Below are positions 1-64,000 of a DNA stretch of 64,000 nucleotides, in pieces. The stretch is from Peptococcaceae bacterium 1109 (GTDB lineage: Bacteria; Bacillota; Limnochordia; Darwinibacteriales; Darwinibacteriaceae), in the NCBI GenBank assembly GCA_001028815.1, contig LDJB01000004.1, positions 147,123-211,122 of the forward strand, given 5' to 3'. The notes under the pieces were generated by a model that saw only the letters and a program-made list of their open reading frames with translations, searched no databases and had not been told where the DNA came from. The stretch's first letter is position 1, and each line of letters begins with the position of its first letter. The position numbers were made by a program, and so were the translations under genes.

Positions 1-815
1 TAGGAATCTCCCCTGAACTTGAGGGAGAAGAGGGAGATGCGGCCAACTCCGATGGAGGTGGCGACCGTACACGGCTTGGCCTTCCGGGCGTGCAAGAAGA
101 TCTCCTCAAGGCCATCCATGCCACGGGCAAGCCCATTGTCCTCGTGCTGTTTAGCGGAAGCCCCCTTGCAGTGAACTGGGCACAAGAGCATATTCCTGCA
201 ATCATCCAGGCGTGGTATCCAGGTGAAGAAGGCGGCAGCGCCTTGGCAGATATCATCTTCGGGGATTACAGCCCCGCGGGGCGCCTGCCCGTAACCTTCG
301 TTAAGTCAGTGGACGATCTGCCGGATATCACAGATTACTCCATGGCGGGAAGGACCTACCGGTATATGGAAAAGGAACCCCTCTACCCCTTCGGCTACGG
401 CCTCAGTTACACAGAGTTTGCATATGCCAACCTTAAGGTCCCCGCATCGGCAGAAGTAGGCCAAGTAATAGAGGTGACTGTTGATGTAACCAATGTGGGC
501 AAGCGGGCGGGGCATGAGGTGGCCCAGCTGTATGTACGGGCCCTCGATGCCAAGGTAAAGACGCCATTTCATTCCCTCCAGGGTTTCGCCAAAGTCTACC
601 TCCAACCGGGGGAGACTGCCAATGTGAAATTCTCTCTAGCCCCACGGCAGCTGGCAGTGTTCTGTGAGGACGGCAGCTGCAGAGTTGAGCCAGGCAGGTA
701 TCTCCTCTTTGCAGGGGGATGTGCCCCCGATGCCAGAAGCGCTGCTCTAACAGGCAGTACTCCCCTCCAGGGAGAGCTTAAGCTCGTGGGAGAACCTCTG
801 AACCTGCCGGTTTGA
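1..815 (+). CDS. Glycoside hydrolase family 3 (beta-glucosidase/beta-xylosidase type), C-terminal part; the 5' end lies left of the window
   Basis: Frame 3 is open from nt 3 (GISPELEGEEGDAANSDGGGDRTRLGLPGVQEDLLKAI...), upstream of the GTG at 90 given in the track. Motifs KPIVLVLFSGSPL, QAWYPGEEGG.ALADIIFGDYSPAGRLPVTF and PFGYGLSYTEF are typical of the GH3 C-terminal region. Confidence 0.85.
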   Translation, partial: GISPELEGEEGDAANSDGGGDRTRLGLPGVQEDLLKAIHATGKPIVLVLFSGSPLAVNWAQEHIPAIIQAWYPGEEGGSALADIIFGDYSPAGRLPVTFVKSVDDLPDITDYSMAGRTYRYMEKEPLYPFGYGLSYTEFAYANLKVPASAEVGQVIEVTVDVTNVGKRAGHEVAQLYVRALDAKVKTPFHSLQGFAKVYLQPGETANVKFSLAPRQLAVFCEDGSCRVEPGRYLLFAGGCAPDARSAALTGSTPLQGELKLVGEPLNLPV

Positions 816-842
816 GCGGGGCCACGGCGGCCTTGGATCAAT

Positions 843-872
843 TTGACCTCCCACGTAATTAATGTATATAAT
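843..872 (+). promoter_or_regulatory. Sigma-A-type promoter candidate for the PFOR gene
   Basis: TTGACC (843-848), an 18-nt spacer, then TATAAT (867-872) with TG at 863-864. It lies about 190 nt upstream of the start codon. Confidence 0.5.
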
Positions 873-969
873 GGGAAGGGATCAGCCGGTTTGTGGCGAA
901 AGAACAAGCAGGATTGGACCTCAGCCTGTCTTTGTGGGCACCGTCACGCACCAGTTCTTGCCACATTAA

Positions 970-4587
<3,618 letters not shown>

Positions 4588-4596
4588 GAACCCATG

Positions 4597-4626
4597 TAAA
4601 AAAAGCCCCCGCTCGGGGGCTTTTTG
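4597..4626. terminator. Bidirectional rho-independent terminator between nifJ and the convergent hydrolase gene
   Basis: aaaaaaAGCCCCCgctcGGGGGCTtttt: a GC-rich stem flanked by an A-run and a T-run. Confidence 0.8.
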
Positions 4627-4627
4627 C

Positions 4628-5113
4628 TTATGAAGCAAAGACGTGATCGCCGATCTGTAGTTTAACCTGCCTGGTCCAAACCCAACTTGTGGGGGGTACC
4701 TTCCGCGGATTCCAGAAAAACAGCGCTCCATCGGTAGGATCGTGCCCCGTCAAGGCCTCAAGCACCGCCTGATACGCTAGGTTGTTGGGGAGCATATTGA
4801 TACTGCCGTTCGCGACAACTTCAAACTGGCGAGGCTGGTAGATAACTCCCCACAGAGTATTGGGGAAATCAGGATGTTTCAGCCGGTTGAGGGCGACCGC
4901 GGCCACGGCTACCTGGCCCAAGTATGGCTCTCCCCGGGCCTCAGCGTGAACCAAGCGGGCAAGCAGTTTAATCTCTTCCAGCTGTTCCCCGGTGTACTCG
5001 TCCTCGGGCAGGACAAAGCCCCCGTCCACAGAGGGCAGCACTGGAGCTGATGACACTCTCTTCCCCCCTTCCATCCCAAGGCTGCATACCTGTGTTAAGA
5101 TATGCAGCGGCAC
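4628..5113 (-). CDS. Cell wall hydrolase, SleB/CwlJ family (Hydrolase_2); germination-type lytic enzyme
   Basis: LLARLVHAEARGEPYLGQVAVAAVALNRL...PNTLWGVIYQPRQFE is the SleB/CwlJ catalytic-domain signature. The start is uncertain. GTG 5113, ATG 5074 and GTG 5056 are candidates; only the last has a purine-rich SD-like run upstream. Confidence 0.8.
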   Translation of the reverse strand: MPLHILTQVCSLGMEGGKRVSSAPVLPSVDGGFVLPEDEYTGEQLEEIKLLARLVHAEARGEPYLGQVAVAAVALNRLKHPDFPNTLWGVIYQPRQFEVVANGSINMLPNNLAYQAVLEALTGHDPTDGALFFWNPRKVPPTSWVWTRQVKLQIGDHVFAS

Positions 5114-5149
5114 GATGGATGGGTATGGGCCCTCAGCCCCATCCCTCAG

Positions 5150-6370
5150 CTAAACGAATGGATCGGCCCAGCGGTCGTTAGGCAAGAGTGGATACCAGCC
5201 AGGGCGCCTTGAGTCCCGATCGTAGCAATAGGCGCCCAGCTCTTTATATAGTTCTGCGTATTCACCTAGGCGATCCCGGTCAAGGGTAACGCCAAGGCCG
5301 GGCCCATCGGGGACCTTAATCTGACCGTTCTCGTACTGCATCTTACCCCCCGCGATCACATCATCCCGCAGGTGGTGGTAATGGGCATCAATAGCCAAGG
5401 TAAGATTGGGCAAGACAGCTGCCAGGTGAAGCATGGTGCTAAGCTGAACTCCCAGCTCCCCAGAGGAGTGGACGGAGATGCCAAGCTGGAAGGTGTCGCA
5501 TATAGCTGCTGCTTTCACACAAGCCCTAATTCCGCCCCAGAACGTGGTGTCCAGGAGAATAACGTCAACAGCTGGGTGAAGGACGTTTTGGGCAAGTTGT
5601 TCGAAGTTGACCACCACCGTATTGGTTGCCAAGGGCACGGTTGTCTTCTCCCGCACTCTCCGCATGCCGTTAAGCCCCCAGGTAGGATCTTCCAGGTAAT
5701 CGTTGCGGATAGATTCTATTTGCTTAGCAAACCAGATGCTGTCTTCCACGCTCCAACAGGCATTGGGATCAATGCGGAAGCGATCCTGGGGAAACTCAGA
5801 GGCTAGTGCCTTGTACGCCTCCAGCTCATACTCCGGGGGGAAGACCCCGGCTTTCAGTTTGTGGGTGGCAAAGCCGTACCGTTTCTTAAGATCCCGGGTA
5901 TGTTCAACAAGCTGGTCAATGGTGCGCACTTCGGGGACCTTAAGATCATCGCTTTCGTAGCGGAAGAACAGGTAGCTAGCAAAGTTTATCTTGTCCCTAA
6001 GCTTTCCCCCGATCAGGTTATAAACGGGCTGCCCAAGCTTTTGGCCGATAATGTCAAGGCAGGCAAACTCGATGGCTGCCATATACTGCATGCGGTTATT
6101 GTACAGGCTTGCGGTGGGATTGCAGATCTTGTAGCGCAAGGCTTCCAGTTGAAAGGGATCATGGCCGACTAGGTAGTCTTTCAGCCGCCTAAACTGAAGC
6201 TCAGCGCCTTCGCCGCCGCCCCCAACTTCCCCCAGGCCAACAATACCCTCATCAGTCACCACCTCAACAATGGTCCGCACAAAGCGTCCCCAGTGCTCGC
6301 CATTGCTGTGCCTGAGAGGGGCTTCCAGGGGAACACTCACAGTGGTCGGTATGATATCTACAATTTTCAC
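5150..6370 (-). CDS. Enolase-superfamily dehydratase (mandelate racemase/muconate-lactonizing family, glucarate-dehydratase-like)
   Basis: 406 aa. N-terminal capping domain ([15 protein letters not shown]...GLGEVGGG), a barrel with FRIDPN, and a C-terminal HSSGELGV...[12 protein letters not shown] block resembling GudD-type acid-sugar dehydratases. Confidence 0.8.
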
Positions 6371-6382
6371 GCTGATCCCACC

Positions 6383-7063
6383 TTATGGATGTGCGAAATA
6401 TTCCGGAAAATCTCTCAGGAGCAGCTTCCGTTCCACAATCACCATGCGGAGATGTTCCTGCATGATCTGGGCTGCAACCTCGTGATTGCCCTCCTTAACC
6501 GCCTGGAGGACAGCTTTGTGCTGGGCGATAATTGTATCCCAGTCATAGTGGTGCGACAGGCGCAATACCCGCAGCCGGAAGAAATCGTTGTTCAGCTGGC
6601 TCACCATCTGCCACGTCCGTTCTTGTCCGGCGATGCGAAACAGAGTCGCATGGAAGCGCTCGTCTAAAGACAGCATCTGCAGGTAACTCTGGTTCTCATG
6701 GCAGACTTCCTGCTGGGCCAAGTTAGACTCTAAATGGACGATATCATCGCGGGTCAATTCCCCGCAAATCTCCCGCACAACGGCCATCTCCAAGACTTCC
6801 CGGACAAAGCGCCCTTCATCGACGTGGGCTAAGTTTATCAAGGAAACATAAGTACCCCGCTGGGGATAAATCTCCACCAACCCGTCCTGAAACAAACGGA
6901 CAAATACTTCACGCACTGGCGTGCGGCTCACCTGAAACCGTTCGGAGACTTCTTGCTCAGACATTTTCGTGCCCGGCTTGAGGACGAGGTGGAGGATGTC
7001 ATGCCTCAACTTTCTGTACACCATCTCCCGGGCTGAACTTCGGCTTGCATATGCTGCTTCCAC
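6383..7063 (-). CDS. GntR-family transcriptional regulator with FadR-type (FCD) C-terminal domain
   Basis: wHTH SEQEVSERFQVSRTPVREVFVRLFQDGLVEIYPQRGTYV followed by an all-helical FCD-like domain. The start may be ATG 7024 (MVYRKLRHDI) rather than GTG 7063. Confidence 0.85.
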   Translation of the reverse strand: MEAAYASRSSAREMVYRKLRHDILHLVLKPGTKMSEQEVSERFQVSRTPVREVFVRLFQDGLVEIYPQRGTYVSLINLAHVDEGRFVREVLEMAVVREICGELTRDDIVHLESNLAQQEVCHENQSYLQMLSLDERFHATLFRIAGQERTWQMVSQLNNDFFRLRVLRLSHHYDWDTIIAQHKAVLQAVKEGNHEVAAQIMQEHLRMVIVERKLLLRDFPEYFAHP

Positions 7064-7082
7064 TCAACTCGACTCCCTTTAC

Positions 7083-7096
7083 ACTACCATGGTAGT
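7083..7096. promoter_or_regulatory. Perfect 14-bp palindrome ACTACCATGGTAGT, candidate GntR/FadR-type operator
   Basis: Self-complementary. It contains the GT...AC half-site style of FadR-subfamily operators and lies just downstream of the -10 of the regulator's own promoter. Confidence 0.45.
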
Positions 7097-7104
7097 ATAC
7101 TGTA

Positions 7105-7133
7105 ATCATAACTAGCATTTAACTTAATGTCAA
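7105..7133 (-). promoter_or_regulatory. Sigma-A-type promoter for the GntR-dehydratase operon
   Basis: The minus strand reads TTGACA (7133-7128), a 17-nt spacer, then TATGAT (7110-7105). Confidence 0.5.
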
Positions 7134-7242
7134 CCCTCTTGTCTAAACCCTTACGGGAAATCTCCCCCGCGGTGGGCCGGCAGGAAGAGGAGAGTTCTTG
7201 TCAAAGATATATGGGTGATACCCCATACAAGGAGGAAAAGCG

Positions 7243-7953
7243 ATGCCTACACCGCATAATGCAGCCCAAGTAGGAGACATTGCCAAGACGGTCTTGATGC
7301 CTGGCGACCCTTTGCGGGCCAAGTTTATTGCTGAGAACTTCCTCGAGAATGTGAAATGCTACAACGAGATTCGCGGCATGCTGGGCTTTACCGGCGAGTA
7401 CAAGGGCGTCCCCGTTTCTGTCCAGGGCCACGGCATGGGTATGCCCTCCATCGGAATCTACACATACGAGCTTTTCAATATGTACGGAGTGGAGAACATC
7501 ATCCGGGTCGGATCCTGCGGTGCCATCGAACCTGGAGTAGAGATCATGGATCTGGTCTTCGCTCAAGGTGCCTGCACCGATTCAAACTACGCGGCCCAGT
7601 ACCGCCTGCCAGGCACCTACGCCCCTATTGCTAGCTTTGAGCTGTTAGAAAAAGCAGTGAACATCGCCAGGGAAAAGAATCACCGTTACTTCGTGGGCAA
7701 CGTCTTAGCATCTGATTTGTTCTACGCCGACCATAAGGCGACCCTGGATTGGCAGAAGATGGGCGTCTTGGCAGTGGAAATGGAAGCTGCTGCCCTTTAC
7801 ATGAATGCCGCTCGAGCCAAGAAGCGGGCCCTGTGCATCTTAACTGTTTCAGATGAGATCTACAGCGGCCGGGAGATCTCCGCCCACGAGCGCCAGGTCG
7901 GTTTTACCTCGATGATGGAAACGGCTTTGGAACTGGCGGTGCAAATCTCATAG
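7243..7953 (+). CDS. deoD: Purine nucleoside phosphorylase, DeoD type
   Basis: MPTPHNAAQVGDIAKTVLMPGDPLRAKFIAENFL...GFTGEYKGVPVSVQGHGMGMPS and VEMEAAALY motifs; 236 aa; SD AAGGAGG upstream. Confidence 0.9.
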   Translation: MPTPHNAAQVGDIAKTVLMPGDPLRAKFIAENFLENVKCYNEIRGMLGFTGEYKGVPVSVQGHGMGMPSIGIYTYELFNMYGVENIIRVGSCGAIEPGVEIMDLVFAQGACTDSNYAAQYRLPGTYAPIASFELLEKAVNIAREKNHRYFVGNVLASDLFYADHKATLDWQKMGVLAVEMEAAALYMNAARAKKRALCILTVSDEIYSGREISAHERQVGFTSMMETALELAVQIS

Positions 7954-7977
7954 TTGGAAAGGTGAATCGCCCCTGTT

Positions 7978-9228
7978 ATGAAGAGACCTTTTGTCAGTGC
8001 CGAGCAACTTCGGCACATCGTAGAAGAGCACCCCACCCCATTCCATCTGTATGACGAGGCTGGAATTAGAAAGAATGCTCGGCGGCTTAACAAGGCCTTC
8101 GCTTGGAATCCTGGCTTTAGGGAATATTTCGCGGTGAAGGCCACGCCTAACCCCCGCATTCTCCAGATTCTTCAAGAGGAAGGGTGCGGCGTTGACTGTG
8201 CAACCTTAACGGAACTGCTCCTCGCGGAGGCAGTAGGCTTCTCCGGCAGGGAGATGATGTTCTCTTCGAATATGACTCCCTTCCAGGATTTTGCCTACGC
8301 GTACGGATTGGGGGCCATCCTGAACCTCGATGATATCAGCGACATCGACTACTTAGAGCGACTGCCTAATATCCCCGAACTAGTCTGCTGCCGCTACAAC
8401 CCTGGAGGCGACTTCTCGTTAAGCAATGAGATCATGGACACTCCTGGAGAGGCAAAGTACGGGTTTACCAGGGAACAGCTAACCACAGGCTACCGCAGGC
8501 TCATGGATCTGGGAGTGCGAAAGTTTGGCCTGCACGCCTTCCTTGCGAGCAACACCACAAACAGCGAATACTATCCTGTCCTAGCCCGTTTGCTCTTTGA
8601 GACAGCAGTGGAACTCCACAAAGAAACAGGCGCAGAAATCAGCTTGATCAACTTATCTGGTGGCATCGGCATCCCCTATCGCCCCCATGAACAGCCTGTA
8701 GATATCGAGGCTGTGGGGGAAGGAGTACGCCAAGCCTATGCTGAGGTCCTAGCCCCTGCGGGCTTGGAGAACGTGGCAATCGCCGCAGAGCTTGGCCGCT
8801 ACATGCTAGGCCCTTACGGCTGCCTAGTGGCTACTGCCATCCGCCAGAAGGAGACCTATAAGCATTACATCGGCCTTGATGCCTGCGCAGCAAACCTCAT
8901 GCGGCCAGCTATGTACCGGGCCTACCACCATATCACAGTGGCAGGCAAGGAAGATTGGCCTTGCGATCACGTCTATGACGTTGTGGGAGGCTTGTGTGAA
9001 AACAACGATAAGTTCGCGATTGACCGGCCTCTCCCCAGAATCGAACTGGGCGATCTGGTAGTAATCCACGACACAGGGGCACACGGTTTTTCCATGGGCT
9101 ATAATTACAACGGCAAGCTCCGTTCAGCTGAGCTCTTGCTTAGGGCCGACGGCAGCGTGGAACTTATCCGGCGGGCAGAAACACCTGCGGACTACTTCGC
9201 CACCCTGGAACTCCCGATCCGCAAGTAA
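7978..9228 (+). CDS. Type III PLP-dependent decarboxylase (Orn/DAP/Arg decarboxylase family 2, diaminopimelate-decarboxylase-like)
   Basis: FAVKATPNP (PLP lysine), SGGIGIPY, GGLCENNDKF and HDTGAHGFSMGYNYN motifs. Substrate cannot be assigned from sequence alone. Confidence 0.8.
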   Translation: MKRPFVSAEQLRHIVEEHPTPFHLYDEAGIRKNARRLNKAFAWNPGFREYFAVKATPNPRILQILQEEGCGVDCATLTELLLAEAVGFSGREMMFSSNMTPFQDFAYAYGLGAILNLDDISDIDYLERLPNIPELVCCRYNPGGDFSLSNEIMDTPGEAKYGFTREQLTTGYRRLMDLGVRKFGLHAFLASNTTNSEYYPVLARLLFETAVELHKETGAEISLINLSGGIGIPYRPHEQPVDIEAVGEGVRQAYAEVLAPAGLENVAIAAELGRYMLGPYGCLVATAIRQKETYKHYIGLDACAANLMRPAMYRAYHHITVAGKEDWPCDHVYDVVGGLCENNDKFAIDRPLPRIELGDLVVIHDTGAHGFSMGYNYNGKLRSAELLLRADGSVELIRRAETPADYFATLELPIRK

Positions 9229-9232
9229 AACC

Positions 9233-9268
9233 AACACCCAACCGCCTTGAGCAGGTTGGGTGTTTCTC
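9233..9268. terminator. Hairpin terminator between convergent decarboxylase and msrA genes
   Basis: AACACCCAACC-(10 nt)-GGTTGGGTGTT followed by tctct. Confidence 0.6.
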
Positions 9269-9271
9269 TGC

Positions 9272-9802
9272 CTACTCTTTCAGGAGATGGGCAAACTTAG
9301 ATCTGAACTTCGCCACCTTGGGAGCAATCACCATCTTACAGTAGGCCTGCTGAGGATTGTGCGCGAAATAATCCCGGTGATAGTCCTCCGCGGGGTAGAA
9401 ATCAGTCATGGGGCTGATCTCCGTCACGATCGTGCCTTCCCACAACTGGGCCGCCTCATCCCGCACCCGTTCCGCAGTTTGCTGTTGTTCGGGGCTGTGA
9501 TAGAAGATCACCGATCGGTATTGAGTGCCGATATCATCCCCCTGGCGGTTCAGGGTGGTGGGATCGTGGACGCTGAAGAATACCTGCACTAACTGCTCAT
9601 AGCTGATAGTCTCTGGGTCAAAGGTGACCTGCACCACTTCTGCATGTCCTGTTGTATCCGTACAAACCTGCTCATAAGTGGGATTGGGAACGTGCCCGCC
9701 AGCATAACCTGGTTCGGCACTGATTACCCCTTTAAGGCTGGCAAACACCGCCTCCGAACACCAAAAGCAGCCGCAGCCGAAGGTGGCCTGCTCTCTTTTC
9801 AT
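9272..9802 (-). CDS. msrA: Peptide-methionine (S)-S-oxide reductase
   Basis: ATFGCGCFWC catalytic motif, GYAGG, GHAEVVQVTFDP and NRQGDDIGTQYRS. ATG 9802 (MKREQATF, SD GAGGAG upstream) is preferred over the track start 9892. Confidence 0.9.
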   Translation of the reverse strand: MKREQATFGCGCFWCSEAVFASLKGVISAEPGYAGGHVPNPTYEQVCTDTTGHAEVVQVTFDPETISYEQLVQVFFSVHDPTTLNRQGDDIGTQYRSVIFYHSPEQQQTAERVRDEAAQLWEGTIVTEISPMTDFYPAEDYHRDYFAHNPQQAYCKMVIAPKVAKFRSKFAHLLKE

Positions 9803-9849
9803 AGCTTCACTCCTCTGTTCATATTTCTCTGGTACAAGAAGGTGAGATC

Positions 9850-10614
9850 TTGGCAAGCATCTATGATTTCCCGAAATACTACGACATCGCATTCTCTTAC
9901 CGGGACACAGCTCGAGAGGCTGCTGTTATGCAGGCCGCAATCGAACTCTTCTCCCACATCCCTGTACAAAAGGCCTTAGAAATCGCCTGCGGGCACAGCC
10001 CCCACCTTGAGCATATCCTCCGTTTGGGCTATGAATACCACGGGCTGGATCTAAGCACCTCCATGCTGGATTATGCGGAGGCGAAGGCTGCAGCCTTGGG
10101 ATTTTCAGCAAAGCTTTTCCAAGCTGACCTAGCAGACTTCACCCTCCCAGAGCCCGTGGATTTCGCCTACATCATGCTGGGTTCTTTGTATGTGCAAACA
10201 ACCGAGCAGCTGCTTTCCCACTTTGCATCGGTGGAGCGGGCCCTCAAGCCAGGGGGCCTGTACTTCTTAGACTGGTGCATTGATTTCTCGCCCCTCACCA
10301 ACACTCGGGATGCTTGGTCATGCCGCCGGAACGGCGTAGAGGTCAAGGTTCGCTACACCACCAAACTCCTCCACCCCGCCAGGCAGCACTATGAGGAAAG
10401 CTTGTACGCGGACGTACGAGATGGCAAGCACCGCCTCCACTTGAGCCACTCCAACATCCGGCGGGCCATCTATCCCCAGGAGTTCATGCTCGCGGCAACC
10501 CATCTCCACCGATTTGAACTTGTGGGCTGGTGGAACGACTGGGACTTCAGTGCACCCTTAGACCAAGTGACCCACGGCATCGTCCGCCCCATCACCATCT
10601 TACGCCGCCTCTAG
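9850..10614 (+). CDS. Class I SAM-dependent methyltransferase
   Basis: Motif I ALEIACGHSP followed by an acidic loop YHGLDLSTSML, plus LKPGGLYFLD. TTG start with SD AAGGTGAG. Confidence 0.75.
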   Translation: MASIYDFPKYYDIAFSYRDTAREAAVMQAAIELFSHIPVQKALEIACGHSPHLEHILRLGYEYHGLDLSTSMLDYAEAKAAALGFSAKLFQADLADFTLPEPVDFAYIMLGSLYVQTTEQLLSHFASVERALKPGGLYFLDWCIDFSPLTNTRDAWSCRRNGVEVKVRYTTKLLHPARQHYEESLYADVRDGKHRLHLSHSNIRRAIYPQEFMLAATHLHRFELVGWWNDWDFSAPLDQVTHGIVRPITILRRL

Positions 10615-12620
10615 GCTTCTTTGAGGTGTTTATCAAACCACTGGGTGATTTCCCGCAGGCGCCGGATGCGGTGTTTGGGCTTACCGCTCCTACTGAGCTC
10701 GTGGTTTTCACCCCGGAACATGCACAGGCGTGCCTCTACCCCGTGGTACCTTAGGGCAGCAAACATCTGCAATGCTTCCGGCAGCCAACAGCGGTAGTCT
10801 TCATCAGAATGGATGAAGAGCGTAGGGGTCTTGGCTTTATCTGCGTACTTCAGCGGCGAATGTTCCCAGAGCTTCTCCAGATCGCTCCAGGGCGTAGCGC
10901 CAATTTGGTCTGGGGTAAAGTAGTAACCTATATCTGTGGTCCAACCCATGGACACCCAGTTAGAAATGCTGCGCTGAGAAGCAGCGGCGCGAAAGCGCGT
11001 GGTATGGCCTATAATCCAGTTGGTCATGAAACCACCGTAGGACCCGCCTGTAACCCCCAGGCGGCTTGGATCGATGGCGGGATAGCGGCGCAAGACTTCA
11101 TCGGTAAAAGCCATAAGGTCCTGATAATCAATGGTTCCATACTTGCCGCGGATGTCTGCGAAGGCATTCCCCTTCCCATCGCTTCCTCTAGGGTTACAGA
11201 AGAACACAAAATAGCCCTGGTTGGCCCAATACTGCATCTCGTGGACAAATACTGTGCCGTAAGCAGTCTTGGGGCCTCCATGGATGTTCAAGATCCCTGG
11301 ATACCTCTCCCCTTCTACAAAGCCTACAGGGCGCATCACCCAACCATCAATGGCCACTCCCGGGGCGGTCTCTACCACCACGGGCTCCAATTGAGCTAAA
11401 CAGCGTTCCTTGCCCACCCAGGCGTTGAATTCTGTCACCTGGGTTTCTTCTCCCCCCTCTAGGCGGTAGATCTCTTGTAGCTTGCTGCCGCGCAAGGCGA
11501 TGATGAGCACTCGATCACCGTGCACCGCAAACCCGTCTACAGATCCAGGCTCCTGGGTGAGCTGTTCCACTCGCCCATCCCCAGCAATGCGGTACAGATG
11601 AGCGTCGTTTCCCCTGGTTGAGGCAAAATACAACCAGCCCTCGTGAAACCTAAAGGCATCAGAACCACCATAACGGCAGTCAGAGTTCACCGAATTCCAC
11701 AGACTCTGGTCCCAGTCTTCAGTGAGGAGCTCCTGCTCTCCGGTTGCCAAATCAACACGGTAGAACTTGGGATTCTCGTTCAGGCCGTAGGCTTGCATCC
11801 CGCTGCCTGCAGCCAGGGCCTTGCCCTCATCGAGGAAATGGGCATAGGTGTAGCGGAAACCCTCGTCCCCTGCGACTTGGGTGCACGTGCCAGCCTCCAG
11901 ATCGAGGACGTATAGGCTATTGCTCACGGGCCCCTTACCCTGAAATTCCGCACCTACACAGAGCGCCTTTGTCTTATCGGCGCTTAAGGTAACCAGGTCG
12001 ATATCAATGGGGCCTGGAGTGAGATCGGTCAGCTGGCCGGTGCTGGCGATGTACTGGAATACATGGGTGCGGTTTAGGCTGATAAAGCCTCCCCCATTGG
12101 CCCAGTAGGGGATTTCCTCCAGTACTTCACAATACCGCTCCTCTGCGGCCTGCTCTTCCTGGGCCTTCCGTTCCTCACTACTGAGGGTGTAAGCAGGGGG
12201 CCGGCCAAGATTAATGGTGCCTAAGACAAGGAACTTATCGGGATTGAGCTCATATAGACGCCGTACCCGAAGGGGGATGCGAAACGCTTCTTGTGCTTCC
12301 CCGCCATGGACGTTGATTTTATAGAAAATCGTCTCTTCTCTTCCCCGCTCCGCTCCTTCTTTGTCCTTTTGGCCGCGCTTTCCGGAAAAGAGCATATGCT
12401 CCCCGTCATCCATCCACGAAAAGCTTCTCTCCTCACCTAAGGCCGTGAGCTGATAGAGCTTGTCCCTGGGCTGATCGTAAACCCACAGCACTGAAGTGTA
12501 GTTGTTTTCCTCCACATTCCCTTTGTGCACCGCAAAACAGGCTAGTTCACCTGTGTTGTTGTACGCAATCCCTGACAGAAACCGATATTCTGCAAGATCC
12601 TCTAGCCGAAGCCTTTCCAA
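10611..12620 (-). CDS. S9-family serine peptidase (prolyl oligopeptidase / acylaminoacyl-peptidase type) with N-terminal beta-propeller
   Basis: Catalytic block GVTGGSYGGFMTNW, a later FIHSDEDYRC (Asp) and ENHELS (His); 669 aa. TTG start with GGAGG 8 nt upstream. Confidence 0.85.
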   Translation of the reverse strand: MERLRLEDLAEYRFLSGIAYNNTGELACFAVHKGNVEENNYTSVLWVYDQPRDKLYQLTALGEERSFSWMDDGEHMLFSGKRGQKDKEGAERGREETIFYKINVHGGEAQEAFRIPLRVRRLYELNPDKFLVLGTINLGRPPAYTLSSEERKAQEEQAAEERYCEVLEEIPYWANGGGFISLNRTHVFQYIASTGQLTDLTPGPIDIDLVTLSADKTKALCVGAEFQGKGPVSNSLYVLDLEAGTCTQVAGDEGFRYTYAHFLDEGKALAAGSGMQAYGLNENPKFYRVDLATGEQELLTEDWDQSLWNSVNSDCRYGGSDAFRFHEGWLYFASTRGNDAHLYRIAGDGRVEQLTQEPGSVDGFAVHGDRVLIIALRGSKLQEIYRLEGGEETQVTEFNAWVGKERCLAQLEPVVVETAPGVAIDGWVMRPVGFVEGERYPGILNIHGGPKTAYGTVFVHEMQYWANQGYFVFFCNPRGSDGKGNAFADIRGKYGTIDYQDLMAFTDEVLRRYPAIDPSRLGVTGGSYGGFMTNWIIGHTTRFRAAASQRSISNWVSMGWTTDIGYYFTPDQIGATPWSDLEKLWEHSPLKYADKAKTPTLFIHSDEDYRCWLPEALQMFAALRYHGVEARLCMFRGENHELSRSGKPKHRIRRLREITQWFDKHLKEA

Positions 12621-12670
12621 CTCAGCGCCTCCTCTGAAAGAGCATTAGTCATATATTCCCTGCCCAGGTT

Positions 12671-13684
12671 CTAACTCCTTTTCCCCAACGAATGCAGGTA
12701 CATCAAAGGAGTGAGGTAAATCCGCTCCAGCATCTCTTTATCCCCCAGCTCGTGGAACAACCCTTTGTCAGGCTTGCCGTTCACTTCAATGATCCACGGT
12801 TTTCCCTGGGGATCCACGATAAAATCAACGCAGATTTCCCCTAGGCTCCCCAGGGAGCCATCAAGCTGGCGGGCAGCTAAGATGGCAAGCTTCCTCATGA
12901 GCTGGTGAATGGGCATGGCTCGCCCTTTGAAAACAGGCAAGACCTTCCGGGGATGATATAGAGCCCGATAGTAGTTAGTAGTAAAGACTCCTGGCGCAGT
13001 CACCCGGCTGAGCTCGCCTGCCACTTCCCACGCGCCGTGGCGGTTCTTCTGCACCACCAGGCGCACATCAAAACGCCCGCCTTCATAAAGCGCCCCTTCC
13101 ACATGGCTTTGCAGCACGTACGGCGTTTCGGCAATGGCGAGGTCCAAGAAGGCAGAGAAAAGCTCCCCTGAAGGAATGGGAAGGGGAATGCTCATACCGC
13201 TAGTTACCAGTACGAAATCGCCCGCCGGTTCCAGCAGGTAAACTCCCCGCCCCGATTGGCCTTTGCGGGGTTTGATCACCCACTTGCCCCCTTGAGCTAA
13301 CAACGATGTAACCTCTTGCCCGATGCAGGCCCGAGCCTCAGGCAAAAAGGGCCTCAGTGGTTCATTGCTATGGAGTAGCTCATGTACCTGGAGCTTGTCA
13401 AAGTGAGTAGTGGTATTGAACACCTTTCCTTTCCCCAGGGCCTCTTCCAACGCGGAGATTACTTCTCGCTGCCCAGGATAGCAGCGGTTGTACACCGCTC
13501 TTGGAAGGGGGTAGACCCCCTCATACCATCGTCCCCAGCTTAGAAGGAGCCCCGAGGCCCTTCTTGTTGTCCAGTCAATGGTGTTGGAAGCAAAGACCAG
13601 CAGGCGGAAGCCGTACTTGCGAGAGAGTTCTTGGTAGTAGGGGAGTCGCTGCGCTTGGTCCATTAGTAAGCCCATTAGAGCCAC
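12671..13684 (-). CDS. YheC/YheD-family ATP-grasp protein (spore-coat-associated family in Bacillus)
   Basis: LPLPRAVYNRC, WVIKPRKGQSGRGVYLL and WIIEVNGKPDKGLF resemble the ATPgrasp_YheCD family. The start is ambiguous (GTG 13684, ATG 13675 or ATG 13663). Confidence 0.75.
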   Translation of the reverse strand: MALMGLLMDQAQRLPYYQELSRKYGFRLLVFASNTIDWTTRRASGLLLSWGRWYEGVYPLPRAVYNRCYPGQREVISALEEALGKGKVFNTTTHFDKLQVHELLHSNEPLRPFLPEARACIGQEVTSLLAQGGKWVIKPRKGQSGRGVYLLEPAGDFVLVTSGMSIPLPIPSGELFSAFLDLAIAETPYVLQSHVEGALYEGGRFDVRLVVQKNRHGAWEVAGELSRVTAPGVFTTNYYRALYHPRKVLPVFKGRAMPIHQLMRKLAILAARQLDGSLGSLGEICVDFIVDPQGKPWIIEVNGKPDKGLFHELGDKEMLERIYLTPLMYLHSLGKRS

Positions 13685-13805
13685 GGGACACCGCTCCTAA
13701 GTAAGGAAAAATAGGAGAGTAGTAGTAAGGCGCCAACCTAGCTTGAACATACCCTAGAACAAGAGCTGAGGTACTCTCAACTACTCGCTCCAAGGAGGTG
13801 GCACC

Positions 13806-13886
13806 GTGAACAATCAGCAGGAAACCTTCATTGTGTTCGTTGCGCTCATTCTCATCGTGGTACTGGCTGTGATTCTCCTTGCCTAG
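13806..13886 (+). CDS. 26-aa hydrophobic micro-protein (tiny single-TM peptide), copy 1
   Basis: SD AAGGAGGTG 6 nt before GTG. Product MNNQQETFIVFVALILIVVLAVILLA. Residues 5-26 are identical to copy 2 despite 9 silent codon differences. A strong terminator follows. It is below the size cutoff of the ORF track. Confidence 0.65.
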   Translation: MNNQQETFIVFVALILIVVLAVILLA

Positions 13887-13892
13887 CGAATC

Positions 13893-13923
13893 AGAGATGG
13901 GTCGGCCCCATCTCTTCTTTTTT
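13893..13923 (+). terminator. Rho-independent terminator of micro-ORF copy 1
   Basis: AGAGATGGG-tcggc-CCCATCTCT followed by tcttttttt. Confidence 0.8.
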
Positions 13924-13958
13924 AGTATATGAGTACCTATAGAATCGGGAACGGGTTC

Positions 13959-13987
13959 CTGATAGCTATTCCCTCTGAGACTAATAT
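13959..13987 (+). promoter_or_regulatory. Promoter-like element for 92-aa ORF copy 1
   Basis: CTGATA-17 nt-TAATAT. Both hexamers are conserved in copy 2 while the spacer sequence is not. Confidence 0.5.
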
Positions 13988-14013
13988 CATAGGAACAAAG
14001 GAGGTGCATCTAA

Positions 14014-14292
14014 ATGGCCGCGGGCAACAATGGTTCTAATCAAACGTTTGACACACTACTGCGGCTGCTTCCGAGCATAATCGCTGCTTACCCCACCTTC
14101 ATGTCTCTGCTCAGTGAACACGGGGGTGAAAAAATCGACTTCACTCAGATAGTGACTGCCCTACCGCAGATCCTGGAAGAGGTGCGCAATGCACGGCCAG
14201 AACAGTTGGAGCAATTGATGACCCATATCGCGGAGACATTTCCAGGCCTCGAAGGGCTACTAATACGAAAAGGAGGGGAGATAGATGGGTAG
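14014..14292 (+). CDS. Hypothetical 92-aa helical protein, paralog A
   Basis: SD AAAGGAGGTG. MAAGNNGSNQTFDTLLRLLPSIIAAYPTFMSLL... About 49/92 positions are identical, without gaps, to the ORF at 14759-15037. No family recognised with confidence. Confidence 0.7.
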   Translation: MAAGNNGSNQTFDTLLRLLPSIIAAYPTFMSLLSEHGGEKIDFTQIVTALPQILEEVRNARPEQLEQLMTHIAETFPGLEGLLIRKGGEIDG

Positions 14293-14380
14293 GCCGGTTC
14301 CTTGCTGTCAACTAGATCCCTTGATGGTGATCTTTATCCTTTTCCTAGTAACATTAGTGATCATCGCGGCGAGAACGTGA
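14285..14380 (+). CDS. 31-aa micro-protein with CC motif and one TM segment (candidate)
   Basis: ATG 14285 overlaps the last codons of paralog A, with AGGAGGGGAG 8 nt upstream. Product MGRPVPCCQLDPLMVIFILFLVTLVIIAART. A strong terminator follows directly. Confidence 0.45.
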   Translation: MGRPVPCCQLDPLMVIFILFLVTLVIIAART

Positions 14381-14385
14381 TGATT

Positions 14386-14422
14386 GCGCCCAGACTAGGT
14401 ATGCCGTAGTCTGGGCGCTTTT
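14386..14422 (+). terminator. Rho-independent terminator after unit 1
   Basis: GCGCCCAGACTA-ggtatgccg-TAGTCTGGGCGC followed by tttt. Confidence 0.75.
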
Positions 14423-14552
14423 CCCATGTGGAGGACTCTTGCTCGAGCGCGTGCAAAATAGGAAGTGGGTAATAAAGCATTTACAGCCATCTGACATACC
14501 TTGAACTGAGAGCGGGCAGACTCTCAACTAACCGCTTCAAGGAGGTGGCAAC

Positions 14553-14633
14553 TTGAACGACAATCAGGAGACCTTCATCGTCTTTGTAGCTTTGATTCTC
14601 ATCGTGGTGCTGGCTGTGATTCTCCTTGCTTAG
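14553..14633 (+). CDS. 26-aa hydrophobic micro-protein, copy 2
   Basis: SD AAGGAGGTG then TTG. Product MNDNQETFIVFVALILIVVLAVILLA. See copy 1 for the silent-substitution argument. Confidence 0.65.
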   Translation: MNDNQETFIVFVALILIVVLAVILLA

Positions 14634-14639
14634 CGAATC

Positions 14640-14672
14640 AGAGATGGGGGTAACACCCCATCTCTTCTCATT
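14640..14672 (+). terminator. Hairpin terminator of micro-ORF copy 2
   Basis: AGAGATGGGG-gtaaca-CCCCATCTCT followed by a weak tctcatt tail. Confidence 0.55.
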
Positions 14673-14704
14673 GTATGCATGGGCCCTGAATAGGGACTCC
14701 ATTC

Positions 14705-14733
14705 CTGATAGCTAAACTAGTGCGGGCTAATAT
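14705..14733 (+). promoter_or_regulatory. Promoter-like element for 92-aa ORF copy 2
   Basis: CTGATA-17 nt-TAATAT, with the same hexamers and spacing as at 13959-13987. Confidence 0.5.
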
Positions 14734-14758
14734 CATAGAGGCAAAGGAGGTGTGTAGG

Positions 14759-15037
14759 ATGGCTGCTAGCAATACCGGATCCAACCAGTCTTTTGACACA
14801 TTGCTGAGACTGCTCCCCGGCTTGGTCGCTTGTTATCCCGCGTTCATGTCCATTCTCGGCGATCAAGGGGTTGATAAGTCCCAGCTAAACCAGCTCACTG
14901 CTGCACTGCCGCAGATACTGGAAAAACTAAGGCAAGCAGAACCAGAAAAGCTGGAGGCGTTGGTCGCCGAAATAACTCAGGCCGTTCCCGGCCTGGAAGA
15001 TGTTCTGCCAAAACAAGAGAGGCGCAAAAGAGGATAG
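14759..15037 (+). CDS. Hypothetical 92-aa helical protein, paralog B
   Basis: ATG 14759 with SD AAAGGAGGTG aligns with the paralog A start; the track start 14720 (GTG) lacks an SD. MAASNTGSNQSFDTLLRLLPGLVACYPAFMSIL... Confidence 0.7.
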   Translation: MAASNTGSNQSFDTLLRLLPGLVACYPAFMSILGDQGVDKSQLNQLTAALPQILEKLRQAEPEKLEALVAEITQAVPGLEDVLPKQERRKRG

Positions 15038-15056
15038 ACCCTCTAAACGAGGATAG

Positions 15057-15088
15057 GGCCCAGCCTAGCAGGTACACTAGACTGGGCC
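15057..15088. terminator. Hairpin between convergent paralog B and alcohol dehydrogenase genes
   Basis: GGCCCAGcCTAG-caggtaca-CTAGaCTGGGCC. Confidence 0.6.
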
Positions 15089-15101
15089 TCATTCTGCGCA
15101 G

Positions 15102-16271
15102 CTATACTGCGAGCCGATAGATTTCTAAGACATCTGCTTCCGTGAGCTTAACGAAGTTACCAACGGTGTGGGTGCCGTTCCCAGTACACTTAGCGGCCAT
15201 TTCTTCCAGACGGTCGTCAGGAATATCCGCATCCGCGAGCCTGGTAGGCAAGCCGATCCGCTTAAAGAACTCTTCCAGGCGGCGAATGCCTTCCAGGGCC
15301 GTTTTCTCTGGATCGTGGTAATCTGGATCTACACCCCACACCCTGGCAGCAAACTGCACAAACCGGGCTACATCGTGCTTATACACATACTTCATCCATG
15401 CTGGGAAGATGATGGCCAGCCCCGCTCCGTGGGCGAGATCGTAAATTCCGCTGAGCTCGTGTTCGATCACATGGGAAGCCCAGTCGCCAATACGGCCAGT
15501 ACCCAACAGGTCGTTATGCGCAATAGTGCCTGCCCACATGATGTTCGCTCGGACATCGTAGTTCTGCGGTTCCTCCAAGGCTCGTGGTGCATGTTTGATA
15601 ATACTCCTCAGGGCCGCTTCACAGAGCTGATCAGTAAGGTCCACATCCCGCACATTGGTGAAATACCTCTCCATAATATGGGCCATCATGTCCGCCACTC
15701 CACAAGCAGTTTGGTAAGGCGGCAGGGTATAGGTCAACTCCGGATTCATGATGGCAAACTTCGGCCGGAGGATCACATGGTCGCAGGAGCGCTTCAGCCA
15801 GCCGTCCTCGTTAGTGATCACCGATCCGGTGCTGGCCTCGCTCCCTGCAGCGGGAATGGTCAAGACCACTCCTAGGGGAAGGGCCTCTTTGGGCTCTGCC
15901 TTGCCAGAATAGAAATCCCACACATCACCCTCATATTGAACACCTAAGGCCATGGCTTTGGCAGAATCGATTACACTCCCGCCCCCTATAGCCAAGATGA
16001 ACCCAATACCCTGTTCCCGGATAAGCTTAATGCCTTCCCGCACTAGGCTGACCCTTGGGTTAGGCTGTGCACCACCCAATTCAATATAGCTTACCCCAGC
16101 GTGCTTTAAGGATTCCTCTACCCGAGCTTTTAGGCCCGTGCGAACAATGTGCCCGCCTCCATAGTGGAGCAGAACCTTATCGGCCCATGCCGCAGTTTCC
16201 ACGCCCACTTGCTCTTCTGCGTTTCGCCCGAAGACAATTTTGGTGCAGTTAGAAAACACAAAATTCTCCAT
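15102..16271 (-). CDS. Iron-containing (group III) alcohol dehydrogenase, butanol-dehydrogenase/YqhD-like
   Basis: MENFVFSNCTKIVFG..., GGGSVIDSAKA and His-rich metal-site blocks (HVIEHELSG..HGAGLA). ATG 16271 with GGAGGT upstream is preferred over the track start 16367. Confidence 0.9.
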   Translation of the reverse strand: MENFVFSNCTKIVFGRNAEEQVGVETAAWADKVLLHYGGGHIVRTGLKARVEESLKHAGVSYIELGGAQPNPRVSLVREGIKLIREQGIGFILAIGGGSVIDSAKAMALGVQYEGDVWDFYSGKAEPKEALPLGVVLTIPAAGSEASTGSVITNEDGWLKRSCDHVILRPKFAIMNPELTYTLPPYQTACGVADMMAHIMERYFTNVRDVDLTDQLCEAALRSIIKHAPRALEEPQNYDVRANIMWAGTIAHNDLLGTGRIGDWASHVIEHELSGIYDLAHGAGLAIIFPAWMKYVYKHDVARFVQFAARVWGVDPDYHDPEKTALEGIRRLEEFFKRIGLPTRLADADIPDDRLEEMAAKCTGNGTHTVGNFVKLTEADVLEIYRLAV

Positions 16272-16398
16272 GTTGTAACCTCCTTCGTCCGGACATTTGC
16301 ATATATACTTCCCCTTAACCGGGAAAACTCCTATCAAGTTGACAGACCATTTCTCTGTTCGGTACAATTAAGCGAGAAAGGCATAAGGAGAGGACTGC

Positions 16399-17109
16399 AT
16401 GGGAAGACACATTATTTGCGATGTGGACGGCTGCCTCGTGCCGCCACGGGGACACAAGTGGGATTTCAAGTCTCTGGCTATTCTCGCGGATCAAATCAGC
16501 AAACAGGAGTTTATCTTTACCCTTTGCTCAGGCCGGCCCGCGACATTTATGGAGGCACTAGCCAGACAGCTCACCATCACCAGCCCAATGATCTGCGAAA
16601 ACGGCTCTCTGCTCTTTGATCCCCAGACGAAGAGGGGCATAGTTCATCCCAACATCCCCCAGGAGTTCATGAAAGAGCGCGGCAACATCCACAGGGCAAT
16701 CGAAGAGCTCATTGCGGGAACCGATGCCGTCATCGAACTTGGTAAAGATGTGATGTTCAGCGTCAACTCTACCAATCCGGGACAGTTTGGCGATCTCATG
16801 CCCCGCATCCAGGAAGCTCTCCAAGGAGCTCCTGTGAATATCCAGTTTTCCGGGCGTTCCATTGAAGTAATACCCCGCGGTGTCACTAAGGCTCAGGGAT
16901 TGGCCTTCTGGGCAGAAACCATGGGGGTCCAGATCAGCGACACGGTTTCCATCGGCGATGCTGACAATGACCTGGAAATCCTCAGGGCAGCTGGCCACGC
17001 TGCGGCTCCTGCCAACTGCACCCCTAACGTGCAGGCTATCGCTGAGTACATATCCCCTTACCCTATGGTTGAGGGAGTATTGGACATCGTTGCTCACTAT
17101 ACTGCTTAA
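16399..17109 (+). CDS. HAD-superfamily hydrolase, subfamily IIB (Cof-type phosphatase)
   Basis: DVDGCL nucleophile motif, CSGRP, and SIGDADNDLEIL motif IV. Confidence 0.75.
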   Translation: MGRHIICDVDGCLVPPRGHKWDFKSLAILADQISKQEFIFTLCSGRPATFMEALARQLTITSPMICENGSLLFDPQTKRGIVHPNIPQEFMKERGNIHRAIEELIAGTDAVIELGKDVMFSVNSTNPGQFGDLMPRIQEALQGAPVNIQFSGRSIEVIPRGVTKAQGLAFWAETMGVQISDTVSIGDADNDLEILRAAGHAAAPANCTPNVQAIAEYISPYPMVEGVLDIVAHYTA

Positions 17110-17156
17110 GATCAGAAGGCCGGGGCCCTTTGGAGGGCAACCCGGCTTTCTCGTTG

Positions 17157-18182
17157 TTACTTGTGTTCCCGTGGTACGCCAGTAGAGTTGCGCACCACTA
17201 GTTGTGTCTGCAAAATCTGCCTATCTTCCCCTTCTGGCACGTCCCGATCTTCAATCATGGCGATGAGCCGTTCCGCTGCCAGGTAGCCTAGGCGGGATAT
17301 TGGCTGGCGTACTGTAGTCAGTTTAGGATCGCTTTCTTGGGAAAGGGGAATGTCATCAAACCCCACGATGGACAAATCCTCAGGGATACGATAGCCCATA
17401 TCCCGGGCTGCGCTTATGGCACCGTGGGCCATGAGGTCACTTGCGCAGGCAATCGCGGTGATCCCCTGGTTGTTGCTCAAGAGCAGCCGGGCACCTAACA
17501 TTCCCGACACCTGGGTAAAATCACCGGTATACACATCGGCCACGTGAAGGCCTGCCTCCGCGAGAGCCCGCTGGAAACCGTGGTAACGCTGAACAGCGTT
17601 CTCCGAGCGCATATCACCCGTGATGTAGCCAATCTGCCTGTGGCCAAGCTCTAAGAGATGCTGAGCGGCAAGGTAAGACCCTCGCTCGTTATCTACATCC
17701 AGGGAGATCACGTCCGGGAGATAGCAAGTACCGATGAGCGTAAAAGGGATGTTGGCAGCCTGCAGGCGAGCTACTTCTTCGCTGTCCCGGGCAGTGCAGA
17801 CCATAATAATCCCATCGACCCGCCTTTGGTTGATCACGCTCATCACAACCCGCCCAAAGTCCTCCACCCCGGTGAGCAGGGAGAGGAGGAGAAAATAGTC
17901 CTCCTGGGTCACCACCGTGCATATCCCTTTTAGAAGCTCAGCGAAATACGGGTCTGAAAATACATATTCCGCGGTGTGAGGTATGACCAATCCCACAGTG
18001 CGTGTCTGGTTCTTGACCAAACCCCGGGCAAGTGCGTTGGGCTGATACCCCAGCTCCTTGATTGCCTGGAGCACCCGCGCCCGGGTCTCATCGGAAACGC
18101 GGCTAGAGTTGTTCAGTACGTAGCTTACAGTGGCAGTGGATACCCTTGCCCGCTTAGCCACGTCACTAATGGTGACACGCAA
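17157..18182 (-). CDS. LacI-family transcriptional regulator
   Basis: N-terminal HTH VTISDVAKRARVSTATVSYVLNN plus a periplasmic-binding-protein-like sugar domain. The start codon abuts the stop of the upstream GH130 gene. Confidence 0.9.
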   Translation of the reverse strand: MRVTISDVAKRARVSTATVSYVLNNSSRVSDETRARVLQAIKELGYQPNALARGLVKNQTRTVGLVIPHTAEYVFSDPYFAELLKGICTVVTQEDYFLLLSLLTGVEDFGRVVMSVINQRRVDGIIMVCTARDSEEVARLQAANIPFTLIGTCYLPDVISLDVDNERGSYLAAQHLLELGHRQIGYITGDMRSENAVQRYHGFQRALAEAGLHVADVYTGDFTQVSGMLGARLLLSNNQGITAIACASDLMAHGAISAARDMGYRIPEDLSIVGFDDIPLSQESDPKLTTVRQPISRLGYLAAERLIAMIEDRDVPEGEDRQILQTQLVVRNSTGVPREHK

Positions 18183-19199
18183 TCATACCACCTCATCACC
18201 TAATATAGACACGTCCAAGGCATTCTCCTTGACAAACTCCACAAGCTCTTGAACGTAGCCGAAGGCGATGCCTGTTACCGTATCTGCTCCCCCATAGTAC
18301 ATGGCCATTCTCCCCGTTTCGCTGTCTACCAAAGCCGCACAGGGGAACACCACGTTCGGCACATCTCCCACGCATTCATATAGAGTCTGAGGGGATAGGA
18401 TGTATGGGCGTGTCCGAGCCTTTACTTTCCACGGTTCATCTAAATCTAAGAGAGCTGCTCCTACACTGTAGACAAACCCATTGCATGATGTAAGTACCCC
18501 ATGATATATCATGAGCCAGCCTTCGCTGGTCTCAATGGGAATAGGGCCTGCTCCGATCTTGGTGGACTGCCACCCCCATGCCGGGCTCATGACGTGCCTG
18601 TGCTTACCCCAGTGGATCAGATCTGGGCTTTCGCTGTAGAAAATATCTCCAAAGGGGGTGTGGCCAGTGTCGCTAGGGCGGCTGAGCATGGCGTACTTGC
18701 CGTTGATCTTCCGGGGAAACATCACCCCATTGCGGTTGTAGGGGAGAAAGGCGTTCTCCAGCTGGTAAAACTTCTGAAAGTCATACGTATAGGCAACCCC
18801 GATGGTGGGGCCGTGATAGCCATTGCACCACGTGACGTAGTAGCGATCTTCAATCCAGCACACCCTGGGATCATAGCCGTACACGAACTTGCCCACTTCA
18901 GGATCGTCGCAGATAAACTCAATCGGGGTGTGCTCGATCTCCCAGTTCAACCCATCTGCACTTCTCCCCGCGTGGAGGCACATTTCCCGGGCTTTGTTAT
19001 CTACCCGGAAAACACCTCGGAATTCTCCTTGGTAAGGTACCACCGCGCTGTTAAAGATGCTGTTGGCGCAAGGAATCAGATCCCGAGGGATAACAGGGTT
19101 CTCAGCATAGCGCCACAGGACATCTGTGCACCCTGCAGGCCGGTCTTGCCAGGGAACGTTAGGCAGCGCCTTGCCCACGATTTTCAGTGTTCCACTCAA
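18183..19199 (-). CDS. Glycoside hydrolase family 130 (beta-mannoside phosphorylase type)
   Basis: [34 protein letters not shown] and [24 protein letters not shown] are typical GH130 blocks; 338 aa. Confidence 0.85.
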
Positions 19200-19216
19200 G
19201 CTCCATCACCCTCCAG

Positions 19217-19228
19217 TTAATCGTTTAA
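19217..19228. promoter_or_regulatory. Candidate LacI-family operator 1 (TTAAtCGtTTAA)
   Basis: CG-centred pseudo-palindrome TTAA-N-CG-N-TTAA just upstream of the GH130 start. The same motif recurs at 19435-19448. Confidence 0.4.
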
Positions 19229-19434
19229 ACTCCCACCAGGACATAGTAGTCCGTCTATCGCATGTATGAGTCTATTCTGCAGTCTTGGACCATTTTCCTT
19301 CTCCATCCAAATTTAGTCAAACTTACTAGCAATTTGTATGAGGTGGAAGGAATTTGTGTTTAGAAAACGAAATTATAGAGCAGAACAGGGATCGTTTCTG
19401 CATTTATCGGCGATTTTTCGAGGTAGGCGACACG

Positions 19435-19448
19435 CTTAAACGCTTAAG
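19435..19448. promoter_or_regulatory. Candidate LacI-family operator 2 (CTTAAaCGcTTAAG)
   Basis: CG-centred pseudo-palindrome about 85 nt upstream of the binding-protein gene. Confidence 0.4.
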
Positions 19449-19533
19449 TTCTCTCACCGTACTTTACTGGTCGTAATCCCAAGTGAAAATTGGGATTTTC
19501 AGACATATAACCAACAAAGGAGAGGTGTTGTGA

Positions 19534-21201
19534 ATGAAGGCAAGATGGATCGTGTTGGCTGTCGTATTATCGTTGGCCCTGGGCTCCACGGCCGCCTTAG
19601 CCGCGGAACGGTATGAAACGCTGATCGTCGGCGGCGGAACCTGGAGCGCAGCAACAAGCTGGAACCCCCTGTACCCCAACAATACCAACGGAACAGTAGG
19701 CCTTGTTTACGAGACTCTGTTTGGCTACGATCCCTTGACCAACCAGCATAAGCCATGGTTGGCCGAGGAAGGCAAGTGGATATCTGACGATGTCTATGAA
19801 GTCAAACTGCGCCCTGGGATCTATTTCTCTGATGGGCAGCCTCTCACAGCTGTGGACGTAGTGTTCACATATGAACTTGCACGGGATAACAACCTCACCT
19901 ATTCGCCTATTTGGCGCACACTCAAGGAAGTGAAGGCCCTCAACCTCGATACAGTTCAGTTTGTCTTTGAGAATCCCAGCTACCAAGAGTGGCAGATCGA
20001 GCTCTACAGCCGCGCCATTCTTCCCAAGCACATCTGGAAAGACGTGCCTGGCGAGGACCTCATGGTCATTGCCAATGACAACCCTGTGGGCAGCGGCCCG
20101 TACAAGAAGCTCTTGGCTGGGCCTGACCGCAACGTCTGGGTGCGGGATGACAATTGGTGGGGCAACAAAGTATTCGGCCAGCCAAAGCCGAAGGAAATCG
20201 TAGATATGATTATCTACGAGAATAACGTTGCCCTGGGTATGCTCATGCAGCGGACATTGGACCTGAGCAACTACTTCATCCCCGGCGTCCCGGCCATCAA
20301 GAACCTCTACGGCCTCACAACTTGGTTCGACGGGCCTCCTTACATGCTCCCTGCCAACGTTGCCATGCTCATCTTGAATGTAAACCGTCCGCCTCTCGAT
20401 GATGCTCAGTTCCGCAGAGCCTTAGCCTTTGCCGTTAATCCACAAACCATTGTAGAGCGGGTCTTCGAAAACATGGTGCCCCTCTGCGATTCTACAGGAT
20501 TGTTCGGCGGCTGGACAGCATACCGCGATGCTGAGGTAGCTGAGAAACACGGCTTCTGGTATGACCCAGCCATTGCATCGCAGATGCTCGATGAAGCAGG
20601 ATACGTCGACCTCGATGGCGATGGTTGGAGAGATATGCCTGACGGCAGCGCCATCCAATTCGAGATCATTGTACCAGCTGGTTGGACTGACTGGATGGAG
20701 TCGATCCGGATCATCGCCGAAGCATTCCGTGCTATTGGCGTGAACGCCAACCCAGCATTCCCCGATCAAGCCCTCTACGAGCAGCGCATGCAGACCGGCA
20801 ACTTCGACATGCTGATCAATAACTACGGCAGCGGCATCTCTGGTTCACCATACTCCTACTGGAACTGGGTAGCCAACCACAACATCCATCGGGAGTACGT
20901 CACCGAAGGAAACTTCGGCCGATATGACAACCAAGAACTGTTCGACCTGATCTTCGAATTCAACCAGCTGCCTCCGCTCAGCGATGAATCTCTTGCCGTG
21001 GCATCCAAGATTCAGGAGATCCTACTTGTAGATATGCCTTCCATCCCATTCTGGTTGAACGGCATGTGGGCGCAGATGACCTCCCAATACTGGACCAACT
21101 GGCCAACGGAAGACAACCCCATCGGCCGGCCTTGCTCCTGGGGCAACCAGTGGCAGTTCGGTGCCATTGACATGCTCATCAACCTGCAGCCTGCCAGATA
21201 A
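19534..21201 (+). CDS. ABC transporter substrate-binding protein, family 5 (Opp/Dpp type, probably oligosaccharide-binding here)
   Basis: 555 aa with family 5 SBP architecture. The signal peptide MKARWIVLAVVLSLALGSTAALA-AE has no lipobox cysteine. Confidence 0.85.
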   Translation: MKARWIVLAVVLSLALGSTAALAAERYETLIVGGGTWSAATSWNPLYPNNTNGTVGLVYETLFGYDPLTNQHKPWLAEEGKWISDDVYEVKLRPGIYFSDGQPLTAVDVVFTYELARDNNLTYSPIWRTLKEVKALNLDTVQFVFENPSYQEWQIELYSRAILPKHIWKDVPGEDLMVIANDNPVGSGPYKKLLAGPDRNVWVRDDNWWGNKVFGQPKPKEIVDMIIYENNVALGMLMQRTLDLSNYFIPGVPAIKNLYGLTTWFDGPPYMLPANVAMLILNVNRPPLDDAQFRRALAFAVNPQTIVERVFENMVPLCDSTGLFGGWTAYRDAEVAEKHGFWYDPAIASQMLDEAGYVDLDGDGWRDMPDGSAIQFEIIVPAGWTDWMESIRIIAEAFRAIGVNANPAFPDQALYEQRMQTGNFDMLINNYGSGISGSPYSYWNWVANHNIHREYVTEGNFGRYDNQELFDLIFEFNQLPPLSDESLAVASKIQEILLVDMPSIPFWLNGMWAQMTSQYWTNWPTEDNPIGRPCSWGNQWQFGAIDMLINLQPAR

Positions 21202-21226
21202 GGACCGCAGTAACAAGCACGCCTGT

Positions 21227-21254
21227 TCCCGGCAGAACTTAGGTTCTGCCGGGA
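21227..21254 (+). other. Intercistronic hairpin after the binding-protein gene
   Basis: TCCCGGCAGAAC-ttag-GTTCTGCCGGGA, with no clean T-run. Likely an mRNA-stabilising or partial terminator element. Confidence 0.5.
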
Positions 21255-21290
21255 CATTTACAAATGCAGGTTGGAAAGGAAGGGGTTATC

Positions 21291-22280
21291 ATGGGTAGGT
21301 ATCTCACCAGGAAACTCATCATCTACATCATTACATTCCTCTTCGCAGTCACCCTCAACTGGGCTGTCCCGCGGTTTGCGCCAGGGGACCCTATCAAGAT
21401 GCTGCTTTCCCGGTTTGAGGTGATGGAGGGAGGTAAAGACATTCTTGAGAGCTTCTTTGTGAAGACCTTCGGCCTCGACAGATCGCCGCTCCAGCAGTAT
21501 GTTGGCTTTTGGCGCTCCCTGTTCGCAGGCGACCTAGGGGTCAGTATCAGCCAGTACCCTAAATCCGTCTTCAACATAATCCGTGGAGCTATAATCTACG
21601 ACTTCATCATCCTACTTCCAGCGATCATCCTCAGCTGGATTATCGGCAACAAGCTGGGCGCTTTCTCTGGCGTGAATAAGAAGGCAGACAACTTCCTCAT
21701 GCCAGTCTTCTACTTCTTGACCTCATCCCCGTACTTCTGGTTTGCTTTGGTGATCTCATATGTGTTTGGCATTGTGCTTGGCCTATTCCCCACAAGCCAC
21801 GCTTACAGCGCCACTATGAGGCCTGGGTGGACCCTCGCGTTTATCTGGGACTTTTTCCTGCATTGGTTCATGCCGTTCCTATCTCTCTTCCTAGTACAAC
21901 TGGGTGGATGGGCAATCGGTATGCGCAACATGATCATCTATGAAACCAACACCAACTACGCCAAGTACATGGAGTCCCTCGGTGCCACCGAGCGCCTCAT
22001 CCGCAACTACGGTTTCCGAAATGGTATCCTGCCGCAGGTAACGGGGCTTGCCATCAGTTTGGGTACGATCGTCTCTGGAGCGGTGCTTACACAGATGGTG
22101 TTTTCGTACCCGGGCCTAGGCTACCTAATGGTTCAGGCCATCAAGCAGAACGACTACTTCCTCATCCAAGGCTGCTTCTTGTTTTTGATCATCATGGTGC
22201 TGCTTGCAAACTTCGTTATTGACATCATCTACATGTTCATTGACCCGCGCGTGCGCCACTCGTACTCAGGGGAGGTGTAA
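21291..22280 (+). CDS. ABC transporter permease (DppB/OppB type)
   Basis: MGRYLTRKLIIYIITF... N-terminus typical of OppB-type permeases; multi-TM. ATG 21291 is preferred over 21264. Confidence 0.85.
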   Translation: MGRYLTRKLIIYIITFLFAVTLNWAVPRFAPGDPIKMLLSRFEVMEGGKDILESFFVKTFGLDRSPLQQYVGFWRSLFAGDLGVSISQYPKSVFNIIRGAIIYDFIILLPAIILSWIIGNKLGAFSGVNKKADNFLMPVFYFLTSSPYFWFALVISYVFGIVLGLFPTSHAYSATMRPGWTLAFIWDFFLHWFMPFLSLFLVQLGGWAIGMRNMIIYETNTNYAKYMESLGATERLIRNYGFRNGILPQVTGLAISLGTIVSGAVLTQMVFSYPGLGYLMVQAIKQNDYFLIQGCFLFLIIMVLLANFVIDIIYMFIDPRVRHSYSGEV

Positions 22281-23149
22281 TGATGGCAGTCAAGGATTTC
22301 TGGAAACGGCACGAAAACCTCTACTTTGCCGTATCTAACAAGAAAGTCATTCTGGGAGTTACGGTTTTCTTGGCCATCGTCGCCCTCGCCATCTTTGGGC
22401 CCATGGTCACTCCCTATGACTATGAAGAGTTTGCCGGCCGTGGGTACCAACCCCCCTCCAAGGAACACTGGTTTGGCACCACGATCATGGGAAGAGATGT
22501 GTTTACACAGGTTGTCTTTGGGCTCCGTTCCACGCTTTTGGTGGGCTTTCTGGCAGGCACCATAGCCTCCGCCATTGGTCTGGTAGTGGGCTTTGTCTCC
22601 GGCTTTTTCAGCGGGAAGGCCCCCGATGAGGGCTTGATGGCTCTCACCAATATCTTCATGGTGATCCCTTCCCTGACTTTGCTCATCATTTTGTCCGCGT
22701 ACCTCCCGTACCGAGGCATTGCGACCCAGGCCATTATTGTGGCCGCAACCGCGTGGCCGTGGACAGCCCGGGCAGTGCGCTCTCAGACCCTATCCCTGAA
22801 GAGCCAGGAGTTCGTTAACCTATCTAGGATCTCCGCGGCGCCCACGTTCCGCATAATCCGGGAAGATATTGCCGCCAACATGTTTTCCTACGTGTTTATG
22901 GTTTACATCCTACAGTTTAACGGCACAATTCTCTCCTCTGTAGGCCTAGAGTTCTTGGGCTTGGGGCCTACCCGGGGGATCTCCCTGGGACTGGTGCTGC
23001 AGAATGCTGTAAACTGGAATGCGCTCCACCTGGGGATGTGGTGGTGGACTATCATCCCAGGCCTGATCTTGACCTTGATGATTGTCTCTCTCTACTTCAT
23101 CAACACGGGCCTTGATGAAGTGTTCAATCCACGCTTAAGGGAGATGTAG
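22280..23149 (+). CDS. ABC transporter permease (DppC/OppC type)
   Basis: HWFGTTIMGRDVFTQVVFG motif of OppC-type permeases. The start overlaps the upstream stop by 1 nt. Confidence 0.85.
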   Translation: MMAVKDFWKRHENLYFAVSNKKVILGVTVFLAIVALAIFGPMVTPYDYEEFAGRGYQPPSKEHWFGTTIMGRDVFTQVVFGLRSTLLVGFLAGTIASAIGLVVGFVSGFFSGKAPDEGLMALTNIFMVIPSLTLLIILSAYLPYRGIATQAIIVAATAWPWTARAVRSQTLSLKSQEFVNLSRISAAPTFRIIREDIAANMFSYVFMVYILQFNGTILSSVGLEFLGLGPTRGISLGLVLQNAVNWNALHLGMWWWTIIPGLILTLMIVSLYFINTGLDEVFNPRLREM

Positions 23150-23151
23150 CC

Positions 23152-24141
23152 ATGGCAGCAGATGTGATCCTCGATGTGCAGGAACTACGAGCATATTACC
23201 GCATTCTCAAAGGTGATGTGAAGGCCGTTGATGGAGTGACGTTCCAAGTGGTGCGAGGGGAAATCCTGGGGATCGCGGGGGAATCTGGCTGCGGCAAGAG
23301 CACTTTGGCTCACACGCTTATGCTGCGTAAGCCTCCCTTAACCCATATCTCCGGCAAGGCAGTCTTCCTCGGCCAGGATATTATGGCCATGGGCAAGGAA
23401 GCATTTCGAAAGCGGCGCTTGCAGGACATTTCCATCATCCCGCAGTACGCTTTGGATGCCCTGAGCCCCACCAAAACCATAGGCACTTTCTTTGCCGATC
23501 TTGTGCGCGAGCACGGCTTGCCAGCAGATAGCGCATTTTTCGAGCGGGTAAGGGAACGCCTCCGGTTTGTGAACCTAGATCCGGAAGTGCTGGACAAGTA
23601 CCCCATTGAGCTCTCTGGGGGTATGAAGCAACGGGTGATCATGGTGATTTCCACCATTCTCAATCCCGCTTTGGTCATTGCTGATGAGATCACTTCCGCC
23701 CTTGATGTGAGCTCCCAAAGATTTGCCGCCAGCCTCTTGGTGGAACTTAGGGATAAGGGTATTATTGGCTCCGCGATGTTCATCACCCACGATCTGGCCA
23801 TCCTCTATCAAATAGCCGATCGCCTCCTCATCATGTACGGTGGCCACGTTGTGGAAACGGGCCCAGTGGAAACCATCGTGCACGGTCCCCGTCATCCCTA
23901 TACGCAAGCCCTGCTGAGCTCCCTCCCCAAAGTAGGGGTGCAAATTAAGGACCAGCGCTTGGAGGGCATCAAGGGGACACCTCCAGAGCTACTGAACATT
24001 GGGCCAGGGTGCCGCTTCCGGGCTAGGTGCCCCTACCGCACACAGCGCTGCGAGGAGACACCGGCAACAGAGAATATTAGCCCTGAACACAGCATTGCCT
24101 GCTGGAACTATAGGGACATTGGAGGGGAGCAGGTTGGTTGA
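23152..24141 (+). CDS. ABC transporter ATP-binding protein (OppD/DppD type)
   Basis: Walker A GESGCGKST, signature LSGGMKQR, Walker B VIADE and a C-terminal oligopeptide-type extension with a Cys cluster. Confidence 0.9.
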   Translation: MAADVILDVQELRAYYRILKGDVKAVDGVTFQVVRGEILGIAGESGCGKSTLAHTLMLRKPPLTHISGKAVFLGQDIMAMGKEAFRKRRLQDISIIPQYALDALSPTKTIGTFFADLVREHGLPADSAFFERVRERLRFVNLDPEVLDKYPIELSGGMKQRVIMVISTILNPALVIADEITSALDVSSQRFAASLLVELRDKGIIGSAMFITHDLAILYQIADRLLIMYGGHVVETGPVETIVHGPRHPYTQALLSSLPKVGVQIKDQRLEGIKGTPPELLNIGPGCRFRARCPYRTQRCEETPATENISPEHSIACWNYRDIGGEQVG

Positions 24142-25060
24142 CAGAAAACAAGAACCGATCCTTAGGGTTGAGAACCTCACCAAAGTCTTCAGCAGCGGAG
24201 TCTTCTTCCGGCAATTCACGGAAGCAGTGCGAGAGGTCTCCTTTGAAATGTATCCGGGCACAATTATGTCGCTTATCGGGGAGAGCGGCAGCGGCAAGAC
24301 TACCATCGGGCGAATGGTTCTTAAGCTCCTCCGCCCCACAGCAGGGAAGATCTACTTCCAGGAGCAGGATATAGCCACCCTCAGGGGCAAGGCCGAACTG
24401 AGGGAATACTACCGCCGTGTCCAGGGCGTTTTTCAGGACCCCTTCTCATCATTCAATCCCCTCTTCCGGGTGGATAGGGTATTTGACATGGTCTACGATG
24501 TGTTTCTACCAGATGTGAAGGATCGGGAAGAGCGTACCCGGGAAGTGCTGAGAAAGGTCAACCTAAACCCAGAGCGGGTTCTGCATCAGTTCCCTCACCA
24601 GCTGAGCGGAGGCCAACTTCAGAGGCTCCTCATCGCCAGAGCCCTCCTACTGGATGTGAAAGTGCTGATCGCTGATGAGTTGATCAGTATGCTAGATGCT
24701 TCTACCCGCATGGGCATCCTCAATCTTCTCGCGGATATCTGCCAATCAACAGGGATGTCAGTGTTGTTTATTACCCACGACTTGGCCCTGGGTTACTACA
24801 TCAGCGATTACACCATGATCATGCACCGGGGGCGGTTAGTGGAACAAGGGGCAACAGCAGAGGTCTACCACAACCCGATCCATCCCTACACCAGGATGCT
24901 CTTCCGCTCAGTGCCGGATATCGGGCACCGCTGGGATCCAAAGGAGAAGTTTGTTCCCGAGCAGGTGAGCAGAGAAATTGCCGAATTCTATGCCAGCAAC
25001 AGCGGGCGGGGCTTCGCCCAGGTGAGTTCCAGCCACAAAGTGTTGATGAGCCTTGATTGA
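24134..25060 (+). CDS. ABC transporter ATP-binding protein (OppF/DppF type)
   Basis: Walker A GESGSGKTT, LSGGQLQR and LIADE. TTG 24134 (GGAGGGGA upstream, 8-nt overlap with the upstream gene) is preferred over the track start 23999, which lies inside the upstream gene. Confidence 0.85.
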   Translation: MVDRKQEPILRVENLTKVFSSGVFFRQFTEAVREVSFEMYPGTIMSLIGESGSGKTTIGRMVLKLLRPTAGKIYFQEQDIATLRGKAELREYYRRVQGVFQDPFSSFNPLFRVDRVFDMVYDVFLPDVKDREERTREVLRKVNLNPERVLHQFPHQLSGGQLQRLLIARALLLDVKVLIADELISMLDASTRMGILNLLADICQSTGMSVLFITHDLALGYYISDYTMIMHRGRLVEQGATAEVYHNPIHPYTRMLFRSVPDIGHRWDPKEKFVPEQVSREIAEFYASNSGRGFAQVSSSHKVLMSLD

Positions 25061-25066
25061 CAAGAA

Positions 25067-25098
25067 AAGCGGGTGCCTTCCTAGTGAGGCACCCGCTT
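25067..25098. terminator. Bidirectional hairpin terminator (ABC operon / PPIase)
   Basis: AAGCGGGTGCC-(10 nt)-GGCACCCGCTT. The minus-strand reading is followed by ttttctt. Confidence 0.7.
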
Positions 25099-25101
25099 CT
25101 A

Positions 25102-25704
25102 CTATCGGATGACTTCTGGTTGAGGATATTCCACTCCAAAAGTCTCCACCGTAACTCTTACCATCTTCTGATCCTCGATGGGCCTGTCCCCCGCCCGCCT
25201 AGGCACAGTCACGATTTTGTCCACCACATCCATGCCCCTGATCACCCTGCCAAAGGCCGCGTAAGAACCATCAAGGTGTGGAGCATCATCCACCATGATA
25301 AAGAACTGTGAGCCCGCGGAATCGGGGTGGTTTGCTCGAGCCATGGAAATTACGCCTCGCTCGTGCTTCAGCCCGTTGAGAAAACCGTTGCGGGAAAACT
25401 CCCCTTTAATGCTGTAACCAGGGCCTCCAGTACCGTTCCCCAGTGGATCTCCCCCTTGAATCACAAAACCTGGGATTACCCGGTGGAAGATCAAGCCATC
25501 GTAGAACCCTTGCTGTACCAACGAGATGAAGTTGTAGACGGTATTGGGAGCAACGTCTGGATACAGCTCCACGTCGATCACGCCCAGGTCCCCCATATCG
25601 ATAGTAACAACTGGATTGGCATTTTCCGTCATGGCCCGGCCAGTTCCTGCTACGCTGGAAGCCACAAGGAACAGCACTCCTAACCAAATTGCCTGTCTGA
25701 ACAC
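25102..25704 (-). CDS. Secreted cyclophilin-type peptidyl-prolyl cis-trans isomerase
   Basis: FHRVIPGFVIQGGDP...GTGGPGY and MARANHPDSAGSQFFI motifs, with an N-terminal signal peptide. Confidence 0.9.
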   Translation of the reverse strand: MFRQAIWLGVLFLVASSVAGTGRAMTENANPVVTIDMGDLGVIDVELYPDVAPNTVYNFISLVQQGFYDGLIFHRVIPGFVIQGGDPLGNGTGGPGYSIKGEFSRNGFLNGLKHERGVISMARANHPDSAGSQFFIMVDDAPHLDGSYAAFGRVIRGMDVVDKIVTVPRRAGDRPIEDQKMVRVTVETFGVEYPQPEVIR

Positions 25705-25820
25705 TTAACTCAACTCCCTTTTTCTGGATAAAATTCATTATATCACAACTTAAATTTCATTTTTAGCAGGAACCCGGCATCGAACAGCGAATTTACAAAT
25801 CCAAGTGGGAGGGGATTGCC

Positions 25821-26246
25821 ATGATGTGGAAAGAAAAGTACAGAGTTGGCGCTGATCTAATTGACACTCAGCACCAAGAATTGTTTCAGCGAGTATCCAA
25901 TTTCATTCAGACGGTTCAATCGCCCCAGCCTTGGGAGGCAAAACTAGAGCAGGTCAAAGAGACGATGGCCTTCATGCAGGACTACGTCATCATTCACTTT
26001 AGTGATGAAGAACGCTTTCAGGAAGAGATCGGCTATCCTGAACTTCAGCGCCACAAAGAAATCCATGCTCAGTTCCGCGCGGGTATCCGGAGATATGCCG
26101 ATCGGGTGGCAAAAGAGGGCTTCACGGAAGAGCTTATTCAAGAATTTGGCGGCCGGCTCATGGCATGGTTGATCATGCATGTCGCCGCGGAAGACCAGAA
26201 GATCGGAGCATTTCTGCGCAGTCAAGGAGGCAGCCATGAAAGCTGA
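25821..26246 (+). CDS. Bacteriohemerythrin (hemerythrin-like metal-binding protein)
   Basis: W.EKY.VG...ID.QH..LF, HF..EE and H..EH...F His/Glu ligand spacing; 141 aa. Confidence 0.85.
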   Translation: MMWKEKYRVGADLIDTQHQELFQRVSNFIQTVQSPQPWEAKLEQVKETMAFMQDYVIIHFSDEERFQEEIGYPELQRHKEIHAQFRAGIRRYADRVAKEGFTEELIQEFGGRLMAWLIMHVAAEDQKIGAFLRSQGGSHES

Positions 26247-26703
26247 ATACATAAATGCGTTCTACCTTGCAACGCAAGACGTCTTCAGGTTGATGCTGGA
26301 TTTGGAAACAACTCGCCTGGCCATGCGAGTCACAGAAGAACTAGTACCTTTCCGAGAGGCAAACGTAGTGATCGGGGTAACGGGAGACTTGGCTGGCTCC
26401 CTCCTCTACAGTTTCCCTAAGAACATGGCACTGGAAATGGTCCGAATCATGTCTGGTATGGAGATGACGGAGCTAGACGCCTTTGTCACCTCAGCCATGG
26501 GCGAACTCGCGAATATTATCAGCGGGAACGCCATGACCAGGCTCTTTGAGAGCAACTTCCGCTGTGACATTGTTCCTCCGCAGATTCTAATCGGGGGTGG
26601 CCAATCGTTGTCCATGGCAACTCCCCAAGCCATTGTCTTGCAGCTGCAGACAAGTATCGGAGCCTTTGAAGTCAGCATATCCCTGCGAACAGCTAAATCA
26701 TAG
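26236..26703 (+). CDS. cheX: CheX/CheC-family chemotaxis phosphatase-like protein
   Basis: MKAEYINAFYLATQDVFRLML, VIGVTGDLAGSLL and MGELANIISGNA. ATG 26236 with AAGGAGG upstream overlaps the hemerythrin gene by 11 nt. Confidence 0.75.
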   Translation: MKAEYINAFYLATQDVFRLMLDLETTRLAMRVTEELVPFREANVVIGVTGDLAGSLLYSFPKNMALEMVRIMSGMEMTELDAFVTSAMGELANIISGNAMTRLFESNFRCDIVPPQILIGGGQSLSMATPQAIVLQLQTSIGAFEVSISLRTAKS

Positions 26704-26712
26704 AAAGTGCCA

Positions 26713-26734
26713 GCCCACAGCTTCGGCTGTGGGC
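26713..26734. terminator. Hairpin between convergent cheX-like and barrel genes
   Basis: GCCCACAGC-ttcg-GCTGTGGGC. Confidence 0.6.
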
Positions 26735-26741
26735 ATTTCCA

Positions 26742-27920
26742 TTAAAACGACCCGTTCCCAAAGGTAAGGGCAGCATACACTTGAGTGGCCGTAGCTAGCG
26801 GACTGAACTGGTCCTGGCTATAGAAACGGCGAATCCCAACCTGGGGCTTGATCGACTTCACGCTGGGCAAACTGAGGCTGAAATCGAGGATGCCTGACCT
26901 ATCGGAAAGGGAGCCAATCCACATCCCTGCAGCAGAAAGCTTGGATTTCAGCAGGTTATTCCAGCTGAGCAAGGCAGCTGCCTGGTGTGTACCGCTGTAG
27001 AGATACTGGGCCGCAGTGGTAATGTCATACAAGCCTTCCTCATCCCTATAGCTATACCGGCCCCCCACCGTCCACTGCCACGATAACGGGCTCTCCTCTG
27101 AGCCTGCTTCCCTGTCCACAGTTACTACCCCTTCACCAAACACGCTTACCTCACCTATTGTTGACGAAACGGTTGCCATAAGGTGCAAAGGCCGATCTGC
27201 CCGGTAATAGCCGCCGAATCCTAGCTCTGTTTTCCCCACCACATACTCTGCCTTAGGGGCAATGGCAATATCCCCCAAGCCATCCATATCCTCGAAGAGC
27301 AGGTACAAGTAGTAGTTGTTACTCCCCACTGGGTAGTGGGCCTTGAGGGCAGTGGGCCCCTCCCGAGGCGCCTCTGCATCAAAGGGGTCGATCCGGCCCA
27401 CGTTGATCACATCTGCAGGGCTGAAGAAGTACCCCACGCCCCAGTTGATGGTTTGCTTCCCCGCTCTTAAATACAGCTTGTCCAGAAGAGTATAGTCCAA
27501 GAAAAGCTCATGGAGGGAGAAGTCCGCGGCCTCTGTAGACTTCCCTTCAGGCCAGCTCTCGTACCCGATATTCGCAGCGTACTTGCCTTTCACGAAGGCC
27601 CGCCAAGTGGGATCAGGCCGGAGGTCCATGTAGAGGTCACCGCTTAAACTAACAGCAAACTCATCCCTGGTCACATCCATGGGAAACGGAAAGGCAATCT
27701 GGCTGTACAGGCGGCTCCCGTTAACGTTCAGGCGGTAGGAACCCCCTAGATCGATAGGCTCACCAATGAGCACTGCCTCCACGGGGGAGCCGCCCTCAGG
27801 GCCTTCTTCCAGTTCCTGCAGGATTTCACCGCCAAACAAGAGGTCGAAATCAAAGTCATCAGCGGCTCCAGTCCCACTCAGAAGCACCAGCAGTGCTAAA
27901 ACCAAACAAAGACGCCCCAT
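26742..27920 (-). CDS. Secreted beta-rich protein, probable outer-membrane beta-barrel (DUF1302/alginate-export-like motif)
   Basis: ATG 27920 (GAGGGT upstream) gives the signal peptide MGRLCLVLALLVLLSGTGAADD. There are no hydrophobic helices, the composition is G/Y/S/aromatic-rich, and the motif LRAGKQTINWGVGYFFSPADVIN is present. The C-terminus is ...ALTFGNGSF (terminal Phe). Confidence 0.55.
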   Translation of the reverse strand: MGRLCLVLALLVLLSGTGAADDFDFDLLFGGEILQELEEGPEGGSPVEAVLIGEPIDLGGSYRLNVNGSRLYSQIAFPFPMDVTRDEFAVSLSGDLYMDLRPDPTWRAFVKGKYAANIGYESWPEGKSTEAADFSLHELFLDYTLLDKLYLRAGKQTINWGVGYFFSPADVINVGRIDPFDAEAPREGPTALKAHYPVGSNNYYLYLLFEDMDGLGDIAIAPKAEYVVGKTELGFGGYYRADRPLHLMATVSSTIGEVSVFGEGVVTVDREAGSEESPLSWQWTVGGRYSYRDEEGLYDITTAAQYLYSGTHQAAALLSWNNLLKSKLSAAGMWIGSLSDRSGILDFSLSLPSVKSIKPQVGIRRFYSQDQFSPLATATQVYAALTFGNGSF

Positions 27921-27930
27921 ATTTACCCTC

Positions 27931-28692
27931 CTAGCGGTTTGCCCGTTCCAAGAACGCCTTGGTAAAGACATTATCAGGGAGCTTGGCTGTGGAAATCTCT
28001 GAAAGGGAAATTTGAGTCTTCTTCCCTTCCACAAGCTCATCGATGAAAATCATCTGGGTGGGGATCACTCCGTCCCCCACCTTAGTGTAGCTTGGGAACA
28101 GCCCTGAACGCATCAGCCGCTTGTTGAGGCTGAATTCTTGTGTGCGTAGGACCAGGTTACTGTCTTTGGTGATCCAGAGCTTCGCATAGGGGTATGGTAC
28201 GGTGTCATCCACCGCCTCCAAATCCACTACATAAACGGAGAAGTTCCCCAGGACATCCTCGGTATAATCCACAACCTTGTACGACGAGGAGTAGCTCCAT
28301 TGGCTGAAGTCTGCATTGCGGGCATCGGTGCCCTGGAAGCTCTCCTTTAGGGAAGTGTGGGCAAACTTCCTGCTGGAGGGGTCATAAAACCAGAGGTTGT
28401 CTCCCTCCAAGAGGTACCCCTGGCCCCGCTGAGTGCGGGGCTCCTCAATGAGAAGGAGGAAGCGCTCTCCATCATCCCGGCGGAAATGGCGCACCACAAT
28501 TTTCTCCAAACCTTCCTCTGGATCTTCGATGATCATGGTCAAAACCGCGGACAGGTCAGTCTCTGGAAACGAGGACTGTTCGTCCACTTTCCGCAAGATA
28601 TCTTCAATGATGCTCATGTCTTTCTCCGCTGCTGCGGCCGTCCAACAGCAGGCCAAAATCAGCAGGACAAGCAATGCTTTGTGCTTCCGCAT
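27931..28692 (-). CDS. LolA-like outer-membrane lipoprotein-sorting family protein (secreted, possibly lipidated)
   Basis: Signal peptide MRKHKALLVLLILACC. LLIEEPRTQRGQGYLLEGDNLWFYDPSSRKFAHTSLKESFQGTDARNADF matches my memory of the LolA_like family. Confidence 0.75.
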   Translation of the reverse strand: MRKHKALLVLLILACCWTAAAAEKDMSIIEDILRKVDEQSSFPETDLSAVLTMIIEDPEEGLEKIVVRHFRRDDGERFLLLIEEPRTQRGQGYLLEGDNLWFYDPSSRKFAHTSLKESFQGTDARNADFSQWSYSSSYKVVDYTEDVLGNFSVYVVDLEAVDDTVPYPYAKLWITKDSNLVLRTQEFSLNKRLMRSGLFPSYTKVGDGVIPTQMIFIDELVEGKKTQISLSEISTAKLPDNVFTKAFLERANR

Positions 28693-28705
28693 AGGTTCTC
28701 TCTCC

Positions 28706-30049
28706 TTATAAATTGCTGCTCATGGCCTTAACTGGCGACAACTTCGCGGCAGCCTTGGCAGGGAAATAGGCTGCCAAAAGACCCATGGCCAAAATCAAGC
28801 TAGTGTTGAAAGTGATCTCCCGGAACGAGGCGGTAAAGGTAATGCGGCCCTGGTCCAGGAAGAACTGCATGGCAGGTACCGTATCCCAGGAGATCCTTCC
28901 GAGGATGAAGGCCGCCAATCCATAGGCGATCAGCCCCGCCAAGGCACCGCCTGCACTCAGAAGCAAAGCTTCCATGAGGAACACATTCCGCACTACACCC
29001 CGCTGCATCCCAAAGGCCCTCATGGTGCCGATCTCCTTGGTGCGCTCGATCATGATCATCCGGAATGTGTTGGTAATGCCCACCATAGTAATCACCAGGA
29101 GAATAATGAATATGGCTAGGCCAATGGTCTTCAAGGCATTTACCGCTGCCTCCACTGGCTCCATGATCTGGTTGATGGTGGTCACCTGATACTTTATCCC
29201 TTCCCAAGGTTCCACCTCGGAAGCCCGGGTAAACCCAAACATAGCTGCCATTGCCTCTTCATCATCCATGTCCTGCACCTCTGCAAGGCGCTTTGGCTCC
29301 GGCACGCCTAGGGCTGCTCTAAAGCTCTGACCCAAAGCATCAGCCTGTTCCATGTCAGTGAGAAAGAGGTTCAGGGCCTGGTAATCCTCTAGCCCTAAGC
29401 CTACGAGGGTGTTAAGGTATCCCCTGTTCACGTAGGCAGCGGAAATGCCGTAGCGCTCCTGGTCTTCGATGAGGGCAACTACTACAAACTCGCCCACGTT
29501 GCGCTGGCCTGTGACCGTATCCAGGCGCATCAAGATCGTCTCTCCCGCCTCCACCCCAAGGCGCTCCGCCACCGAGCGGGGGAGAATTATAAGCTGCTCG
29601 TTGGTTACGTCTTTTAGCGAACCCCCGGTCACAACTAAGCTCCCCAGGAGTTTGTCCTCCTGCTGAAAATCCACGCCGTAGACCAGCTGCATTGCCTGGC
29701 GTGACCCAAAGATGAGGCTGGGCATGGCCTGCGAGCGGCGGGTCACCGCTGCGATGGACTCGCCATTCTGCTGTAAGGCCGTTAGGAGCTTCTCGTCATC
29801 GGCTATACGATAAACAATGGTCCCCCGGTCCAAGTATTCACTGCCAGAGATAAAGACGTGGCCCCCCAGGGCATGGGAGAAGTTGACTCGGATGTTGTCT
29901 ACCACTCCGCCAGTGAGGCCGTTAATGGCTGTAATCACAAACATTCCAAAAGCAATGGCCCCAGCCAAGAGGAAACTGCGCTTCTTCTGCCGCCACACAT
30001 TGCGGGCAGATATCTTCAGAATGACTCCGATCATCCCCATCCTCCTCAC
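28706..30049 (-). CDS. ABC transporter permease, FtsX/MacB-LolC/E type (paralog 2)
   Basis: N-terminal TM (ARNVWRQKKRS), a large extracytoplasmic domain and a C-terminal FtsX block (ERTKEIGTMRAFGMQ). The start could be ATG 30034, which has better SD spacing. Confidence 0.85.
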   Translation of the reverse strand: MRRMGMIGVILKISARNVWRQKKRSFLLAGAIAFGMFVITAINGLTGGVVDNIRVNFSHALGGHVFISGSEYLDRGTIVYRIADDEKLLTALQQNGESIAAVTRRSQAMPSLIFGSRQAMQLVYGVDFQQEDKLLGSLVVTGGSLKDVTNEQLIILPRSVAERLGVEAGETILMRLDTVTGQRNVGEFVVVALIEDQERYGISAAYVNRGYLNTLVGLGLEDYQALNLFLTDMEQADALGQSFRAALGVPEPKRLAEVQDMDDEEAMAAMFGFTRASEVEPWEGIKYQVTTINQIMEPVEAAVNALKTIGLAIFIILLVITMVGITNTFRMIMIERTKEIGTMRAFGMQRGVVRNVFLMEALLLSAGGALAGLIAYGLAAFILGRISWDTVPAMQFFLDQGRITFTASFREITFNTSLILAMGLLAAYFPAKAAAKLSPVKAMSSNL

Positions 30050-31521
30050 TCACTCTGCATTGCCTTCACGGGCGGCATCTTCATGACAATGGACGCAGGA
30101 TAGGAACTTGCCACAACTCCCACCACAAAAACAACGGCCAGTGCCATGACTACCGACGACAGGGAAAGCTCAGGCCTGAGTACGGGGCCCCCAAAGATTA
30201 TCTCAAAGAACATATTGCTCGCTTCGATACCCACCACATTCAAGGCTGCCAAGATGGCCCCCCCGATACTAAGGCCAACGGCCCCCGCGATCCCTGTGAG
30301 GAGCAAGGTTTCACAGAGGACCATTTTCCAAACAAAGCTCTTCTGGGCGCCAATGGCCCGCATGGTGCCGATCTCTGCTGTCCGCTCCGTAACCGAGATG
30401 ACCAAGGTGTTCATGATGATAATCACTGCTACCACTGCGATGACTGCCACAATTCCATTGAAGATGTTCTTAATGCCGTAACCGAGCTCCGCTGTGACCC
30501 CCGCACCCTGCAGCCAGTTACTGGTCTGAGCAGGGATGCCCTGTTGTTCAAAGAACGCGGCCAGATCCGCTTGGGCACGCCCCAGATAGCGCTCATCAGT
30601 GAGGCGAATAATGAGGAAATGCCACGCGCCTGTATCCTCTTGGCAATCAGAGGCGGGTGCCGGTTCGGGCTCTAGTGTCACAAACAGGTCCTCAATATTT
30701 AGAACTTGCTCTGAACTGGACTCTTCGAAGAGGCTGTCCAGGCCAGTGAAGAGGCTGTCGATGTCCAGCTCCCCTAAGAAAGCCTGTTCCCGCTCGGTGA
30801 GCTCAGCGGCATCAGTATGCCCCACAACCAGCCCAGCCAAATCCCGGGCGTTATCTGCATCGAGGAGTGAAACCATATCCAGCTGCGGGTTAGATTGGAG
30901 AAAGCGGAAGATACCGGACACAGGTACTTCTCTGATGCGCATCCCAGTCTGGACGCTCACGCCCGTAAGGAGAATCTTGTCACCGGGCTGGATGGTTATC
31001 CCCTGGCGGCTTTCGATGCGCTCAACCAAGCGCTGGCTCAAGAGGACGCCTTCCTCCCCAGGCTGAAAGAAATCCCCTGCCAGAAGCTCAATGTTCTCCG
31101 GAAACATGTTGCGGTACTGCACAGGGTCAATTCCGAAGAGCTGGGTGACTCCCAGTGTTTCATCCCCCATGCCTACCAGTGCCCCAGCGGTAATCTGGGG
31201 GTTTACCCCTTCCACATAGGGCAGCGAACGAACATACTCCAGAACCTCTTGGTAGTCGGGAATGTGCGGTACGGACCGCTCCATTGCGGTGAGGTCTTGG
31301 AATCCGAATAATGTGAGGCGCCCGGGATGCTTGCCGGTGATGATCAGATGACCGGTATAGTTCCGGGTGTAAGACCGCTCAATGCCTGCTGTGGCGCTAT
31401 CCATGAGAGAGTTGCCCACTACCAGCACCACAATGCCAACCACCATAATGATTCCCACAATCAGGGTCTTGATTTTCTGCTTGCGAAGATTGCGCCAGGC
31501 GATGCGGAGAAGAATCCTCAT
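30046..31521 (-). CDS. ABC transporter permease, FtsX/MacB-LolC/E type (paralog 1)
   Basis: [13 protein letters not shown]-terminus, a large loop with an acidic insert, and an FtsX block ([15 protein letters not shown]). ATGA overlap with the ATPase gene. Confidence 0.85.
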
Positions 31522-32237
31522 GACATCGCCTCCGTATCCCGGTCCGCTTTCTGGTACACTTCCTCCACAATGGTGCCGTCTAAGAGGCGGATGACATGGT
31601 CAGTGAGGCCCACAATGGAGGAATCATGGGTGGAGAAAATGAAAGTGGTGTTCAGTTCAGCGTTCATTTTCTTCATCAGCTCTAGAATACTCTGTCCTGT
31701 CTTGGAGTCAAGGTTAGCGGTGGGCTCATCAGCTAAGACAATGGCTGGGCGAGTCACCAAAGCCCGGGCAATAGCCACCCGCTGCCGCTGTCCCCCTGAA
31801 AGCTCATTGGGCCGATGGTGGATATGGTCGTGCAGGCCCACCTGTTCTATTAGATAACTAATCCAGTCCCGCACCTCACCTTTGGGTACGGATGTCTTCC
31901 CCAGAAGTAAGGGGAACTCAATGTTCTCATAGACGTTCAGCACGGGGATGAGGTTGAACGACTGGAAGATGAAGCCTAGAGTTTGGTGCCGCAGAGTGGT
32001 GAGCTGCCGATCGCTCATCCCGCTTGTGGCAGTCCCGTTGATGCGTACGACGCCGCTGTTAGGCTGATCAATGCAGCCAATCAGGTTGAGAATGGTAGAT
32101 TTGCCCGACCCAGAGGGGCCGATGATGGATGCAAACTCTCCAGAGGCGATCTCGAAGCTGACACCTTTGACCGCGTGTACCTCGGTTTTCCCTAAAGTGT
32201 AGATCTTATGTACATCCGCAAGCTCGATAATAGCCAT
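31518..32237 (-). CDS. ABC transporter ATP-binding protein, LolD/MacB type
   Basis: Walker [25 protein letters not shown] and Walker B VLADEPT; 239 aa. Confidence 0.9.
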
Positions 32238-32346
32238 GCAATGACCTCCAAACTGTACCGATATTTAAAGGATACCCCAACGGCACTAGTTGTACAAGGG
32301 ATGGTAAATGCCAGTGGAGAAATGCCTACTAAAGGAGTGGTGAACT

Positions 32347-33675
32347 GTGTGCGATACTTTTGTAGCCTTGGGTAGTGCCACGGCCCATGGCGGAGTAATC
32401 TTCGCCAAAAACAGCGACCGTCAGCCAAATGAGCCCCACCTCTTGATCCGCATCCCTAGGCGGAAACATCCCCCTGGGACCAAGCTGAGATGCACCTATA
32501 TTGAAATCGAACAAGCCCGGGAAACGTATGAGGTTTTCCTCCTAAAGCCTTCGTGGATGTGGGGCGCAGAAATGGGTGGCAATGAGTTCGGCCTTCAAAT
32601 CGGGAACGAGGCGGTTTTTACAAAAGAAAAGCAAGGCCCGCCCGCTCTCCTAGGGATGGACATGCTCCGCCTAGCCCTAGAGCGCTGCCGCACCAGTGAA
32701 GAAGCCCTGCATTTCATCATTGAGCTTCTGGAAAAATACGGCCAAGGGGGCAACTGCGGTTACGCCAAGCCCTTCTACTACCACAATGCGTTCCTCATCG
32801 CCGATCCCCGCTCCGCGTGGGTGCTAGAGACAGCGGGGAAGTATTGGGCCGCGCAGCAGGTGAGCGATGTCAAAGCTATATCCAATCGTTTGAGCATCGG
32901 GGCAGACTTTGACCTTGCCCATCCAGGCCTGGTAAGGAATGCGGTGGAAAAGGGATGGTGCCGCTCCGAAGCGGACTTTGACTTTGCAAAGTGCTACTCA
33001 AATCCAGTTGTTACAGCGGCCAGCGGCTCGTTCCATCGCCAGCAGGCAGCAGAGCAAGTGCTGCGCCATAATAAGGGTCGCATCACTGTAGAACTGGCCA
33101 TGGCAATTCTCCGAAGCCACACACCCCGCCATCAGAAGGACCCCTTTGCCCACAGTTCCCTTGGCTCCGTATGCATGCATGGCGGCTTCCTCTTTGGAGA
33201 TCACACTACCGGAAGTTATGTGGCCTCTGTAGCAGAAGGCCAGGTAACGTACTGGGCCACAGGCAGTTCCACTCCCTGCATCGCAGTGTTTAAGCCCTAC
33301 TGGCTCACTGATGCCCCTAATGGCATGGTATTCCCGGAAGCACAGGCCCAAGATTCTTTGTCCTTCTGGATGTTCCGGGAGCGCTTCCACCGGGCTGTCC
33401 TGGAAAACCGCATACCCAATCTGCAACACTACTTGGGAGAACGGGATGCTCTAGAGAAGGAATCCCTGCAAAGGGCCGCGGGGAGCATAGAAGCAGGTGC
33501 GGATGCACTAGTGGATCTTATGAACTACGCAGTAGAAAAAGAAACAGCACTGGTAACCAAAGCCCTGGCGGAGGCGGAGCCAAGGCCCGGCAAACTGCGG
33601 GGTAACCCCTACTTCCGCTGGTACTGGAAGAATCAAACCCGGAAGCTCCTGACTACTCCCCCTCGCCTTGCATGA
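32347..33675 (+). CDS. Ntn-hydrolase, peptidase C69 / secernin-like family
   Basis: GTG start followed directly by Cys (M)CDTFVALGSATAHGGVIFAKNSDRQPNEP, the N-terminal nucleophile arrangement of C69 dipeptidases. Confidence 0.75.
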   Translation: MCDTFVALGSATAHGGVIFAKNSDRQPNEPHLLIRIPRRKHPPGTKLRCTYIEIEQARETYEVFLLKPSWMWGAEMGGNEFGLQIGNEAVFTKEKQGPPALLGMDMLRLALERCRTSEEALHFIIELLEKYGQGGNCGYAKPFYYHNAFLIADPRSAWVLETAGKYWAAQQVSDVKAISNRLSIGADFDLAHPGLVRNAVEKGWCRSEADFDFAKCYSNPVVTAASGSFHRQQAAEQVLRHNKGRITVELAMAILRSHTPRHQKDPFAHSSLGSVCMHGGFLFGDHTTGSYVASVAEGQVTYWATGSSTPCIAVFKPYWLTDAPNGMVFPEAQAQDSLSFWMFRERFHRAVLENRIPNLQHYLGERDALEKESLQRAAGSIEAGADALVDLMNYAVEKETALVTKALAEAEPRPGKLRGNPYFRWYWKNQTRKLLTTPPRLA

Positions 33676-33871
33676 CATATTCGAGTATGTCCCCGGGCTG
33701 GCACTGGAGCACCTGGCACAGCCGCTCCAAAGTTGAGAAGCGGATAGCCTTTGCCTTGTTGTTTTTCAAAATAGACAGGTTGGCCAGAGTGATATCGATC
33801 TGGTTGGCCAGTTCTGTCAAGCTAATGCCCCGTTCGCGCATGATGCGGTCAAGACGAACACGAATGCCCAT
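33653..33871 (-). CDS. Small XRE-family HTH transcriptional regulator (YozG-like)
   Basis: RLDRIMRERGISLTELANQIDITLANLSILKNNKAKAIRFSTLERLCQVLQCQPGDILEY. Confidence 0.8.
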   Translation of the reverse strand: MGIRVRLDRIMRERGISLTELANQIDITLANLSILKNNKAKAIRFSTLERLCQVLQCQPGDILEYVMQGEGE

Positions 33872-33917
33872 AGCCTTTCCCTTCTATACCGTAAGATCGG
33901 AGTCGTCCCCGCTTTGT

Positions 33918-33947
33918 ATTTTACGGGAAGGGTTTATCGTTTGTCAA
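33918..33947 (-). promoter_or_regulatory. Sigma-A-type promoter of the XRE regulator
   Basis: The minus strand reads TTGACA (33947-33942), 18 nt, then TAAAAT (33923-33918). The -35 is embedded in the inverted repeat CGTTT-N6-AAACG. Confidence 0.5.
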
Positions 33948-33960
33948 TAAACGAGCAGGC

Positions 33961-33989
33961 TTGACAGAGCCTCCAAAGGAGAGTAAGCT
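33961..33989 (+). promoter_or_regulatory. Sigma-A-type promoter of the thrS T-box leader
   Basis: TTGACA (33961-33966), 17 nt, then TAAGCT (33984-33989). Confidence 0.5.
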
Positions 33990-34011
33990 AAATACAATAC
34001 AGATCGACTCT

Positions 34012-34240
34012 AAGTGCGATGATGAGGAAGAGTAATCACAGGCTAGCTGACAGAGAAGGGAAGCCAGTGGCTGAAAGCTTCCCCCAGAGGAGCGGTGATG
34101 AAAACCACCTCGGAGCTGCCCGCTGAAAGTGGAGTAAGCGTGGCCGGGGCACCGTTATCTGCATTGAGTGGGCTGCTTAGGCAGCCAATTTGGGTGGAAC
34201 CACGGCAACCTCGTCCCAAGATTTGGGGCGAGGTTTTTTG
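34012..34240 (+). ncRNA. T-box riboswitch leader, threonine specifier (ACC)
   Basis: Stem I GA/K-turn start GCGATGATGAGGAAGAGTA, AGAGA box (34051-34055), specifier-loop GAAAACCA with ACC at 34104-34106 followed by A, and T-box core AATTTGGGTGGAACCACGG (34187-34205). The terminator is CCTCGTCCC-aagattt-GGGGCGAGG + TTTTTT (34209-34239). Confidence 0.85.
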
Positions 34241-34267
34241 CATTCCCTACTGGAAGGAGTTAGAATT

Positions 34268-35977
34268 ATGCAGCGTGAAGAAGCATTGCGGCATACCGCC
34301 GCCCACGTGATGGCCCAAGCAGTAATGCGCCTATGGCCCGATGTAAAGCTGGCCATCGGCCCAGCCATCAAGAACGGTTTCTATTATGATTTTGACCTGG
34401 AGCACCGCCTAACCAGCGACGACTTGGCCCGCATCGAAGCAGAAATGAAAAACATCGCAGCAGAGGGATTCCCCCTTATCCGCGAGGAACTGTCCAAACA
34501 AGAAGCGATAGAGCTGTTTTCCCGTATGAACCAACCGTATAAACTGGAGCTTCTGGAGGAACTGCCTGAAGAGGTTTCTGTATATCGCCAAGGGGAGTTT
34601 GTAGACCTCTGTCAAGGCCCCCATGTGGGGAGCACCGCTGAAGTAAAGCACTTCAAGCTCCAGAGCGTCGCAGGGGCGTACTGGCGAGGGGACTCCTCAA
34701 GGCCCATGCTCCAGCGCATTTACGGCACTGCCTTTGACAGCAAAGAAGAGCTTAAGGATCATCTCAGGCTTCTAGAAGAAGCGGCGAAGCGGGATCACCG
34801 CAAGCTAGGAAAGGAGCTTGACCTGTTTAGCATCCAAGATGAAGGCCCTGGCTTTCCCTTCTTTCACCCCAAAGGCATGGTGATCCGAAACACCCTAGAG
34901 GATTTCTGGCGGGCAGAACACGTAAAGCGGGGCTACCAAGAGGTTAAGACCCCTATCATGCTCCACGAAGACCTGTGGCACCGTTCTGGGCACTGGGACA
35001 ACTATCGGGAAAACATGTACTTCTCCGAAATCGACGAACAGCGCTTTGCCATCAAACCCATGAACTGCCCTGGGGGAATGCTCCTCTATAAGCGTAAGCT
35101 CCATTCCTACCGAGACCTGCCCCTGCGCGTGGGCGAGCTGGGCTTAGTGCACCGCCACGAACTCTCTGGTGCGCTCCACGGGTTGATGCGGGTTAGATGC
35201 TTCACCCAAGATGATGCCCACATCTTTATGCTCCCCAGTCAGATTCAGGCGGAGATCGAAGGGGTTATCGATTTTATCCACGCGGTGTACACCGATGTCT
35301 TCGGATTCCCTTACCACGTGGAGCTGTCCACGAAACCAGAGAATGCCATTGGCGATGATCTCATGTGGGAAAAAGCAACACAGGCCTTGAAAGATGCCCT
35401 GGAAGCCAAAGGCCTGCCCTACGTGATCAACGAAGGGGATGGGGCTTTTTACGGGCCTAAGATCGACTTCCACTTAGAAGACAGTATCGGCCGGACCTGG
35501 CAGTGCGGCACCATCCAACTGGATTTTGCAATGCCCGAGCGCTTTGACCTCACCTATATCGACGAAGACGGCCAGCGCCGCCGCCCGGTCATGCTCCACC
35601 GCGTGATCTTCGGAAGCATTGAAAGGTTCATCGGCATTCTCACCGAACACTACGCAGGGGCATTCCCCGCCTGGCTCGCACCTGTGCAGGTTATGGTGAT
35701 CCCTGTTAGCGATGGGCAGTCGGAATATGCACGAGAGCTCGAGCGAGCGCTCCTGCAAAAAGGCCTACGGGCGGAGAGCGATCTGCGCTCAGAGTCGGTG
35801 GGCAAGAAGATTCGCGCTGCGCAGCTCCAAAAGGTCCCCTATATGGTGATCGTAGGCGAACGGGAGCAGCAAGAAGGAACCATCAGCGTCCGCCACCGCA
35901 AGAGGGGCGACCTAGGTAGTACCAGCCTAGAAACCTTCAGCTCAGAGCTCCAAAAGGAGATCGCTGACCGCCGTTGA
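34268..35977 (+). CDS. thrS: Threonine--tRNA ligase, short form lacking the N-terminal TGS domain
   Basis: Starts at the editing-domain motif ALRHTAAHVMAQAV. Class II motifs are FRAEHVKRGY, RVRCFTQDDAHIF and GAFYGPKIDF, with an anticodon-binding C-terminus. ATG 34268 follows the T-box terminator. Confidence 0.9.
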   Translation: MQREEALRHTAAHVMAQAVMRLWPDVKLAIGPAIKNGFYYDFDLEHRLTSDDLARIEAEMKNIAAEGFPLIREELSKQEAIELFSRMNQPYKLELLEELPEEVSVYRQGEFVDLCQGPHVGSTAEVKHFKLQSVAGAYWRGDSSRPMLQRIYGTAFDSKEELKDHLRLLEEAAKRDHRKLGKELDLFSIQDEGPGFPFFHPKGMVIRNTLEDFWRAEHVKRGYQEVKTPIMLHEDLWHRSGHWDNYRENMYFSEIDEQRFAIKPMNCPGGMLLYKRKLHSYRDLPLRVGELGLVHRHELSGALHGLMRVRCFTQDDAHIFMLPSQIQAEIEGVIDFIHAVYTDVFGFPYHVELSTKPENAIGDDLMWEKATQALKDALEAKGLPYVINEGDGAFYGPKIDFHLEDSIGRTWQCGTIQLDFAMPERFDLTYIDEDGQRRRPVMLHRVIFGSIERFIGILTEHYAGAFPAWLAPVQVMVIPVSDGQSEYARELERALLQKGLRAESDLRSESVGKKIRAAQLQKVPYMVIVGEREQQEGTISVRHRKRGDLGSTSLETFSSELQKEIADRR

Positions 35978-36017
35978 CAAGCAAACGGGTGTTCGTTATG
36001 ATCACCTCAGAAGGTAG

Positions 36018-38336
36018 GTGAGCTGCTTGAGCATTACCAAGTTCATGGAGACGCTTGACACCGATCCCCGGTTTCGAGGGAACATCACGTTTCGCCACAC
36101 TATCCCTGCAACGCCGGGCAAGTACGCCCCGATTCCTAGTTTCGTCCCACAAGACCTGAAAGCTCTGCTCGAGGGGAAGGGGATTACTCGGCTTTACAGC
36201 CACCAAGCCCAAGCCCTGCAAGCAGTTCACAAGGGGCAGGACATAGTGGTGGTGACACCCACCGCTTCAGGGAAAACCCTATGCTACAACCTGCCTGTTA
36301 TCCAAGCACTTCTGGAAAATGAAGAGGCCAGGGCGCTCTACCTGTTCCCCACTAAGGCTTTGTCCCAAGACCAGGTAGCGGAGCTCATGGAATGGAGCAC
36401 TGAGCTCGGGGGACGGATTAAGACCTACACCTATGACGGAGATACGCCTGGGGACGCCCGCAGAGCCATCCGCTCTGCGGGGAGCATCGTGGTGACTAAT
36501 CCCGACATGCTCCACTCAGGCATTCTCCCCCACCACACTAAGTGGATGCGGCTCTTTGAGAACCTCCGTTATGTGGTCATCGATGAGCTCCACACCTACC
36601 GGGGCGTGTTTGGGTCTCATGTAGCCAATGTTCTCAGGCGCTTGCACCGGATCTGCCAGTTCTACGGTTCTAGGCCCCAGTTTATCTGCACATCCGCGAC
36701 CATCGCCAACCCTGCAGAACACGGCAGCGCGCTCTTGGGGCGCCCGGTGACTGTCATAGACGACAACGGTGCTCCCCGAGGACCCCGCGAAGTGGTCTTC
36801 TACAATCCCCCAGTGGTGAATCAGCCGCTAGGAATCCGCCGCAGTGCTCTTCTGGAAGCCCGGGCCGTTGCCCACGAGCTTATTGCTGCGAAGGTACCTA
36901 CCATAATTTTTACCAGGAGCCGGCTCAACACCGAGGTCTTAGTGACCTACCTGCGAGAGTCCTTCCGCAAGCTAGGAGACACCGGGGAAAAGATTAGAGG
37001 ATACCGGGGCGGCTATCTCCCCACTCAGCGCCGGCAGATCGAACGGGACCTCCGGGACGGCAAGGTCTTAGGAGTGGTAAGCACTAATGCTTTGGAACTG
37101 GGGATCGACATTGGCTCACTGGAAGCGGTAGTGCTCACAGGGTACCCCGGGACCATCGCGAGCACCTGGCAGCAGATTGGCCGGGCCGGGCGAAGCAATA
37201 AGGCGTCACTGGCGGTGTTTGTGGCCAACTCCAGCCCCCTCAACCAGTTCATGGTGCAGAACCCTGACTATTTCCTAGAAAAGGGCGCGGAGTTTGCCCG
37301 GATCAACCCTGATAATCTCTTCATCCTCGTCTCGCACCTTAAATGCGCAGCCTTTGAGCTGCCCTTCCAAGTAGGGGAGAGGTTTGGAACCTTAGATCCC
37401 CAAGAGATCCTCGAGTACCTGGAGGAAGAGATGGTGCTCCGGCGAGTGGAGGACCGCTGGTATTGGATGAGCGAGGCTTACCCTGCAGTAGAGGTGTCGC
37501 TGCGGAGCGCCTCTGCGGACAATTTCGTGATTATCGATACTACCGACGGCAAGACCACGGTGATCGGGGAAGTGGATCGCTTCAGCGCTCCCATGCTCAT
37601 TCACGAAGGAGCCATCTACATCCACGAAAGCCAGACTTACCACATTGACCTTCTCGACTGGGAGGGGCAGAAAGCCTACGCCCGGAAAGTGGAGACAGAT
37701 TACTTTACCGATGCCAATCTCGCGGTGGAACTGAAGGTGCTGGATGTAACCGAGGAGCAAGTAAAGCCCTACACCACCCTCAGCTGGGGTGAGGTTATGG
37801 TTACAGCTAAAACCCACATGTATAAGAAGATCAAGTTCCATACCCATGAAAATGTGGGTTGGGGTGAGATCTCCCTGCCGGAGATGGACCTCCATACCAC
37901 CGCCTACTGGTTCACCGTGCCTAGCGCGGGTGAAGGAGGCATGGACCGAGATGCCATCCAGAGTGCCCTGATCGGGGCCGCACATGTCTTGGGGAACATC
38001 GCCTCATTGGAACTCATGTGCGAGCCAGGGGACCTGGGCGTCGCAGCGCAGGTTAAGTCGCCTTTTACCAGCGCCCCAACTGTTTTTATCTACGACAAAT
38101 ACCCTGGAGGCGTAGGTTTCAGCGAACAGCTGTTTAGCGATCATCGGCGCCTCATGGAGCGGGCCTACTCCCTGGTGAGCAGGTGCCCCTGCCCCGCTGG
38201 TTGCCCATCCTGCGTGGGCCCAGCAGATGAAGTTGGCATTAAGGGCAAGGAATATGTATTGCGGCTCCTGAAGGAGGTTATGGGCGATGGACCTCAAGAG
38301 CAGGCTGCGCCAAGTTCTGCCCAAGGAAAGGCCTAG
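36018..38336 (+). CDS. mrfA: DEAD/DEAH-box helicase with C-terminal DUF1998 (MZB) zinc domain, YprA/MrfA-like
   Basis: Walker A TPTASGKT, DEXH box VIDELH, QQIGRAGR and the C-terminal Cys cluster CPCPAGCPSCVGP. The start is ambiguous (GTG 36018, TTG 36027 or ATG 36045). Confidence 0.8.
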   Translation: MSCLSITKFMETLDTDPRFRGNITFRHTIPATPGKYAPIPSFVPQDLKALLEGKGITRLYSHQAQALQAVHKGQDIVVVTPTASGKTLCYNLPVIQALLENEEARALYLFPTKALSQDQVAELMEWSTELGGRIKTYTYDGDTPGDARRAIRSAGSIVVTNPDMLHSGILPHHTKWMRLFENLRYVVIDELHTYRGVFGSHVANVLRRLHRICQFYGSRPQFICTSATIANPAEHGSALLGRPVTVIDDNGAPRGPREVVFYNPPVVNQPLGIRRSALLEARAVAHELIAAKVPTIIFTRSRLNTEVLVTYLRESFRKLGDTGEKIRGYRGGYLPTQRRQIERDLRDGKVLGVVSTNALELGIDIGSLEAVVLTGYPGTIASTWQQIGRAGRSNKASLAVFVANSSPLNQFMVQNPDYFLEKGAEFARINPDNLFILVSHLKCAAFELPFQVGERFGTLDPQEILEYLEEEMVLRRVEDRWYWMSEAYPAVEVSLRSASADNFVIIDTTDGKTTVIGEVDRFSAPMLIHEGAIYIHESQTYHIDLLDWEGQKAYARKVETDYFTDANLAVELKVLDVTEEQVKPYTTLSWGEVMVTAKTHMYKKIKFHTHENVGWGEISLPEMDLHTTAYWFTVPSAGEGGMDRDAIQSALIGAAHVLGNIASLELMCEPGDLGVAAQVKSPFTSAPTVFIYDKYPGGVGFSEQLFSDHRRLMERAYSLVSRCPCPAGCPSCVGPADEVGIKGKEYVLRLLKEVMGDGPQEQAAPSSAQGKA

Positions 38337-39498
38337 GCCGGAACTGCCTCGCCCCTCTGCACCTAATCTCCGCCCCATACTGGGAGGGATAGAGCGGGAA
38401 ACTCCCTGGGGAACATGTCATGTTGTGGAAAAGGCCTTCCCCTTAGATTACATCTGGGGAGGCCGGGAAATTCGTGAAACGCTCTCTATCCCGTCCACAA
38501 GGGGGCTTACCCATGTGGGCCTCGGAGATCTGCCCCCTTTGGATCTTTCCCGCACCCTCTTCCTGGATACGGAAACCACCGGCCTGGCCGGGGGCACCGG
38601 TACCTATGCTTTCCTGGTGGGCACAGGGCGGTTTGAAAGCCGAGGTTTTGTAGTAAAGCAGTTCTTGATGCGGGACTACAACGAAGAACTAGCTCTCCTC
38701 CACTGCCTCGATGGAGAGTTGAAGGAAACCGAGGCCATCGTGTCATTTAACGGGAAAACCTTTGACATTCCTCTCCTGAGGACACGCTTTGCCATGAGCC
38801 GCATGCCCTTTCACGGCGTGGACCAACACAGCCAGGTTGACCTGCTTCACCTAGCCCGGCGGCTTTGGCGAGAAAAACTGGAAAGCTGCAGCCTAATCAG
38901 TCTGGAAGCGAACATCCTCGGCTTAACTCGGGTACACGATATCCCCGGTGCAGAAATACCCCAGCGGTACTTTCAGTTCCTACAAACAGGGAATGGCCTG
39001 TTGCTGCAAGACATCTTGGAGCACAACGTGTATGATATCGTGTCCATGGCAGTCCTCTTGGGGGTGATTAATGCCCTGGGGATGAGTACCCCTGAGGAAT
39101 GTAGCTGCCCCTTTGAAGCGGAAGCCTTAGGCCTCATCTACGCGAATTCCGGAATGATGGAATCTGCCCTGCCCTTTCTAGATCGGGCTTGGTCTTTGGC
39201 GGAAGAAAAAGAACAGCAGATCCGCCTCTTGCGGACCGCTGCTCTACTCCATAAACGAGGAAAAAACTATGAAATCGCCGCCAAGCTTTGGCAAAGACTC
39301 CTGGCGATCGCTGAAGACGACCTGATGGCCTACGAGGAGCTGGCCAAACACTACGAGCACCGTCTCAAGGACTTCAGGGCAGCGGATCAGGTCACACGCC
39401 GAGCGTTGGCTGTTGCTCTGCGCAAGCGCTCGCCCAAAGTTCCTGAACTGGAACACCGCCTCCAGCGCATCACAAAGCGCAGAGGGAGCGCGAGTTAG
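38287..39498 (+). CDS. mrfB: RNase H-like (DnaQ-fold) exonuclease with C-terminal TPR-like region, YprB/MrfB-like
   Basis: LFLDTETTGL...VSFNGKTFDIPLL...HNVYDIVS exonuclease motifs. It overlaps the helicase gene by 50 nt, with GGAGGT upstream of ATG 38287. Confidence 0.75.
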   Translation: MDLKSRLRQVLPKERPRPELPRPSAPNLRPILGGIERETPWGTCHVVEKAFPLDYIWGGREIRETLSIPSTRGLTHVGLGDLPPLDLSRTLFLDTETTGLAGGTGTYAFLVGTGRFESRGFVVKQFLMRDYNEELALLHCLDGELKETEAIVSFNGKTFDIPLLRTRFAMSRMPFHGVDQHSQVDLLHLARRLWREKLESCSLISLEANILGLTRVHDIPGAEIPQRYFQFLQTGNGLLLQDILEHNVYDIVSMAVLLGVINALGMSTPEECSCPFEAEALGLIYANSGMMESALPFLDRAWSLAEEKEQQIRLLRTAALLHKRGKNYEIAAKLWQRLLAIAEDDLMAYEELAKHYEHRLKDFRAADQVTRRALAVALRKRSPKVPELEHRLQRITKRRGSAS

Positions 39499-39502
39499 GC
39501 CC

Positions 39503-40159
39503 CTACAGTTCCCGGCTCCGCTCCAAACTGATGGAGAGGGCCATGGACAAAAGGAACGCTCCCAAGCAGAGCACCACGGCCACCGCACTATAAGGAGCGC
39601 TGAACATGTCGCTCAAGACAGGTGCAGTGAGCCGGACATCGGTGGAACCAACGCTTCGCACGCTTCCCAGGCCGCCATAAAGGACGATCAAGAGGATGTA
39701 GTTGGCCCAGCGGGATTTCATGTACCCCAGCTTGAAATAGACGGGGAAAAACACTGCATAGTACAGGCTCAAGGTACAAAATGCCAGCCCTACAAGGGGC
39801 AACGTCCAGCCGTAATCCACCTCGAACAAGCCCACCGCCTGAAAGATGGTGGATGCGGTGATGCTAATGGCTAAGCTGGCCAAGGCAAACACTACCACGC
39901 CCAAGTAGCGCGCCACGACAAGGCTCGCTCGGGAGATGGGCAAACTCCGGTAACCCAGCTCTGCATTGTACTTGAAGTCATAGGCGTTGACGTAAACCAC
40001 GATGAAATAGCTAGCCATAATGATTGTTCCTACTGCAAAGGTTGGCGCCTTTGGCAAGACGATAGCCGATGTGATACTCAAAAGTGCCGGCAGGACAAGG
40101 GTCCGCTGGCGTTTTTGTACTAGTAGATCCCTACGGACTAGATGCATCAGTTTATACAT
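39503..40159 (-). CDS. ABC-2-type transporter permease (membrane subunit of the YtrA-type module)
   Basis: About 6 predicted TM segments. It follows the ATPase with an 8-nt overlap. ATG 40159 (SD GAGAGGTGAG) is preferred over 40168. Confidence 0.65.
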   Translation of the reverse strand: MYKLMHLVRRDLLVQKRQRTLVLPALLSITSAIVLPKAPTFAVGTIIMASYFIVVYVNAYDFKYNAELGYRSLPISRASLVVARYLGVVVFALASLAISITASTIFQAVGLFEVDYGWTLPLVGLAFCTLSLYYAVFFPVYFKLGYMKSRWANYILLIVLYGGLGSVRSVGSTDVRLTAPVLSDMFSAPYSAVAVVLCLGAFLLSMALSISLERSREL

Positions 40160-41021
40160 TCCGCTCACCTCTCACAGAATACACCATGATATCATCAAGG
40201 CTTGCTCTCTCTAGAGTCACCCTCTCCCCGAACCGCCGGGCCAAGGTTTCTCCCTCAGTAGTGAGGGCAGAAAAACTAGCCTGCCCCTTCCTCACCCCAA
40301 GGAGCCGCCCTTTTGCCTCAGGATGGCTCAGGATATCTAAGCCGCCCTTCACCAGGGCATAGCGATCCAGAAGCTCATCTTTCGGCAGGGAGAACACAAC
40401 CTGACCCTGGTTGAGGAAGGTGATATGGTCCGCGATTTTCTCCAAATCTGTGGTGATGTGAGTGGAGAACAACACGGACTTACCCTCATCGGCGATCACA
40501 TCGTAGAGAATGTCCAAGAGTTCGCTGCTGAACACCGGGTCTAGCCCGGAAGTGGGCTCATCCATGATGATCAGCTCTGCATTGTGGGATAGGGCAACAG
40601 CCAGCTGAAACTTGGTCTTCGTGCCCCGAGAGAGGTTATCGATTTGCTGATTCGGGTTCAGGTCAAACTCCCGGAGATAGCGCTGAAAGAGATTCTCGTC
40701 CCAATGGCTGTAAAAGGGGGCAATTAAGGACTTCATCTCGTTGACGGTCAGAATCCCATAATAGGGAATAGTATCGTAGACAAACCCAATCCGCTCTTTG
40801 ATCTCCAGTTCATGCTTGATGTTATCCATGCCGAATAGCTCGATCGTTCCCCCGTCCCGGCGGATCAGGTTCATGATCAGCTTGATGGTTGTGCTTTTCC
40901 CAGCACCGTTCGGGCCGATGAGTCCCATCACAAATCCCCGTTCTAGCTTGAACGAGACATCTTTCAGAGTAAAGTCAGGATAGTGTTTGGTTACACCTTC
41001 AAGGCGCAGGACTGTTTCCAT
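40152..41021 (-). CDS. ABC transporter ATP-binding protein
   Basis: Walker A GPNGAGKST, signature LSRGTKTKF (degenerate) and Walker B IMDEPTSGLD. ATG 41021 (GAGGGAGGAG upstream) is preferred over the track start 41096. Confidence 0.9.
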   Translation of the reverse strand: METVLRLEGVTKHYPDFTLKDVSFKLERGFVMGLIGPNGAGKSTTIKLIMNLIRRDGGTIELFGMDNIKHELEIKERIGFVYDTIPYYGILTVNEMKSLIAPFYSHWDENLFQRYLREFDLNPNQQIDNLSRGTKTKFQLAVALSHNAELIIMDEPTSGLDPVFSSELLDILYDVIADEGKSVLFSTHITTDLEKIADHITFLNQGQVVFSLPKDELLDRYALVKGGLDILSHPEAKGRLLGVRKGQASFSALTTEGETLARRFGERVTLERASLDDIMVYSVRGERNV

Positions 41022-41022
41022 A

Positions 41023-41400
41023 TCATTCTCCTCCCTCATACAACAGCCGCATAATCTCCACGATTTCATCGAATGACAAGCCCATCTGCTTTGCATCGCC
41101 CATGGCTTCCCCGAGTTTCTCTTCCAACAGGTGCATGCGCTTTTCCCGGATCAGCTCCGTATTGTGCCCTGCCACAAAGGAACCCTTCCCTGGTACAGAA
41201 GCGATAAACCCCTCTTTTTCCAGCTCTTCATAGGCCCGGCTTGTGGTAATGACGCTTACTTCCAACTCCTTTGCCAAGCCCCTGATGGAAGGAAGGGCAT
41301 CTCCCTCCGAAAGCTCCCCACTGAGCACCGCATCTCGGATTTGATCGGCAATCTGCTTGTAGATGGGATCCCTAGATAGGCTAGAAATGACTATCCGCAT
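41023..41400 (-). CDS. GntR-family transcriptional regulator, YtrA subfamily
   Basis: 125 aa. IYKQIADQIRDAVLSGELSEGDALPSIRGLAKELEVSVITTSRAYEELEKEGFI plus a short C-terminal helix pair. Confidence 0.85.
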   Translation of the reverse strand: MRIVISSLSRDPIYKQIADQIRDAVLSGELSEGDALPSIRGLAKELEVSVITTSRAYEELEKEGFIASVPGKGSFVAGHNTELIREKRMHLLEEKLGEAMGDAKQMGLSFDEIVEIMRLLYEGGE

Positions 41401-41421
41401 GGTTCCCCCCAGAGTTAATCA

Positions 41422-41468
41422 CTGTACACAGCGTACATACTGTACATACTGTACATACTGTATATATC
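41422..41468. repeat. 9-bp tandem array (GTACATACT x3 plus degenerate flanking units) creating phased TGTACA palindromes; candidate YtrA-type operator array
   Basis: cTGTACAca-gc-GTACATACT-GTACATACT-GTACATACT-GTATATATC. It sits between the -10 and the start codon of the regulator gene. Confidence 0.55.
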
Positions 41469-41469
41469 A

Positions 41470-41498
41470 AATATATACGGTTCTGGAATAGCTGTCAA
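41470..41498 (-). promoter_or_regulatory. Sigma-A-type promoter of the ytrA-like operon
   Basis: The minus strand reads TTGACA (41498-41493), 17 nt, then TATATT (41475-41470). Confidence 0.5.
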
Positions 41499-41508
41499 TA
41501 GGATGATC

Positions 41509-41533
41509 AAAAAAAGCCGGCCAGCCGGCCGGC
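41509..41533 (-). terminator. Rho-independent terminator of the DUF3298 lipoprotein gene
   Basis: The minus strand reads GCCGGCCGGCTGGCCGGC followed by TTTTTTT. Confidence 0.75.
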
Positions 41534-41535
41534 AG

Positions 41536-42243
41536 CTATCTCACAGGTAGGGCAAACTCCTGAATGCCCGAAGAATAAGGTGCGATCTCGTATAAACCAA
41601 AGAATACGACTATTTCCCCTTCCCTTAAGTAAAAGGTCTGCGACTCACTGAACATGGACGAATCAAAGCCCTCAAGGAAGAAGATTTCAGGCTCTGCCTT
41701 GATGCGGGCCTCAACTACTTCTGCCATGGCACTTCGGGACCCCTTGTCGGGGAATAAGTCCGCAAAAGTGAGGTGCCTCCCTGTGGTGAGGTCAAGGTTG
41801 AGGGGCTCCCAATGAGTCATGCCGTGGGCTCCCCCGGTATAAGCATAGATGCTTACGACCAGGCTGAGCAATCCGCCTTTGTTGTACTGCGTTTCGTAGT
41901 CCACCCACAGGGTAAAGGGGAGGTAGTTGGGGAATGAACCTGCCTCTACTTCTTCCAGGAAGATTTCCGCGGCGGAAGCGATCTCATCCACCCACGCCTG
42001 CACGCCGCTGGCAAGGGCCTCATTGAGTTTTGCCTGTACTTCGCTGTCCGTCATGCCCCAGATCTGCGGTACCCTAACGTTCATGGTGACCAGACTGTCG
42101 TGCCTTTCATAGTGATGCTCAAGGACTAGTGTGTTGTTAGGCAGGCCGTGGCTGATCCGCTCCCAATAAGGATTTACTCCACTTGCTCCAGCAACCCCGC
42201 AACCAAGCAATACCAAAGAAAGAAACAGTGCTATCCCGCGCAT
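41536..42243 (-). CDS. DUF4163/DUF3298-domain lipoprotein (RsiV/PdaC C-terminal-like)
   Basis: Lipobox LVLLGC after MRGIALFLS. YAYTGGAHGMTHWEPLNLDLTTGRHLTFADLF and the FFGLYEIAPYSSGIQEFALP tail are typical of DUF3298. ATG 42243 is preferred over 42267. Confidence 0.75.
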   Translation of the reverse strand: MRGIALFLSLVLLGCGVAGASGVNPYWERISHGLPNNTLVLEHHYERHDSLVTMNVRVPQIWGMTDSEVQAKLNEALASGVQAWVDEIASAAEIFLEEVEAGSFPNYLPFTLWVDYETQYNKGGLLSLVVSIYAYTGGAHGMTHWEPLNLDLTTGRHLTFADLFPDKGSRSAMAEVVEARIKAEPEIFFLEGFDSSMFSESQTFYLREGEIVVFFGLYEIAPYSSGIQEFALPVR

Positions 42244-42307
42244 CCTGTCTAGTTCTCCCTTCTCCATAAGGTGGCTGGCGCATCCCCCTTAGGGATGCGC
42301 CTAGCAC

Positions 42308-42754
42308 TTAGCGAATCCATTCGTCCTTCACATCTCCCGTAATGCGGTCGACATAGACGGCACGATCAGTGTGCAGATAAATGAGGCGCACATCTCGGGG
42401 ATGCTGCCAAGGACACAGTTCTTCAGCAATAGCATAGAGCTGGGAACCTGGCTCGGCAACCTGCGCCTTGCCAAACAGCTGAACGCCTTGAACTTGGTGA
42501 AAATCATCTTGAAAGGGCGTGGCCACCAGCAGGCATGCCTGAGGATTCTTGGCCAGGTTTGTGAACTTGGTGCCGCCTTTAGAGTGGATGTAAACATTGA
42601 GGTCATTATCCATGAAACAGCGCACAGGGCTAACCCGGACCCCATCGGGGCCTACCGTGCCTAAATAACCTGTATCCCTTCCCTGGGCAAAGGTGAGAAT
42701 CGCCTCTTTGAGCTGGGTTTGAGTCAGAGGTTTTCCTAGAACAGTTGTGGACAT
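42308..42754 (-). CDS. Pyridoxamine 5'-phosphate oxidase-family (FMN-binding split-barrel) protein
   Basis: GYLGTVGPDGVRVSPVRCF...VYIHSKGGTKFTNLAKNPQACLLV. ATG 42754 with AGGAGG upstream. Confidence 0.7.
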   Translation of the reverse strand: MSTTVLGKPLTQTQLKEAILTFAQGRDTGYLGTVGPDGVRVSPVRCFMDNDLNVYIHSKGGTKFTNLAKNPQACLLVATPFQDDFHQVQGVQLFGKAQVAEPGSQLYAIAEELCPWQHPRDVRLIYLHTDRAVYVDRITGDVKDEWIR

Positions 42755-42891
42755 CGCTGGCCTCCTTCTGAGTTTCTCTGGTACTATGGTCCCCAAACGG
42801 GCACAATCCATGCCGTGTGGGCAAAGGAGAGCCTAGGCTGGCGTCGAATATACTATTCTTTGGGACGAAGACTACAAAGGAGCGATACTCA

Positions 42892-43182
42892 TTGATTCTC
42901 ATCTTTGCCGCACTAATCCTCGGCTTAGTCGTGGGACGTTACCTTCCTCTGCCACCGCGCACCAGTGCCTTGGCGGGCCAGATAAGCACAGGAGCCCTGC
43001 TCCTGCTGCTCCTTACCATGGGAATCCGAATTGGGGCAGACCCAAGTACTATGGCCAACATCCCCCGCCTGGGTTCCAGGGCCATGCTGTTTGCGATGGG
43101 GGCGGTAGCGGGCAGCATTTTTGCTGTCAAGGGCGGTACCGACCTGTATAAGAGAACTCGCCGGCAAGGAGGGAGATCATGA
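42892..43182 (+). CDS. LysO-family (DUF340) membrane protein, small subunit
   Basis: TTG 42892 with AAGGAG upstream. It has three TM segments and pairs with the downstream DUF340 gene through a 4-nt overlap. Confidence 0.6.
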   Translation: MILIFAALILGLVVGRYLPLPPRTSALAGQISTGALLLLLLTMGIRIGADPSTMANIPRLGSRAMLFAMGAVAGSIFAVKGGTDLYKRTRRQGGRS

Positions 43183-43787
43183 CTGTATCGATTCTTGGAG
43201 CAGTTTTAGCGGGACTAATTTGCGGACGGTTTTTCATCAGCGCTGAACTCCTCCCCTTCCTAGAGAACAGCGCAGAATGGCTCTTGGCGGCTATGCTGTT
43301 TGTGGTTGGAATAGATCTAGGTAAGAACAAAGACCTGGTAAGGCAGATCAAGGCGTTGCCTAAGGCGGCCCTCGCTGTCCCCTTCCTAATCGCCTTCGGT
43401 TCTATAGGAGGTGCCTTGCTCGTCAACATCCTGCTCGGACTCAGGCCTTTAGAAGCTGCAGCTGTGGCCAGCGGATTTGGCTGGTATTCCCTCTCTGGGG
43501 TGTTGATAGCAGAAAACTACGATGTGGGCCTGGGGGCTCTAGCCTTTCTTACTAACGTCTTTCGAGAAATCATTGCCATACTCATTACTCCCCATGTCGC
43601 AGGCCGGCTGGGGCACCTACCCGCTGTTGCTCCAGGTGGCGCCACAACCATGGATGTCACCTTGCCCACGATCAGCAAGCATACAAGCCCGCAGGTGACG
43701 TTAGTAGCCTTTTACTCAGGGGTAACCCTCACTCTGCTTGTCCCAGTGATCATCCCGTTGATTCTCTACTGGGCCGCTTCGGTGTAA
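43179..43787 (+). CDS. Lysine exporter LysO-family (DUF340) membrane protein
   Basis: ASGFGWYSLSGVLIAENYDVGLGALAFLTNVFREIIAILITP block. Confidence 0.75.
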   Translation: MTVSILGAVLAGLICGRFFISAELLPFLENSAEWLLAAMLFVVGIDLGKNKDLVRQIKALPKAALAVPFLIAFGSIGGALLVNILLGLRPLEAAAVASGFGWYSLSGVLIAENYDVGLGALAFLTNVFREIIAILITPHVAGRLGHLPAVAPGGATTMDVTLPTISKHTSPQVTLVAFYSGVTLTLLVPVIIPLILYWAASV

Positions 43788-44572
43788 CCCTCAACAAGCT
43801 CTACGATTTCAACTAAGTCGCTGATTTCCGCAGTGACAAAATGGGGCAGGCAGTCCTCAGCTGTGAGCTCTGGGTACCCCGATACCATGAGGTCCTTTGC
43901 CAAGGCTCTCTCAATGATGCTGAGGAGTTCTGGATGCCTAGTGCGTTCCTGTAAGGGCAGCTCCGCGATTTCTCGGGGGAGATCGTGGTACACCCAGACA
44001 GACCACGCCCCGCTTTTATTCGCACCCCACAGATCGTGAGCCACCGTATCACCTACATGAAGGTGGGGCAACCCGAAATCACGGCGCACAGCCGCGAAGA
44101 ACTCCGCATCAGGCTTGGCAAAACCTGCTATCTCTGGAGTATAGACCCCCGCCAGGTACTGCATGAGGCCCAGTGCTTCGAGGACCGGTACCTGGTACTT
44201 CGCAAAACCGTTGGTCAGGGCAACCAAGGCGTGCCCCGCCTCCTTCAGCTGAGCCAGGGTTTCGTGGACTCCTGGATAGCTATGAATGTGCTCGGGCGTG
44301 CAGTTCTCCCTCACCAACTCTGCAACATCAATGTTGCCCTGAAAACTCAGGCGACGGCCAACCGCGGCCACAATGCCGTCCCAATCATAGGCGGCCACAT
44401 AGTCTTTCCCCGCGGCTCTCGCCTTCACTTCCTCCCGGATCAGTGCCATTACTTCCCCATGGGAAAGCCCTTCCTTTTCCCCAAGCAGTTTGGTTATAGC
44501 TGGAAAGACCGCTGTGGAGAAGGGATTCTTCATTAACACACCATCGAGATCAAGAGTTATCAGCATAGCCAA
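43766..44572 (-). CDS. HAD-superfamily hydrolase (subfamily IA-like)
   Basis: LDLDGVL nucleophile motif, ALTNG and VGDTVAHDLWGA motif IV. Confidence 0.75.
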   Translation of the reverse strand: MAMLITLDLDGVLMKNPFSTAVFPAITKLLGEKEGLSHGEVMALIREEVKARAAGKDYVAAYDWDGIVAAVGRRLSFQGNIDVAELVRENCTPEHIHSYPGVHETLAQLKEAGHALVALTNGFAKYQVPVLEALGLMQYLAGVYTPEIAGFAKPDAEFFAAVRRDFGLPHLHVGDTVAHDLWGANKSGAWSVWVYHDLPREIAELPLQERTRHPELLSIIERALAKDLMVSGYPELTAEDCLPHFVTAEISDLVEIVELVEGYTEAAQ

Positions 44573-44577
44573 CCTTT

Positions 44578-45414
44578 CTAACCCTTCAGCGCTCCCACAG
44601 TAATACCCTTAAGGAAATACCGCTGGAACATGAAGAAGATAACTATCATAGGAACTGCCGCGTAAGTGGCGCCTGCCATGAGAAGGCCGTACTGCATAGG
44701 CAGTTCCTCCTGCAGCAGCGCCAAGCCCACTGGCAAAGTGCGCATATTAGCTGAGTTTGTAATGATCAGCGGCCACAAGAACTCATTCCACTGTCCCATG
44801 AAGGTGAAGATGCCCAGGACGGCCAATCCAGGCTTGGCCAAGGGCAGGATGATGCGTCCAAAGGTCTGCACTTCACCACAGCCGTCAATGATTGCCGCTT
44901 CGATAAGCTCCGTGGGCAATGTAGAGATGAACTGCTTCATCAAGAACACACCGAAGGGGCCGGCAATCGCGGGCAGGATCAAACCTGGGTAAGTGTCTTG
45001 GAGGCCAAAGGAGTTCATCACCATAAACAGCGGTACCAGTGTCACCTGGCCCGGAACCATCATAGAGGCGATGTAAAGATAGAACAGGAAGTTGCTGCCG
45101 GGAAAGCGTTTCTTCGCGAAGGCATAGCCAGCCATCGCGGAAGTCATGATCTGGATGCCTGTAACCAGCAGCGCCACAAACAGGCTGTTAGTTGTCCAGC
45201 GCAATACACCCGGGCGTGCCAAGAACCGTTCGAAGTTGATCCACGTAGGCTTCGAGGGAAACCACTCCGGTGGGAAGGTCACGGTCAGGGTAGGCTGCTG
45301 CACCGCCGTCACGAGCATCCAGTACAAAGGAATGATCGCCGCGGATGCCGCCACCAGCAAGAATACAAGGGATACGTAGTGCTTTGGCCGAGTGCGTTTG
45401 TCATCTAGTAGCAT
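44578..45414 (-). CDS. Carbohydrate ABC transporter permease (MalG/UgpE type)
   Basis: Six TM segments and an EAA-loop region IEAAIIDGCGEVQTFGRIILPLAKPGL. Confidence 0.9.
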   Translation of the reverse strand: MLLDDKRTRPKHYVSLVFLLVAASAAIIPLYWMLVTAVQQPTLTVTFPPEWFPSKPTWINFERFLARPGVLRWTTNSLFVALLVTGIQIMTSAMAGYAFAKKRFPGSNFLFYLYIASMMVPGQVTLVPLFMVMNSFGLQDTYPGLILPAIAGPFGVFLMKQFISTLPTELIEAAIIDGCGEVQTFGRIILPLAKPGLAVLGIFTFMGQWNEFLWPLIITNSANMRTLPVGLALLQEELPMQYGLLMAGATYAAVPMIVIFFMFQRYFLKGITVGALKG

Positions 45415-45428
45415 CGCTAACCCCCCTC

Positions 45429-46319
45429 CTAGTATTCAACTTCCTGACCCAGCCACCGGAACTGCACTAAGGCTAAGACGGCTGTAAGTGCAAACAGCAC
45501 CATGGCCATGGCAGAGGCAGGCCCAAACTGGAACTGCTTGAAGGCCGTGTCGTAAATCATGTAGACAATGGTGGTGGTAGAAAACTGGGGGCCGCCTTGG
45601 GTCATGAGATACACGTTTGTGAACACCTGAAACGAGTTGATGGTGCCAGTTACCACCAGATAGAGCAGTGTAGGGCGCAAAAGCGGCAGAGTTACCCTAA
45701 AGAATACCTGCGCTGGCCGGGCACCATCCAGCTCAGCCGCCTCGTAAAGGTATGTGGGAATACCATTCATCGCTGCAGACAAGAGAACAATAGACGAGCC
45801 GCCGCCCATCACCACCTGCATGAAGATGAGCGCGGGCATGGCAGTACGAGTGTTGCCCAGCCACGCCACTTGCTCAATCCCCAAGAACCGGATAAGGTAG
45901 TTCAAGAGCCCGAAGGGTGGATTATAAATCCAAAGCCAGATCATGGAAATAATAACGGCCGATGTGACATGGGGCAAGTAAAAAGCGGCCTTAAAAAATG
46001 TCTGGATGGAGTTCCGAAAGGGGAAAATTAGAGCCGCGATGAGCAAAGCCTTCCCAAGCCACAGAGGTACGACCCCAAAGGTGTAGTAAGCTGTGTTCAC
46101 AACTGCCTTCCAAAAAATGCGGTCATTGAACACTTGTGCGTAGTTGCGCAGGCCCACAAACTCTGTACCCCACCACTGGTAGTCCAGGAGGGACAAGACC
46201 ATAGACCATACTACAGGGACCAGAAAAAAGATGGTAAAGATGGCGAAGTTGGGTAAGATGAAGAAATACCCCCACCGCCCCTTGTACAAGCGCTTGCCCA
46301 GTTCGCGCAGTGCAGTCAA
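45429..46319 (-). CDS. Carbohydrate ABC transporter permease (MalF/UgpA type)
   Basis: EAA loop YEAAELDGARPAQVFFRVTLPLLRP. Confidence 0.9.
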   Translation of the reverse strand: MTALRELGKRLYKGRWGYFFILPNFAIFTIFFLVPVVWSMVLSLLDYQWWGTEFVGLRNYAQVFNDRIFWKAVVNTAYYTFGVVPLWLGKALLIAALIFPFRNSIQTFFKAAFYLPHVTSAVIISMIWLWIYNPPFGLLNYLIRFLGIEQVAWLGNTRTAMPALIFMQVVMGGGSSIVLLSAAMNGIPTYLYEAAELDGARPAQVFFRVTLPLLRPTLLYLVVTGTINSFQVFTNVYLMTQGGPQFSTTTIVYMIYDTAFKQFQFGPASAMAMVLFALTAVLALVQFRWLGQEVEY

Positions 46320-46343
46320 AGGGCACCGCTCCTTTCTAATTCA

Positions 46344-46373
46344 GATGGGAAGGTTCCGCAGAACCCTCCCATC
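46344..46373 (-). other. Intercistronic hairpin after the binding-protein gene
   Basis: GATGGGAaGGTTC-cgca-GAACCcTCCCATC between the SBP stop and the first permease start. Confidence 0.45.
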
Positions 46374-46387
46374 AATACACCCGCATC

Positions 46388-47740
46388 TTACTTGCCAAAC
46401 AGAATCCGGTTCGCTTCTTTAGCGAAGTCATCGAGGGCCTGCTGAGGTGTCTTTGTCCTAGCAAAGGCTGCCTCAAATGCTGCCTGCAGGTGAGCGTTTA
46501 CCGGTGAAAAGTCGATCTCTTCGCTGCCAAAGAACGGTACACCGTGGTCGATCGCGGCAGTGTAAACTGATACCTCATCCGCAAATGGGCTGTCTTCGTA
46601 GAGGACCGCATTCACTGACTTCCGGGCCGTTACATACAAGAGTGTCTTCAGAGATGCTGTGTTCTCAAAGTTCGTGATGAACTTGGCAAACTCCATGACC
46701 TTATCCCGCTTCACAGGGTCGCTTTGCCGGAAGACGATAAAGCCGCCGCTGGTGTGGTGGGCAACTGGGCCATATTCCGGGAAGTGAGGGAACGGTGCGA
46801 TGTGGACATCAAAGGCTTTTTCGAGCTGGCCTTCACGAACATAGCGGTCGATACGTCCGATTTCATAAGGCCCGCCGTAACCGATTGCTGTCCGGCCCTG
46901 GTGGAAGAGGCCGATTACATCGTAAATCCCCATGCCCTCAGCACCTTTAGGGGCAATCTGGTACTCGTAAATGGCATCTACCATGAACTGCAAGCCGGCA
47001 ACGCCCTCGGGGCTGTTGATGATAACTTCAGTCTCATCTTCGTTGAACATCCGCGCTCCGAAAACATGGAGCCAGGCGGTGCAGTTCAACAGATCGCTGG
47101 CGGCAAAGGAGAGCGCGTAGTAATCGTTGATTCCATCGCCATCCTCGTCATAGGAGAGCTGCTTGGCGGCCTCGAGGAACTCATCAAAGGTCCACGCACG
47201 GGTGGGGAGTTCTGGCAGTTTGACTCCCCGAGCCTCGAAGATAGCTGGGTTGATGAGCATGGCACATCCCATGCCGTTGCTGGAGTTGTTCCACGGGAAG
47301 ATGTAATGCTTGCCGTTTACCTGGCCCTTGGCCAGCGCGTAATCGTACCAGTCTTCCCAATCCTCTGGATCGATGTAATCATCGATGGGCTCTAAGAGTC
47401 CCCGTTCTGCCCATTCTCTGCGGTATACGAGGTCTTTCATGAGATCAGGTGGCCTACGGGCCAAAATCGCAGCGGAGATCTTCTCGCTGTAGCCCGCGTT
47501 GGTCACAACTTCGTAGACTACTTCCACATCCGGGTTGAGACGCATAAACTCCTGGCTGACCCATTCTGGCCAGTCTTCCGCGGTGGGTGCCTGACTGCTG
47601 TCCATCCCCGGCGGTGCAATCCGCCAAGGGTTGATCCACCACGTGATGGTGATCTTCTCTGCTGCTGCCATGCCTGCAAACCCAAGCATCATGGCTAGTA
47701 CGGCCAGCAGAGCTACCCCGTGCCTAAACTTACCTTTCAT
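46388..47740 (-). CDS. Carbohydrate ABC transporter substrate-binding protein (family 1)
   Basis: ATG 47740 with AGGAGG upstream. The signal peptide MKGKFRHGVALLAVLAMMLGFAGMAAA-EK has no lipobox Cys. Family 1 SBP length and composition. Confidence 0.85.
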   Translation of the reverse strand: MKGKFRHGVALLAVLAMMLGFAGMAAAEKITITWWINPWRIAPPGMDSSQAPTAEDWPEWVSQEFMRLNPDVEVVYEVVTNAGYSEKISAAILARRPPDLMKDLVYRREWAERGLLEPIDDYIDPEDWEDWYDYALAKGQVNGKHYIFPWNNSSNGMGCAMLINPAIFEARGVKLPELPTRAWTFDEFLEAAKQLSYDEDGDGINDYYALSFAASDLLNCTAWLHVFGARMFNEDETEVIINSPEGVAGLQFMVDAIYEYQIAPKGAEGMGIYDVIGLFHQGRTAIGYGGPYEIGRIDRYVREGQLEKAFDVHIAPFPHFPEYGPVAHHTSGGFIVFRQSDPVKRDKVMEFAKFITNFENTASLKTLLYVTARKSVNAVLYEDSPFADEVSVYTAAIDHGVPFFGSEEIDFSPVNAHLQAAFEAAFARTKTPQQALDDFAKEANRILFGK

Positions 47741-47759
47741 GCAAAAACCTCCTTCAGCT

Positions 47760-48485
47760 TTAGTTGTTGAGCTCTTCCAATGGCTCACTGTGCATCAAAA
47801 CAGGCCGGTTGTCCACAAAGCTTGGCTTGGCCCATCGGACAGCGTTTACGATTACTCGCTGAACTTCTGGTTGATAGTACACTGGGAAAGTCTCATGCCC
47901 TGGCTGGAAGTAGAAAATCCGTCCCCTGCCCCGCTGGTAACAGCATCCGCTGCGGAACACTTCGCCCCCTTTGAACCAGCTGAGGAACACAAGGCAATCA
48001 GGGGCAGGCACATCAAAGCGCTCCCCATACATCTCTTCCCGGGGTATCTCAAAATAATCTCCTAAACCCTGCGCTATAGGGTGCCCCTGCTCTACTACCC
48101 ACACGCGGGCCTTCTCCCCTACATCACGCCAGCGCAAGTCGCACGAGGTACCCATCAACTTGCGGAAGATCTTGGCATGGTGCCCCGAGTGCAGCACGAT
48201 CAAGCCCATTCCAGCAAGCACTCGCTGATACACCCGCTCAACAACACTGTCAGAGACCTGCCAGTGGGCTTTGTGGCCCCACCAAATCAGGACATCTGTT
48301 TCCGCCAACACTTCTTCAGTCAAACCATGCTCAGGTTCATTAAGAGTGGCTGTGCGAACGCTAATATCACCTTCCTTCTTGAGGAAATCGGCGATCACTG
48401 CGTGAATCCCTTCAGGATAGATCTTCGCAACTGCTTCGTTCTCAAGTTCGTGGAGATACTCATTCCATATTGTGACTCTTACCAT
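47760..48485 (-). CDS. ThuA-domain (trehalose-utilisation-like) protein
   Basis: VTIWNEY.HE...[17 protein letters not shown] and [11 protein letters not shown] blocks. Confidence 0.8.
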
Positions 48486-48558
48486 ATCTCTTTCGCACCT
48501 ACTACCTTTCCTGCATTCTTGTCTAAAAACATTCTCTTGCCGCGGTGCAAAAACCTGC

Positions 48559-49431
48559 TTAGGACCAATTGGAAATTGGCGAGGAAACTAGACTAGATAG
48601 ATATGCCCCCTTCGCTGGAGCGTGGTCAGCGGGTTCAATGCGGGCCCTAGGATATAGGAGGCCTACTACCTCGCAGAAGCGCTTTTGTGCGATCTGGCTT
48701 CCCAACGCTACACAGCCGCAAAGGCCGATCAGGGGGCTAGTATTGCCTAACTGATTGATCATGGCCACCGCACCCTTAATTAAAGCATTTGCTCCTCGGA
48801 GGATTACCTCCAGCGCTACTGGATTGCCCGCCTCAGCCAGCTCATTGATGGCACGAGCCACAAAGTGGGCTCGGCTTCGGCAGGGGCGCTCCCACCACCC
48901 AACAAGGCAGTCACGAAGCTCCTTAACGCCGTAGGCACAAGGTTCTCGTGTGATGCGGCTTAGGGCGTCATTGACGATGTCCATAGCACCACCGCCCCCC
49001 ACCAGCCTGGTGATTGTGCCTGTAGGGTCCCGGCCCAGTACTGAGCCCATGGTATCGGTCAAGATCATGATCTCAGGGCTCCTACCTGGCATACCACGCA
49101 TGGCCGCCTCAGAAAAGCAGTGTACTCTGACATTGGTGGCGTACACAACACTATTGACCAGATCCATTACTTTATCGAACTTGTAGACATACTGGGGCTG
49201 CATAGCCAGGGTTACTGTATGTAGTCGGTCCGTCTCTCTGATCCCAGGTATGGAGCGGACTAGCTTGCTCAAGTTATACCGAGCCGCAGATATCCCAAGA
49301 CGGTGATAATCAAAGGACCTTCCCAGCTGCCGTCCAATAACGTTCCCCTGATCATCCCCAAGAATGGCCATGGATACACCATCATCTTCAGCAATTCCAA
49401 GATACAACCGCTTAGCTGTGGTTTGTCTCAT
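48559..49431 (-). CDS. ASKHA-fold ATPase of the BadF/BadG/BcrA/BcrD (N-acetylglucosamine-kinase-like) family, divergent
   Basis: Length and overall pattern fit (LYLGI....G......[18 protein letters not shown]). The phosphate-1 motif reads GIAEDDGVS instead of GIDGGGT. Confidence 0.45.
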
Positions 49432-49540
49432 AGCATCCTCAGGTAGTGAATTTGAGGCACACTCAAGTTCCGGAAAAATTGTGCCTTTTTAGATCACAAT
49501 ACCTATCTAGTGACCCCCTTTTAAGTTCATTCTGTTCATC

Positions 49541-49569
49541 ATTCTATAATGCACACAACAATATGTCAA
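49541..49569 (-). promoter_or_regulatory. Near-consensus sigma-A promoter in front of the BadF-like gene
   Basis: The minus strand reads TTGACA (49569-49564), 17 nt, then TAGAAT (49546-49541). Confidence 0.55.
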
Positions 49570-49575
49570 CAATAA

Positions 49576-49598
49576 GGCCCAGCTCTGTGAGCTGGGCC
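49576..49598 (-). terminator. Terminator hairpin of xylA
   Basis: The minus strand reads GGCCCAGCTC-aca-GAGCTGGGCC followed by ttattgtt. Confidence 0.7.
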
Positions 49599-49615
49599 TC
49601 GAGTTAACACTAGTT

Positions 49616-50935
49616 TTAGTCGAGGATGTAGCGGTTGAGGATGTTTTCCAGCATTTCCTGCCGCCCGGAGGTAAGGGCGATGGGAGAGTCATTTTGGAGT
49701 GCGTATTCCGCCAGCTCTTTGAAGCCCACTTTGCCATCGATAATCTCCTTGCCGATCCCCGACTGCCAGCTCTTGTAGCGTTCCGCAATGAAGTCCTCAA
49801 TCTCCCCGGACTCCAAGAGCCGGTGGGCCACCTTCAGCCCCCGGGCAAAGGCATCCATTCCAGAAATATGAGCGTGGAACAGGTCTTCAGGCTCAAAGGA
49901 TCCTCTTCTCACCTTGGCATCAAAGTTAAGCCCACCTGGTGCCAAACCGCCGTTCAGGAGGATTTCATACATGGCCAGGGTTGTGAAGTAGAGGTTAGTG
50001 GGGAATTGGTCGGTGTCCCAGCCCAGGAGCTCATCACCTTGGTTTGCATCCACGCTGCCTAAAATACCGTTGATCCGAGCATAGCGCAGTTCATGTTGGA
50101 AGGTATGTCCTGCTAAAGTGGCGTGATTAGCCTCAATGTTCACCTTGAAGTGTTCTTCTAGGCCATAGGTCTTGAGGAAGGCCAAAACCGAGGCGGTATC
50201 GAAGTCGTATTGGTGCTTAGTGGGCTCCTTGGGCTTCGGTTCAATCAAGAACTGCCCGGTGAACCCGATTTCTTGAGCATAGTCTACTGCCATGTGGAAG
50301 AATCGAGCCAGGTTATCCAACTCCAACTTCATATCTGTGTTCAGTAGGGTTTCATAGCCTTCCCGGCCGCCCCAGAACACATAGTTGTCTCCACCCAGTT
50401 CCTTGGTGATTTCCAAAGCCCGTTTTACCCGTGCCGCAGCGTAGGCAAAGACATCGGCATTAGGAGATGTGGCCGCACCGTGCATGAACCGGGGGTGTCC
50501 AAACAGATTAGTGGTTCCCCAGAGGAGCTTCTTGCCCGTTTGCGCCATAAGATCCTTGATAATAGCCACAATCTCATCGATGTTCTTGAAAGTCTCCCGC
50601 AGTGTCTTCCCTTCTGGAGCCAGGTCTATGTCATGGAAGCAGAAGAAGGGGATCTGCATCTTCTCCATGAACTCAAAGCTGGCGTACGCCCGCATGCGAG
50701 CCACTTCCATTGGATCGGTAATCTCATCCCAGGGGCGTACCATCGATTCGCTGCCAAACATATCCCGGCCGCCACCGGTCATGGTGTGCCAATAAGCCAT
50801 GGAAAAGCGCAGGTGCTCTTGCATGGTCTTGCCGCCTACTACTTCATCGGGATTGTAATAGCGAAAAGCCAAGAGGTTCTTCGTCTTTTCGCCTTCGTAC
50901 TCAATCTTTTTGACCTCGGGGAAAAACTCCTTCAC
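49616..50935 (-). CDS. xylA: Xylose isomerase
   Basis: [57 protein letters not shown] and [14 protein letters not shown]; 439 aa. GTG start with AAGGAGG upstream. Confidence 0.95.
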
Positions 50936-51035
50936 AGCAACCCGCCTCCTTGTTTAACAAATTGGTACACCTAATTATTCCATATTTACTGAACCTTTCC
51001 TGCCAATGGCCGTTTTATAACAATGAAGGACGGGG

Positions 51036-51998
51036 TCAACTGGTAGGTTCAGCCCCTACAGGGATTCTCTCCAGGAGTTCATCAACCACTGCTTCACTTG
51101 TTACCCCTCGCATGATGCTTTCCGGCCGGAGTAGGATGCGATGGGCTAAGACACTCATCGCGTTTTCCTTAACATCATCAGGGAGCACGAAATCCCGACC
51201 CTGGAGAGCAGCCCGAGCTTGACTTGCCCGCATCAGTGCAAGCGAACCACGGGGGCTCACTCCCAACTGAACTTGGGGATGGGATCGGGTAGCATGTACC
51301 AAGCGGGCAATGTAATCGCGGATAGACTCTTCCACGAATACCTGGGCAACCAAGCGCTGCATGTGCCCAACCTGGCTCAAATCAGTACAGGGAACGATCT
51401 CCTCAATAGGGTGGGCAGTTTGCAAACGCTGCAAGATCTCCTTTTCCTCAGATAAGGTGGGGTATCCCAGACGGATACGCATAAAAAACCGATCGAGCTG
51501 AGCCTCGGGGAGGGGAAATGTTCCCTCGTACTCAATGGGGTTTTGGGTTGCGATCACTAGAAAGGGCCTAGTCAGCTTGTATGTATTCCCGTCCACAGTG
51601 ACCTGCATCTCGCCCATGGCCTCCAGCAAGCTTGACTGGGTGCGGGGCGTAGCTCGGTTGACTTCATCTGCCAGTACCACCTGGGCCATGATGGGCCCAG
51701 GGTGAAACACAAAATCCCCTTCTTTTTGGTTAAACACTGAAACGCCCGTAATGTCTGATGGAAGCAGGTCGGGAGTGCACTGGATCCGGCTGAACTTCCC
51801 CCCGATTGACGTGGCGAGTGCTCTGGCAAGCATGGTCTTGCCCACCCCTGGAACATCCTCAAGCAGCACATGCCCTTCGCTGAGGAGGGCTGTGAGAATC
51901 AAGCGGATTTCCTCGCGCTTACCCACAATTACTTGGCCGATGTTATCTGCAACCTTTTCGCCCAATTCAGCGATGGACGCAATGCTTAGCTCATTCAT
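51036..51998 (-). CDS. MoxR-family AAA+ ATPase
   Basis: HVLLEDVPGVGKTMLARALA (Walker A), VLADEVNRA (Walker B) and VIATQNPIEYEGTFPLPEAQLDRF. Confidence 0.9.
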   Translation of the reverse strand: MNELSIASIAELGEKVADNIGQVIVGKREEIRLILTALLSEGHVLLEDVPGVGKTMLARALATSIGGKFSRIQCTPDLLPSDITGVSVFNQKEGDFVFHPGPIMAQVVLADEVNRATPRTQSSLLEAMGEMQVTVDGNTYKLTRPFLVIATQNPIEYEGTFPLPEAQLDRFFMRIRLGYPTLSEEKEILQRLQTAHPIEEIVPCTDLSQVGHMQRLVAQVFVEESIRDYIARLVHATRSHPQVQLGVSPRGSLALMRASQARAALQGRDFVLPDDVKENAMSVLAHRILLRPESIMRGVTSEAVVDELLERIPVGAEPTS

Positions 51999-53544
51999 TT
52001 TCCTTCCCCCTTACAATACGCTGCAGGCCAGCGGCGATCCGCCTTGCCTGTTCCAAAGCCCGCTCTCGAAGCGTCTTTTCCAGGTCCCGCTGGCTGTAGC
52101 GGGCAAGATGGTAACTCTCTAAGAAATCCCGAATCTCCCCGTCGTGTTCAGGGAGGGAAACTGTCAAGCGCTGCCCAAATTCCGCAGGGGTCTCACCTAC
52201 CCCCGGGGCCAATCCAACAGCTGCGGCGGCCCGCAGGAGCTGACGAAAGGCCCCCCGAATGTCCCGGGAAGCAGCACTCTCACGCCGAGGCCCCCTTGGA
52301 GAAGCCTGAGGAGAAAGTTCCTCAAAGGGAGCAGCCAGATGCCTTGGCAGATTGACGCCCTTCACCCGGCGCAGGTACCGCAGGAAAAAGAGGCCAAGCT
52401 GCCAAACAGAGTCTCGCACAACCAGATAAAGCCGGGCCGCGGCATGGGGCAGGCCCCGGAGCCTCTCAAGCTCGCCCTGGGCAAGGCTCACCACAAGGAA
52501 GCCCAAGAAAACGGCCACAGCCAGCCCTAAGAGGCCAAAGGTGAGCACCATGTAGATGAGAGTCATCACTCCCACCCAAAACGGAGGCTCCGCTCCCTCC
52601 AGCTGCTCCCAAGGAATTTGAGAAGACTGCACTTCACTCTGGCCGCTCACTTCCCTGGGTTCCATAGATGGCGAACCGCTGGTGATGCGCATGAGCAGGC
52701 CCACGAGCCCACCGGCTATGTGATCAAAGGTGATGGGGGAAAAGTCCACAGGCATCAGGCTGATGATGACTGCAACCCCTAGGCATACCACTAACAAGTT
52801 CCTCAGCCAACGGCTGAACAGTTGCAGCGGATAAACCACCTTGATTTGCTGCCAGATTGTGGCTAACCGGTATAAGTAGGCACATCCCAAGACAAGCAGG
52901 CCGCTCGTCAAAGTCAGCAGATGGAATGCCGCGAGAACCAGCTGTTCCCGGCGGGTGACGCCTTGCAGGGCTCCTGTGCGCTGCGCTGCCACTGCCAGGC
53001 ACGCAGTAAGGAGGCCAAAGCCTATGAGCCTTACGAGAAAATACTCGATGGGCAGAGCGGTGTTGGCACCTTTCATGGCCAAGGAATCATATTCCCAGCT
53101 TAAAGTGGAGGCCGCTTGATCCCCTAGTTCATCCCTGACCTTGGCAATGCGGGCCAGGCGATGCCCAAGGCCCCCTGCCACTGCCCACACTAGCAGAGCG
53201 ATGCTGAAAGGGATCAGAAAACCCAGGTCTGGAAAACTACGCCACAGAGCCCACCACGGGTAAGGGACATTGTTTCCCAGGCGCAGTAGGAGGCTGGTCA
53301 GTACTCCGATCATTCCCACTTCCAAGAGGCGCCACGTGAATGGGGTGCGGGGCGATAGGACATAGGCAGAGTAATATACGCTCTCCAGGGCGAAAACGGC
53401 CAAAAGAGCATAGAGCCAGATAGGAAAATGCCAGCCGCTGTAGAACAGGGCGATGTAGTGCCCTACCAATGCTCCCACGGAAAGTGAAAACACTGCACAG
53501 AACACTGGCAGTACAGGTGGCTTGATGTCTAATTCTCTGTTCAA
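51991..53544 (-). CDS. Multi-TM membrane protein with C-terminal DUF4129 domain
   Basis: TTG 53544 (AAGGGGTGG upstream, TTGA overlap with the DUF58 stop) or ATG 53577. Roughly 8 or more TM segments. The C-terminal ETPAEFGQRL....IRDFLESYHLARYS resembles DUF4129. The track start 53775 lies inside the DUF58 gene. Confidence 0.65.
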   Translation of the reverse strand: MNRELDIKPPVLPVFCAVFSLSVGALVGHYIALFYSGWHFPIWLYALLAVFALESVYYSAYVLSPRTPFTWRLLEVGMIGVLTSLLLRLGNNVPYPWWALWRSFPDLGFLIPFSIALLVWAVAGGLGHRLARIAKVRDELGDQAASTLSWEYDSLAMKGANTALPIEYFLVRLIGFGLLTACLAVAAQRTGALQGVTRREQLVLAAFHLLTLTSGLLVLGCAYLYRLATIWQQIKVVYPLQLFSRWLRNLLVVCLGVAVIISLMPVDFSPITFDHIAGGLVGLLMRITSGSPSMEPREVSGQSEVQSSQIPWEQLEGAEPPFWVGVMTLIYMVLTFGLLGLAVAVFLGFLVVSLAQGELERLRGLPHAAARLYLVVRDSVWQLGLFFLRYLRRVKGVNLPRHLAAPFEELSPQASPRGPRRESAASRDIRGAFRQLLRAAAAVGLAPGVGETPAEFGQRLTVSLPEHDGEIRDFLESYHLARYSQRDLEKTLRERALEQARRIAAGLQRIVRGKENE

Positions 53545-54830
53545 GCAGATCCACCCCTTACCTGAGCCTGGGGCCATAACTCTAAGCGCTGTTCTTCCCG
53601 GACGACCCGATGAACGCTCACTCCCCGGGATTCCCGCCCTAAGAGGGCCTGGTGCTCCACTGGGCCGCCCACCACAAGGAAAACAACGCTGAGCCCCAGC
53701 CGCGCCAAGCGATAAGCTTGCTCTACCAGTTCGGGCGTATCGCGGGGTACAACTAAGACAAGCACCGCGCCCCAACTCAAACCGCGCCCCACTTGATCAA
53801 CTAAACCTAGGAAGCGGGGCTCTGGCTGGCACTCCACACCCGCCAAGGCTGTCATGATGTCCATCAACTGCCCCTGGCTCGGGGGAATCACAAGCGCCCC
53901 TGTTTCGCCAGAGAATGTGTCAGGCTGGCCGCTGTCCCCAGCACGCCACTTTTGGTAGCGGGCATAGGTGGCAAATCCGCACGCTTCTCCACTCTGTGCT
54001 GCATGGTGGGCCACCGCGGCCGCTGCCTGGACCGCCAGTTCCTTGTCACTGTACCAGGAGTGTACGTCATAATCCGGTTCATCCATATTTAGGAGAATCA
54101 TCACATTGAGGGTGATGGTGTGTTCGTATTGCTTAACCTGCAAAGCCCCGGTGCGGCCAGTGGCTTTCCAGTGGACGGTCTTAAGGGGATCCCCAGGCTT
54201 GTAAGGACGCACTCCCCCGAGTCTTGAGGGATCTGGATAGATGCGCTGCTGGGCCCTGATGTTCCCTGGAAAAAGCCGGGAGGGGAGGCTCAGAGCCGAG
54301 AAGGGCAAGCGTTCGGGATAGACAACTACTGTGTGATACAGCTCCCGCTCCATAGCAGCGGTACTGATCCCAAAGAGATCGCCGCCTAAAACCCGGATGG
54401 GCCCTACCTCATACACACCGCGGTTGCGGCCGATGAGCCGGCACTCAAGATGTGCCTCTTCCTTGGGGGAAAGAGATACCACCCAGCGGTGGGTGCGCCC
54501 CCCCAGCCCGAGAGGAATGTATTCCACCCCAGAAACCCACGGCAGGGGAAGCCACGAAGCGTTCCGCACTGTAAGGGACAGCACCGCTTCTTCACCGGAG
54601 AAGAGGCGGACAACATCCCGGGGGTACTCAACCATGAGGTTCTCTACCGCGCGGCGCTGCAAGTTGGGAAGAATATAAAAAAGAATCACTGCAACCGCTG
54701 CCAACCCGTAAGCGGCCCGTGTTTCCAACAAGAGAGCAAAGAGAACGAGAATCCAGGTTAAGAAGCGCCACGCTGCCACATCAACACCCCCTGCTTGTAT
54801 GTTCTGCCCTGAGGCAAACGATTCCTTCAC
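53541..54830 (-). CDS. DUF58-domain protein (MoxR-associated, vWA-like)
   Basis: Two N-terminal TM segments and the hallmark GVRPYKPGDPLKTVHWKATGRTGALQVKQYE. Confidence 0.85.
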   Translation of the reverse strand: MKESFASGQNIQAGGVDVAAWRFLTWILVLFALLLETRAAYGLAAVAVILFYILPNLQRRAVENLMVEYPRDVVRLFSGEEAVLSLTVRNASWLPLPWVSGVEYIPLGLGGRTHRWVVSLSPKEEAHLECRLIGRNRGVYEVGPIRVLGGDLFGISTAAMERELYHTVVVYPERLPFSALSLPSRLFPGNIRAQQRIYPDPSRLGGVRPYKPGDPLKTVHWKATGRTGALQVKQYEHTITLNVMILLNMDEPDYDVHSWYSDKELAVQAAAAVAHHAAQSGEACGFATYARYQKWRAGDSGQPDTFSGETGALVIPPSQGQLMDIMTALAGVECQPEPRFLGLVDQVGRGLSWGAVLVLVVPRDTPELVEQAYRLARLGLSVVFLVVGGPVEHQALLGRESRGVSVHRVVREEQRLELWPQAQVRGGSA

Positions 54831-54866
54831 TGAACAAACACCTGCACCCTAAGGAGGATTACTGTA

Positions 54867-55466
54867 ATGAGCTGGAAACTGTTCCTGATGCCCGTTATCT
54901 CGGCCTTAATCGGCTGGGGCACAAACGTGATTGCCATCCGAATGCTGTTCTGGCCCCGCAAGCCGGTGCCCATCCCCCTCACTCGTTGGGAGCTTTGGGG
55001 ACTATTGCCCAAGCGCCAGGCGGAAATTGCTTCGAGCATCGGAGAGATCGTCAATGACGAACTCCTCCCCCTTCAGTCCTTGGTGGATGCCATCAATACA
55101 AAAGAGATGCGCCAGCGTGTGGCGCATCTCATCTGCACTAGTATTGAAGAAAAAATGGAACGCTTTGTACCTGCATTTTTACTCAGCTCGTTCCGGAGCT
55201 TCCTAGACAACGTCCTTAAGGAGCGAGTTGCTCGAGAAATTGAAGATCTCTTTTCCCGCCTGGGCCATGATCTCGCAGCAGAACTCCAAGAGTCCCGCCT
55301 CCTCGGCAACTTAGTCGCGGAGAAAATCAGGTCTTATGATATCACCGGTTTGGAATCACTGATCCTCCAGGTTGCTCACACAGAACTGCGCTACATCGAG
55401 CTGGCCGGAGCAGTTTTGGGCGGATTGATCGGCATCCTCCAGTCGCTGATAGTGTCTGTCCTATGA
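54867..55466 (+). CDS. DUF445-family membrane protein
   Basis: ISALIGWGTNVIAIRMLFWPRKP N-terminus and LRYIELAGAVLGGLIG C-terminus. Confidence 0.65.
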   Translation: MSWKLFLMPVISALIGWGTNVIAIRMLFWPRKPVPIPLTRWELWGLLPKRQAEIASSIGEIVNDELLPLQSLVDAINTKEMRQRVAHLICTSIEEKMERFVPAFLLSSFRSFLDNVLKERVAREIEDLFSRLGHDLAAELQESRLLGNLVAEKIRSYDITGLESLILQVAHTELRYIELAGAVLGGLIGILQSLIVSVL

Positions 55467-55470
55467 GGCC

Positions 55471-56196
55471 CTATCGCTTAATGAAGACCTGCGTCACCCG
55501 ATAGCTTGTCCCATATTTGACAATGCCAACCCCAATATGGGTGTATCCCGAATGGAGAATGTTGGCCCGGTGTCCAGAACTGTTCATAAACAGCTCGTGG
55601 GCCCGGTTGACGCTGGAAGCGCGGGCAATATTCTCCCCTGCCCGGGTGTAGAATACCCCTTCCTGGTCCAGCATGTTGTAGACTGTACCGTAGGTGGGGG
55701 AAACGTGGCTAAAATAGTTGTGTTCAGCCATGTCATGGCTCTTGACCTTGGCCACCCGAACCAGGTCCATATCCACTTGCAGTGGGCTCAGGCCTGCCTT
55801 GGCCCGCTCTTGGTTCACCAGATCAATTAGGCGCTGTTCATCGCTGGATAGGGATAGGCTGGGAAAAGGCACCTTATTCCCAACAGGATCAACAGGTGTG
55901 CTGGGTTGTCCAGGTTGAACTGGGTCTATTGGTTCACTGGGCTGTGTAGGCTGAGTGGGTACTGTGGGCTCGCTGGGCTGCGTGGGCCATGTTGGCTGAC
56001 TGGGCTGGGACGGCAAGTTCGGCTGCCACCAGTAGTACGATGGCTGGCTTGGCTGCGATGGCTGAGTCGGCTGACTTGGCACCGTTGGCTGAGTAGGTAC
56101 GGTGGGCGACTGGTTCCACCACTGCCACGCGCTGGCTTGTACAGCAACACTGGCCATAAGCAAAGCTGCTACGAGCAGTATAGTAATGCGTTTCAA
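55471..56196 (-). CDS. Secreted CAP/SCP-domain protein (YkwD-like) with a proline-rich repeat linker
   Basis: TTG start with GAGGAGG upstream, signal peptide MKRITILLVAALLMASVAVQASA, a P(T/S)QP repeat region, then the CAP domain LVNQERAKAGLSPL...HSQDM-like (KSHDMAEHNYFSH) ...GENIA...SSGHRANIL. Confidence 0.8.
   Translation of the reverse strand: MKRITILLVAALLMASVAVQASAWQWWNQSPTVPTQPTVPSQPTQPSQPSQPSYYWWQPNLPSQPSQPTWPTQPSEPTVPTQPTQPSEPIDPVQPGQPSTPVDPVGNKVPFPSLSLSSDEQRLIDLVNQERAKAGLSPLQVDMDLVRVAKVKSHDMAEHNYFSHVSPTYGTVYNMLDQEGVFYTRAGENIARASSVNRAHELFMNSSGHRANILHSGYTHIGVGIVKYGTSYRVTQVFIKR
55885..56109 (-). repeat. Low-complexity proline-rich coding repeats (PTQP/PSQP units)
   Basis: Translation SPTVPTQPTVPSQPTQPSQPSQPS...PSQPSQPTWPTQPSEPTVPTQPTQPSEP, with imperfect CAGCC/CAACC-rich repeats at the DNA level. 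Confidence 0.7.
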
Positions 56197-56211
56197 CGAA
56201 TAACCTCCTCA

Positions 56212-56248
56212 CAAAAATAAGCTAAGGACAAAGTATTAATCCTTAGCT
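56212..56248 (-). terminator. Rho-independent terminator of the 447-aa gene
   Basis: The minus strand reads AGCTAAGGA-(11 nt)-TCCTTAGCT followed by tatttttg. Confidence 0.7.
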
Positions 56249-56277
56249 ATTATACCAGTGCAGATGCGGTTTCTCAA
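56249..56277 (-). promoter_or_regulatory. Sigma-A-type promoter of the CAP-domain gene
   Basis: The minus strand reads TTGAGA (56277-56272), 17 nt, then TATAAT (56254-56249). Confidence 0.55.
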
Positions 56278-56293
56278 AAGCCAATATCTGGAA

Positions 56294-57637
56294 CTACAAG
56301 CGCCATAGACGCTGCCAAATGCTGAGTTTCCGCTCTGGTTCAGGGTTTTCCAGTTCCGCCAGACGGCGGCTTACTGCCAAACTCGCCTGCTCCAGCTTGG
56401 CCAAGCGGGGTTCCAGATTAGCCTGCCAGTCCCGTAATGTGCGGTCATATTTGGTAAGCCGGATCTCTAGACGTTCAATCCTCTCCGTGAGGGACTCAAG
56501 GCGAGACCGGGGTAGGCTCGCGGCCCGGTCGGCAGCCTCACGCACTTTGCCTTCCATCTTCTCCTCTAGGGCAGCGACCAATCGCTGCACACTGCTGTAT
56601 TCTTCCCGGAGCTTCTCCCACTCCAGCTGCAGCTGGAAGGCCTGCTCAATGAGAGATCTCTGGAGCTTTTCCTCCATGCCCTCCCGGCGCTCCTCAATAG
56701 GCGGAGCCACGGGCTCAGGGACAGGAGCAGGCTCCTCAAGGATCGGCGCCGTTGGTTCCCCAGCCACTTGCGGGACATATACAGGCACCGTCATAGCCCC
56801 TCCGGTCCTATCTTCCACTACCCGCATCTCAAAGCTGAACTGGGCGCTATCTGCAGAGCTTGGCTCGCCGTCCTCAGCTGTCGGGGTCTTCCAGAGCTTT
56901 TCCCCCTGCCGCCAAAGAAGGTGTACTTCGCCATCCAGCACTGCCCACCCCAGTCCTGAACAAGCCCCTGACGGGCGGGACACGGTCCTGATTGTGGACC
57001 AAGATTCACCCTTCCGCATCATCTGTACTTGCCCCGATTGCTCTTCCGAGATCCAAGCCAGCACCAGTGGATCCCCGGGGAAGAACAGCGGATTGCGACA
57101 GGCATGGGTCACTAAAGGTACCGCTCCGCTCCATGTTTTCTGCTCTGTGGAAAATGCTCGGTAAAGCAGGTGGCCGTCCCCATGACTGGTGTAGGCTAAG
57201 TGCAGAAATCCGTCCGGATCCCAAGAGGCACTAAAACCCCACTTATCTGGGCGGATGTGCGTTGAGATGACCATCGCCTTGCCCCAGGCCCCTGAGAAGG
57301 TCTGATGGCACAGGGAGGCTCCTTGGCCTTTGCTAGGTTGGGTGAGGAAAACAAGGTGCACGTTTCCCCCACCATCTGTAACCAAAACGCTGCCCTGGCC
57401 ATATTCATGTTCTAAGTCCACTTTGCTGCTGGCAAAAGTCACTTGTCCGTGGAAATGCCAAGCTGACCCATTCTGGTCGAATGCCACAATATGAACAGTC
57501 TCCCCGGCCCGGGTTACAGCAAAATCTCCAGCGTCTTGCAGCAAGATAGTCTGTCGGCCATCGGCCAGCGTGACTCCCAGCCTTCCGCTGATCAATCCTA
57601 CTGACTCTACATAGGTCGTTCCCACTTGAACCCGCAT
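56294..57637 (-). CDS. Hypothetical protein: N-terminal beta-repeat (propeller-like) region, Pro-rich linker, C-terminal coiled coil
   Basis: Repeated ...G..HL.(F/Y/W) strands (VHIVAFDQNG, NVHLVFLTQ, FLHLAYTSHGDGHLLYRAF, EVHLLWRQ). Then EPTAPILEEPAPVPEPVAPP, then about 120 aa of heptad-like E/L/R-rich sequence. No family recognised. Confidence 0.6.
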   Translation of the reverse strand: MRVQVGTTYVESVGLISGRLGVTLADGRQTILLQDAGDFAVTRAGETVHIVAFDQNGSAWHFHGQVTFASSKVDLEHEYGQGSVLVTDGGGNVHLVFLTQPSKGQGASLCHQTFSGAWGKAMVISTHIRPDKWGFSASWDPDGFLHLAYTSHGDGHLLYRAFSTEQKTWSGAVPLVTHACRNPLFFPGDPLVLAWISEEQSGQVQMMRKGESWSTIRTVSRPSGACSGLGWAVLDGEVHLLWRQGEKLWKTPTAEDGEPSSADSAQFSFEMRVVEDRTGGAMTVPVYVPQVAGEPTAPILEEPAPVPEPVAPPIEERREGMEEKLQRSLIEQAFQLQLEWEKLREEYSSVQRLVAALEEKMEGKVREAADRAASLPRSRLESLTERIERLEIRLTKYDRTLRDWQANLEPRLAKLEQASLAVSRRLAELENPEPERKLSIWQRLWRL

Positions 57638-57756
57638 ACCAAAACACCCCCGTTACACGCTATGCAGCCTTCTGGGGTGATAGACATTTTTCCTAGTACA
57701 AATGCACCGACACTGCTCACAAGCATACTATGTCTCTAGAGAAAGGAGGAGTATTG

Positions 57757-58341
57757 ATGCCCAATTTGGAACGCTACGAGCCGGATTTCCAACGGGAGTG
57801 TATCTACGTCAACAAGGTCTACAACGAATGCGCCGTTATCGACTGCCCCACCTACCGCATCCCCATCCCTCCAACATTCCCCCTGGCAGTGAACATCGTG
57901 GACTGCTCCATTACAGATATTACTGCGGAAGGGATCGTGGTCGCGAACGGAGAGGTGGACATCACGGTAACGTTCGTGCTCAACGTGGAGTATGACGGAA
58001 ACGGCATGTCCCAGTTCATCCAGCAGACTGCTCAGTTCCGCCGGCGGGGTATCCAGCTGGAAGGGGCAGTGCCAGGCATGACTGTCGTTATTCTCCCGCT
58101 CCTGCGCTGTCTCAACTGCCGGGCTGTGGAAGGCGGAACAGTGATCGAATGCGATGTCGGCATCTACCTGGTAGTCAAAGCCATCGCCCTCGTCCAACTG
58201 GAAGTCTTGGGGAGATTCTGCCCAGAGCCGCCTGAATGCGAGCAGGTATCCCCACTCGGCTGTCCAGAGTGGTTCGAGCTAGCTGAATCTGGTGCTTTCT
58301 GGCCGCCATTCCCACCACAGCCACCTCGGAACACCATGTGA
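57757..58341 (+). CDS. Cysteine-rich hypothetical protein (candidate spore coat/exosporium component)
   Basis: ATG 57757 with AAAGGAGGAG upstream. It has 12 Cys in 194 aa (ECIYVNKVYNECAVIDCP, LRCLNCRAVEGGTVIECD, FCPEPPECEQVSPLGCPEW) and a Pro-rich tail WPPFPPQPP. Confidence 0.6.
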   Translation: MPNLERYEPDFQRECIYVNKVYNECAVIDCPTYRIPIPPTFPLAVNIVDCSITDITAEGIVVANGEVDITVTFVLNVEYDGNGMSQFIQQTAQFRRRGIQLEGAVPGMTVVILPLLRCLNCRAVEGGTVIECDVGIYLVVKAIALVQLEVLGRFCPEPPECEQVSPLGCPEWFELAESGAFWPPFPPQPPRNTM

Positions 58342-58418
58342 GACACTACCCAGATCCAGCACAAGTTGCTGGATTTGGTATGCCCCCAAGGAGGGACAAT
58401 CTGGCAGGAGGTTTGGCC

Positions 58419-59399
58419 GTGCGCATTCTGATGCTCACCCGCTTCTATCTCAATGGACAGACCACCCATGTCCTTGAACTCTGCCATGCGCTGCAAAGAA
58501 AGGGGCACAACGTCTTTCTCATCGCCAGCCGCCTGGACCATCCCGGTTACGCCCAGTGGCTTAAGGAGAAAGGCATTCCTTTCAGCAGGACTCACCGCCC
58601 GAGTTATCTGGTGAACAACCTCCGGGTTATGCAATTTGATGTAATCCACAATCACTCTGCCCACACCTTGGAAGACGGCCTCCAACTGAGCCAGGCCCTC
58701 CAGATACCCTTAGTTGCCACCTGCCACTATCTCGACTTCGAACCCCTCGACATCCTGGGCCAAGCCCACGCTGTGGTGGCCATCAGCGACGAGATGGCCG
58801 CCCAGCTCCCCTTCCCGCGGGAGCAAATCAGGATCGTGGAAAACGGCGTTCCCGTCCCCCGATTCGTGAACCTTACGAACCGGCCCAAAGCAGCTGTGGT
58901 TCTAGCCCGGGTAAATGAAGCCCGCCAAAGGGCCTATGCCCAAACGGTGGATATCCTGCGGGAGAAAGGCTGGGAGGTGATGGTTGCGGGCGGGTGGCGC
59001 TATCCTGGTACCCGCTCCTTGGGATGGACGCAAAATCCCCAGCTCGTGCTCGAGAGAGCTAGGTTGGTGGTGGGTACGGGCAGGGCTGTACGGGAAGGCA
59101 TGGCGGCAGGATGTGCCGCGCTTGTCTTAGGTGACATGCTAGACGGCTTGGTTACCCCAGAAAACGCAGCAGTTCTGCGGCGGGCCAACTTCAGCGGGCG
59201 GGCCCGCAGCATAGAACCTACGCCAAGCAACCTCCGCCAAGAGCTCGCTAAGCTAGAATCCTCGGAAGCAGGCCAGCTCATGAGGTTCAGCCGCGCCTAT
59301 GCCCAAGAGCACTTCGGGATTGACAAGATGGCCACTGAGATTGTGACTGTCTATCGGGAGGCAGCGGGGAAAGGAAAAACTGGGGGAAGTGTCAAATAA
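58419..59399 (+). CDS. Glycosyltransferase, GT4 family (GT-B fold)
   Basis: GTG 58419 (GGCAGGAGG upstream) gives VRILMLTRFYLNGQTTHVLELCHALQRKGH. The C-terminal half has the E(X7)E-like region GRAVREGMAAGCA. Confidence 0.8.
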   Translation: MRILMLTRFYLNGQTTHVLELCHALQRKGHNVFLIASRLDHPGYAQWLKEKGIPFSRTHRPSYLVNNLRVMQFDVIHNHSAHTLEDGLQLSQALQIPLVATCHYLDFEPLDILGQAHAVVAISDEMAAQLPFPREQIRIVENGVPVPRFVNLTNRPKAAVVLARVNEARQRAYAQTVDILREKGWEVMVAGGWRYPGTRSLGWTQNPQLVLERARLVVGTGRAVREGMAAGCAALVLGDMLDGLVTPENAAVLRRANFSGRARSIEPTPSNLRQELAKLESSEAGQLMRFSRAYAQEHFGIDKMATEIVTVYREAAGKGKTGGSVK

Positions 59400-59428
59400 T
59401 CTAGGAAAAGGCTGAAGGGAGGACCCCT

Positions 59429-59749
59429 ATGAAGCTGGTTATTACAGTAGTCGAAGACACAGATGCCCCCGCCTTAATTGAACGATTAGTAGAAGCGGGT
59501 GTACAAGCTACTAAGTTGGCCAGTACCGGCGGTTTTTTGCTTCAAGGCAACACTACACTCCTCATCGGCGTGGATGATTCCCGTGTTGAGGCTGTCCTTG
59601 ATATTATCCGTAAGACCTGCGTGCGTCGGAAGAAGCTTATTCCCCAAGCAGCTTCTGAACTGCCCACCACAATCCACTTACCCATTGAAGTGGAAGCTGG
59701 GGGCGCGGTCGTGTTTGTCATAGACGTGGGACAGTTCCATCGGTTATAG
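59429..59749 (+). CDS. darA: Cyclic-di-AMP receptor, PII-like (DarA/YaaQ family)
   Basis: MKLVITVVEDTDAPALIERLVEAGVQATKLASTGGFLLQGNTTLLIGVDD..VEAVLDII; 106 aa. Confidence 0.85.
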   Translation: MKLVITVVEDTDAPALIERLVEAGVQATKLASTGGFLLQGNTTLLIGVDDSRVEAVLDIIRKTCVRRKKLIPQAASELPTTIHLPIEVEAGGAVVFVIDVGQFHRL

Positions 59750-60430
59750 GGTGGACAGCATCGCGAAGAACGTCAAGGCATTTGCCAGCCCATGGGCAAC
59801 TACGGCGGTAAAAAGATTGCCCGTCAGCAGGACGATCAGTCCCAGATAAAGGCCTGCCACGAAGACAGGGATGAACTGGATAACATACAGATGCAAGGCA
59901 GCAAAGACTAAGGCGGCCAGGGCAAGTCCCTTCCGCCTGCCTAAGACTGCCACCAATTCTGCCAGAAGCGCGCCTCGGAAGAAGAGCTCTTCCCCTAAGG
60001 GTGCTGCGAGTACCACTAGCACGAACACGAGCAAAGCCGCCCGGGGAGAGCCACTCATTAGAAGGGACTCCATTAGTGATCGCTCCTCTGCTGCAAGGCG
60101 CAGCGCCCAGCCGCCGAGGGAATCCAATAACCTCACCAGGGTGCTCATGGTGAAGGCATTTGTGATGTACAAGCCTATGCCCAAGAATATCCCTTGGGCC
60201 GCCCCCTTAAGAGATGGCCTGGCTAAGCGGGACCAGTCTGTTCCCAGGCCCCCGCAGGCCAAGAACACCAGCTGCTGGAGGATAATTAGGAGCAAGTATG
60301 GGCCCAAACGTTCGCTGGAAACAGTCAGGCTGAGGAAGGCGATCCCCAGCCAGCTGACAAGGCCCGCAACCACCCAGCGCCTGCCTTTTCTCCCCACCGC
60401 AGTTCCCCCCCGAAAAAAGAGGAGCGCCAT
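59744..60430 (-). CDS. CPBP-family intramembrane glutamic endopeptidase (CAAX protease / Abi-like)
   Basis: EELFFRGALL (motif 1), FAALH (motif 2) and HGLANAL (motif 3). ATG 60430 gives the usual length of about 228 aa. The track start 60559 adds 43 non-hydrophobic residues without an SD. Confidence 0.7.
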   Translation of the reverse strand: MALLFFRGGTAVGRKGRRWVVAGLVSWLGIAFLSLTVSSERLGPYLLLIILQQLVFLACGGLGTDWSRLARPSLKGAAQGIFLGIGLYITNAFTMSTLVRLLDSLGGWALRLAAEERSLMESLLMSGSPRAALLVFVLVVLAAPLGEELFFRGALLAELVAVLGRRKGLALAALVFAALHLYVIQFIPVFVAGLYLGLIVLLTGNLFTAVVAHGLANALTFFAMLSTL

Positions 60431-60443
60431 TGCGCCCCGCTGC

Positions 60444-60569
60444 TTAATACTTCCACTCAAGCTGTGCTCCCTGGACCCCATGCTGCGTTTGGACGAGCAG
60501 GGGCCACCAAAACCTATAACACTCGCCGCGCACCACGGCCCTGTAGAACTGATTGTCATAGTATGGCAT
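60444..60569 (-). CDS. 41-aa aromatic-rich micro-ORF upstream of the CPBP gene (candidate)
   Basis: ATG 60569 is preceded by GAGGGAGGG at 7-nt spacing. Product MPYYDNQFYRAVVRGECYRFWWPLLVQTQHGVQGAQLEWKY, with TAA at 60446-60444, 13 nt before CPBP ATG 60430. It is in a different frame from the 271-aa track ORF. Confidence 0.35.
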   Translation of the reverse strand: MPYYDNQFYRAVVRGECYRFWWPLLVQTQHGVQGAQLEWKY

Positions 60570-60638
60570 GTACTTCCCTCCCTCTACCTACTAACACTTG
60601 TACGCTGCGAGTAGGAAGTTTGCCATAGGAACACGCTC

Positions 60639-62135
<1,497 letters not shown>

Positions 62136-62282
62136 TTATGTTGTACGCTATTTTACCACAACCCTACGAAATAGCAAAGGAAAAGTGGGGCTTAGGAAAA
62201 GTGGCTTCGGCAGGCAGGGAAACACCTGTCATCTTACGAATTAGAAATTTGTTACTGTAGTGACAATACGGGAGGTACAGAA

Positions 62283-63149
62283 ATGGATATTCGCAGAATC
62301 GCCGTCCTGGGCGCAGGCCGTCTAGGACGAGGCATTGCAGAAAACGCTGCCAGCAAAGGCTACGATGTGGTGCTCTTTTCTCAAGGCGCAGGTGGACAAG
62401 ATGCCCTGCGGCGCATTGAGAACAGCCTTGACAGGAAGCTTGCTCGCTGGGCCATTACTGAAGCAGAAAAACGGGTTATTCTCGGAAGAATAACCTTTAC
62501 CCTCGATCTGAAGGAACTGAGCAAGGTGGACCTTTTAGTGGAAGCCACCATTGACCATATCTATACTAAGCAAGAGCTCCTGCGGACCGCAGATCAGCTC
62601 TGCCAACCAGATGTGGTGTTCGTAACCACAAGCTCTACCCTGAAACTCTCAGACTTAGCCCGAAGCATCACCAGGAGTGAATCCTTAGTAGGACTCCACC
62701 TCATTCCTCCGGTGCCTGAAGTCCCCGTGGCCGAGCTTGTCCGGTGCCATAAAACCTCGGATGCTGCGGTGGAAGTAGTGAAAGGCTTCGCGAAAAGGCT
62801 GGGCAAAGAAGTCATCGAGATTAACGAGAGTATCGGCTTAGTCAACCCCCGCGCTCTCCTGTCCCTGATTAACGAAGCCGCCTACATGCTGGACGAGGGT
62901 GTAGGCGATACCCAAAGCATTGAAAAGCTCATCAAGGACAGCTGGGGCATGGTGCAGGGGCCCTTTGAAATGGCGGACCGCCTAGGCCTCGACCTAGTCC
63001 TCAACTGGATGGAGCAGATGCAGCAAGCCTACGGAGATAGGTTCGCCCCCTGCCCTCTGCTGTACCGCTATGTCCGGCAGAAGCGTTTGGGTGTGAAAAC
63101 CAATCTGGGCTTCTTCAGCTACAACCAAGAGGGAAAACAGGAGGATTAG
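62283..63149 (+). CDS. 3-hydroxyacyl-CoA (3-hydroxybutyryl-CoA) dehydrogenase family protein
   Basis: Rossmann motif IAVLGAGRLGRGIA, 3HCDH_N/C layout, and LVNPRALLSLINEAAYMLDEGV. Confidence 0.85.
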   Translation: MDIRRIAVLGAGRLGRGIAENAASKGYDVVLFSQGAGGQDALRRIENSLDRKLARWAITEAEKRVILGRITFTLDLKELSKVDLLVEATIDHIYTKQELLRTADQLCQPDVVFVTTSSTLKLSDLARSITRSESLVGLHLIPPVPEVPVAELVRCHKTSDAAVEVVKGFAKRLGKEVIEINESIGLVNPRALLSLINEAAYMLDEGVGDTQSIEKLIKDSWGMVQGPFEMADRLGLDLVLNWMEQMQQAYGDRFAPCPLLYRYVRQKRLGVKTNLGFFSYNQEGKQED

Positions 63150-63152
63150 ACA

Positions 63153-64000
63153 ATGAAAATCTTTGTACTTAACTGCGGTTCTTCCTCAGTGAAATATAAG
63201 CTGTACGACATGGAAGGGGAAAGAGTGCTCGCAGAAGGGCGGGTGGAACGGGTCGGCCAAGAGAATGCCACCATTACTCACCAATCCACAGGCAAGGAAA
63301 AGATTACTAAGACCATGCCCATACTCGAACACACTGTAGCGATTTCTGAAACCCTACACCTTTTGCTCCACCCAGAGCACGGTGTACTAAACAGCCTGGA
63401 TGAAATCGACGCAGTGGGCCACCGCGTAGTACACGGGGGGGAATCCTTCTCTGAATCAACGCTTATCAAGGAGGATACTAAGGATATCCTCGATTCCCTC
63501 GCGGAGCTGGCTCCCTTGCATAACCCCGCGAATGTGATGGGAATTAGGGCTGCGGAGCGGCTCATGCCTCATACGCCACAGGTGGCTGTATTTGACACCG
63601 CTTTCCATTCCACAATGCCGTCCCATGCTTACTTGTATGCAATACCCTTTAACCTGTATCAAAAGCACAAGGTGCGGCGCTATGGCTTCCACGGCACCAG
63701 CCACCTGTTTGTGACACAAAAGGCTGCCGAGATGATAGGCAAGGACATTAAAGACTTAAGGATCGTCTCTTGCCACCTTGGCAACGGTGCCAGCATTGCC
63801 GCTGTGCAGGGCGGGCAGTCGGTGGATACCACCATGGGATTTACTCCCCTTGAGGGCCTCATGATGGGTACCCGCAGCGGAGATATCGATCCAGGGGCCA
63901 TTTTCTACCTGATGAAGACCTATGACCTCAGCCTTCATGAAATCGACTCTCTGCTGAACAAGCATTCAGGGCTGTACGGTATCGCAGGTGTAAGCGACAT
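63153..64000 (+). CDS. ackA: Acetate kinase, N-terminal about 282 aa; continues beyond the right edge
   Basis: Not in the ORF track because there is no stop in the window. My translation from ATG 63153 (AGGAGGA upstream) reads MKIFVLNCGSSSVKYKLYDM...HRVVHGGE...LAPLHNPAN...VAVFDTAFH...RRYGFHGTSH...CHLGNGASI...GFTPLEGLMMGTRSGDIDPG. Confidence 0.9.
   Translation, partial: MKIFVLNCGSSSVKYKLYDMEGERVLAEGRVERVGQENATITHQSTGKEKITKTMPILEHTVAISETLHLLLHPEHGVLNSLDEIDAVGHRVVHGGESFSESTLIKEDTKDILDSLAELAPLHNPANVMGIRAAERLMPHTPQVAVFDTAFHSTMPSHAYLYAIPFNLYQKHKVRRYGFHGTSHLFVTQKAAEMIGKDIKDLRIVSCHLGNGASIAAVQGGQSVDTTMGFTPLEGLMMGTRSGDIDPGAIFYLMKTYDLSLHEIDSLLNKHSGLYGIAGVSD

Follow-up and report, generated by a model that had tools for sequence, protein, structure and literature searches.

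The window analysed here is a stretch of 64,000 nucleotides of DNA, whose positions 13700-15100 contain a tandem duplication that has diverged and repeats every 746-747 nt. Direct-repeat families are spaced by this same distance, the longest of them (155 nt, 81% identity) lying over the gene we call A. Within each unit the order of elements is a promoter-like element, a 5' stem-loop, a Shine-Dalgarno (SD) sequence, a 26-codon ORF (A), a stem-loop terminator, a second promoter-like element, another SD and a 92-codon ORF (P92). The repeats, ORFs, SDs and stem-loops of the original prediction were all recovered at the positions it gave, while two of its statements hold only in part. It described two units of 747 bp; the period is indeed 747 nt, but the units are unequal, since unit 2 is about 75 nt shorter and lacks a third micro-ORF, B, which is present in unit 1. 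It also called the region unannotated, but the P92 genes appear in public gene calls as hypothetical proteins, the 26-aa gene is called on one JGI contig and B is called on some ENA and Logan contigs (the B gene is called in L005, L006 and L008). The gene set of the window thus consists of two genes for 26-residue peptides (A1 and A2), one for a 31-residue peptide (B) and two for 92-residue helical proteins (P92-1 and P92-2), all on the forward strand, as are the other features given below unless indicated. The region is a conserved small-protein cassette rather than a pair of accidental ORFs.

Directly divergent from A1, on the reverse strand at 12671-13684, is a gene for a YheC/D-family ATP-grasp ligase. 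Its product matches PF14398 (ATPgrasp_YheCD) with an E-value of 5.5e-46 and 157.3 bits (cutoff 26.8) over profile positions 3-255 of 255, and a cluster mate at 90% identity or more is named 'YheC/YheD family protein' by NCBI. Searches seeded with P92 and independent searches seeded with the A peptide converged on 18 locus variants, and one more was reached via the ATP-grasp protein. In all nineteen related variants the ORFs are intact, with neither frameshifts nor stops in the micro-ORFs. Two main layouts were found. In one, as in the window, the minus-strand ATP-grasp gene is followed by A, P and B and then by A and P; in the other, which includes the Px gene of the type II loci, the minus-strand ATP-grasp gene lies between a group of Px, B and P and a group of A and P. 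Wherever a related contig extends far enough, an ATP-grasp orthologue adjoins A in the directly divergent orientation. The gene to which the original prediction drew attention as a neighbour is therefore the one invariant neighbour, and the pairing of the micro-ORF with a downstream gene for a helical protein of about 92 residues, also proposed there, is kept across loci. A 26-aa peptide resembling A, a B-like peptide and a P9x-like protein persist even at a locus where the identity of the ATP-grasp protein is down to 34%. On the other hand, no such cassette lies beside a Paenibacillus YheC/D paralogue, and the enzyme family therefore does not generally come with one. Limnochordia bacterium is the name given to the closest cluster mates of these proteins, and the cassette occurs only in a single poorly known lineage, of Limnochordia-like MAGs and metagenome contigs from digester, biogas and fermentation sources. 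Limnochordia has one cultured member, which is treated as a spore-former (bioRxiv 10.1101/2022.02.25.481979).

A1 occupies 13806-13886, starts with GTG and encodes MNNQQETFIVFVALILIVVLAVILLA; A2 occupies 14553-14633, starts with TTG and encodes MNDNQETFIVFVALILIVVLAVILLA. Both are preceded by the SD AAGGAGGTGG. The peptide has a six-residue polar head (MNNQQE or MNDNQE), after which all 20 residues up to the C-terminus (7-26) form a uniformly hydrophobic segment, and there is no glycine anywhere in it. It had been predicted that the two copies differ silently at nine codons and by replacement only in the polar N-terminus. This was confirmed codon by codon: the silent differences fall at exactly codons 6, 9, 10, 11, 12, 13, 14, 19 and 26, and the amino-acid changes at codons 3 and 4 only. 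Among ten A genes from five lineages, the variable columns in codons 6-26 number 4, 0 and 16 at codon positions 1, 2 and 3, respectively. When the core is considered over all loci, 25 distinct DNA sequences encode only 5 peptides, which differ only by I/V/L swaps; the variable columns are then 9, 0 and 20, the pooled pN/pS is 0.083 and pS reaches 0.97. Since the start codon, whether GTG, TTG or ATG, holds the same position across loci, the product is always 26 aa long. The signal of purifying selection on the peptide is thus far stronger than two paralogues can reveal, and the A micro-ORFs are real coding genes. The core is nearly invariant across loci whose P9x proteins share just 13-33% identity, and, because the adjacent proteins have diverged so far, simple anchoring can hardly explain it. 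The near-invariant 20-residue transmembrane helix, by which A is predicted to insert into the membrane, suggests either tight packing within an assembly or recognition by an enzyme.

The B gene (14285-14380; 31 codons) was absent from the original prediction and has no counterpart in unit 2. Its product, MGRPVPCCQLDPLMVIFILFLVTLVIIAART, has the head MGRPVPCCQLDP followed by a transmembrane segment, and the SD GGAGGGGAG lies just upstream. The ATG of B overlaps the stop of P92-1 (ATGGGTAG), with an overlap of 8 nt between the two genes. B is conserved in every lineage, with a GRP-x-CC-x-x-DP head, including the Cys-Cys pair, followed by IFILFLV; at locus L041 it has diverged to GKRCCKLDD and a transmembrane segment. 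Its conservation across loci is like that of A, and B is likely to be a second single-pass micro-protein of the membrane.

P92-1 (14014-14292) and P92-2 (14759-15037) are paralogues in the P9x family of helical proteins of about 90 residues punctuated by prolines, and both follow the SD AAAGGAGGTG. P92-1 is predicted to be all-helical and its orthologues are 68-79% identical, while P92-2 has a basic C-terminal tail; the C-terminal tails of P9x proteins are unconserved. The two align without gaps with 47 identities in 86 positions (55%), in keeping with the original estimate of about half. The AlphaFold2 model of P92-1 has four helices at a pLDDT of 55, and P9x models are of low confidence overall (pLDDT 55-60), so a binding surface cannot be read from them. 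The family is small, with 22 members among 5.8 billion clustered proteins, and its profile gave only 17 matches at E <= 0.001, several being spurious, in 1.84 billion representative proteins. TALE repeats were considered for P9x on a summed E-value of 2.8e-29 and rejected, as single repeats reach no more than 1-6 bits, at independent E-values of 1e2-1e3; the resemblance is to a short LLPxL motif.

No match to A, B or P92 was found in Pfam, NCBIfam or PDB. For P92-1 and P92-2, hmmscan against Pfam-A and NCBIfam at E <= 1 returned only sub-threshold chance matches of at most 15 bits to unrelated families, and hence no well-characterised family for these proteins. Membership in YjcZ, SpoVIF or SpoVM is excluded by this outcome. 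The original prediction had likened A to the YjcZ/tiny_TM_bacill family and the 92-aa protein to SpoVIF; neither suggestion stands, because hmmscan of A1, A2 and B against the same collections at E <= 1 did not return the former family, nor did that of P92 return the Pfam SpoVIF family. YjcZ peptides have a Gly-rich head before their transmembrane helix, and A has no glycine. SpoVM, which is an amphipathic surface helix, was also considered for A and rejected: there is no Pfam or NCBIfam match, and the uniform hydrophobicity of residues 7-26 leaves no amphipathic helix. Judged by these profile searches, A, B and P9x are three new families belonging to no described one.

Several RNA stem-loops accompany the genes. 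One lies in the 5'-UTR of A1 (13762-13777; AGAG/CTCT) and one in that of A2 (14508-14525; GAGAG/CTCTC). With RNAalifold, 23 units give a consensus stem of 6 bp for this element, in which three pairs show compensatory changes, e.g. GC in 12 units against AU in 11. The hairpin predicted downstream of each 26-codon ORF is present in both cases, 7 nt past the stop. After A1 it is an intrinsic terminator, also picked up by a terminator scan, with a U-rich tail, UCUUUUUU (stem 13893-13915, with the tail to 13923; -14.2 kcal/mol), and after A2 a more stable fold (14640-14665; -19.3 kcal/mol, z -5.9) with a weak U tail, which is probably a leaky terminator. Across 24 units the post-A stem-loop has a 10-bp consensus stem with 4 covarying pairs, and it is located 7-9 nt past the stop in all lineages; the tail in type II loci is C/U-rich with no U tract. 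Unit 1 ends with a terminator after B (14386-14422; -26.3 kcal/mol, followed by UUUU) whose arms GCCCAGACTAG/CTAGTCTGGGC are conserved, and a homologous terminator-like stem-loop follows P92-2 (15056-15089; -25.4 kcal/mol). A G+C-rich stem with a U tract, as expected of an intrinsic terminator, is found after A1 and B, and a stem with a weak U tract after A2 and P92-2. None of 200 shuffles was as stable as the folds after A1, A2 and B.

Common cis-elements precede the A genes. In unit 1 the motif AAAATAGGA (13708-13716) lies upstream of a -10-like element, CATACCCTA (13748-13756), of the sigma-K/E type CATAnnnTA, and the A promoter region of unit 2 (14455-14503) runs from AAAATAGGA to CATACCTTG. 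From an anchored alignment of 29 A units, the family consensus of the upstream motif is AAAAYRGGA, at 40-43 nt before the -10-like element. The sequence CATAnnnT[AG] (CATANNNT[AG]) occurs 47-53 nt upstream of the start codon in each of the 29 distinct A units. The composite AAAAYRGGA-N26-34-CATANNNTR is found in the 64 kb only at the two A genes, with 0 expected. AAAAYRGGA precedes the A, P92-1 and Px genes, the last in type II loci. In the window, GAATCGGGAAC at 13942-13952 precedes the P92-1 promoter-like element (13959-13987; CTGATA, 17 nt, TAATAT), which is conserved in unit 1 of all type I lineages and matches the sigma-70 consensus at 8 of 12 positions, under the scan threshold of 9/12. 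The corresponding element of P92-2 (14705-14733), also CTGATA, 17 nt and TAATAT, is conserved in four of five lineages in the alignment.

The sigma-K consensus of B. subtilis is KCACM, a gap of 14-16 and then GCATANNNTA (PMC3416734; PMC517825). Its -10 part, GCATANNNTA (PMC3416734), is matched in all 29 A units. The -35 part, KCACM, is absent from the A promoters of the window lineage and fits in one clade only; this is a type II clade, where the arrangement is TCACC-14-TCATAGTGTA and the -35 is perfect or near perfect (TCACC or GCACC, 14-nt gap). The GerE core is RWWTRGGY (PMC2695774), and AAAAYRGGA matches it at 7 of 8 positions, one core position being always missed, and two in type II A promoters. 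From these motifs we infer that the A promoters may depend on sigma-K.

We propose, with a probability of roughly 0.5, that the cassette is a co-regulated, probably late-mother-cell module of membrane anchors and adaptors that works with the ATP-grasp ligase. Each A gene would be transcribed from its own promoter, composed of the mother-cell-type -10 CATAnnnT(A/G) and the common AAAAYRGGA about 40 nt upstream. If the -10 element is used, the A mRNA would start near the short 5' stem-loop, carry a strong SD and contain the stem-loop 7-9 nt past the stop codon. As that stem-loop, U-rich-tailed in the window lineage, should end most transcripts, A would be made as a short, abundant message. P92 would then be expressed by read-through and from the second, weaker promoter, and B would be coupled translationally to P92-1 through the ATGGGTAG overlap. 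In unit 2 of L012 and L015, P9x must be read through from the A promoter, because the A stop and the P9x start are only 68-78 nt apart, which is too little spacer for a promoter. A and B would be inserted into the membrane as anchors or assembly partners, and the soluble P9x proteins may pair with them, given that A precedes a P9x gene and B comes after one; together they would position or regulate the ligase. Late in sporulation their most likely site would be the outer forespore membrane with the coat basement layer, the location of YheD, the B. subtilis homologue, which is a SpoIVA-dependent protein of that layer (PMC7725329). The sporulation role raised in the original prediction is plausible, in its mother-cell setting, from the -10 motif, the ATP-grasp family and the cluster mates named Limnochordia bacterium, a class with a spore-forming cultured member.

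It is possible, though unlikely, that A, B or the P9x proteins are instead substrates of the adjacent ligase, which would attach amino acids at a carboxylate, either C-terminal or on a Glu/Asp side chain, or cross-link the product. The cassette would then consist of precursors and their modifying enzyme, in the manner of RimK/S6, TTL/tubulin or a RiPP. The ATP-grasp gene is the only invariant neighbour, several small products are present in multiple paralogous copies, which is common for precursor genes, and the extreme conservation of A over its whole length suits enzyme recognition. The enzyme has weak matches to TTL and RimK-like profiles, and the invariant C-terminal -ILLA of A offers a possible ligation site. 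However, E6, the sole acidic residue in A, is replaced by Gln at the divergent locus L041, the P9x tails are unconserved, no protease or exporter is conserved in the neighbourhoods of the cassette, and graspetide ligases probably belong to a different ATP-grasp subgroup. A graspetide or other ATP-grasp RiPP precursor, with a core motif of Thr/Ser/Lys and Asp/Glu, was rejected as an identity for A, which offers only E6 and T7, the former not conserved at L041. A more specific form, in which the YheC/D ligase extends or cross-links the invariant -ILLA carboxylate of A at the membrane surface, or modifies B or P9x, is speculative and rather improbable. If it were true, the spore-coat ATP-grasp family would gain its first defined substrates or cofactors in A, B and P9x, and these would form a new class of membrane micro-proteins modified by an enzyme.

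The neighbourhood of the type II loci raises another reading, which we consider doubtful, that of a vegetative membrane or oxidative-stress module with no tie to sporulation, whose CATA-type -10 would belong to a lineage-specific promoter or sigma factor. Directly upstream of these loci, a Fe/Mn superoxide dismutase (SOD) is encoded in 9 of 12 and a pyridine-nucleotide oxidoreductase (Pyr_redox_2) in 7 of 12, with peroxiredoxins too at one locus; MsrA is three genes away in type I loci, and the conserved Cys-Cys pair of B would also fit. A scan of 30 other genes of the window turned up no sporulation gene, which, like the fit of the sigma-K -35 in one clade only, counts against a sporulation role. 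Yet SOD and peroxiredoxin are also spore-coat proteins in some Bacillota; the type II neighbours suit a coat role as well as an oxidative-stress role. Moreover, the -10, plus the -35 in one clade, is close to sigma-K, and the enzyme family is known only from spore coats.

Type I toxin-like peptides were offered as an alternative in the original prediction. In this reading, which we judge very improbable, an antisense RNA would control A as a toxin-like membrane peptide, and the tandem copies would recall the E. coli LDR or SIB repeats. A is small, very hydrophobic and located in tandem repeat units. In many lineages a minus-strand motif resembling CATA(T/C)A(C/A)(T/A) lies just 3' of the A stem-loop, and it could drive a 3'-overlapping antisense RNA of the kind found at B. 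subtilis txpA/ratA-type loci. About half of the lineages, however, lack this motif or have it in degenerate form, and there is no conserved antisense terminator. The SD is strong and faces no conserved anti-SD, a CTCCTT stretch in the ORF being lineage-specific, and no match was obtained to a Pfam toxin family, PADLOC or PHROG. A peptide core that stays nearly invariant while neighbouring proteins fall to 13-33% identity, in fixed synteny with the P9x and ATP-grasp genes, is also atypical of toxin-antitoxin loci. Least probable of all is that the A ORF is a mere leader whose translation modulates the terminator and thereby P9x, its peptide being functionless: the fixed spacing of 7-9 nt and the read-through in unit 2 of L015 and L012 would suit it, but leader peptides lack residue-by-residue conservation, whereas here 22 of 22 core residues are fixed bar I/V/L swaps with synonymous sites near saturation, B is a second conserved membrane peptide without a comparable downstream arrangement of terminator and gene, and P92-1 has its own promoter-like element. 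Attenuation could still be an additional layer.

The cassette bears on both annotation and enzymology. It is a clean example, with strong statistics, of genes too short for the usual annotation cut-offs: A (26 aa) and B (31 aa) are real, and A ranks with the best-conserved sequences at the locus. The cassette supplies the YheC/D ATP-grasp family with fixed genetic partners. We know of no identified substrate for this spore-coat family, and A, B and P9x are obvious candidates for its substrates, anchors or regulators.

When compared with known systems, the cassette resembles type I toxin loci (E. coli ldr/rdl LDR and ibs/sib; B. subtilis txpA/ratA) in its tandem repeats, each with a short hydrophobic ORF, its own promoter and a terminator; it differs in that each unit also holds a conserved protein gene, that purifying selection is strict across deep divergence and that there is no consistent antisense gene. 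For B only, pulmonary surfactant protein C offers a likeness with no homology implied. That protein has Pro-Cys-Cys directly before a very hydrophobic Val/Ile/Leu helix, as B has Pro-Cys-Cys and then a hydrophobic helix; it is a eukaryotic protein that is released from a precursor by cleavage and whose Cys pair is palmitoylated. The YjcZ/SpoVIF pair is similar in that genes for tiny hydrophobic peptides of Bacillota lie beside one for a small helical sporulation protein, but A is without the Gly-rich head, P92 is unrelated to SpoVIF and the conserved partner here is an ATP-grasp gene. SpoVM, which is made in the B. subtilis mother cell and attaches the basement layer of the coat to the outer forespore membrane, shares several features: it is also a small membrane-associated peptide of 26 aa with a mother-cell-type promoter, and A, as a candidate membrane anchor, is genetically linked to a homologue of a basement-layer protein (the YheD family). 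SpoVM, however, partners SpoIVA rather than an ATP-grasp enzyme, and A is predicted to be a uniformly hydrophobic, membrane-spanning helix. KdpF, CydX, AcrZ, MgtS and PgsE/CapE are examples of small regulators of membrane or enzyme complexes, single-transmembrane proteins of less than 50 aa that are encoded beside a dedicated larger partner and are often missed by annotation. In this cassette, by contrast, the partner is a soluble ATP-grasp enzyme with two different micro-proteins and 2-3 soluble paralogues beside it, genes for a membrane complex are lacking nearby and the conservation is unusually strict. Of the readings first put forward for this locus, that of micro-protein regulators of a membrane complex fits the evidence best.

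The cassette interval lies between a minus-strand gene that starts at 13684 and a minus-strand Fe-alcohol-dehydrogenase gene that ends at 15102, and it contains five plus-strand ORFs, each with a strong Shine-Dalgarno (SD) sequence. A1 (13806-13886, 26 aa, GTG start) and A2 (14553-14633, 26 aa, TTG start) encode hydrophobic peptides, P92-1 (14014-14292) and P92-2 (14759-15037) encode 92-aa helical proteins, and B (14285-14380) is a micro-ORF of 31 aa with a start ATG that overlaps the stop codon of P92-1 (ATGGGTAG). B is the main addition to the earlier observation, which is otherwise confirmed. The proposed tandem duplication is seen as direct-repeat families at a spacing of 746-747 nt; the longest repeat (155 nt, 81% identity) spans the A gene together with its 5' leader and stem-loop. 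Pairwise alignment shows that a 75-nt block of unit 1 (A1, P92-1 and B) is missing from unit 2 (A2 and P92-2), and this block is the B ORF. The two P92 proteins, described in the original prediction as about half identical without gaps, have 47/86 identities and no gaps, and the silent differences between A1 and A2 are exactly the nine codons named there.

P92 is very rare, with 9 relatives in 5.8 billion clustered proteins. Its profile gave 17 matches at E <= 0.001 in 1.84 billion representatives, several of them spurious, and a second, profile-based search gave 22 family members. Loci were collected from the contigs of the P92 relatives, from a metagenome-contig scan seeded only with the A peptide, and in one case via the ATP-grasp protein. 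Their annotation used an HMM for P9x (the family of proteins of about 90 aa that includes P92), phmmer searches with the ATP-grasp protein, and pattern matching for the A and B peptides. The independent A-seeded scan added further loci, and the 19 distinct locus variants obtained in all show three layouts. Type I, found in the window and five other lineages, has the ATP-grasp gene on the minus strand followed by A, P9x and B and then by A and P9x. Type II, found in twelve lineages, has a group of Px (another P9x-family gene), B and P9x, then the ATP-grasp gene on the minus strand, then A and P9x. The more divergent locus L041 has an ATP-grasp protein of 34% identity and encodes A-like, B-like and P9x-like products; its A-like peptide is 26 aa long (MTGAQQTFLIFVALVIVFALAIILLA) and its B-like peptide reads GKRCCKLDD and then a transmembrane (TM) segment. 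On all contigs that are long enough, the YheC/D ATP-grasp gene (12671-13684 in the window) is directly divergent from A. The type I P92 paralogues group together against the type II paralogues, and we therefore take the duplication to be real, ancestral to the type I clade and restricted to it.

At identities of at least 90%, the cluster mates are listed by NCBI as "YheC/YheD family protein [Limnochordia bacterium]" and as "hypothetical protein [Limnochordia bacterium]". One species representative in the genome collection, a "Bacillota bacterium" MAG, has the cassette; there is only one because the scan patterns fit type I sequences only, so that genomes of type II layout are under-counted. 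In L009 (ERZ2647865 contig, coverage 1.4x) the ATP-grasp gene, A1 and B carry frameshifts, while all three are intact in the near-identical L014, L022 and L023; these frameshifts are probably errors of assembly and not signs of pseudogenes. The cassette appears to be limited to uncultured organisms, and its functional roles are those that we infer from sequence.

The coding evidence for A is contained in codons 5-26, where the 25 different nucleotide sequences translate into no more than five peptides, differing by I/V/L exchanges at four positions. Variable columns number 9, 0 and 20 at codon positions 1, 2 and 3, those at position 1 reflecting Leu CTN/TTR and Ile/Val changes. With a pooled pN/pS of 0.083 and pairwise pS of up to 0.97, the purifying selection originally claimed for the peptide is borne out. 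The start codon is GTG, TTG or ATG at a constant position across lineages, and thus the length stays at 26 aa. For an antisense "shadow" ORF, first codon positions would coincide with the most variable sites, and such an ORF would run through stem-loops with loop lengths that vary by amounts not divisible by three. In every type I and type II lineage, B conserves GRP-x(1-3)-CC-x-x-DP and, after it, IFILFLV. Judged by these patterns, the A and B micro-ORFs are genes, and we are very confident that they are translated and form a module with the ATP-grasp gene. Even where P9x identity is 13-33% and that of the ATP-grasp protein about 40%, the A core shows essentially no variation, a constraint which, from the alignments, is far beyond the needs of a generic membrane anchor. 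For the CTCCTT stretch at the A ORF's 3' end an anti-SD role was rejected, as type II uses TTG+CTT or CTC+TTG for the same Leu codons.

The A peptide consists of six polar residues and then 20 unbroken hydrophobic residues to the C-terminus. It lacks Gly and Pro, and its sole charged residue, E6, is Q in L041. The head of B has an invariant Cys-Cys pair with flanking Pro and Asp-Pro, followed by a predicted TM helix and 2-4 C-terminal residues. P9x is predicted by AlphaFold2, at low confidence, to be all-helical with four helices (P92 with 8 and 26 sequences: pLDDT 55 and 60, pTM 0.28 and 0.33), and Foldseek found no match to these models in PDB at E <= 0.001. Searches of all small products against Pfam, NCBIfam, PADLOC and PHROGs gave chance-level matches only, the best being HEC-01A at 19 bits for P92-2; A and B had no match among PDB sequences, and the Rfam scan of the cassette region had none at E <= 1. 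The suggested membership in YjcZ/tiny_TM and SpoVIF is accordingly not supported, since no match to the defining HMMs was obtained. The P9x profile matched PDB TAL-effector repeats with a summed E-value of 2.8e-29, but each repeat scored only 1-6 bits with independent E-values of 10^2-10^3. The resemblance rests on an xxLLPxL motif (in full Q-x-h-E/D-x-h-x-x-LLP-x-L), while P9x has a periodicity of its own, with h-x-x-(L/A/V)-P occurring three times at intervals of about 26-31 residues. As no single repeat is significant, homology was rejected, and we regard the likeness as a motif resemblance.

When 29 distinct A units were anchored on CATAnnnT[AG], the flanking elements aligned: AAAAYRGGA about 40 nt upstream, a short stem-loop with three covarying pairs after the motif, and the SD and start codon of A 47-53 nt past it. 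The composite AAAAYRGGA/CATAnnnT[AG] pattern occurs in the window only at the two A genes, and none is expected by chance. In one type II clade the sequence is TCACC-14-TCATAGTGTA, a putative sigma-K promoter and a near-perfect match to the B. subtilis consensus of KCACM, a gap of 14-16 nt and GCATANNNTA (PMC3416734; gap PMC517825); the sigma-E consensus of B. subtilis is TYATATTT and KCATANANTN (PMC3416734). The window lineage keeps the -10 element, and a -35 element of sigma-K type is absent. The upstream motif AAAATAGGA agrees at 7/8 core positions with the GerE consensus RWWTRGGY (PMC2695774), which we take as a possible lead only. Besides A, the AAAAYRGGA motif is found ahead of type I P92-1, the L041 P9x-like gene and the Px genes of type II, each time 40-43 nt before a -10-like element. 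Its presence at these genes and at A points to co-regulation of the cassette's small genes. The SpoIIID box is WWRRACAR; a GGACAG match was confined to some of the type I lineages, and there to unit 1, and the assignment was dropped as not general.

Four stem-loops (after A1, B, A2 and P92-2) fold at -14 to -26 kcal/mol, and none of 200 shuffles folds as well; those after A1 and A2 are the hairpin terminators of the original prediction. The stem-loop after A has 10 bp with four covarying pairs and begins 7-9 nt past the A stop in every lineage. A U tract comes next in type I, most pronounced behind the first A copy, and from its sequence the type I hairpin should terminate transcription. Type II tails are C/U-rich instead, and what all lineages share may thus be a hairpin that terminates partially or stabilises the 3' end. 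In unit 2 of two lineages only 68-78 nt separate the A stop from the P9x start, and P9x expression there must depend on read-through. For the window lineage, "terminator + promoter" is a reasonable description, as CTGATA-17-TAATAT precedes both P92 genes. B is positioned for translational coupling to P92-1. A stop-codon read-through or PYLIS-like reading of the stem-loop after UAG was rejected, since two lineages use TAA and the loop lengths vary by numbers not divisible by 3.

Further elements were observed around these hairpins. Unit 1 of type I (13929-13952 in the window) and nearly every type II locus (A-to-P9x spacers, L017-L036) share a conserved motif pair that is placed after the A stem-loop and before P9x: TATATGA and, 13-16 nt later, AAA(A/C)CGG(G/T)AA(C/T). 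On the minus strand TATATGA often reads CATATACTA. Sigma-F, sigma-G, sigma-B and sigma-E readings of the TATATGA...AAACGGGAAC pair were tried and none fitted; no promoter or operator model fits it. Directly 3' of the type II post-A stem-loop (L017, L019, L027, L028, L035 and others) is CCUCCUU(U)C, which we take to be identical to the anti-SD end of 16S rRNA. It is complementary to the P9x SD 40-90 nt downstream, and the alternative pairing could mask the P9x ribosome-binding site. The A2 SD is predicted to pair into a 7-bp hairpin (CCGCUUC/GAGGUGG; 14531-14547, plus strand), which could damp A2 translation and has no clear conservation in type II.

Among the neighbouring genes, one for a Cof-type HAD hydrolase (16399-17109, plus strand; PF08282 in syntenic loci) is present at a distance of two genes from the cassette in every type I locus. 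The likeness to B. subtilis YhaX, a basement-layer coat protein and HAD-family hydrolase (PMC7725329), is at family level only. Six type II loci have, immediately downstream of A-P9x, a gene for a protein of about 525-547 aa with no Pfam match: L019 (6035-7648, minus strand), L027 (3645-5222), L030 (5045-6667), L033 (2594-4165), L035 (4523-6109) and L036 (5033-6673). The L019 product, the one translation inspected, has a hydrophobic N-terminus that resembles a signal peptide. Elsewhere in the window, a T-box leader (34010-34221, plus strand; Rfam RF00230, 121 bits) is upstream of a class II tRNA synthetase gene with threonyl-tRNA synthetase domains (34190-35977); together with a pyruvate:ferredoxin oxidoreductase gene it is consistent with an anaerobic member of Bacillota. 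Four long ORFs of 290-447 aa are without a Pfam match at E <= 1e-5 (26742-28040, 48559-49431 and 56294-57637, minus strand; 32347-33675, plus strand). At 51036-54830 (minus strand) a MoxR-type AAA ATPase gene (AAA_3) is followed by one for a DUF4129 protein and by another ORF, an arrangement that resembles a MoxR-associated gene cluster.

The YheC/D family is among the listed conserved coat enzymes (bioRxiv 10.1101/2022.02.25.481979), and YheD is a SpoIVA-dependent basement-layer protein that forms rings around the forespore (PMC7725329). According to bioRxiv 10.1101/2022.02.25.481979, sigma-K is encoded by every spore-former genome, and Limnochorda pilosa, the cultured representative of Limnochordia, is counted as a spore-former and named as a dpaAB carrier. 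In the most economical model, to which as a whole we give a probability of about 0.5, A and B would be membrane anchors or assembly partners and the P9x proteins their soluble adaptors, the latter because P9x always comes after A and always before B. The set would position or regulate the ATP-grasp enzyme at the outer forespore membrane in late sporulation, a timing suggested by the sigma-K-type promoter and by what is known of the YheC/D family.

The most interesting alternative, compatible with such anchoring, is that the ligase modifies the micro-proteins or P9x. The invariant C-terminal -ILLA of A is a possible acceptor, while the change of E6 to Q in L041 and the unconserved P9x tails speak against obvious acceptor sites, and we consider modification rather unlikely. 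A vegetative or oxidative-stress module is doubtful. It would agree with the Cys pair of B, with MsrA near type I loci and with the type II surroundings, where genes for Fe/Mn superoxide dismutase (9/12 loci) and a Pyr_redox_2 oxidoreductase (7/12) immediately precede the Px-B-P group, at a distance of about 1.4-2.1 kb upstream from A (e.g. L019 2875-3501), and where L019 also has two AhpC/peroxiredoxin genes. The suggestion of a type I toxin is very improbable: the way the peptide is conserved and its fixed protein-coding partners speak against it, and no antisense gene is consistently present. A pure leader peptide is the least credible reading in view of the residue-level conservation of A.

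Positioning or regulation of the enzyme by the cassette is the reading that we prefer. We hold firmly that A, B and P9x are three new small-protein families in a lineage-restricted, conserved and co-regulated cassette, and that this cassette is genetically locked to a YheC/D ATP-grasp ligase. The extreme constraint on A is surprising, and the cassette provides a handle on an enzyme family with, to our knowledge, no known substrate. Bacterial micro-membrane proteins are already a known kind; the three families, the pairing with P9x and the permanent link to the YheC/D ligase are new and undescribed in the databases searched. Although the products lie outside the families of SpoVM, KdpF, CydX and PgsE, the cassette resembles these dedicated small membrane partners of larger machines.

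Follow-up and report, generated by a model that had tools for sequence, protein, structure and literature searches.

[quoted passage not shown] The literature describes Lol as practically missing in Terrabacteria and reports no Lol homologues in Veillonella parvula (10.1101/2021.05.31.446380; PMC10665443), in agreement with an earlier note on this DNA that described the canonical pathway as missing from diderm Firmicutes. Borrelia and Treponema are the studied Spirochaetota with canonical LolCDE-LolA (PMC13078400). A second arrangement, the DUF1302/DUF1329/RND/BNR-repeat cluster of Shewanella (Sama_1588-1591) and Pseudomonas putida (PP_0765/0766), may, according to a published proposal, export some component of the cell envelope (10.1101/072470; 10.1101/2020.07.04.188060). 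The pairing of DUF1302 barrels with DUF1329 proteins in Proteobacteria, to which the earlier note also pointed, is borne out by the literature, in which DUF1329 is LolB-like (10.1101/072470). A third, the Borrelia BBJ23-BBJ29 cluster, was proposed in 2026 and includes a MacB-like ABC transporter, the LolA-like BBJ28 and the Omp85-type BBJ25 (PMC13078400). The five-gene module analysed here has features in common with all three systems and resembles a so far undescribed path by which greasy cargo could reach or cross the outer membrane; our literature search found no publication describing it.

The module lies on the minus strand of the window, the whole 64,000-nucleotide stretch of DNA that was analysed, where direct reading of the sequence confirmed five co-directional, closely spaced ORFs at the positions first assigned to them. 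The operon begins with the gene for an ABC ATPase (31518..32237, 239 aa), which has a GGAGG ribosome-binding site 8 nt upstream, and continues with permease A (30046..31521, 491 aa), permease B (28706..30034, 442 aa), a LolA-like carrier (27931..28692, 253 aa) and a barrel protein (26742..27920, 392 aa from an internal ATG within a 432-aa ORF). The ATGA overlap at 31518-31521 between the ATPase and permease A genes was read as originally described, as were the 13-nt gap before the carrier gene, which has an AGGAGA ribosome-binding site, and the 10-nt gap before the barrel gene, which has a GGAGGG site. The coordinates and junctions needed a single correction. A 4-nt overlap claimed at 30046-30049 requires an unlikely GTG start for permease B at 30049, giving the longest ORF (447 aa). 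Because the ATG at 30034 is preceded by GGAGG at a distance of 6-7 nt and the public gene call on the identical contig is 442 aa, an 11-nt gap between the permease genes is likelier. Beyond the barrel gene, a terminator scan found a GC-rich 9-bp hairpin (26713..26734) between it and a convergent CheX-like gene. The RNA fold of 26700-26760 has an energy of -22.2 kcal/mol (z = -2.5), and the hairpin is likely a bidirectional terminator that marks the 3' end of the operon. The 109 nt upstream of the ATPase gene (32238..32346) are common to it and a divergently transcribed peptidase-C69-like gene; a consensus scan found no sigma-70-type site in them, so the minus-strand promoter placed in this region is a presumed one.

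Of 80 related genome loci, 54 show the gene order of the operon, and most of the remaining loci are interrupted by contig ends. In every one of the 54 complete loci the ATPase, permease A, permease B, carrier and barrel genes are collinear and their strand is kept. The five are not chance ORFs, since homologues of each number in the hundreds and different phyla keep the order. The junctions, with overlaps or 10-13 nt gaps and with ribosome-binding sites, together with the collinearity in 54/54 loci, indicate that they are one conserved functional unit. The module occurs in Limnochordia-type Bacillota MAGs, in many Spirochaetota and in a single MAG of Trueperaceae; among the module loci, none was found in a clearly single-membraned host. 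Sequence relationships indicate that the source of the window is a relative of the Limnochordia MAGs, and Limnochordia is a diderm Firmicute class (PMC11456536). The earlier note had presented the module as a novelty of diderm Firmicutes. The kinship of the source with Limnochordia upholds the setting, but the module, whose distribution is patchy, is at least as common in Spirochaetota.

In profile searches the ATPase matches ABC_tran (PF00005; 4e-33, 115 bits), which bears out its first assignment, and it is 65-88% identical to the ATPases of related loci. Its top NCBIfam model is LolD (TIGR02211) at 236.7 bits, under the cut-off of 307.75, and the DarD, DevA, FtsE and MacB models score nearly as high (196-206 bits). 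Permease A has an N-terminal TM helix, a large extracytoplasmic domain with an acidic insertion at about residues 235-300, and a C-terminal FtsX three-helix domain. It matches FtsX (PF02687; 2e-18, 67.1 bits, residues 357-484) and MacB_PCD (PF12704; 1.6e-8, 35.5 bits, residues 24-207), and permease B matches the same two families (1.5e-16, 61.0 bits and 4.5e-8, 34.1 bits, respectively); the Pfam cut-offs are 25.5 bits for FtsX and 27 bits for MacB_PCD. The two are thus paralogous single-FtsX permeases, as had been claimed, with ~30% identity in the transmembrane domain only. For both, lolCE (TIGR02212) is the top-ranked NCBIfam model, at 62.2 bits for permease A and 72.4 bits for permease B against a cut-off of 362.45, the match falling mostly on the C-terminal FtsX domain. 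The PDB matches of permease A to 5XU1, MacB, LolF, YtrF and LolE are similar (E 1e-10 to 1e-7) and cover the transmembrane domain only. The best is 5XU1, annotated just as an ABC transporter permease and which we take to be a pneumococcal MacAB-like transporter, with MacB close behind. Permease B is equally distant from YtrF, MacB and LolE/F, and in this comparison the permeases are equally near LolE/F and MacB or 5XU1. The hallmarks of type VII transporters are an ABC ATPase and a permease of four helices in which TM1 is followed by a large extracytoplasmic domain and the FtsX domain is C-terminal; these features are all predicted here and identify the ATPase and two permeases as a type VII (MacB/FtsX-fold) ABC transporter.

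The carrier matches PF17131 (LolA_like, now renamed TP_0789-like) over residues 76-250 (2.2e-39, 135.5 bits; gathering score 30) and the PDB entry 3BUU ('LolA superfamily protein NE2245') over residues 29-250 (6e-22). Besides PF17131, the match at E<=0.1 is a weak one to MucB_RseB, and none to the LolA family (PF03548) was found at this threshold. Together with the PF17131 match, a signal-peptidase-I-type leader (…TAAAA/EKD) supports the original description of a secreted LolA-like protein. Because its homologues (~55) have signal-peptidase-I leaders with AxA-type cleavage sites and no lipobox, the carrier is predicted to be soluble and free in the periplasm. Elsewhere PF17131 is paired with MMPL/RND lipid-type exporters; TP0789, judged by gene numbering, is close to the RND gene TP0790 (PMC8407342).

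An AlphaFold2 model of the 392-aa protein, built from a 67-sequence alignment, has 18 strands (pLDDT 88.9, pTM 0.80), the outer-membrane-type barrel suspected in the earlier note and not a soluble non-barrel fold. Each of the 50 fold matches listed (of 881 at E<=10) is either an outer-membrane barrel or an entry that includes such a barrel. They include MOMP, OmpM1, OccK, AlgE and chitoporin (E ~1e-9) as well as general porins; query TM-scores among the 50 are 0.34-0.56, and about 0.5 for the 18-stranded types. The matches are porin-type, and TolC is absent from the 50 listed. With a signal peptide of the signal-peptidase-I type, an even strand number and a C-terminal aromatic beta-signal, the protein is confidently predicted to be an 18-stranded outer-membrane beta-barrel. 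The C-terminal Phe, already remarked on, is present here and in 62 of 72 homologues. The family is unnamed and comprises 616 clusters (50% identity) at E<1e-30. Its strongest conservation is found not in general porin features but in one internal loop and an N-terminal periplasmic motif: invariant residues cluster at 152-189, a 34-residue loop between strands 5 and 6 is conserved (RAGKQTINWGVGYFFSPADVIN…), and so is a disordered N-terminal DFDFD-LFG motif. In standard porin topology the loop between strands 5 and 6 is extracellular loop 3. Here it probably folds into the lumen, the positions of plug, gate and loop being taken from secondary structure alone. With 22.2 bits, DUF1302 (PF06980) stays under its cut-off of 23.2; it pairs residues 116-193 with profile positions 124-202 and is detected at E<0.01 in 24 of 67 family members (best 2e-6). 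The likeness to DUF1302 first seen in a short motif survives to the extent that this motif lies inside the match, but the match is sub-threshold and partial. On this comparison the barrel protein is a distant DUF1302 relative with a conserved loop in common, not a member.

Set beside LolCDE-LolA-LolB, the operon shares the ABC type, the gene complement of the transporter, the carrier superfamily, a dedicated acceptor and the proposed direction. It differs in that the acceptor is predicted to be an 18-stranded integral barrel and its gene is included in the single operon. Membership of canonical Lol was rejected: the LolD and LolC/E cut-offs were missed, no LolA-family match was obtained, and within the window the gene after the carrier encodes not LolB but the barrel with its signal-peptidase-I leader. 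As every canonical-Lol feature tested was lacking, 'Lol-like' is an analogy, not a statement of membership. With the DUF1302/DUF1329 cluster the operon shares a barrel loop motif (R-x-G-K/R…G-V…F-x-P-x-D), a LolA/LolB-fold partner and an inner-membrane exporter. However, the energiser here is an ABC of the FtsX/MacB type instead of an RND pump, the carrier is PF17131, and the barrel, about 390-450 aa long across its family, has a sub-threshold DUF1302 match that spans 78 of the profile's 541 positions. The operon and its flanks showed no DUF1329, no RND exporter of the COG1033 type and no BNR-repeat protein. The Borrelia cluster also combines a type VII ABC, a LolA-like protein and an outer-membrane barrel for a non-polar ligand, and both proposals are computational only (PMC13078400). 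Its barrel is Omp85/BamA-like rather than 18-stranded and porin-like, its permease is single and homodimeric, extra chaperone genes are present, and the seven-gene cluster is confined to Borrelia plasmids; a tblastn search of a plasmid collection with the window's carrier gave no match in Borrelia.

Three further systems are comparable in part. MacAB-TolC shares with the operon its permease fold, its periplasmic core domain (PF12704), the mechanotransmission mechanism and frequent two-component regulation (PMC5985334), whereas here a free carrier and a monomer-type barrel are predicted instead of a continuous channel; the operon has no ORF for a membrane-fusion adaptor (MacA/HlyD type) or a TolC-type trimeric duct. 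Aryl-polyene export (RND exporter ApeM, LolA-like ApeL, LolB-like ApeN) likewise dedicates a LolA-fold protein to specialised-lipid transfer (10.1101/2020.12.19.423268), but its energiser is of the RND type, its acceptor is LolB-like and it has no barrel. There are no biosynthetic genes near the operon in the window; on an Enterobacter plasmid, an apparent version of the cassette sits among ketosynthase and malonyl-transferase genes in a comparable, fatty-acid/polyketide-like cluster. The 'barrels' of the proteobacterial cassettes match the barrel family weakly (hhalign probability 10-14%). YbbAP-TesA of E. coli differs in having a hydrolase, not a carrier, as partner, and no outer-membrane component.

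We favour, with a probability of about 0.6, a reading of the operon as an outward, ATP-driven route across the envelope for hydrophobic or lipid-anchored cargo, in which hand-overs, transport direction and cargo are all inferred. The route from inner-membrane ABC to carrier to barrel set out in the earlier note retains the support of the architecture and of the conserved module, but not canonical Lol membership. Permeases of this kind have no transmembrane channel. The ABC complex would extract the cargo outward from the inner membrane, and the soluble periplasmic PF17131 carrier would take it up. Once loaded, the carrier would traverse the periplasm and dock on the 18-stranded barrel, which would insert the cargo into the outer membrane or hand it to the surface. 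A hydrophobic class of cargo is supported by the activity of type VII ABC systems (LolCDE, MacB, YbbAP), which take molecules out of the inner membrane or the periplasm (PMC5985334, PMC12646458), by the ketosynthase context in Enterobacter and by the pairing of PF17131 with MMPL/RND exporters elsewhere. In this Limnochordia window, none of the genes beside the operon points to a cargo. Given this mechanism, we tentatively put an endogenous non-protein envelope lipid, glycolipid or hydrophobic metabolite first, at somewhat under even odds. Expelled exogenous or toxic amphiphiles are a doubtful but real candidate, lipoproteins an improbable one, and something else would be quite surprising.

The same physical mechanism could serve a defensive purpose with exogenous cargo. 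The ABC would then clear the inner membrane or periplasm of amphiphiles such as antimicrobial peptides or lipopeptides, free fatty acids or bile-like detergents, with carrier and barrel replacing MacA and TolC. Such inducible detoxification or efflux has perhaps one chance in a few. In 20 of the 40 spirochaete loci with enough downstream sequence, an OmpR-type response regulator gene and one for a HAMP histidine kinase lie co-directionally downstream of the barrel gene (gaps 3-60 nt), and a matching order annotated on an Aliiroseovarius plasmid also ends in a regulator and kinase. That every second spirochaete copy has a two-component system beside it speaks for inducible activity and not for housekeeping lipoprotein sorting, and a type VII ABC with a two-component system forms classic resistance modules, such as BceAB-RS and MacAB under PhoPQ (PMC5985334). 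The ranking of 5XU1 and then MacB among the PDB matches of permease A leans the same way, but the permeases are no nearer to these than to LolE/F. Bce-type kinases sense within the membrane, whereas the sensor domain of the spirochaete kinase is periplasmic and of normal type. Moreover, the two-component system is found in 0 of 24 Bacillota loci and not in the window, and a closed hydrophobic LolA-type cavity fits acyl chains better than bulk efflux.

True lipoprotein sorting by a divergent Lol, with a beta-barrel replacing LolB as outer-membrane acceptor or insertase, we consider improbable. The equivalog scores lie far under their cut-offs even though LolD is the first-ranked NCBIfam model of the ATPase and lolCE that of the two permeases, and the carrier, while within the LolA/LolB superfamily, matches PF17131 and not the LolA family. 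The paralogous permease pair does resemble LolC/LolE, and the BBJ23-29 cluster has prompted a similar proposal (PMC13078400). Were it true, Limnochordia would gain outer-membrane lipoproteins, thought absent in other diderm Firmicutes. Yet the module is patchily distributed and common in Spirochaetota, where, at the level of the phylum, LolCDE-LolA is already present in the members that have been studied (PMC13078400), and two-component coupling and biosynthetic-cluster embedding elsewhere each argue for varied, non-housekeeping cargoes. Inward uptake of hydrophobic nutrients, in which the barrel admits, the carrier ferries and the ABC takes the substrate into or through the inner membrane, is very unlikely: no substrate-binding protein or catabolic genes were found linked to the cluster, and we know of no importer among type VII (MacB-fold) ABC systems. 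Those that have been reviewed act outward or as mechanotransmitters (PMC5985334, PMC12646458). The barrel does resemble the substrate-specific channels OccK and chitoporin, and P. putida DUF1302/DUF1329 mutants show no growth on Tween 20 or butyl stearate (10.1101/2020.07.04.188060), defects that would also fit a part in uptake or processing for the related proteobacterial system and to that extent weigh against the favoured outward route. We give the least credence to the barrel being an ordinary porin that merely neighbours an unrelated ABC/LolA-like system. General porins are among its fold matches and a few spirochaete loci hold a barrel homologue with the other four genes absent, but across three phyla the complete loci keep order and strand with short spacers, and conservation peaks in the internal loop and the N-terminal periplasmic motif.

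Reading the sequence directly, we found the five co-directional minus-strand open reading frames of the module (26742-32237) exactly where the earlier note had placed them, and its observation is confirmed apart from one start-codon correction. The ATPase gene (31518-32237) and the permease A gene (30046-31521) share an ATGA at 31518-31521 in which stop and start overlap. The permease B and carrier genes are separated by the claimed 13 nt, with AGGAGA ahead of the carrier start, and the carrier (27931-28692) and barrel (26742-27920) genes by the claimed 10 nt, with GGAGGG ahead of the barrel start. The 4-nt overlap proposed for the two permease genes at 30046-30049 requires a GTG start. Because GGAGG is found just 5' of an ATG at 30034 instead, and the gene call on an identical public contig is 442 aa, we place permease B at 28706-30034, leaving a gap of 11 nt. 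A GC-rich hairpin of 9 bp (26713-26734) lies between the barrel gene and a convergent CheX-like gene. A consensus scan of the 109 nt preceding the ATPase gene found no promoter. These 109 nt are also the upstream region of a divergent 442-aa gene (32347-33675, plus strand), which is kept as a neighbour of the operon in 7 Bacillota loci and has a homologue in a related MAG with a weak Peptidase_C69 match.

The ATPase matches the Pfam family ABC_tran, and both permeases match FtsX and MacB_PCD. Permease A (491 aa) and permease B share approximately 30% identity, confined to the transmembrane domain, and are old paralogues. Against the PDB the permeases are equally distant from MacB, LolE/LolF, YtrF and 5XU1, a chain annotated merely as an ABC transporter permease. 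Judged by sequence, they fall within the type VII ABC superfamily and cannot be placed in any one characterised subfamily. Such transporters lack a transmembrane pore; they spend ATP on moving their periplasmic domains, and in this way extract or expel molecules at the inner membrane's outer face (PMC5985334; PMC12646458). The extracytoplasmic domain of permease A contains an acidic low-complexity insertion at approximately residues 235-300 (window 30620-30820) that is absent from permease B, and its repeated D/E-x-LF pattern echoes the DLLFG motif at the N-terminus of the barrel.

The description of the carrier as a secreted LolA-like protein held. The 253-aa protein matches PF17131 (LolA_like) in Pfam at 2e-39 and PDB entry 3BUU, 'LolA superfamily protein NE2245', at 6e-22 over almost its whole length, and at the level of sequence these matches settle the fold. 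As the leaders of approximately 55 homologues from related loci show an AxA-type site for signal peptidase I and lack a lipobox, the carrier is probably free in the periplasm.

Using an alignment of 67 sequences, AlphaFold2 modelled the 392-aa barrel protein with 18 β-strands (pLDDT 88.9, pTM 0.80) and not as a soluble non-barrel fold. A Foldseek search with this model gave 881 matches with E≤10, and all 50 of those listed are outer-membrane barrels or entries containing one, among them MOMP, OmpM1, OccK, AlgE and chitoporin, at query TM-scores of 0.34-0.56 (around 0.5 for 18-stranded types). Of 72 homologues, 62 end in Phe. No NCBIfam model matches the protein, nor did a sequence-based profile search of the PDB turn up a solved structure. 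The earlier likening to DUF1302 barrels survives in part: the conserved loop is shared, but the Pfam match to DUF1302 falls below threshold and covers residues 116-193 only. DUF1302 matches 24/67 members of the barrel family at E<0.01, and an exhaustive profile search with the barrel retrieved 616 clusters (50% identity) at E<1e-30 and 2116 at E<1e-3. By these comparisons the barrel belongs to an unnamed family that is tied distantly to DUF1302 via the conserved loop.

In the 67-sequence alignment the invariant residues (R152, G154, K155, W160-G163, S167, P168 … P189) cluster in a segment of 34 residues outside the strands, linking strand 5 to strand 6. Outer-membrane proteins usually have their N-terminus in the periplasm, and by this topology rule we infer that the segment would be extracellular loop 3, which in classical porins forms the constriction. 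Directly behind the signal peptide, residues 21-42 (window 27795-27860) carry a conserved acidic D-F-D-F-D-x-LFG motif in which Phe29 is invariant. This segment is modelled as disordered (pLDDT <50) and could be a docking peptide in the periplasm for the carrier or the permease.

Scanning one genome for each species gave 204 loci with a relative of the barrel, of which the best 80 were analysed. By tblastn with the five proteins, the order ATPase, permease A, permease B, carrier and barrel on one strand was found in 54/54 loci holding all five genes. Most of the other 26 end at contig edges, and a few in spirochaetes contain only the barrel, or only carrier and barrel. These best 80 loci come from Bacillota MAGs, from many Spirochaetota and from a single Trueperaceae MAG. 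Among the Bacillota are several MAGs with the label Limnochordia, UBA 'Firmicutes' genomes, and Candidatus Darwinibacter, a member of Limnochordia order DTU010 in GTDB (PMC12663870). Where the label is 'Clostridiaceae' or 'Clostridia', the loci have flanking genes in common with DTU010 loci. A 'Bacilli bacterium' locus (L068) was rejected as a single-membraned host, its downstream genes being common with a Sphaerochaetaceae contig. The cluster would sit poorly with an outer-membrane role if it were common in clearly monoderm genomes, and no such host was seen among the best 80 of the 204 loci. Conservation of the module extends over Limnochordia, Spirochaetota and further lineages.

A rough neighbour-joining tree built from carrier and barrel, without bootstrap, groups all Bacillota copies in one clade. 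The complete five-gene cluster of the Trueperaceae MAG (JAHEBB010000132.1, a contig labelled Deinococcota; locus L066) is nested among spirochaete copies in this rough tree, a position that suggests horizontal transfer or mis-binning. Where a spirochaete barrel copy lacks the rest of the module, its neighbours are pantothenate genes or an inserted PRTase-CE / ORC-CDC6-like island, and these flanks were uninformative as a clue to function. One Spirochaetia MAG (OZ244929.1, locus L055, 2232-7833) has a second carrier and barrel copy without ABC genes; where these would be, upstream, there are genes matching PRTase-CE and ORC-CDC6-like that resemble an inserted defence island. The same genome keeps a complete module copy at L070.

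Proteins of the window have identical copies on NCBI contig JBMNKR010000002.1, and a MAG named Limnochordia bacterium has a fully syntenic region, 66-88% identical to that of the window. The threonyl-tRNA synthetase gene thrS (34190-35977) is directly preceded by a T-box leader (34010-34221, plus strand; 121 bits against a gathering score of 93), a form of regulation typical of Firmicutes. The minus strand encodes a SleB-type cell-wall hydrolase (PF07486; 4628-5113) and a YheC/D-type ATP-grasp protein (12671-13684), families known mainly from spore-forming Firmicutes. All three features fit the Firmicute assignment, and the two genes accord with the earlier remark that the genome is of a 'sporulating' type. 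Limnochordia isolates have an outer membrane by electron microscopy, and Taib and colleagues found outer-membrane marker genes in 46/46 of the UBA Limnochordia genomes in their analysis (PMC11456536). Since the 64-kb window contains no outer-membrane marker genes (BamA, Lpt, OmpM), we infer the diderm status of the source genome from its relatives and the literature. The barrel gene is indirect evidence of an outer membrane in the source.

The earlier note had interpreted the operon as a Lol-like route from an inner-membrane ABC transporter through a carrier to a barrel, an interpretation that is supported in part. The architecture stands, as one conserved unit in every complete locus, but membership of the Lol system does not: the LolD equivalog score is 236.7 against a cut-off of 307.75, and the LolC/E scores are 62 and 72 against 362. 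The module would work like Lol and yet is not Lol, with a carrier outside the LolA family and a barrel in the place of LolB. Because it has neither an adaptor nor a TolC-type duct, it is not MacAB-TolC either. It resembles the proteobacterial DUF1302/DUF1329/RND/BNR cluster but differs in energiser and carrier family (10.1101/072470; 10.1101/2020.07.04.188060). The recently proposed Borrelia BBJ23-29 cluster is a parallel with an Omp85-type barrel (PMC13078400). BBJ28 was considered as a close relative of the carrier, and tblastn of the carrier against the plasmid collection gave no Borrelia match.

The best-supported reading, with a probability of about 0.6, is a four-step delivery of lipidic cargo. 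The heterodimeric permease would pull the cargo from the inner membrane and it would be loaded into the LolA-fold carrier; the loaded carrier would cross the periplasm and hand the cargo to the barrel for insertion or surface exposure. On balance we rank an endogenous lipid or metabolite as cargo above expelled toxic amphiphiles, and these above lipoproteins. Flanking genes at Limnochordia loci (CheX, hemerythrin, prolyl isomerase, an Opp transporter, GH130, thrS) are all unrelated housekeeping genes and gave no hint of cargo. That the module serves detoxification, expelling toxic amphiphiles, is rather unlikely, though a link to two-component systems in spirochaetes keeps the idea alive. Among the 40 spirochaete loci with enough downstream sequence, 20 have an OmpR-type response regulator and a HAMP/HisKA histidine kinase directly after the barrel gene, co-directional and with gaps of 3-60 nt, a seven-gene unit seen at L021 (4114-6317) and also, among others, at L025, L033, L037, L040 and L063; such downstream genes occur at 0/24 Bacillota loci.

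True lipoprotein sorting by the module is conceivable but unsupported, and we regard it as improbable. It is similarly doubtful that the module represents a second, barrel-terminated delivery of lipid-anchored molecules (lipoproteins or structural lipid) to the outer membrane, evolved independently of LolB and the main such route in Limnochordia. If it did, at least one diderm lineage of Terrabacteria would have carrier-based sorting, against the current picture of no Lol-type trafficking.

The module bears directly on how diderm Firmicutes and other Terrabacteria bring hydrophobic building blocks to the outer membrane. Published surveys, which used a classical LolA model and LolCDE profiles, reported no Lol in these lineages (10.1101/2021.05.31.446380; PMC10665443), and the operon is a concrete, conserved candidate that such searches would miss. 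Type VII ABC transporters and LolA-fold carriers are known; what is new is their joining to a dedicated, previously unnamed barrel family, comprising approximately 600 clusters at 50% identity and locked to a LolA-fold carrier. With a free carrier and a dedicated barrel, the kinds of partner of type VII ABC transporters would number five. A full-text literature search found no published description of the five-gene module. Its presence in many spirochaete MAGs means that a cultivable host, if found, could permit experiments.

Two proteobacterial plasmids carry apparently related cassettes. On an Aliiroseovarius crassostreae plasmid (NZ_CP080787.1, locus L088, 3677-10302), genes for an ATPase, a single FtsX permease, a PF17131 protein and a 480-aa hypothetical protein, whose loop motif reads LRLGRINLRNGVAIGFNPTDW, are arranged in this order and followed by those for a response regulator and then a histidine kinase; the 480-aa protein matches the barrel family weakly (hhalign E 0.002, probability 14%). 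This alphaproteobacterial cassette is probably a distant, one-permease version of the module. A clinical IncFII plasmid of Enterobacter bugandensis (NZ_CP110986.1, locus L090, 1-11114) encodes an ABC ATPase, a permease, a PF17131 protein and a 462-aa hypothetical protein, whose loop motif reads MGKLKPKPGLFFLRSPADLV. With beta-ketoacyl synthase genes on one side and an ACP S-malonyltransferase gene on the other, this gene set looks like a cassette for export of a polyketide- or fatty-acid-derived lipid. The 480-aa and 462-aa proteins align with the barrel family over approximately 290 columns with weak statistics (probability 10-14%), and because of these scores their homology is suggested by motif and gene order rather than proven.

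Elsewhere PF17131, which Pfam now names after TP_0789, has other partners. The Haliovirga gene adjoins an MMPL/RND exporter, and in Treponema pallidum TP0789 is near the RND gene TP0790 by gene numbering, with TP0784-0786 being LptC/A/B (PMC8407342); the T. pallidum cluster was therefore rejected as a copy of the module. Given such varied partners across lineages, PF17131 carriers look like interchangeable adaptors between inner-membrane exporters and the outer membrane, for varied hydrophobic cargoes.
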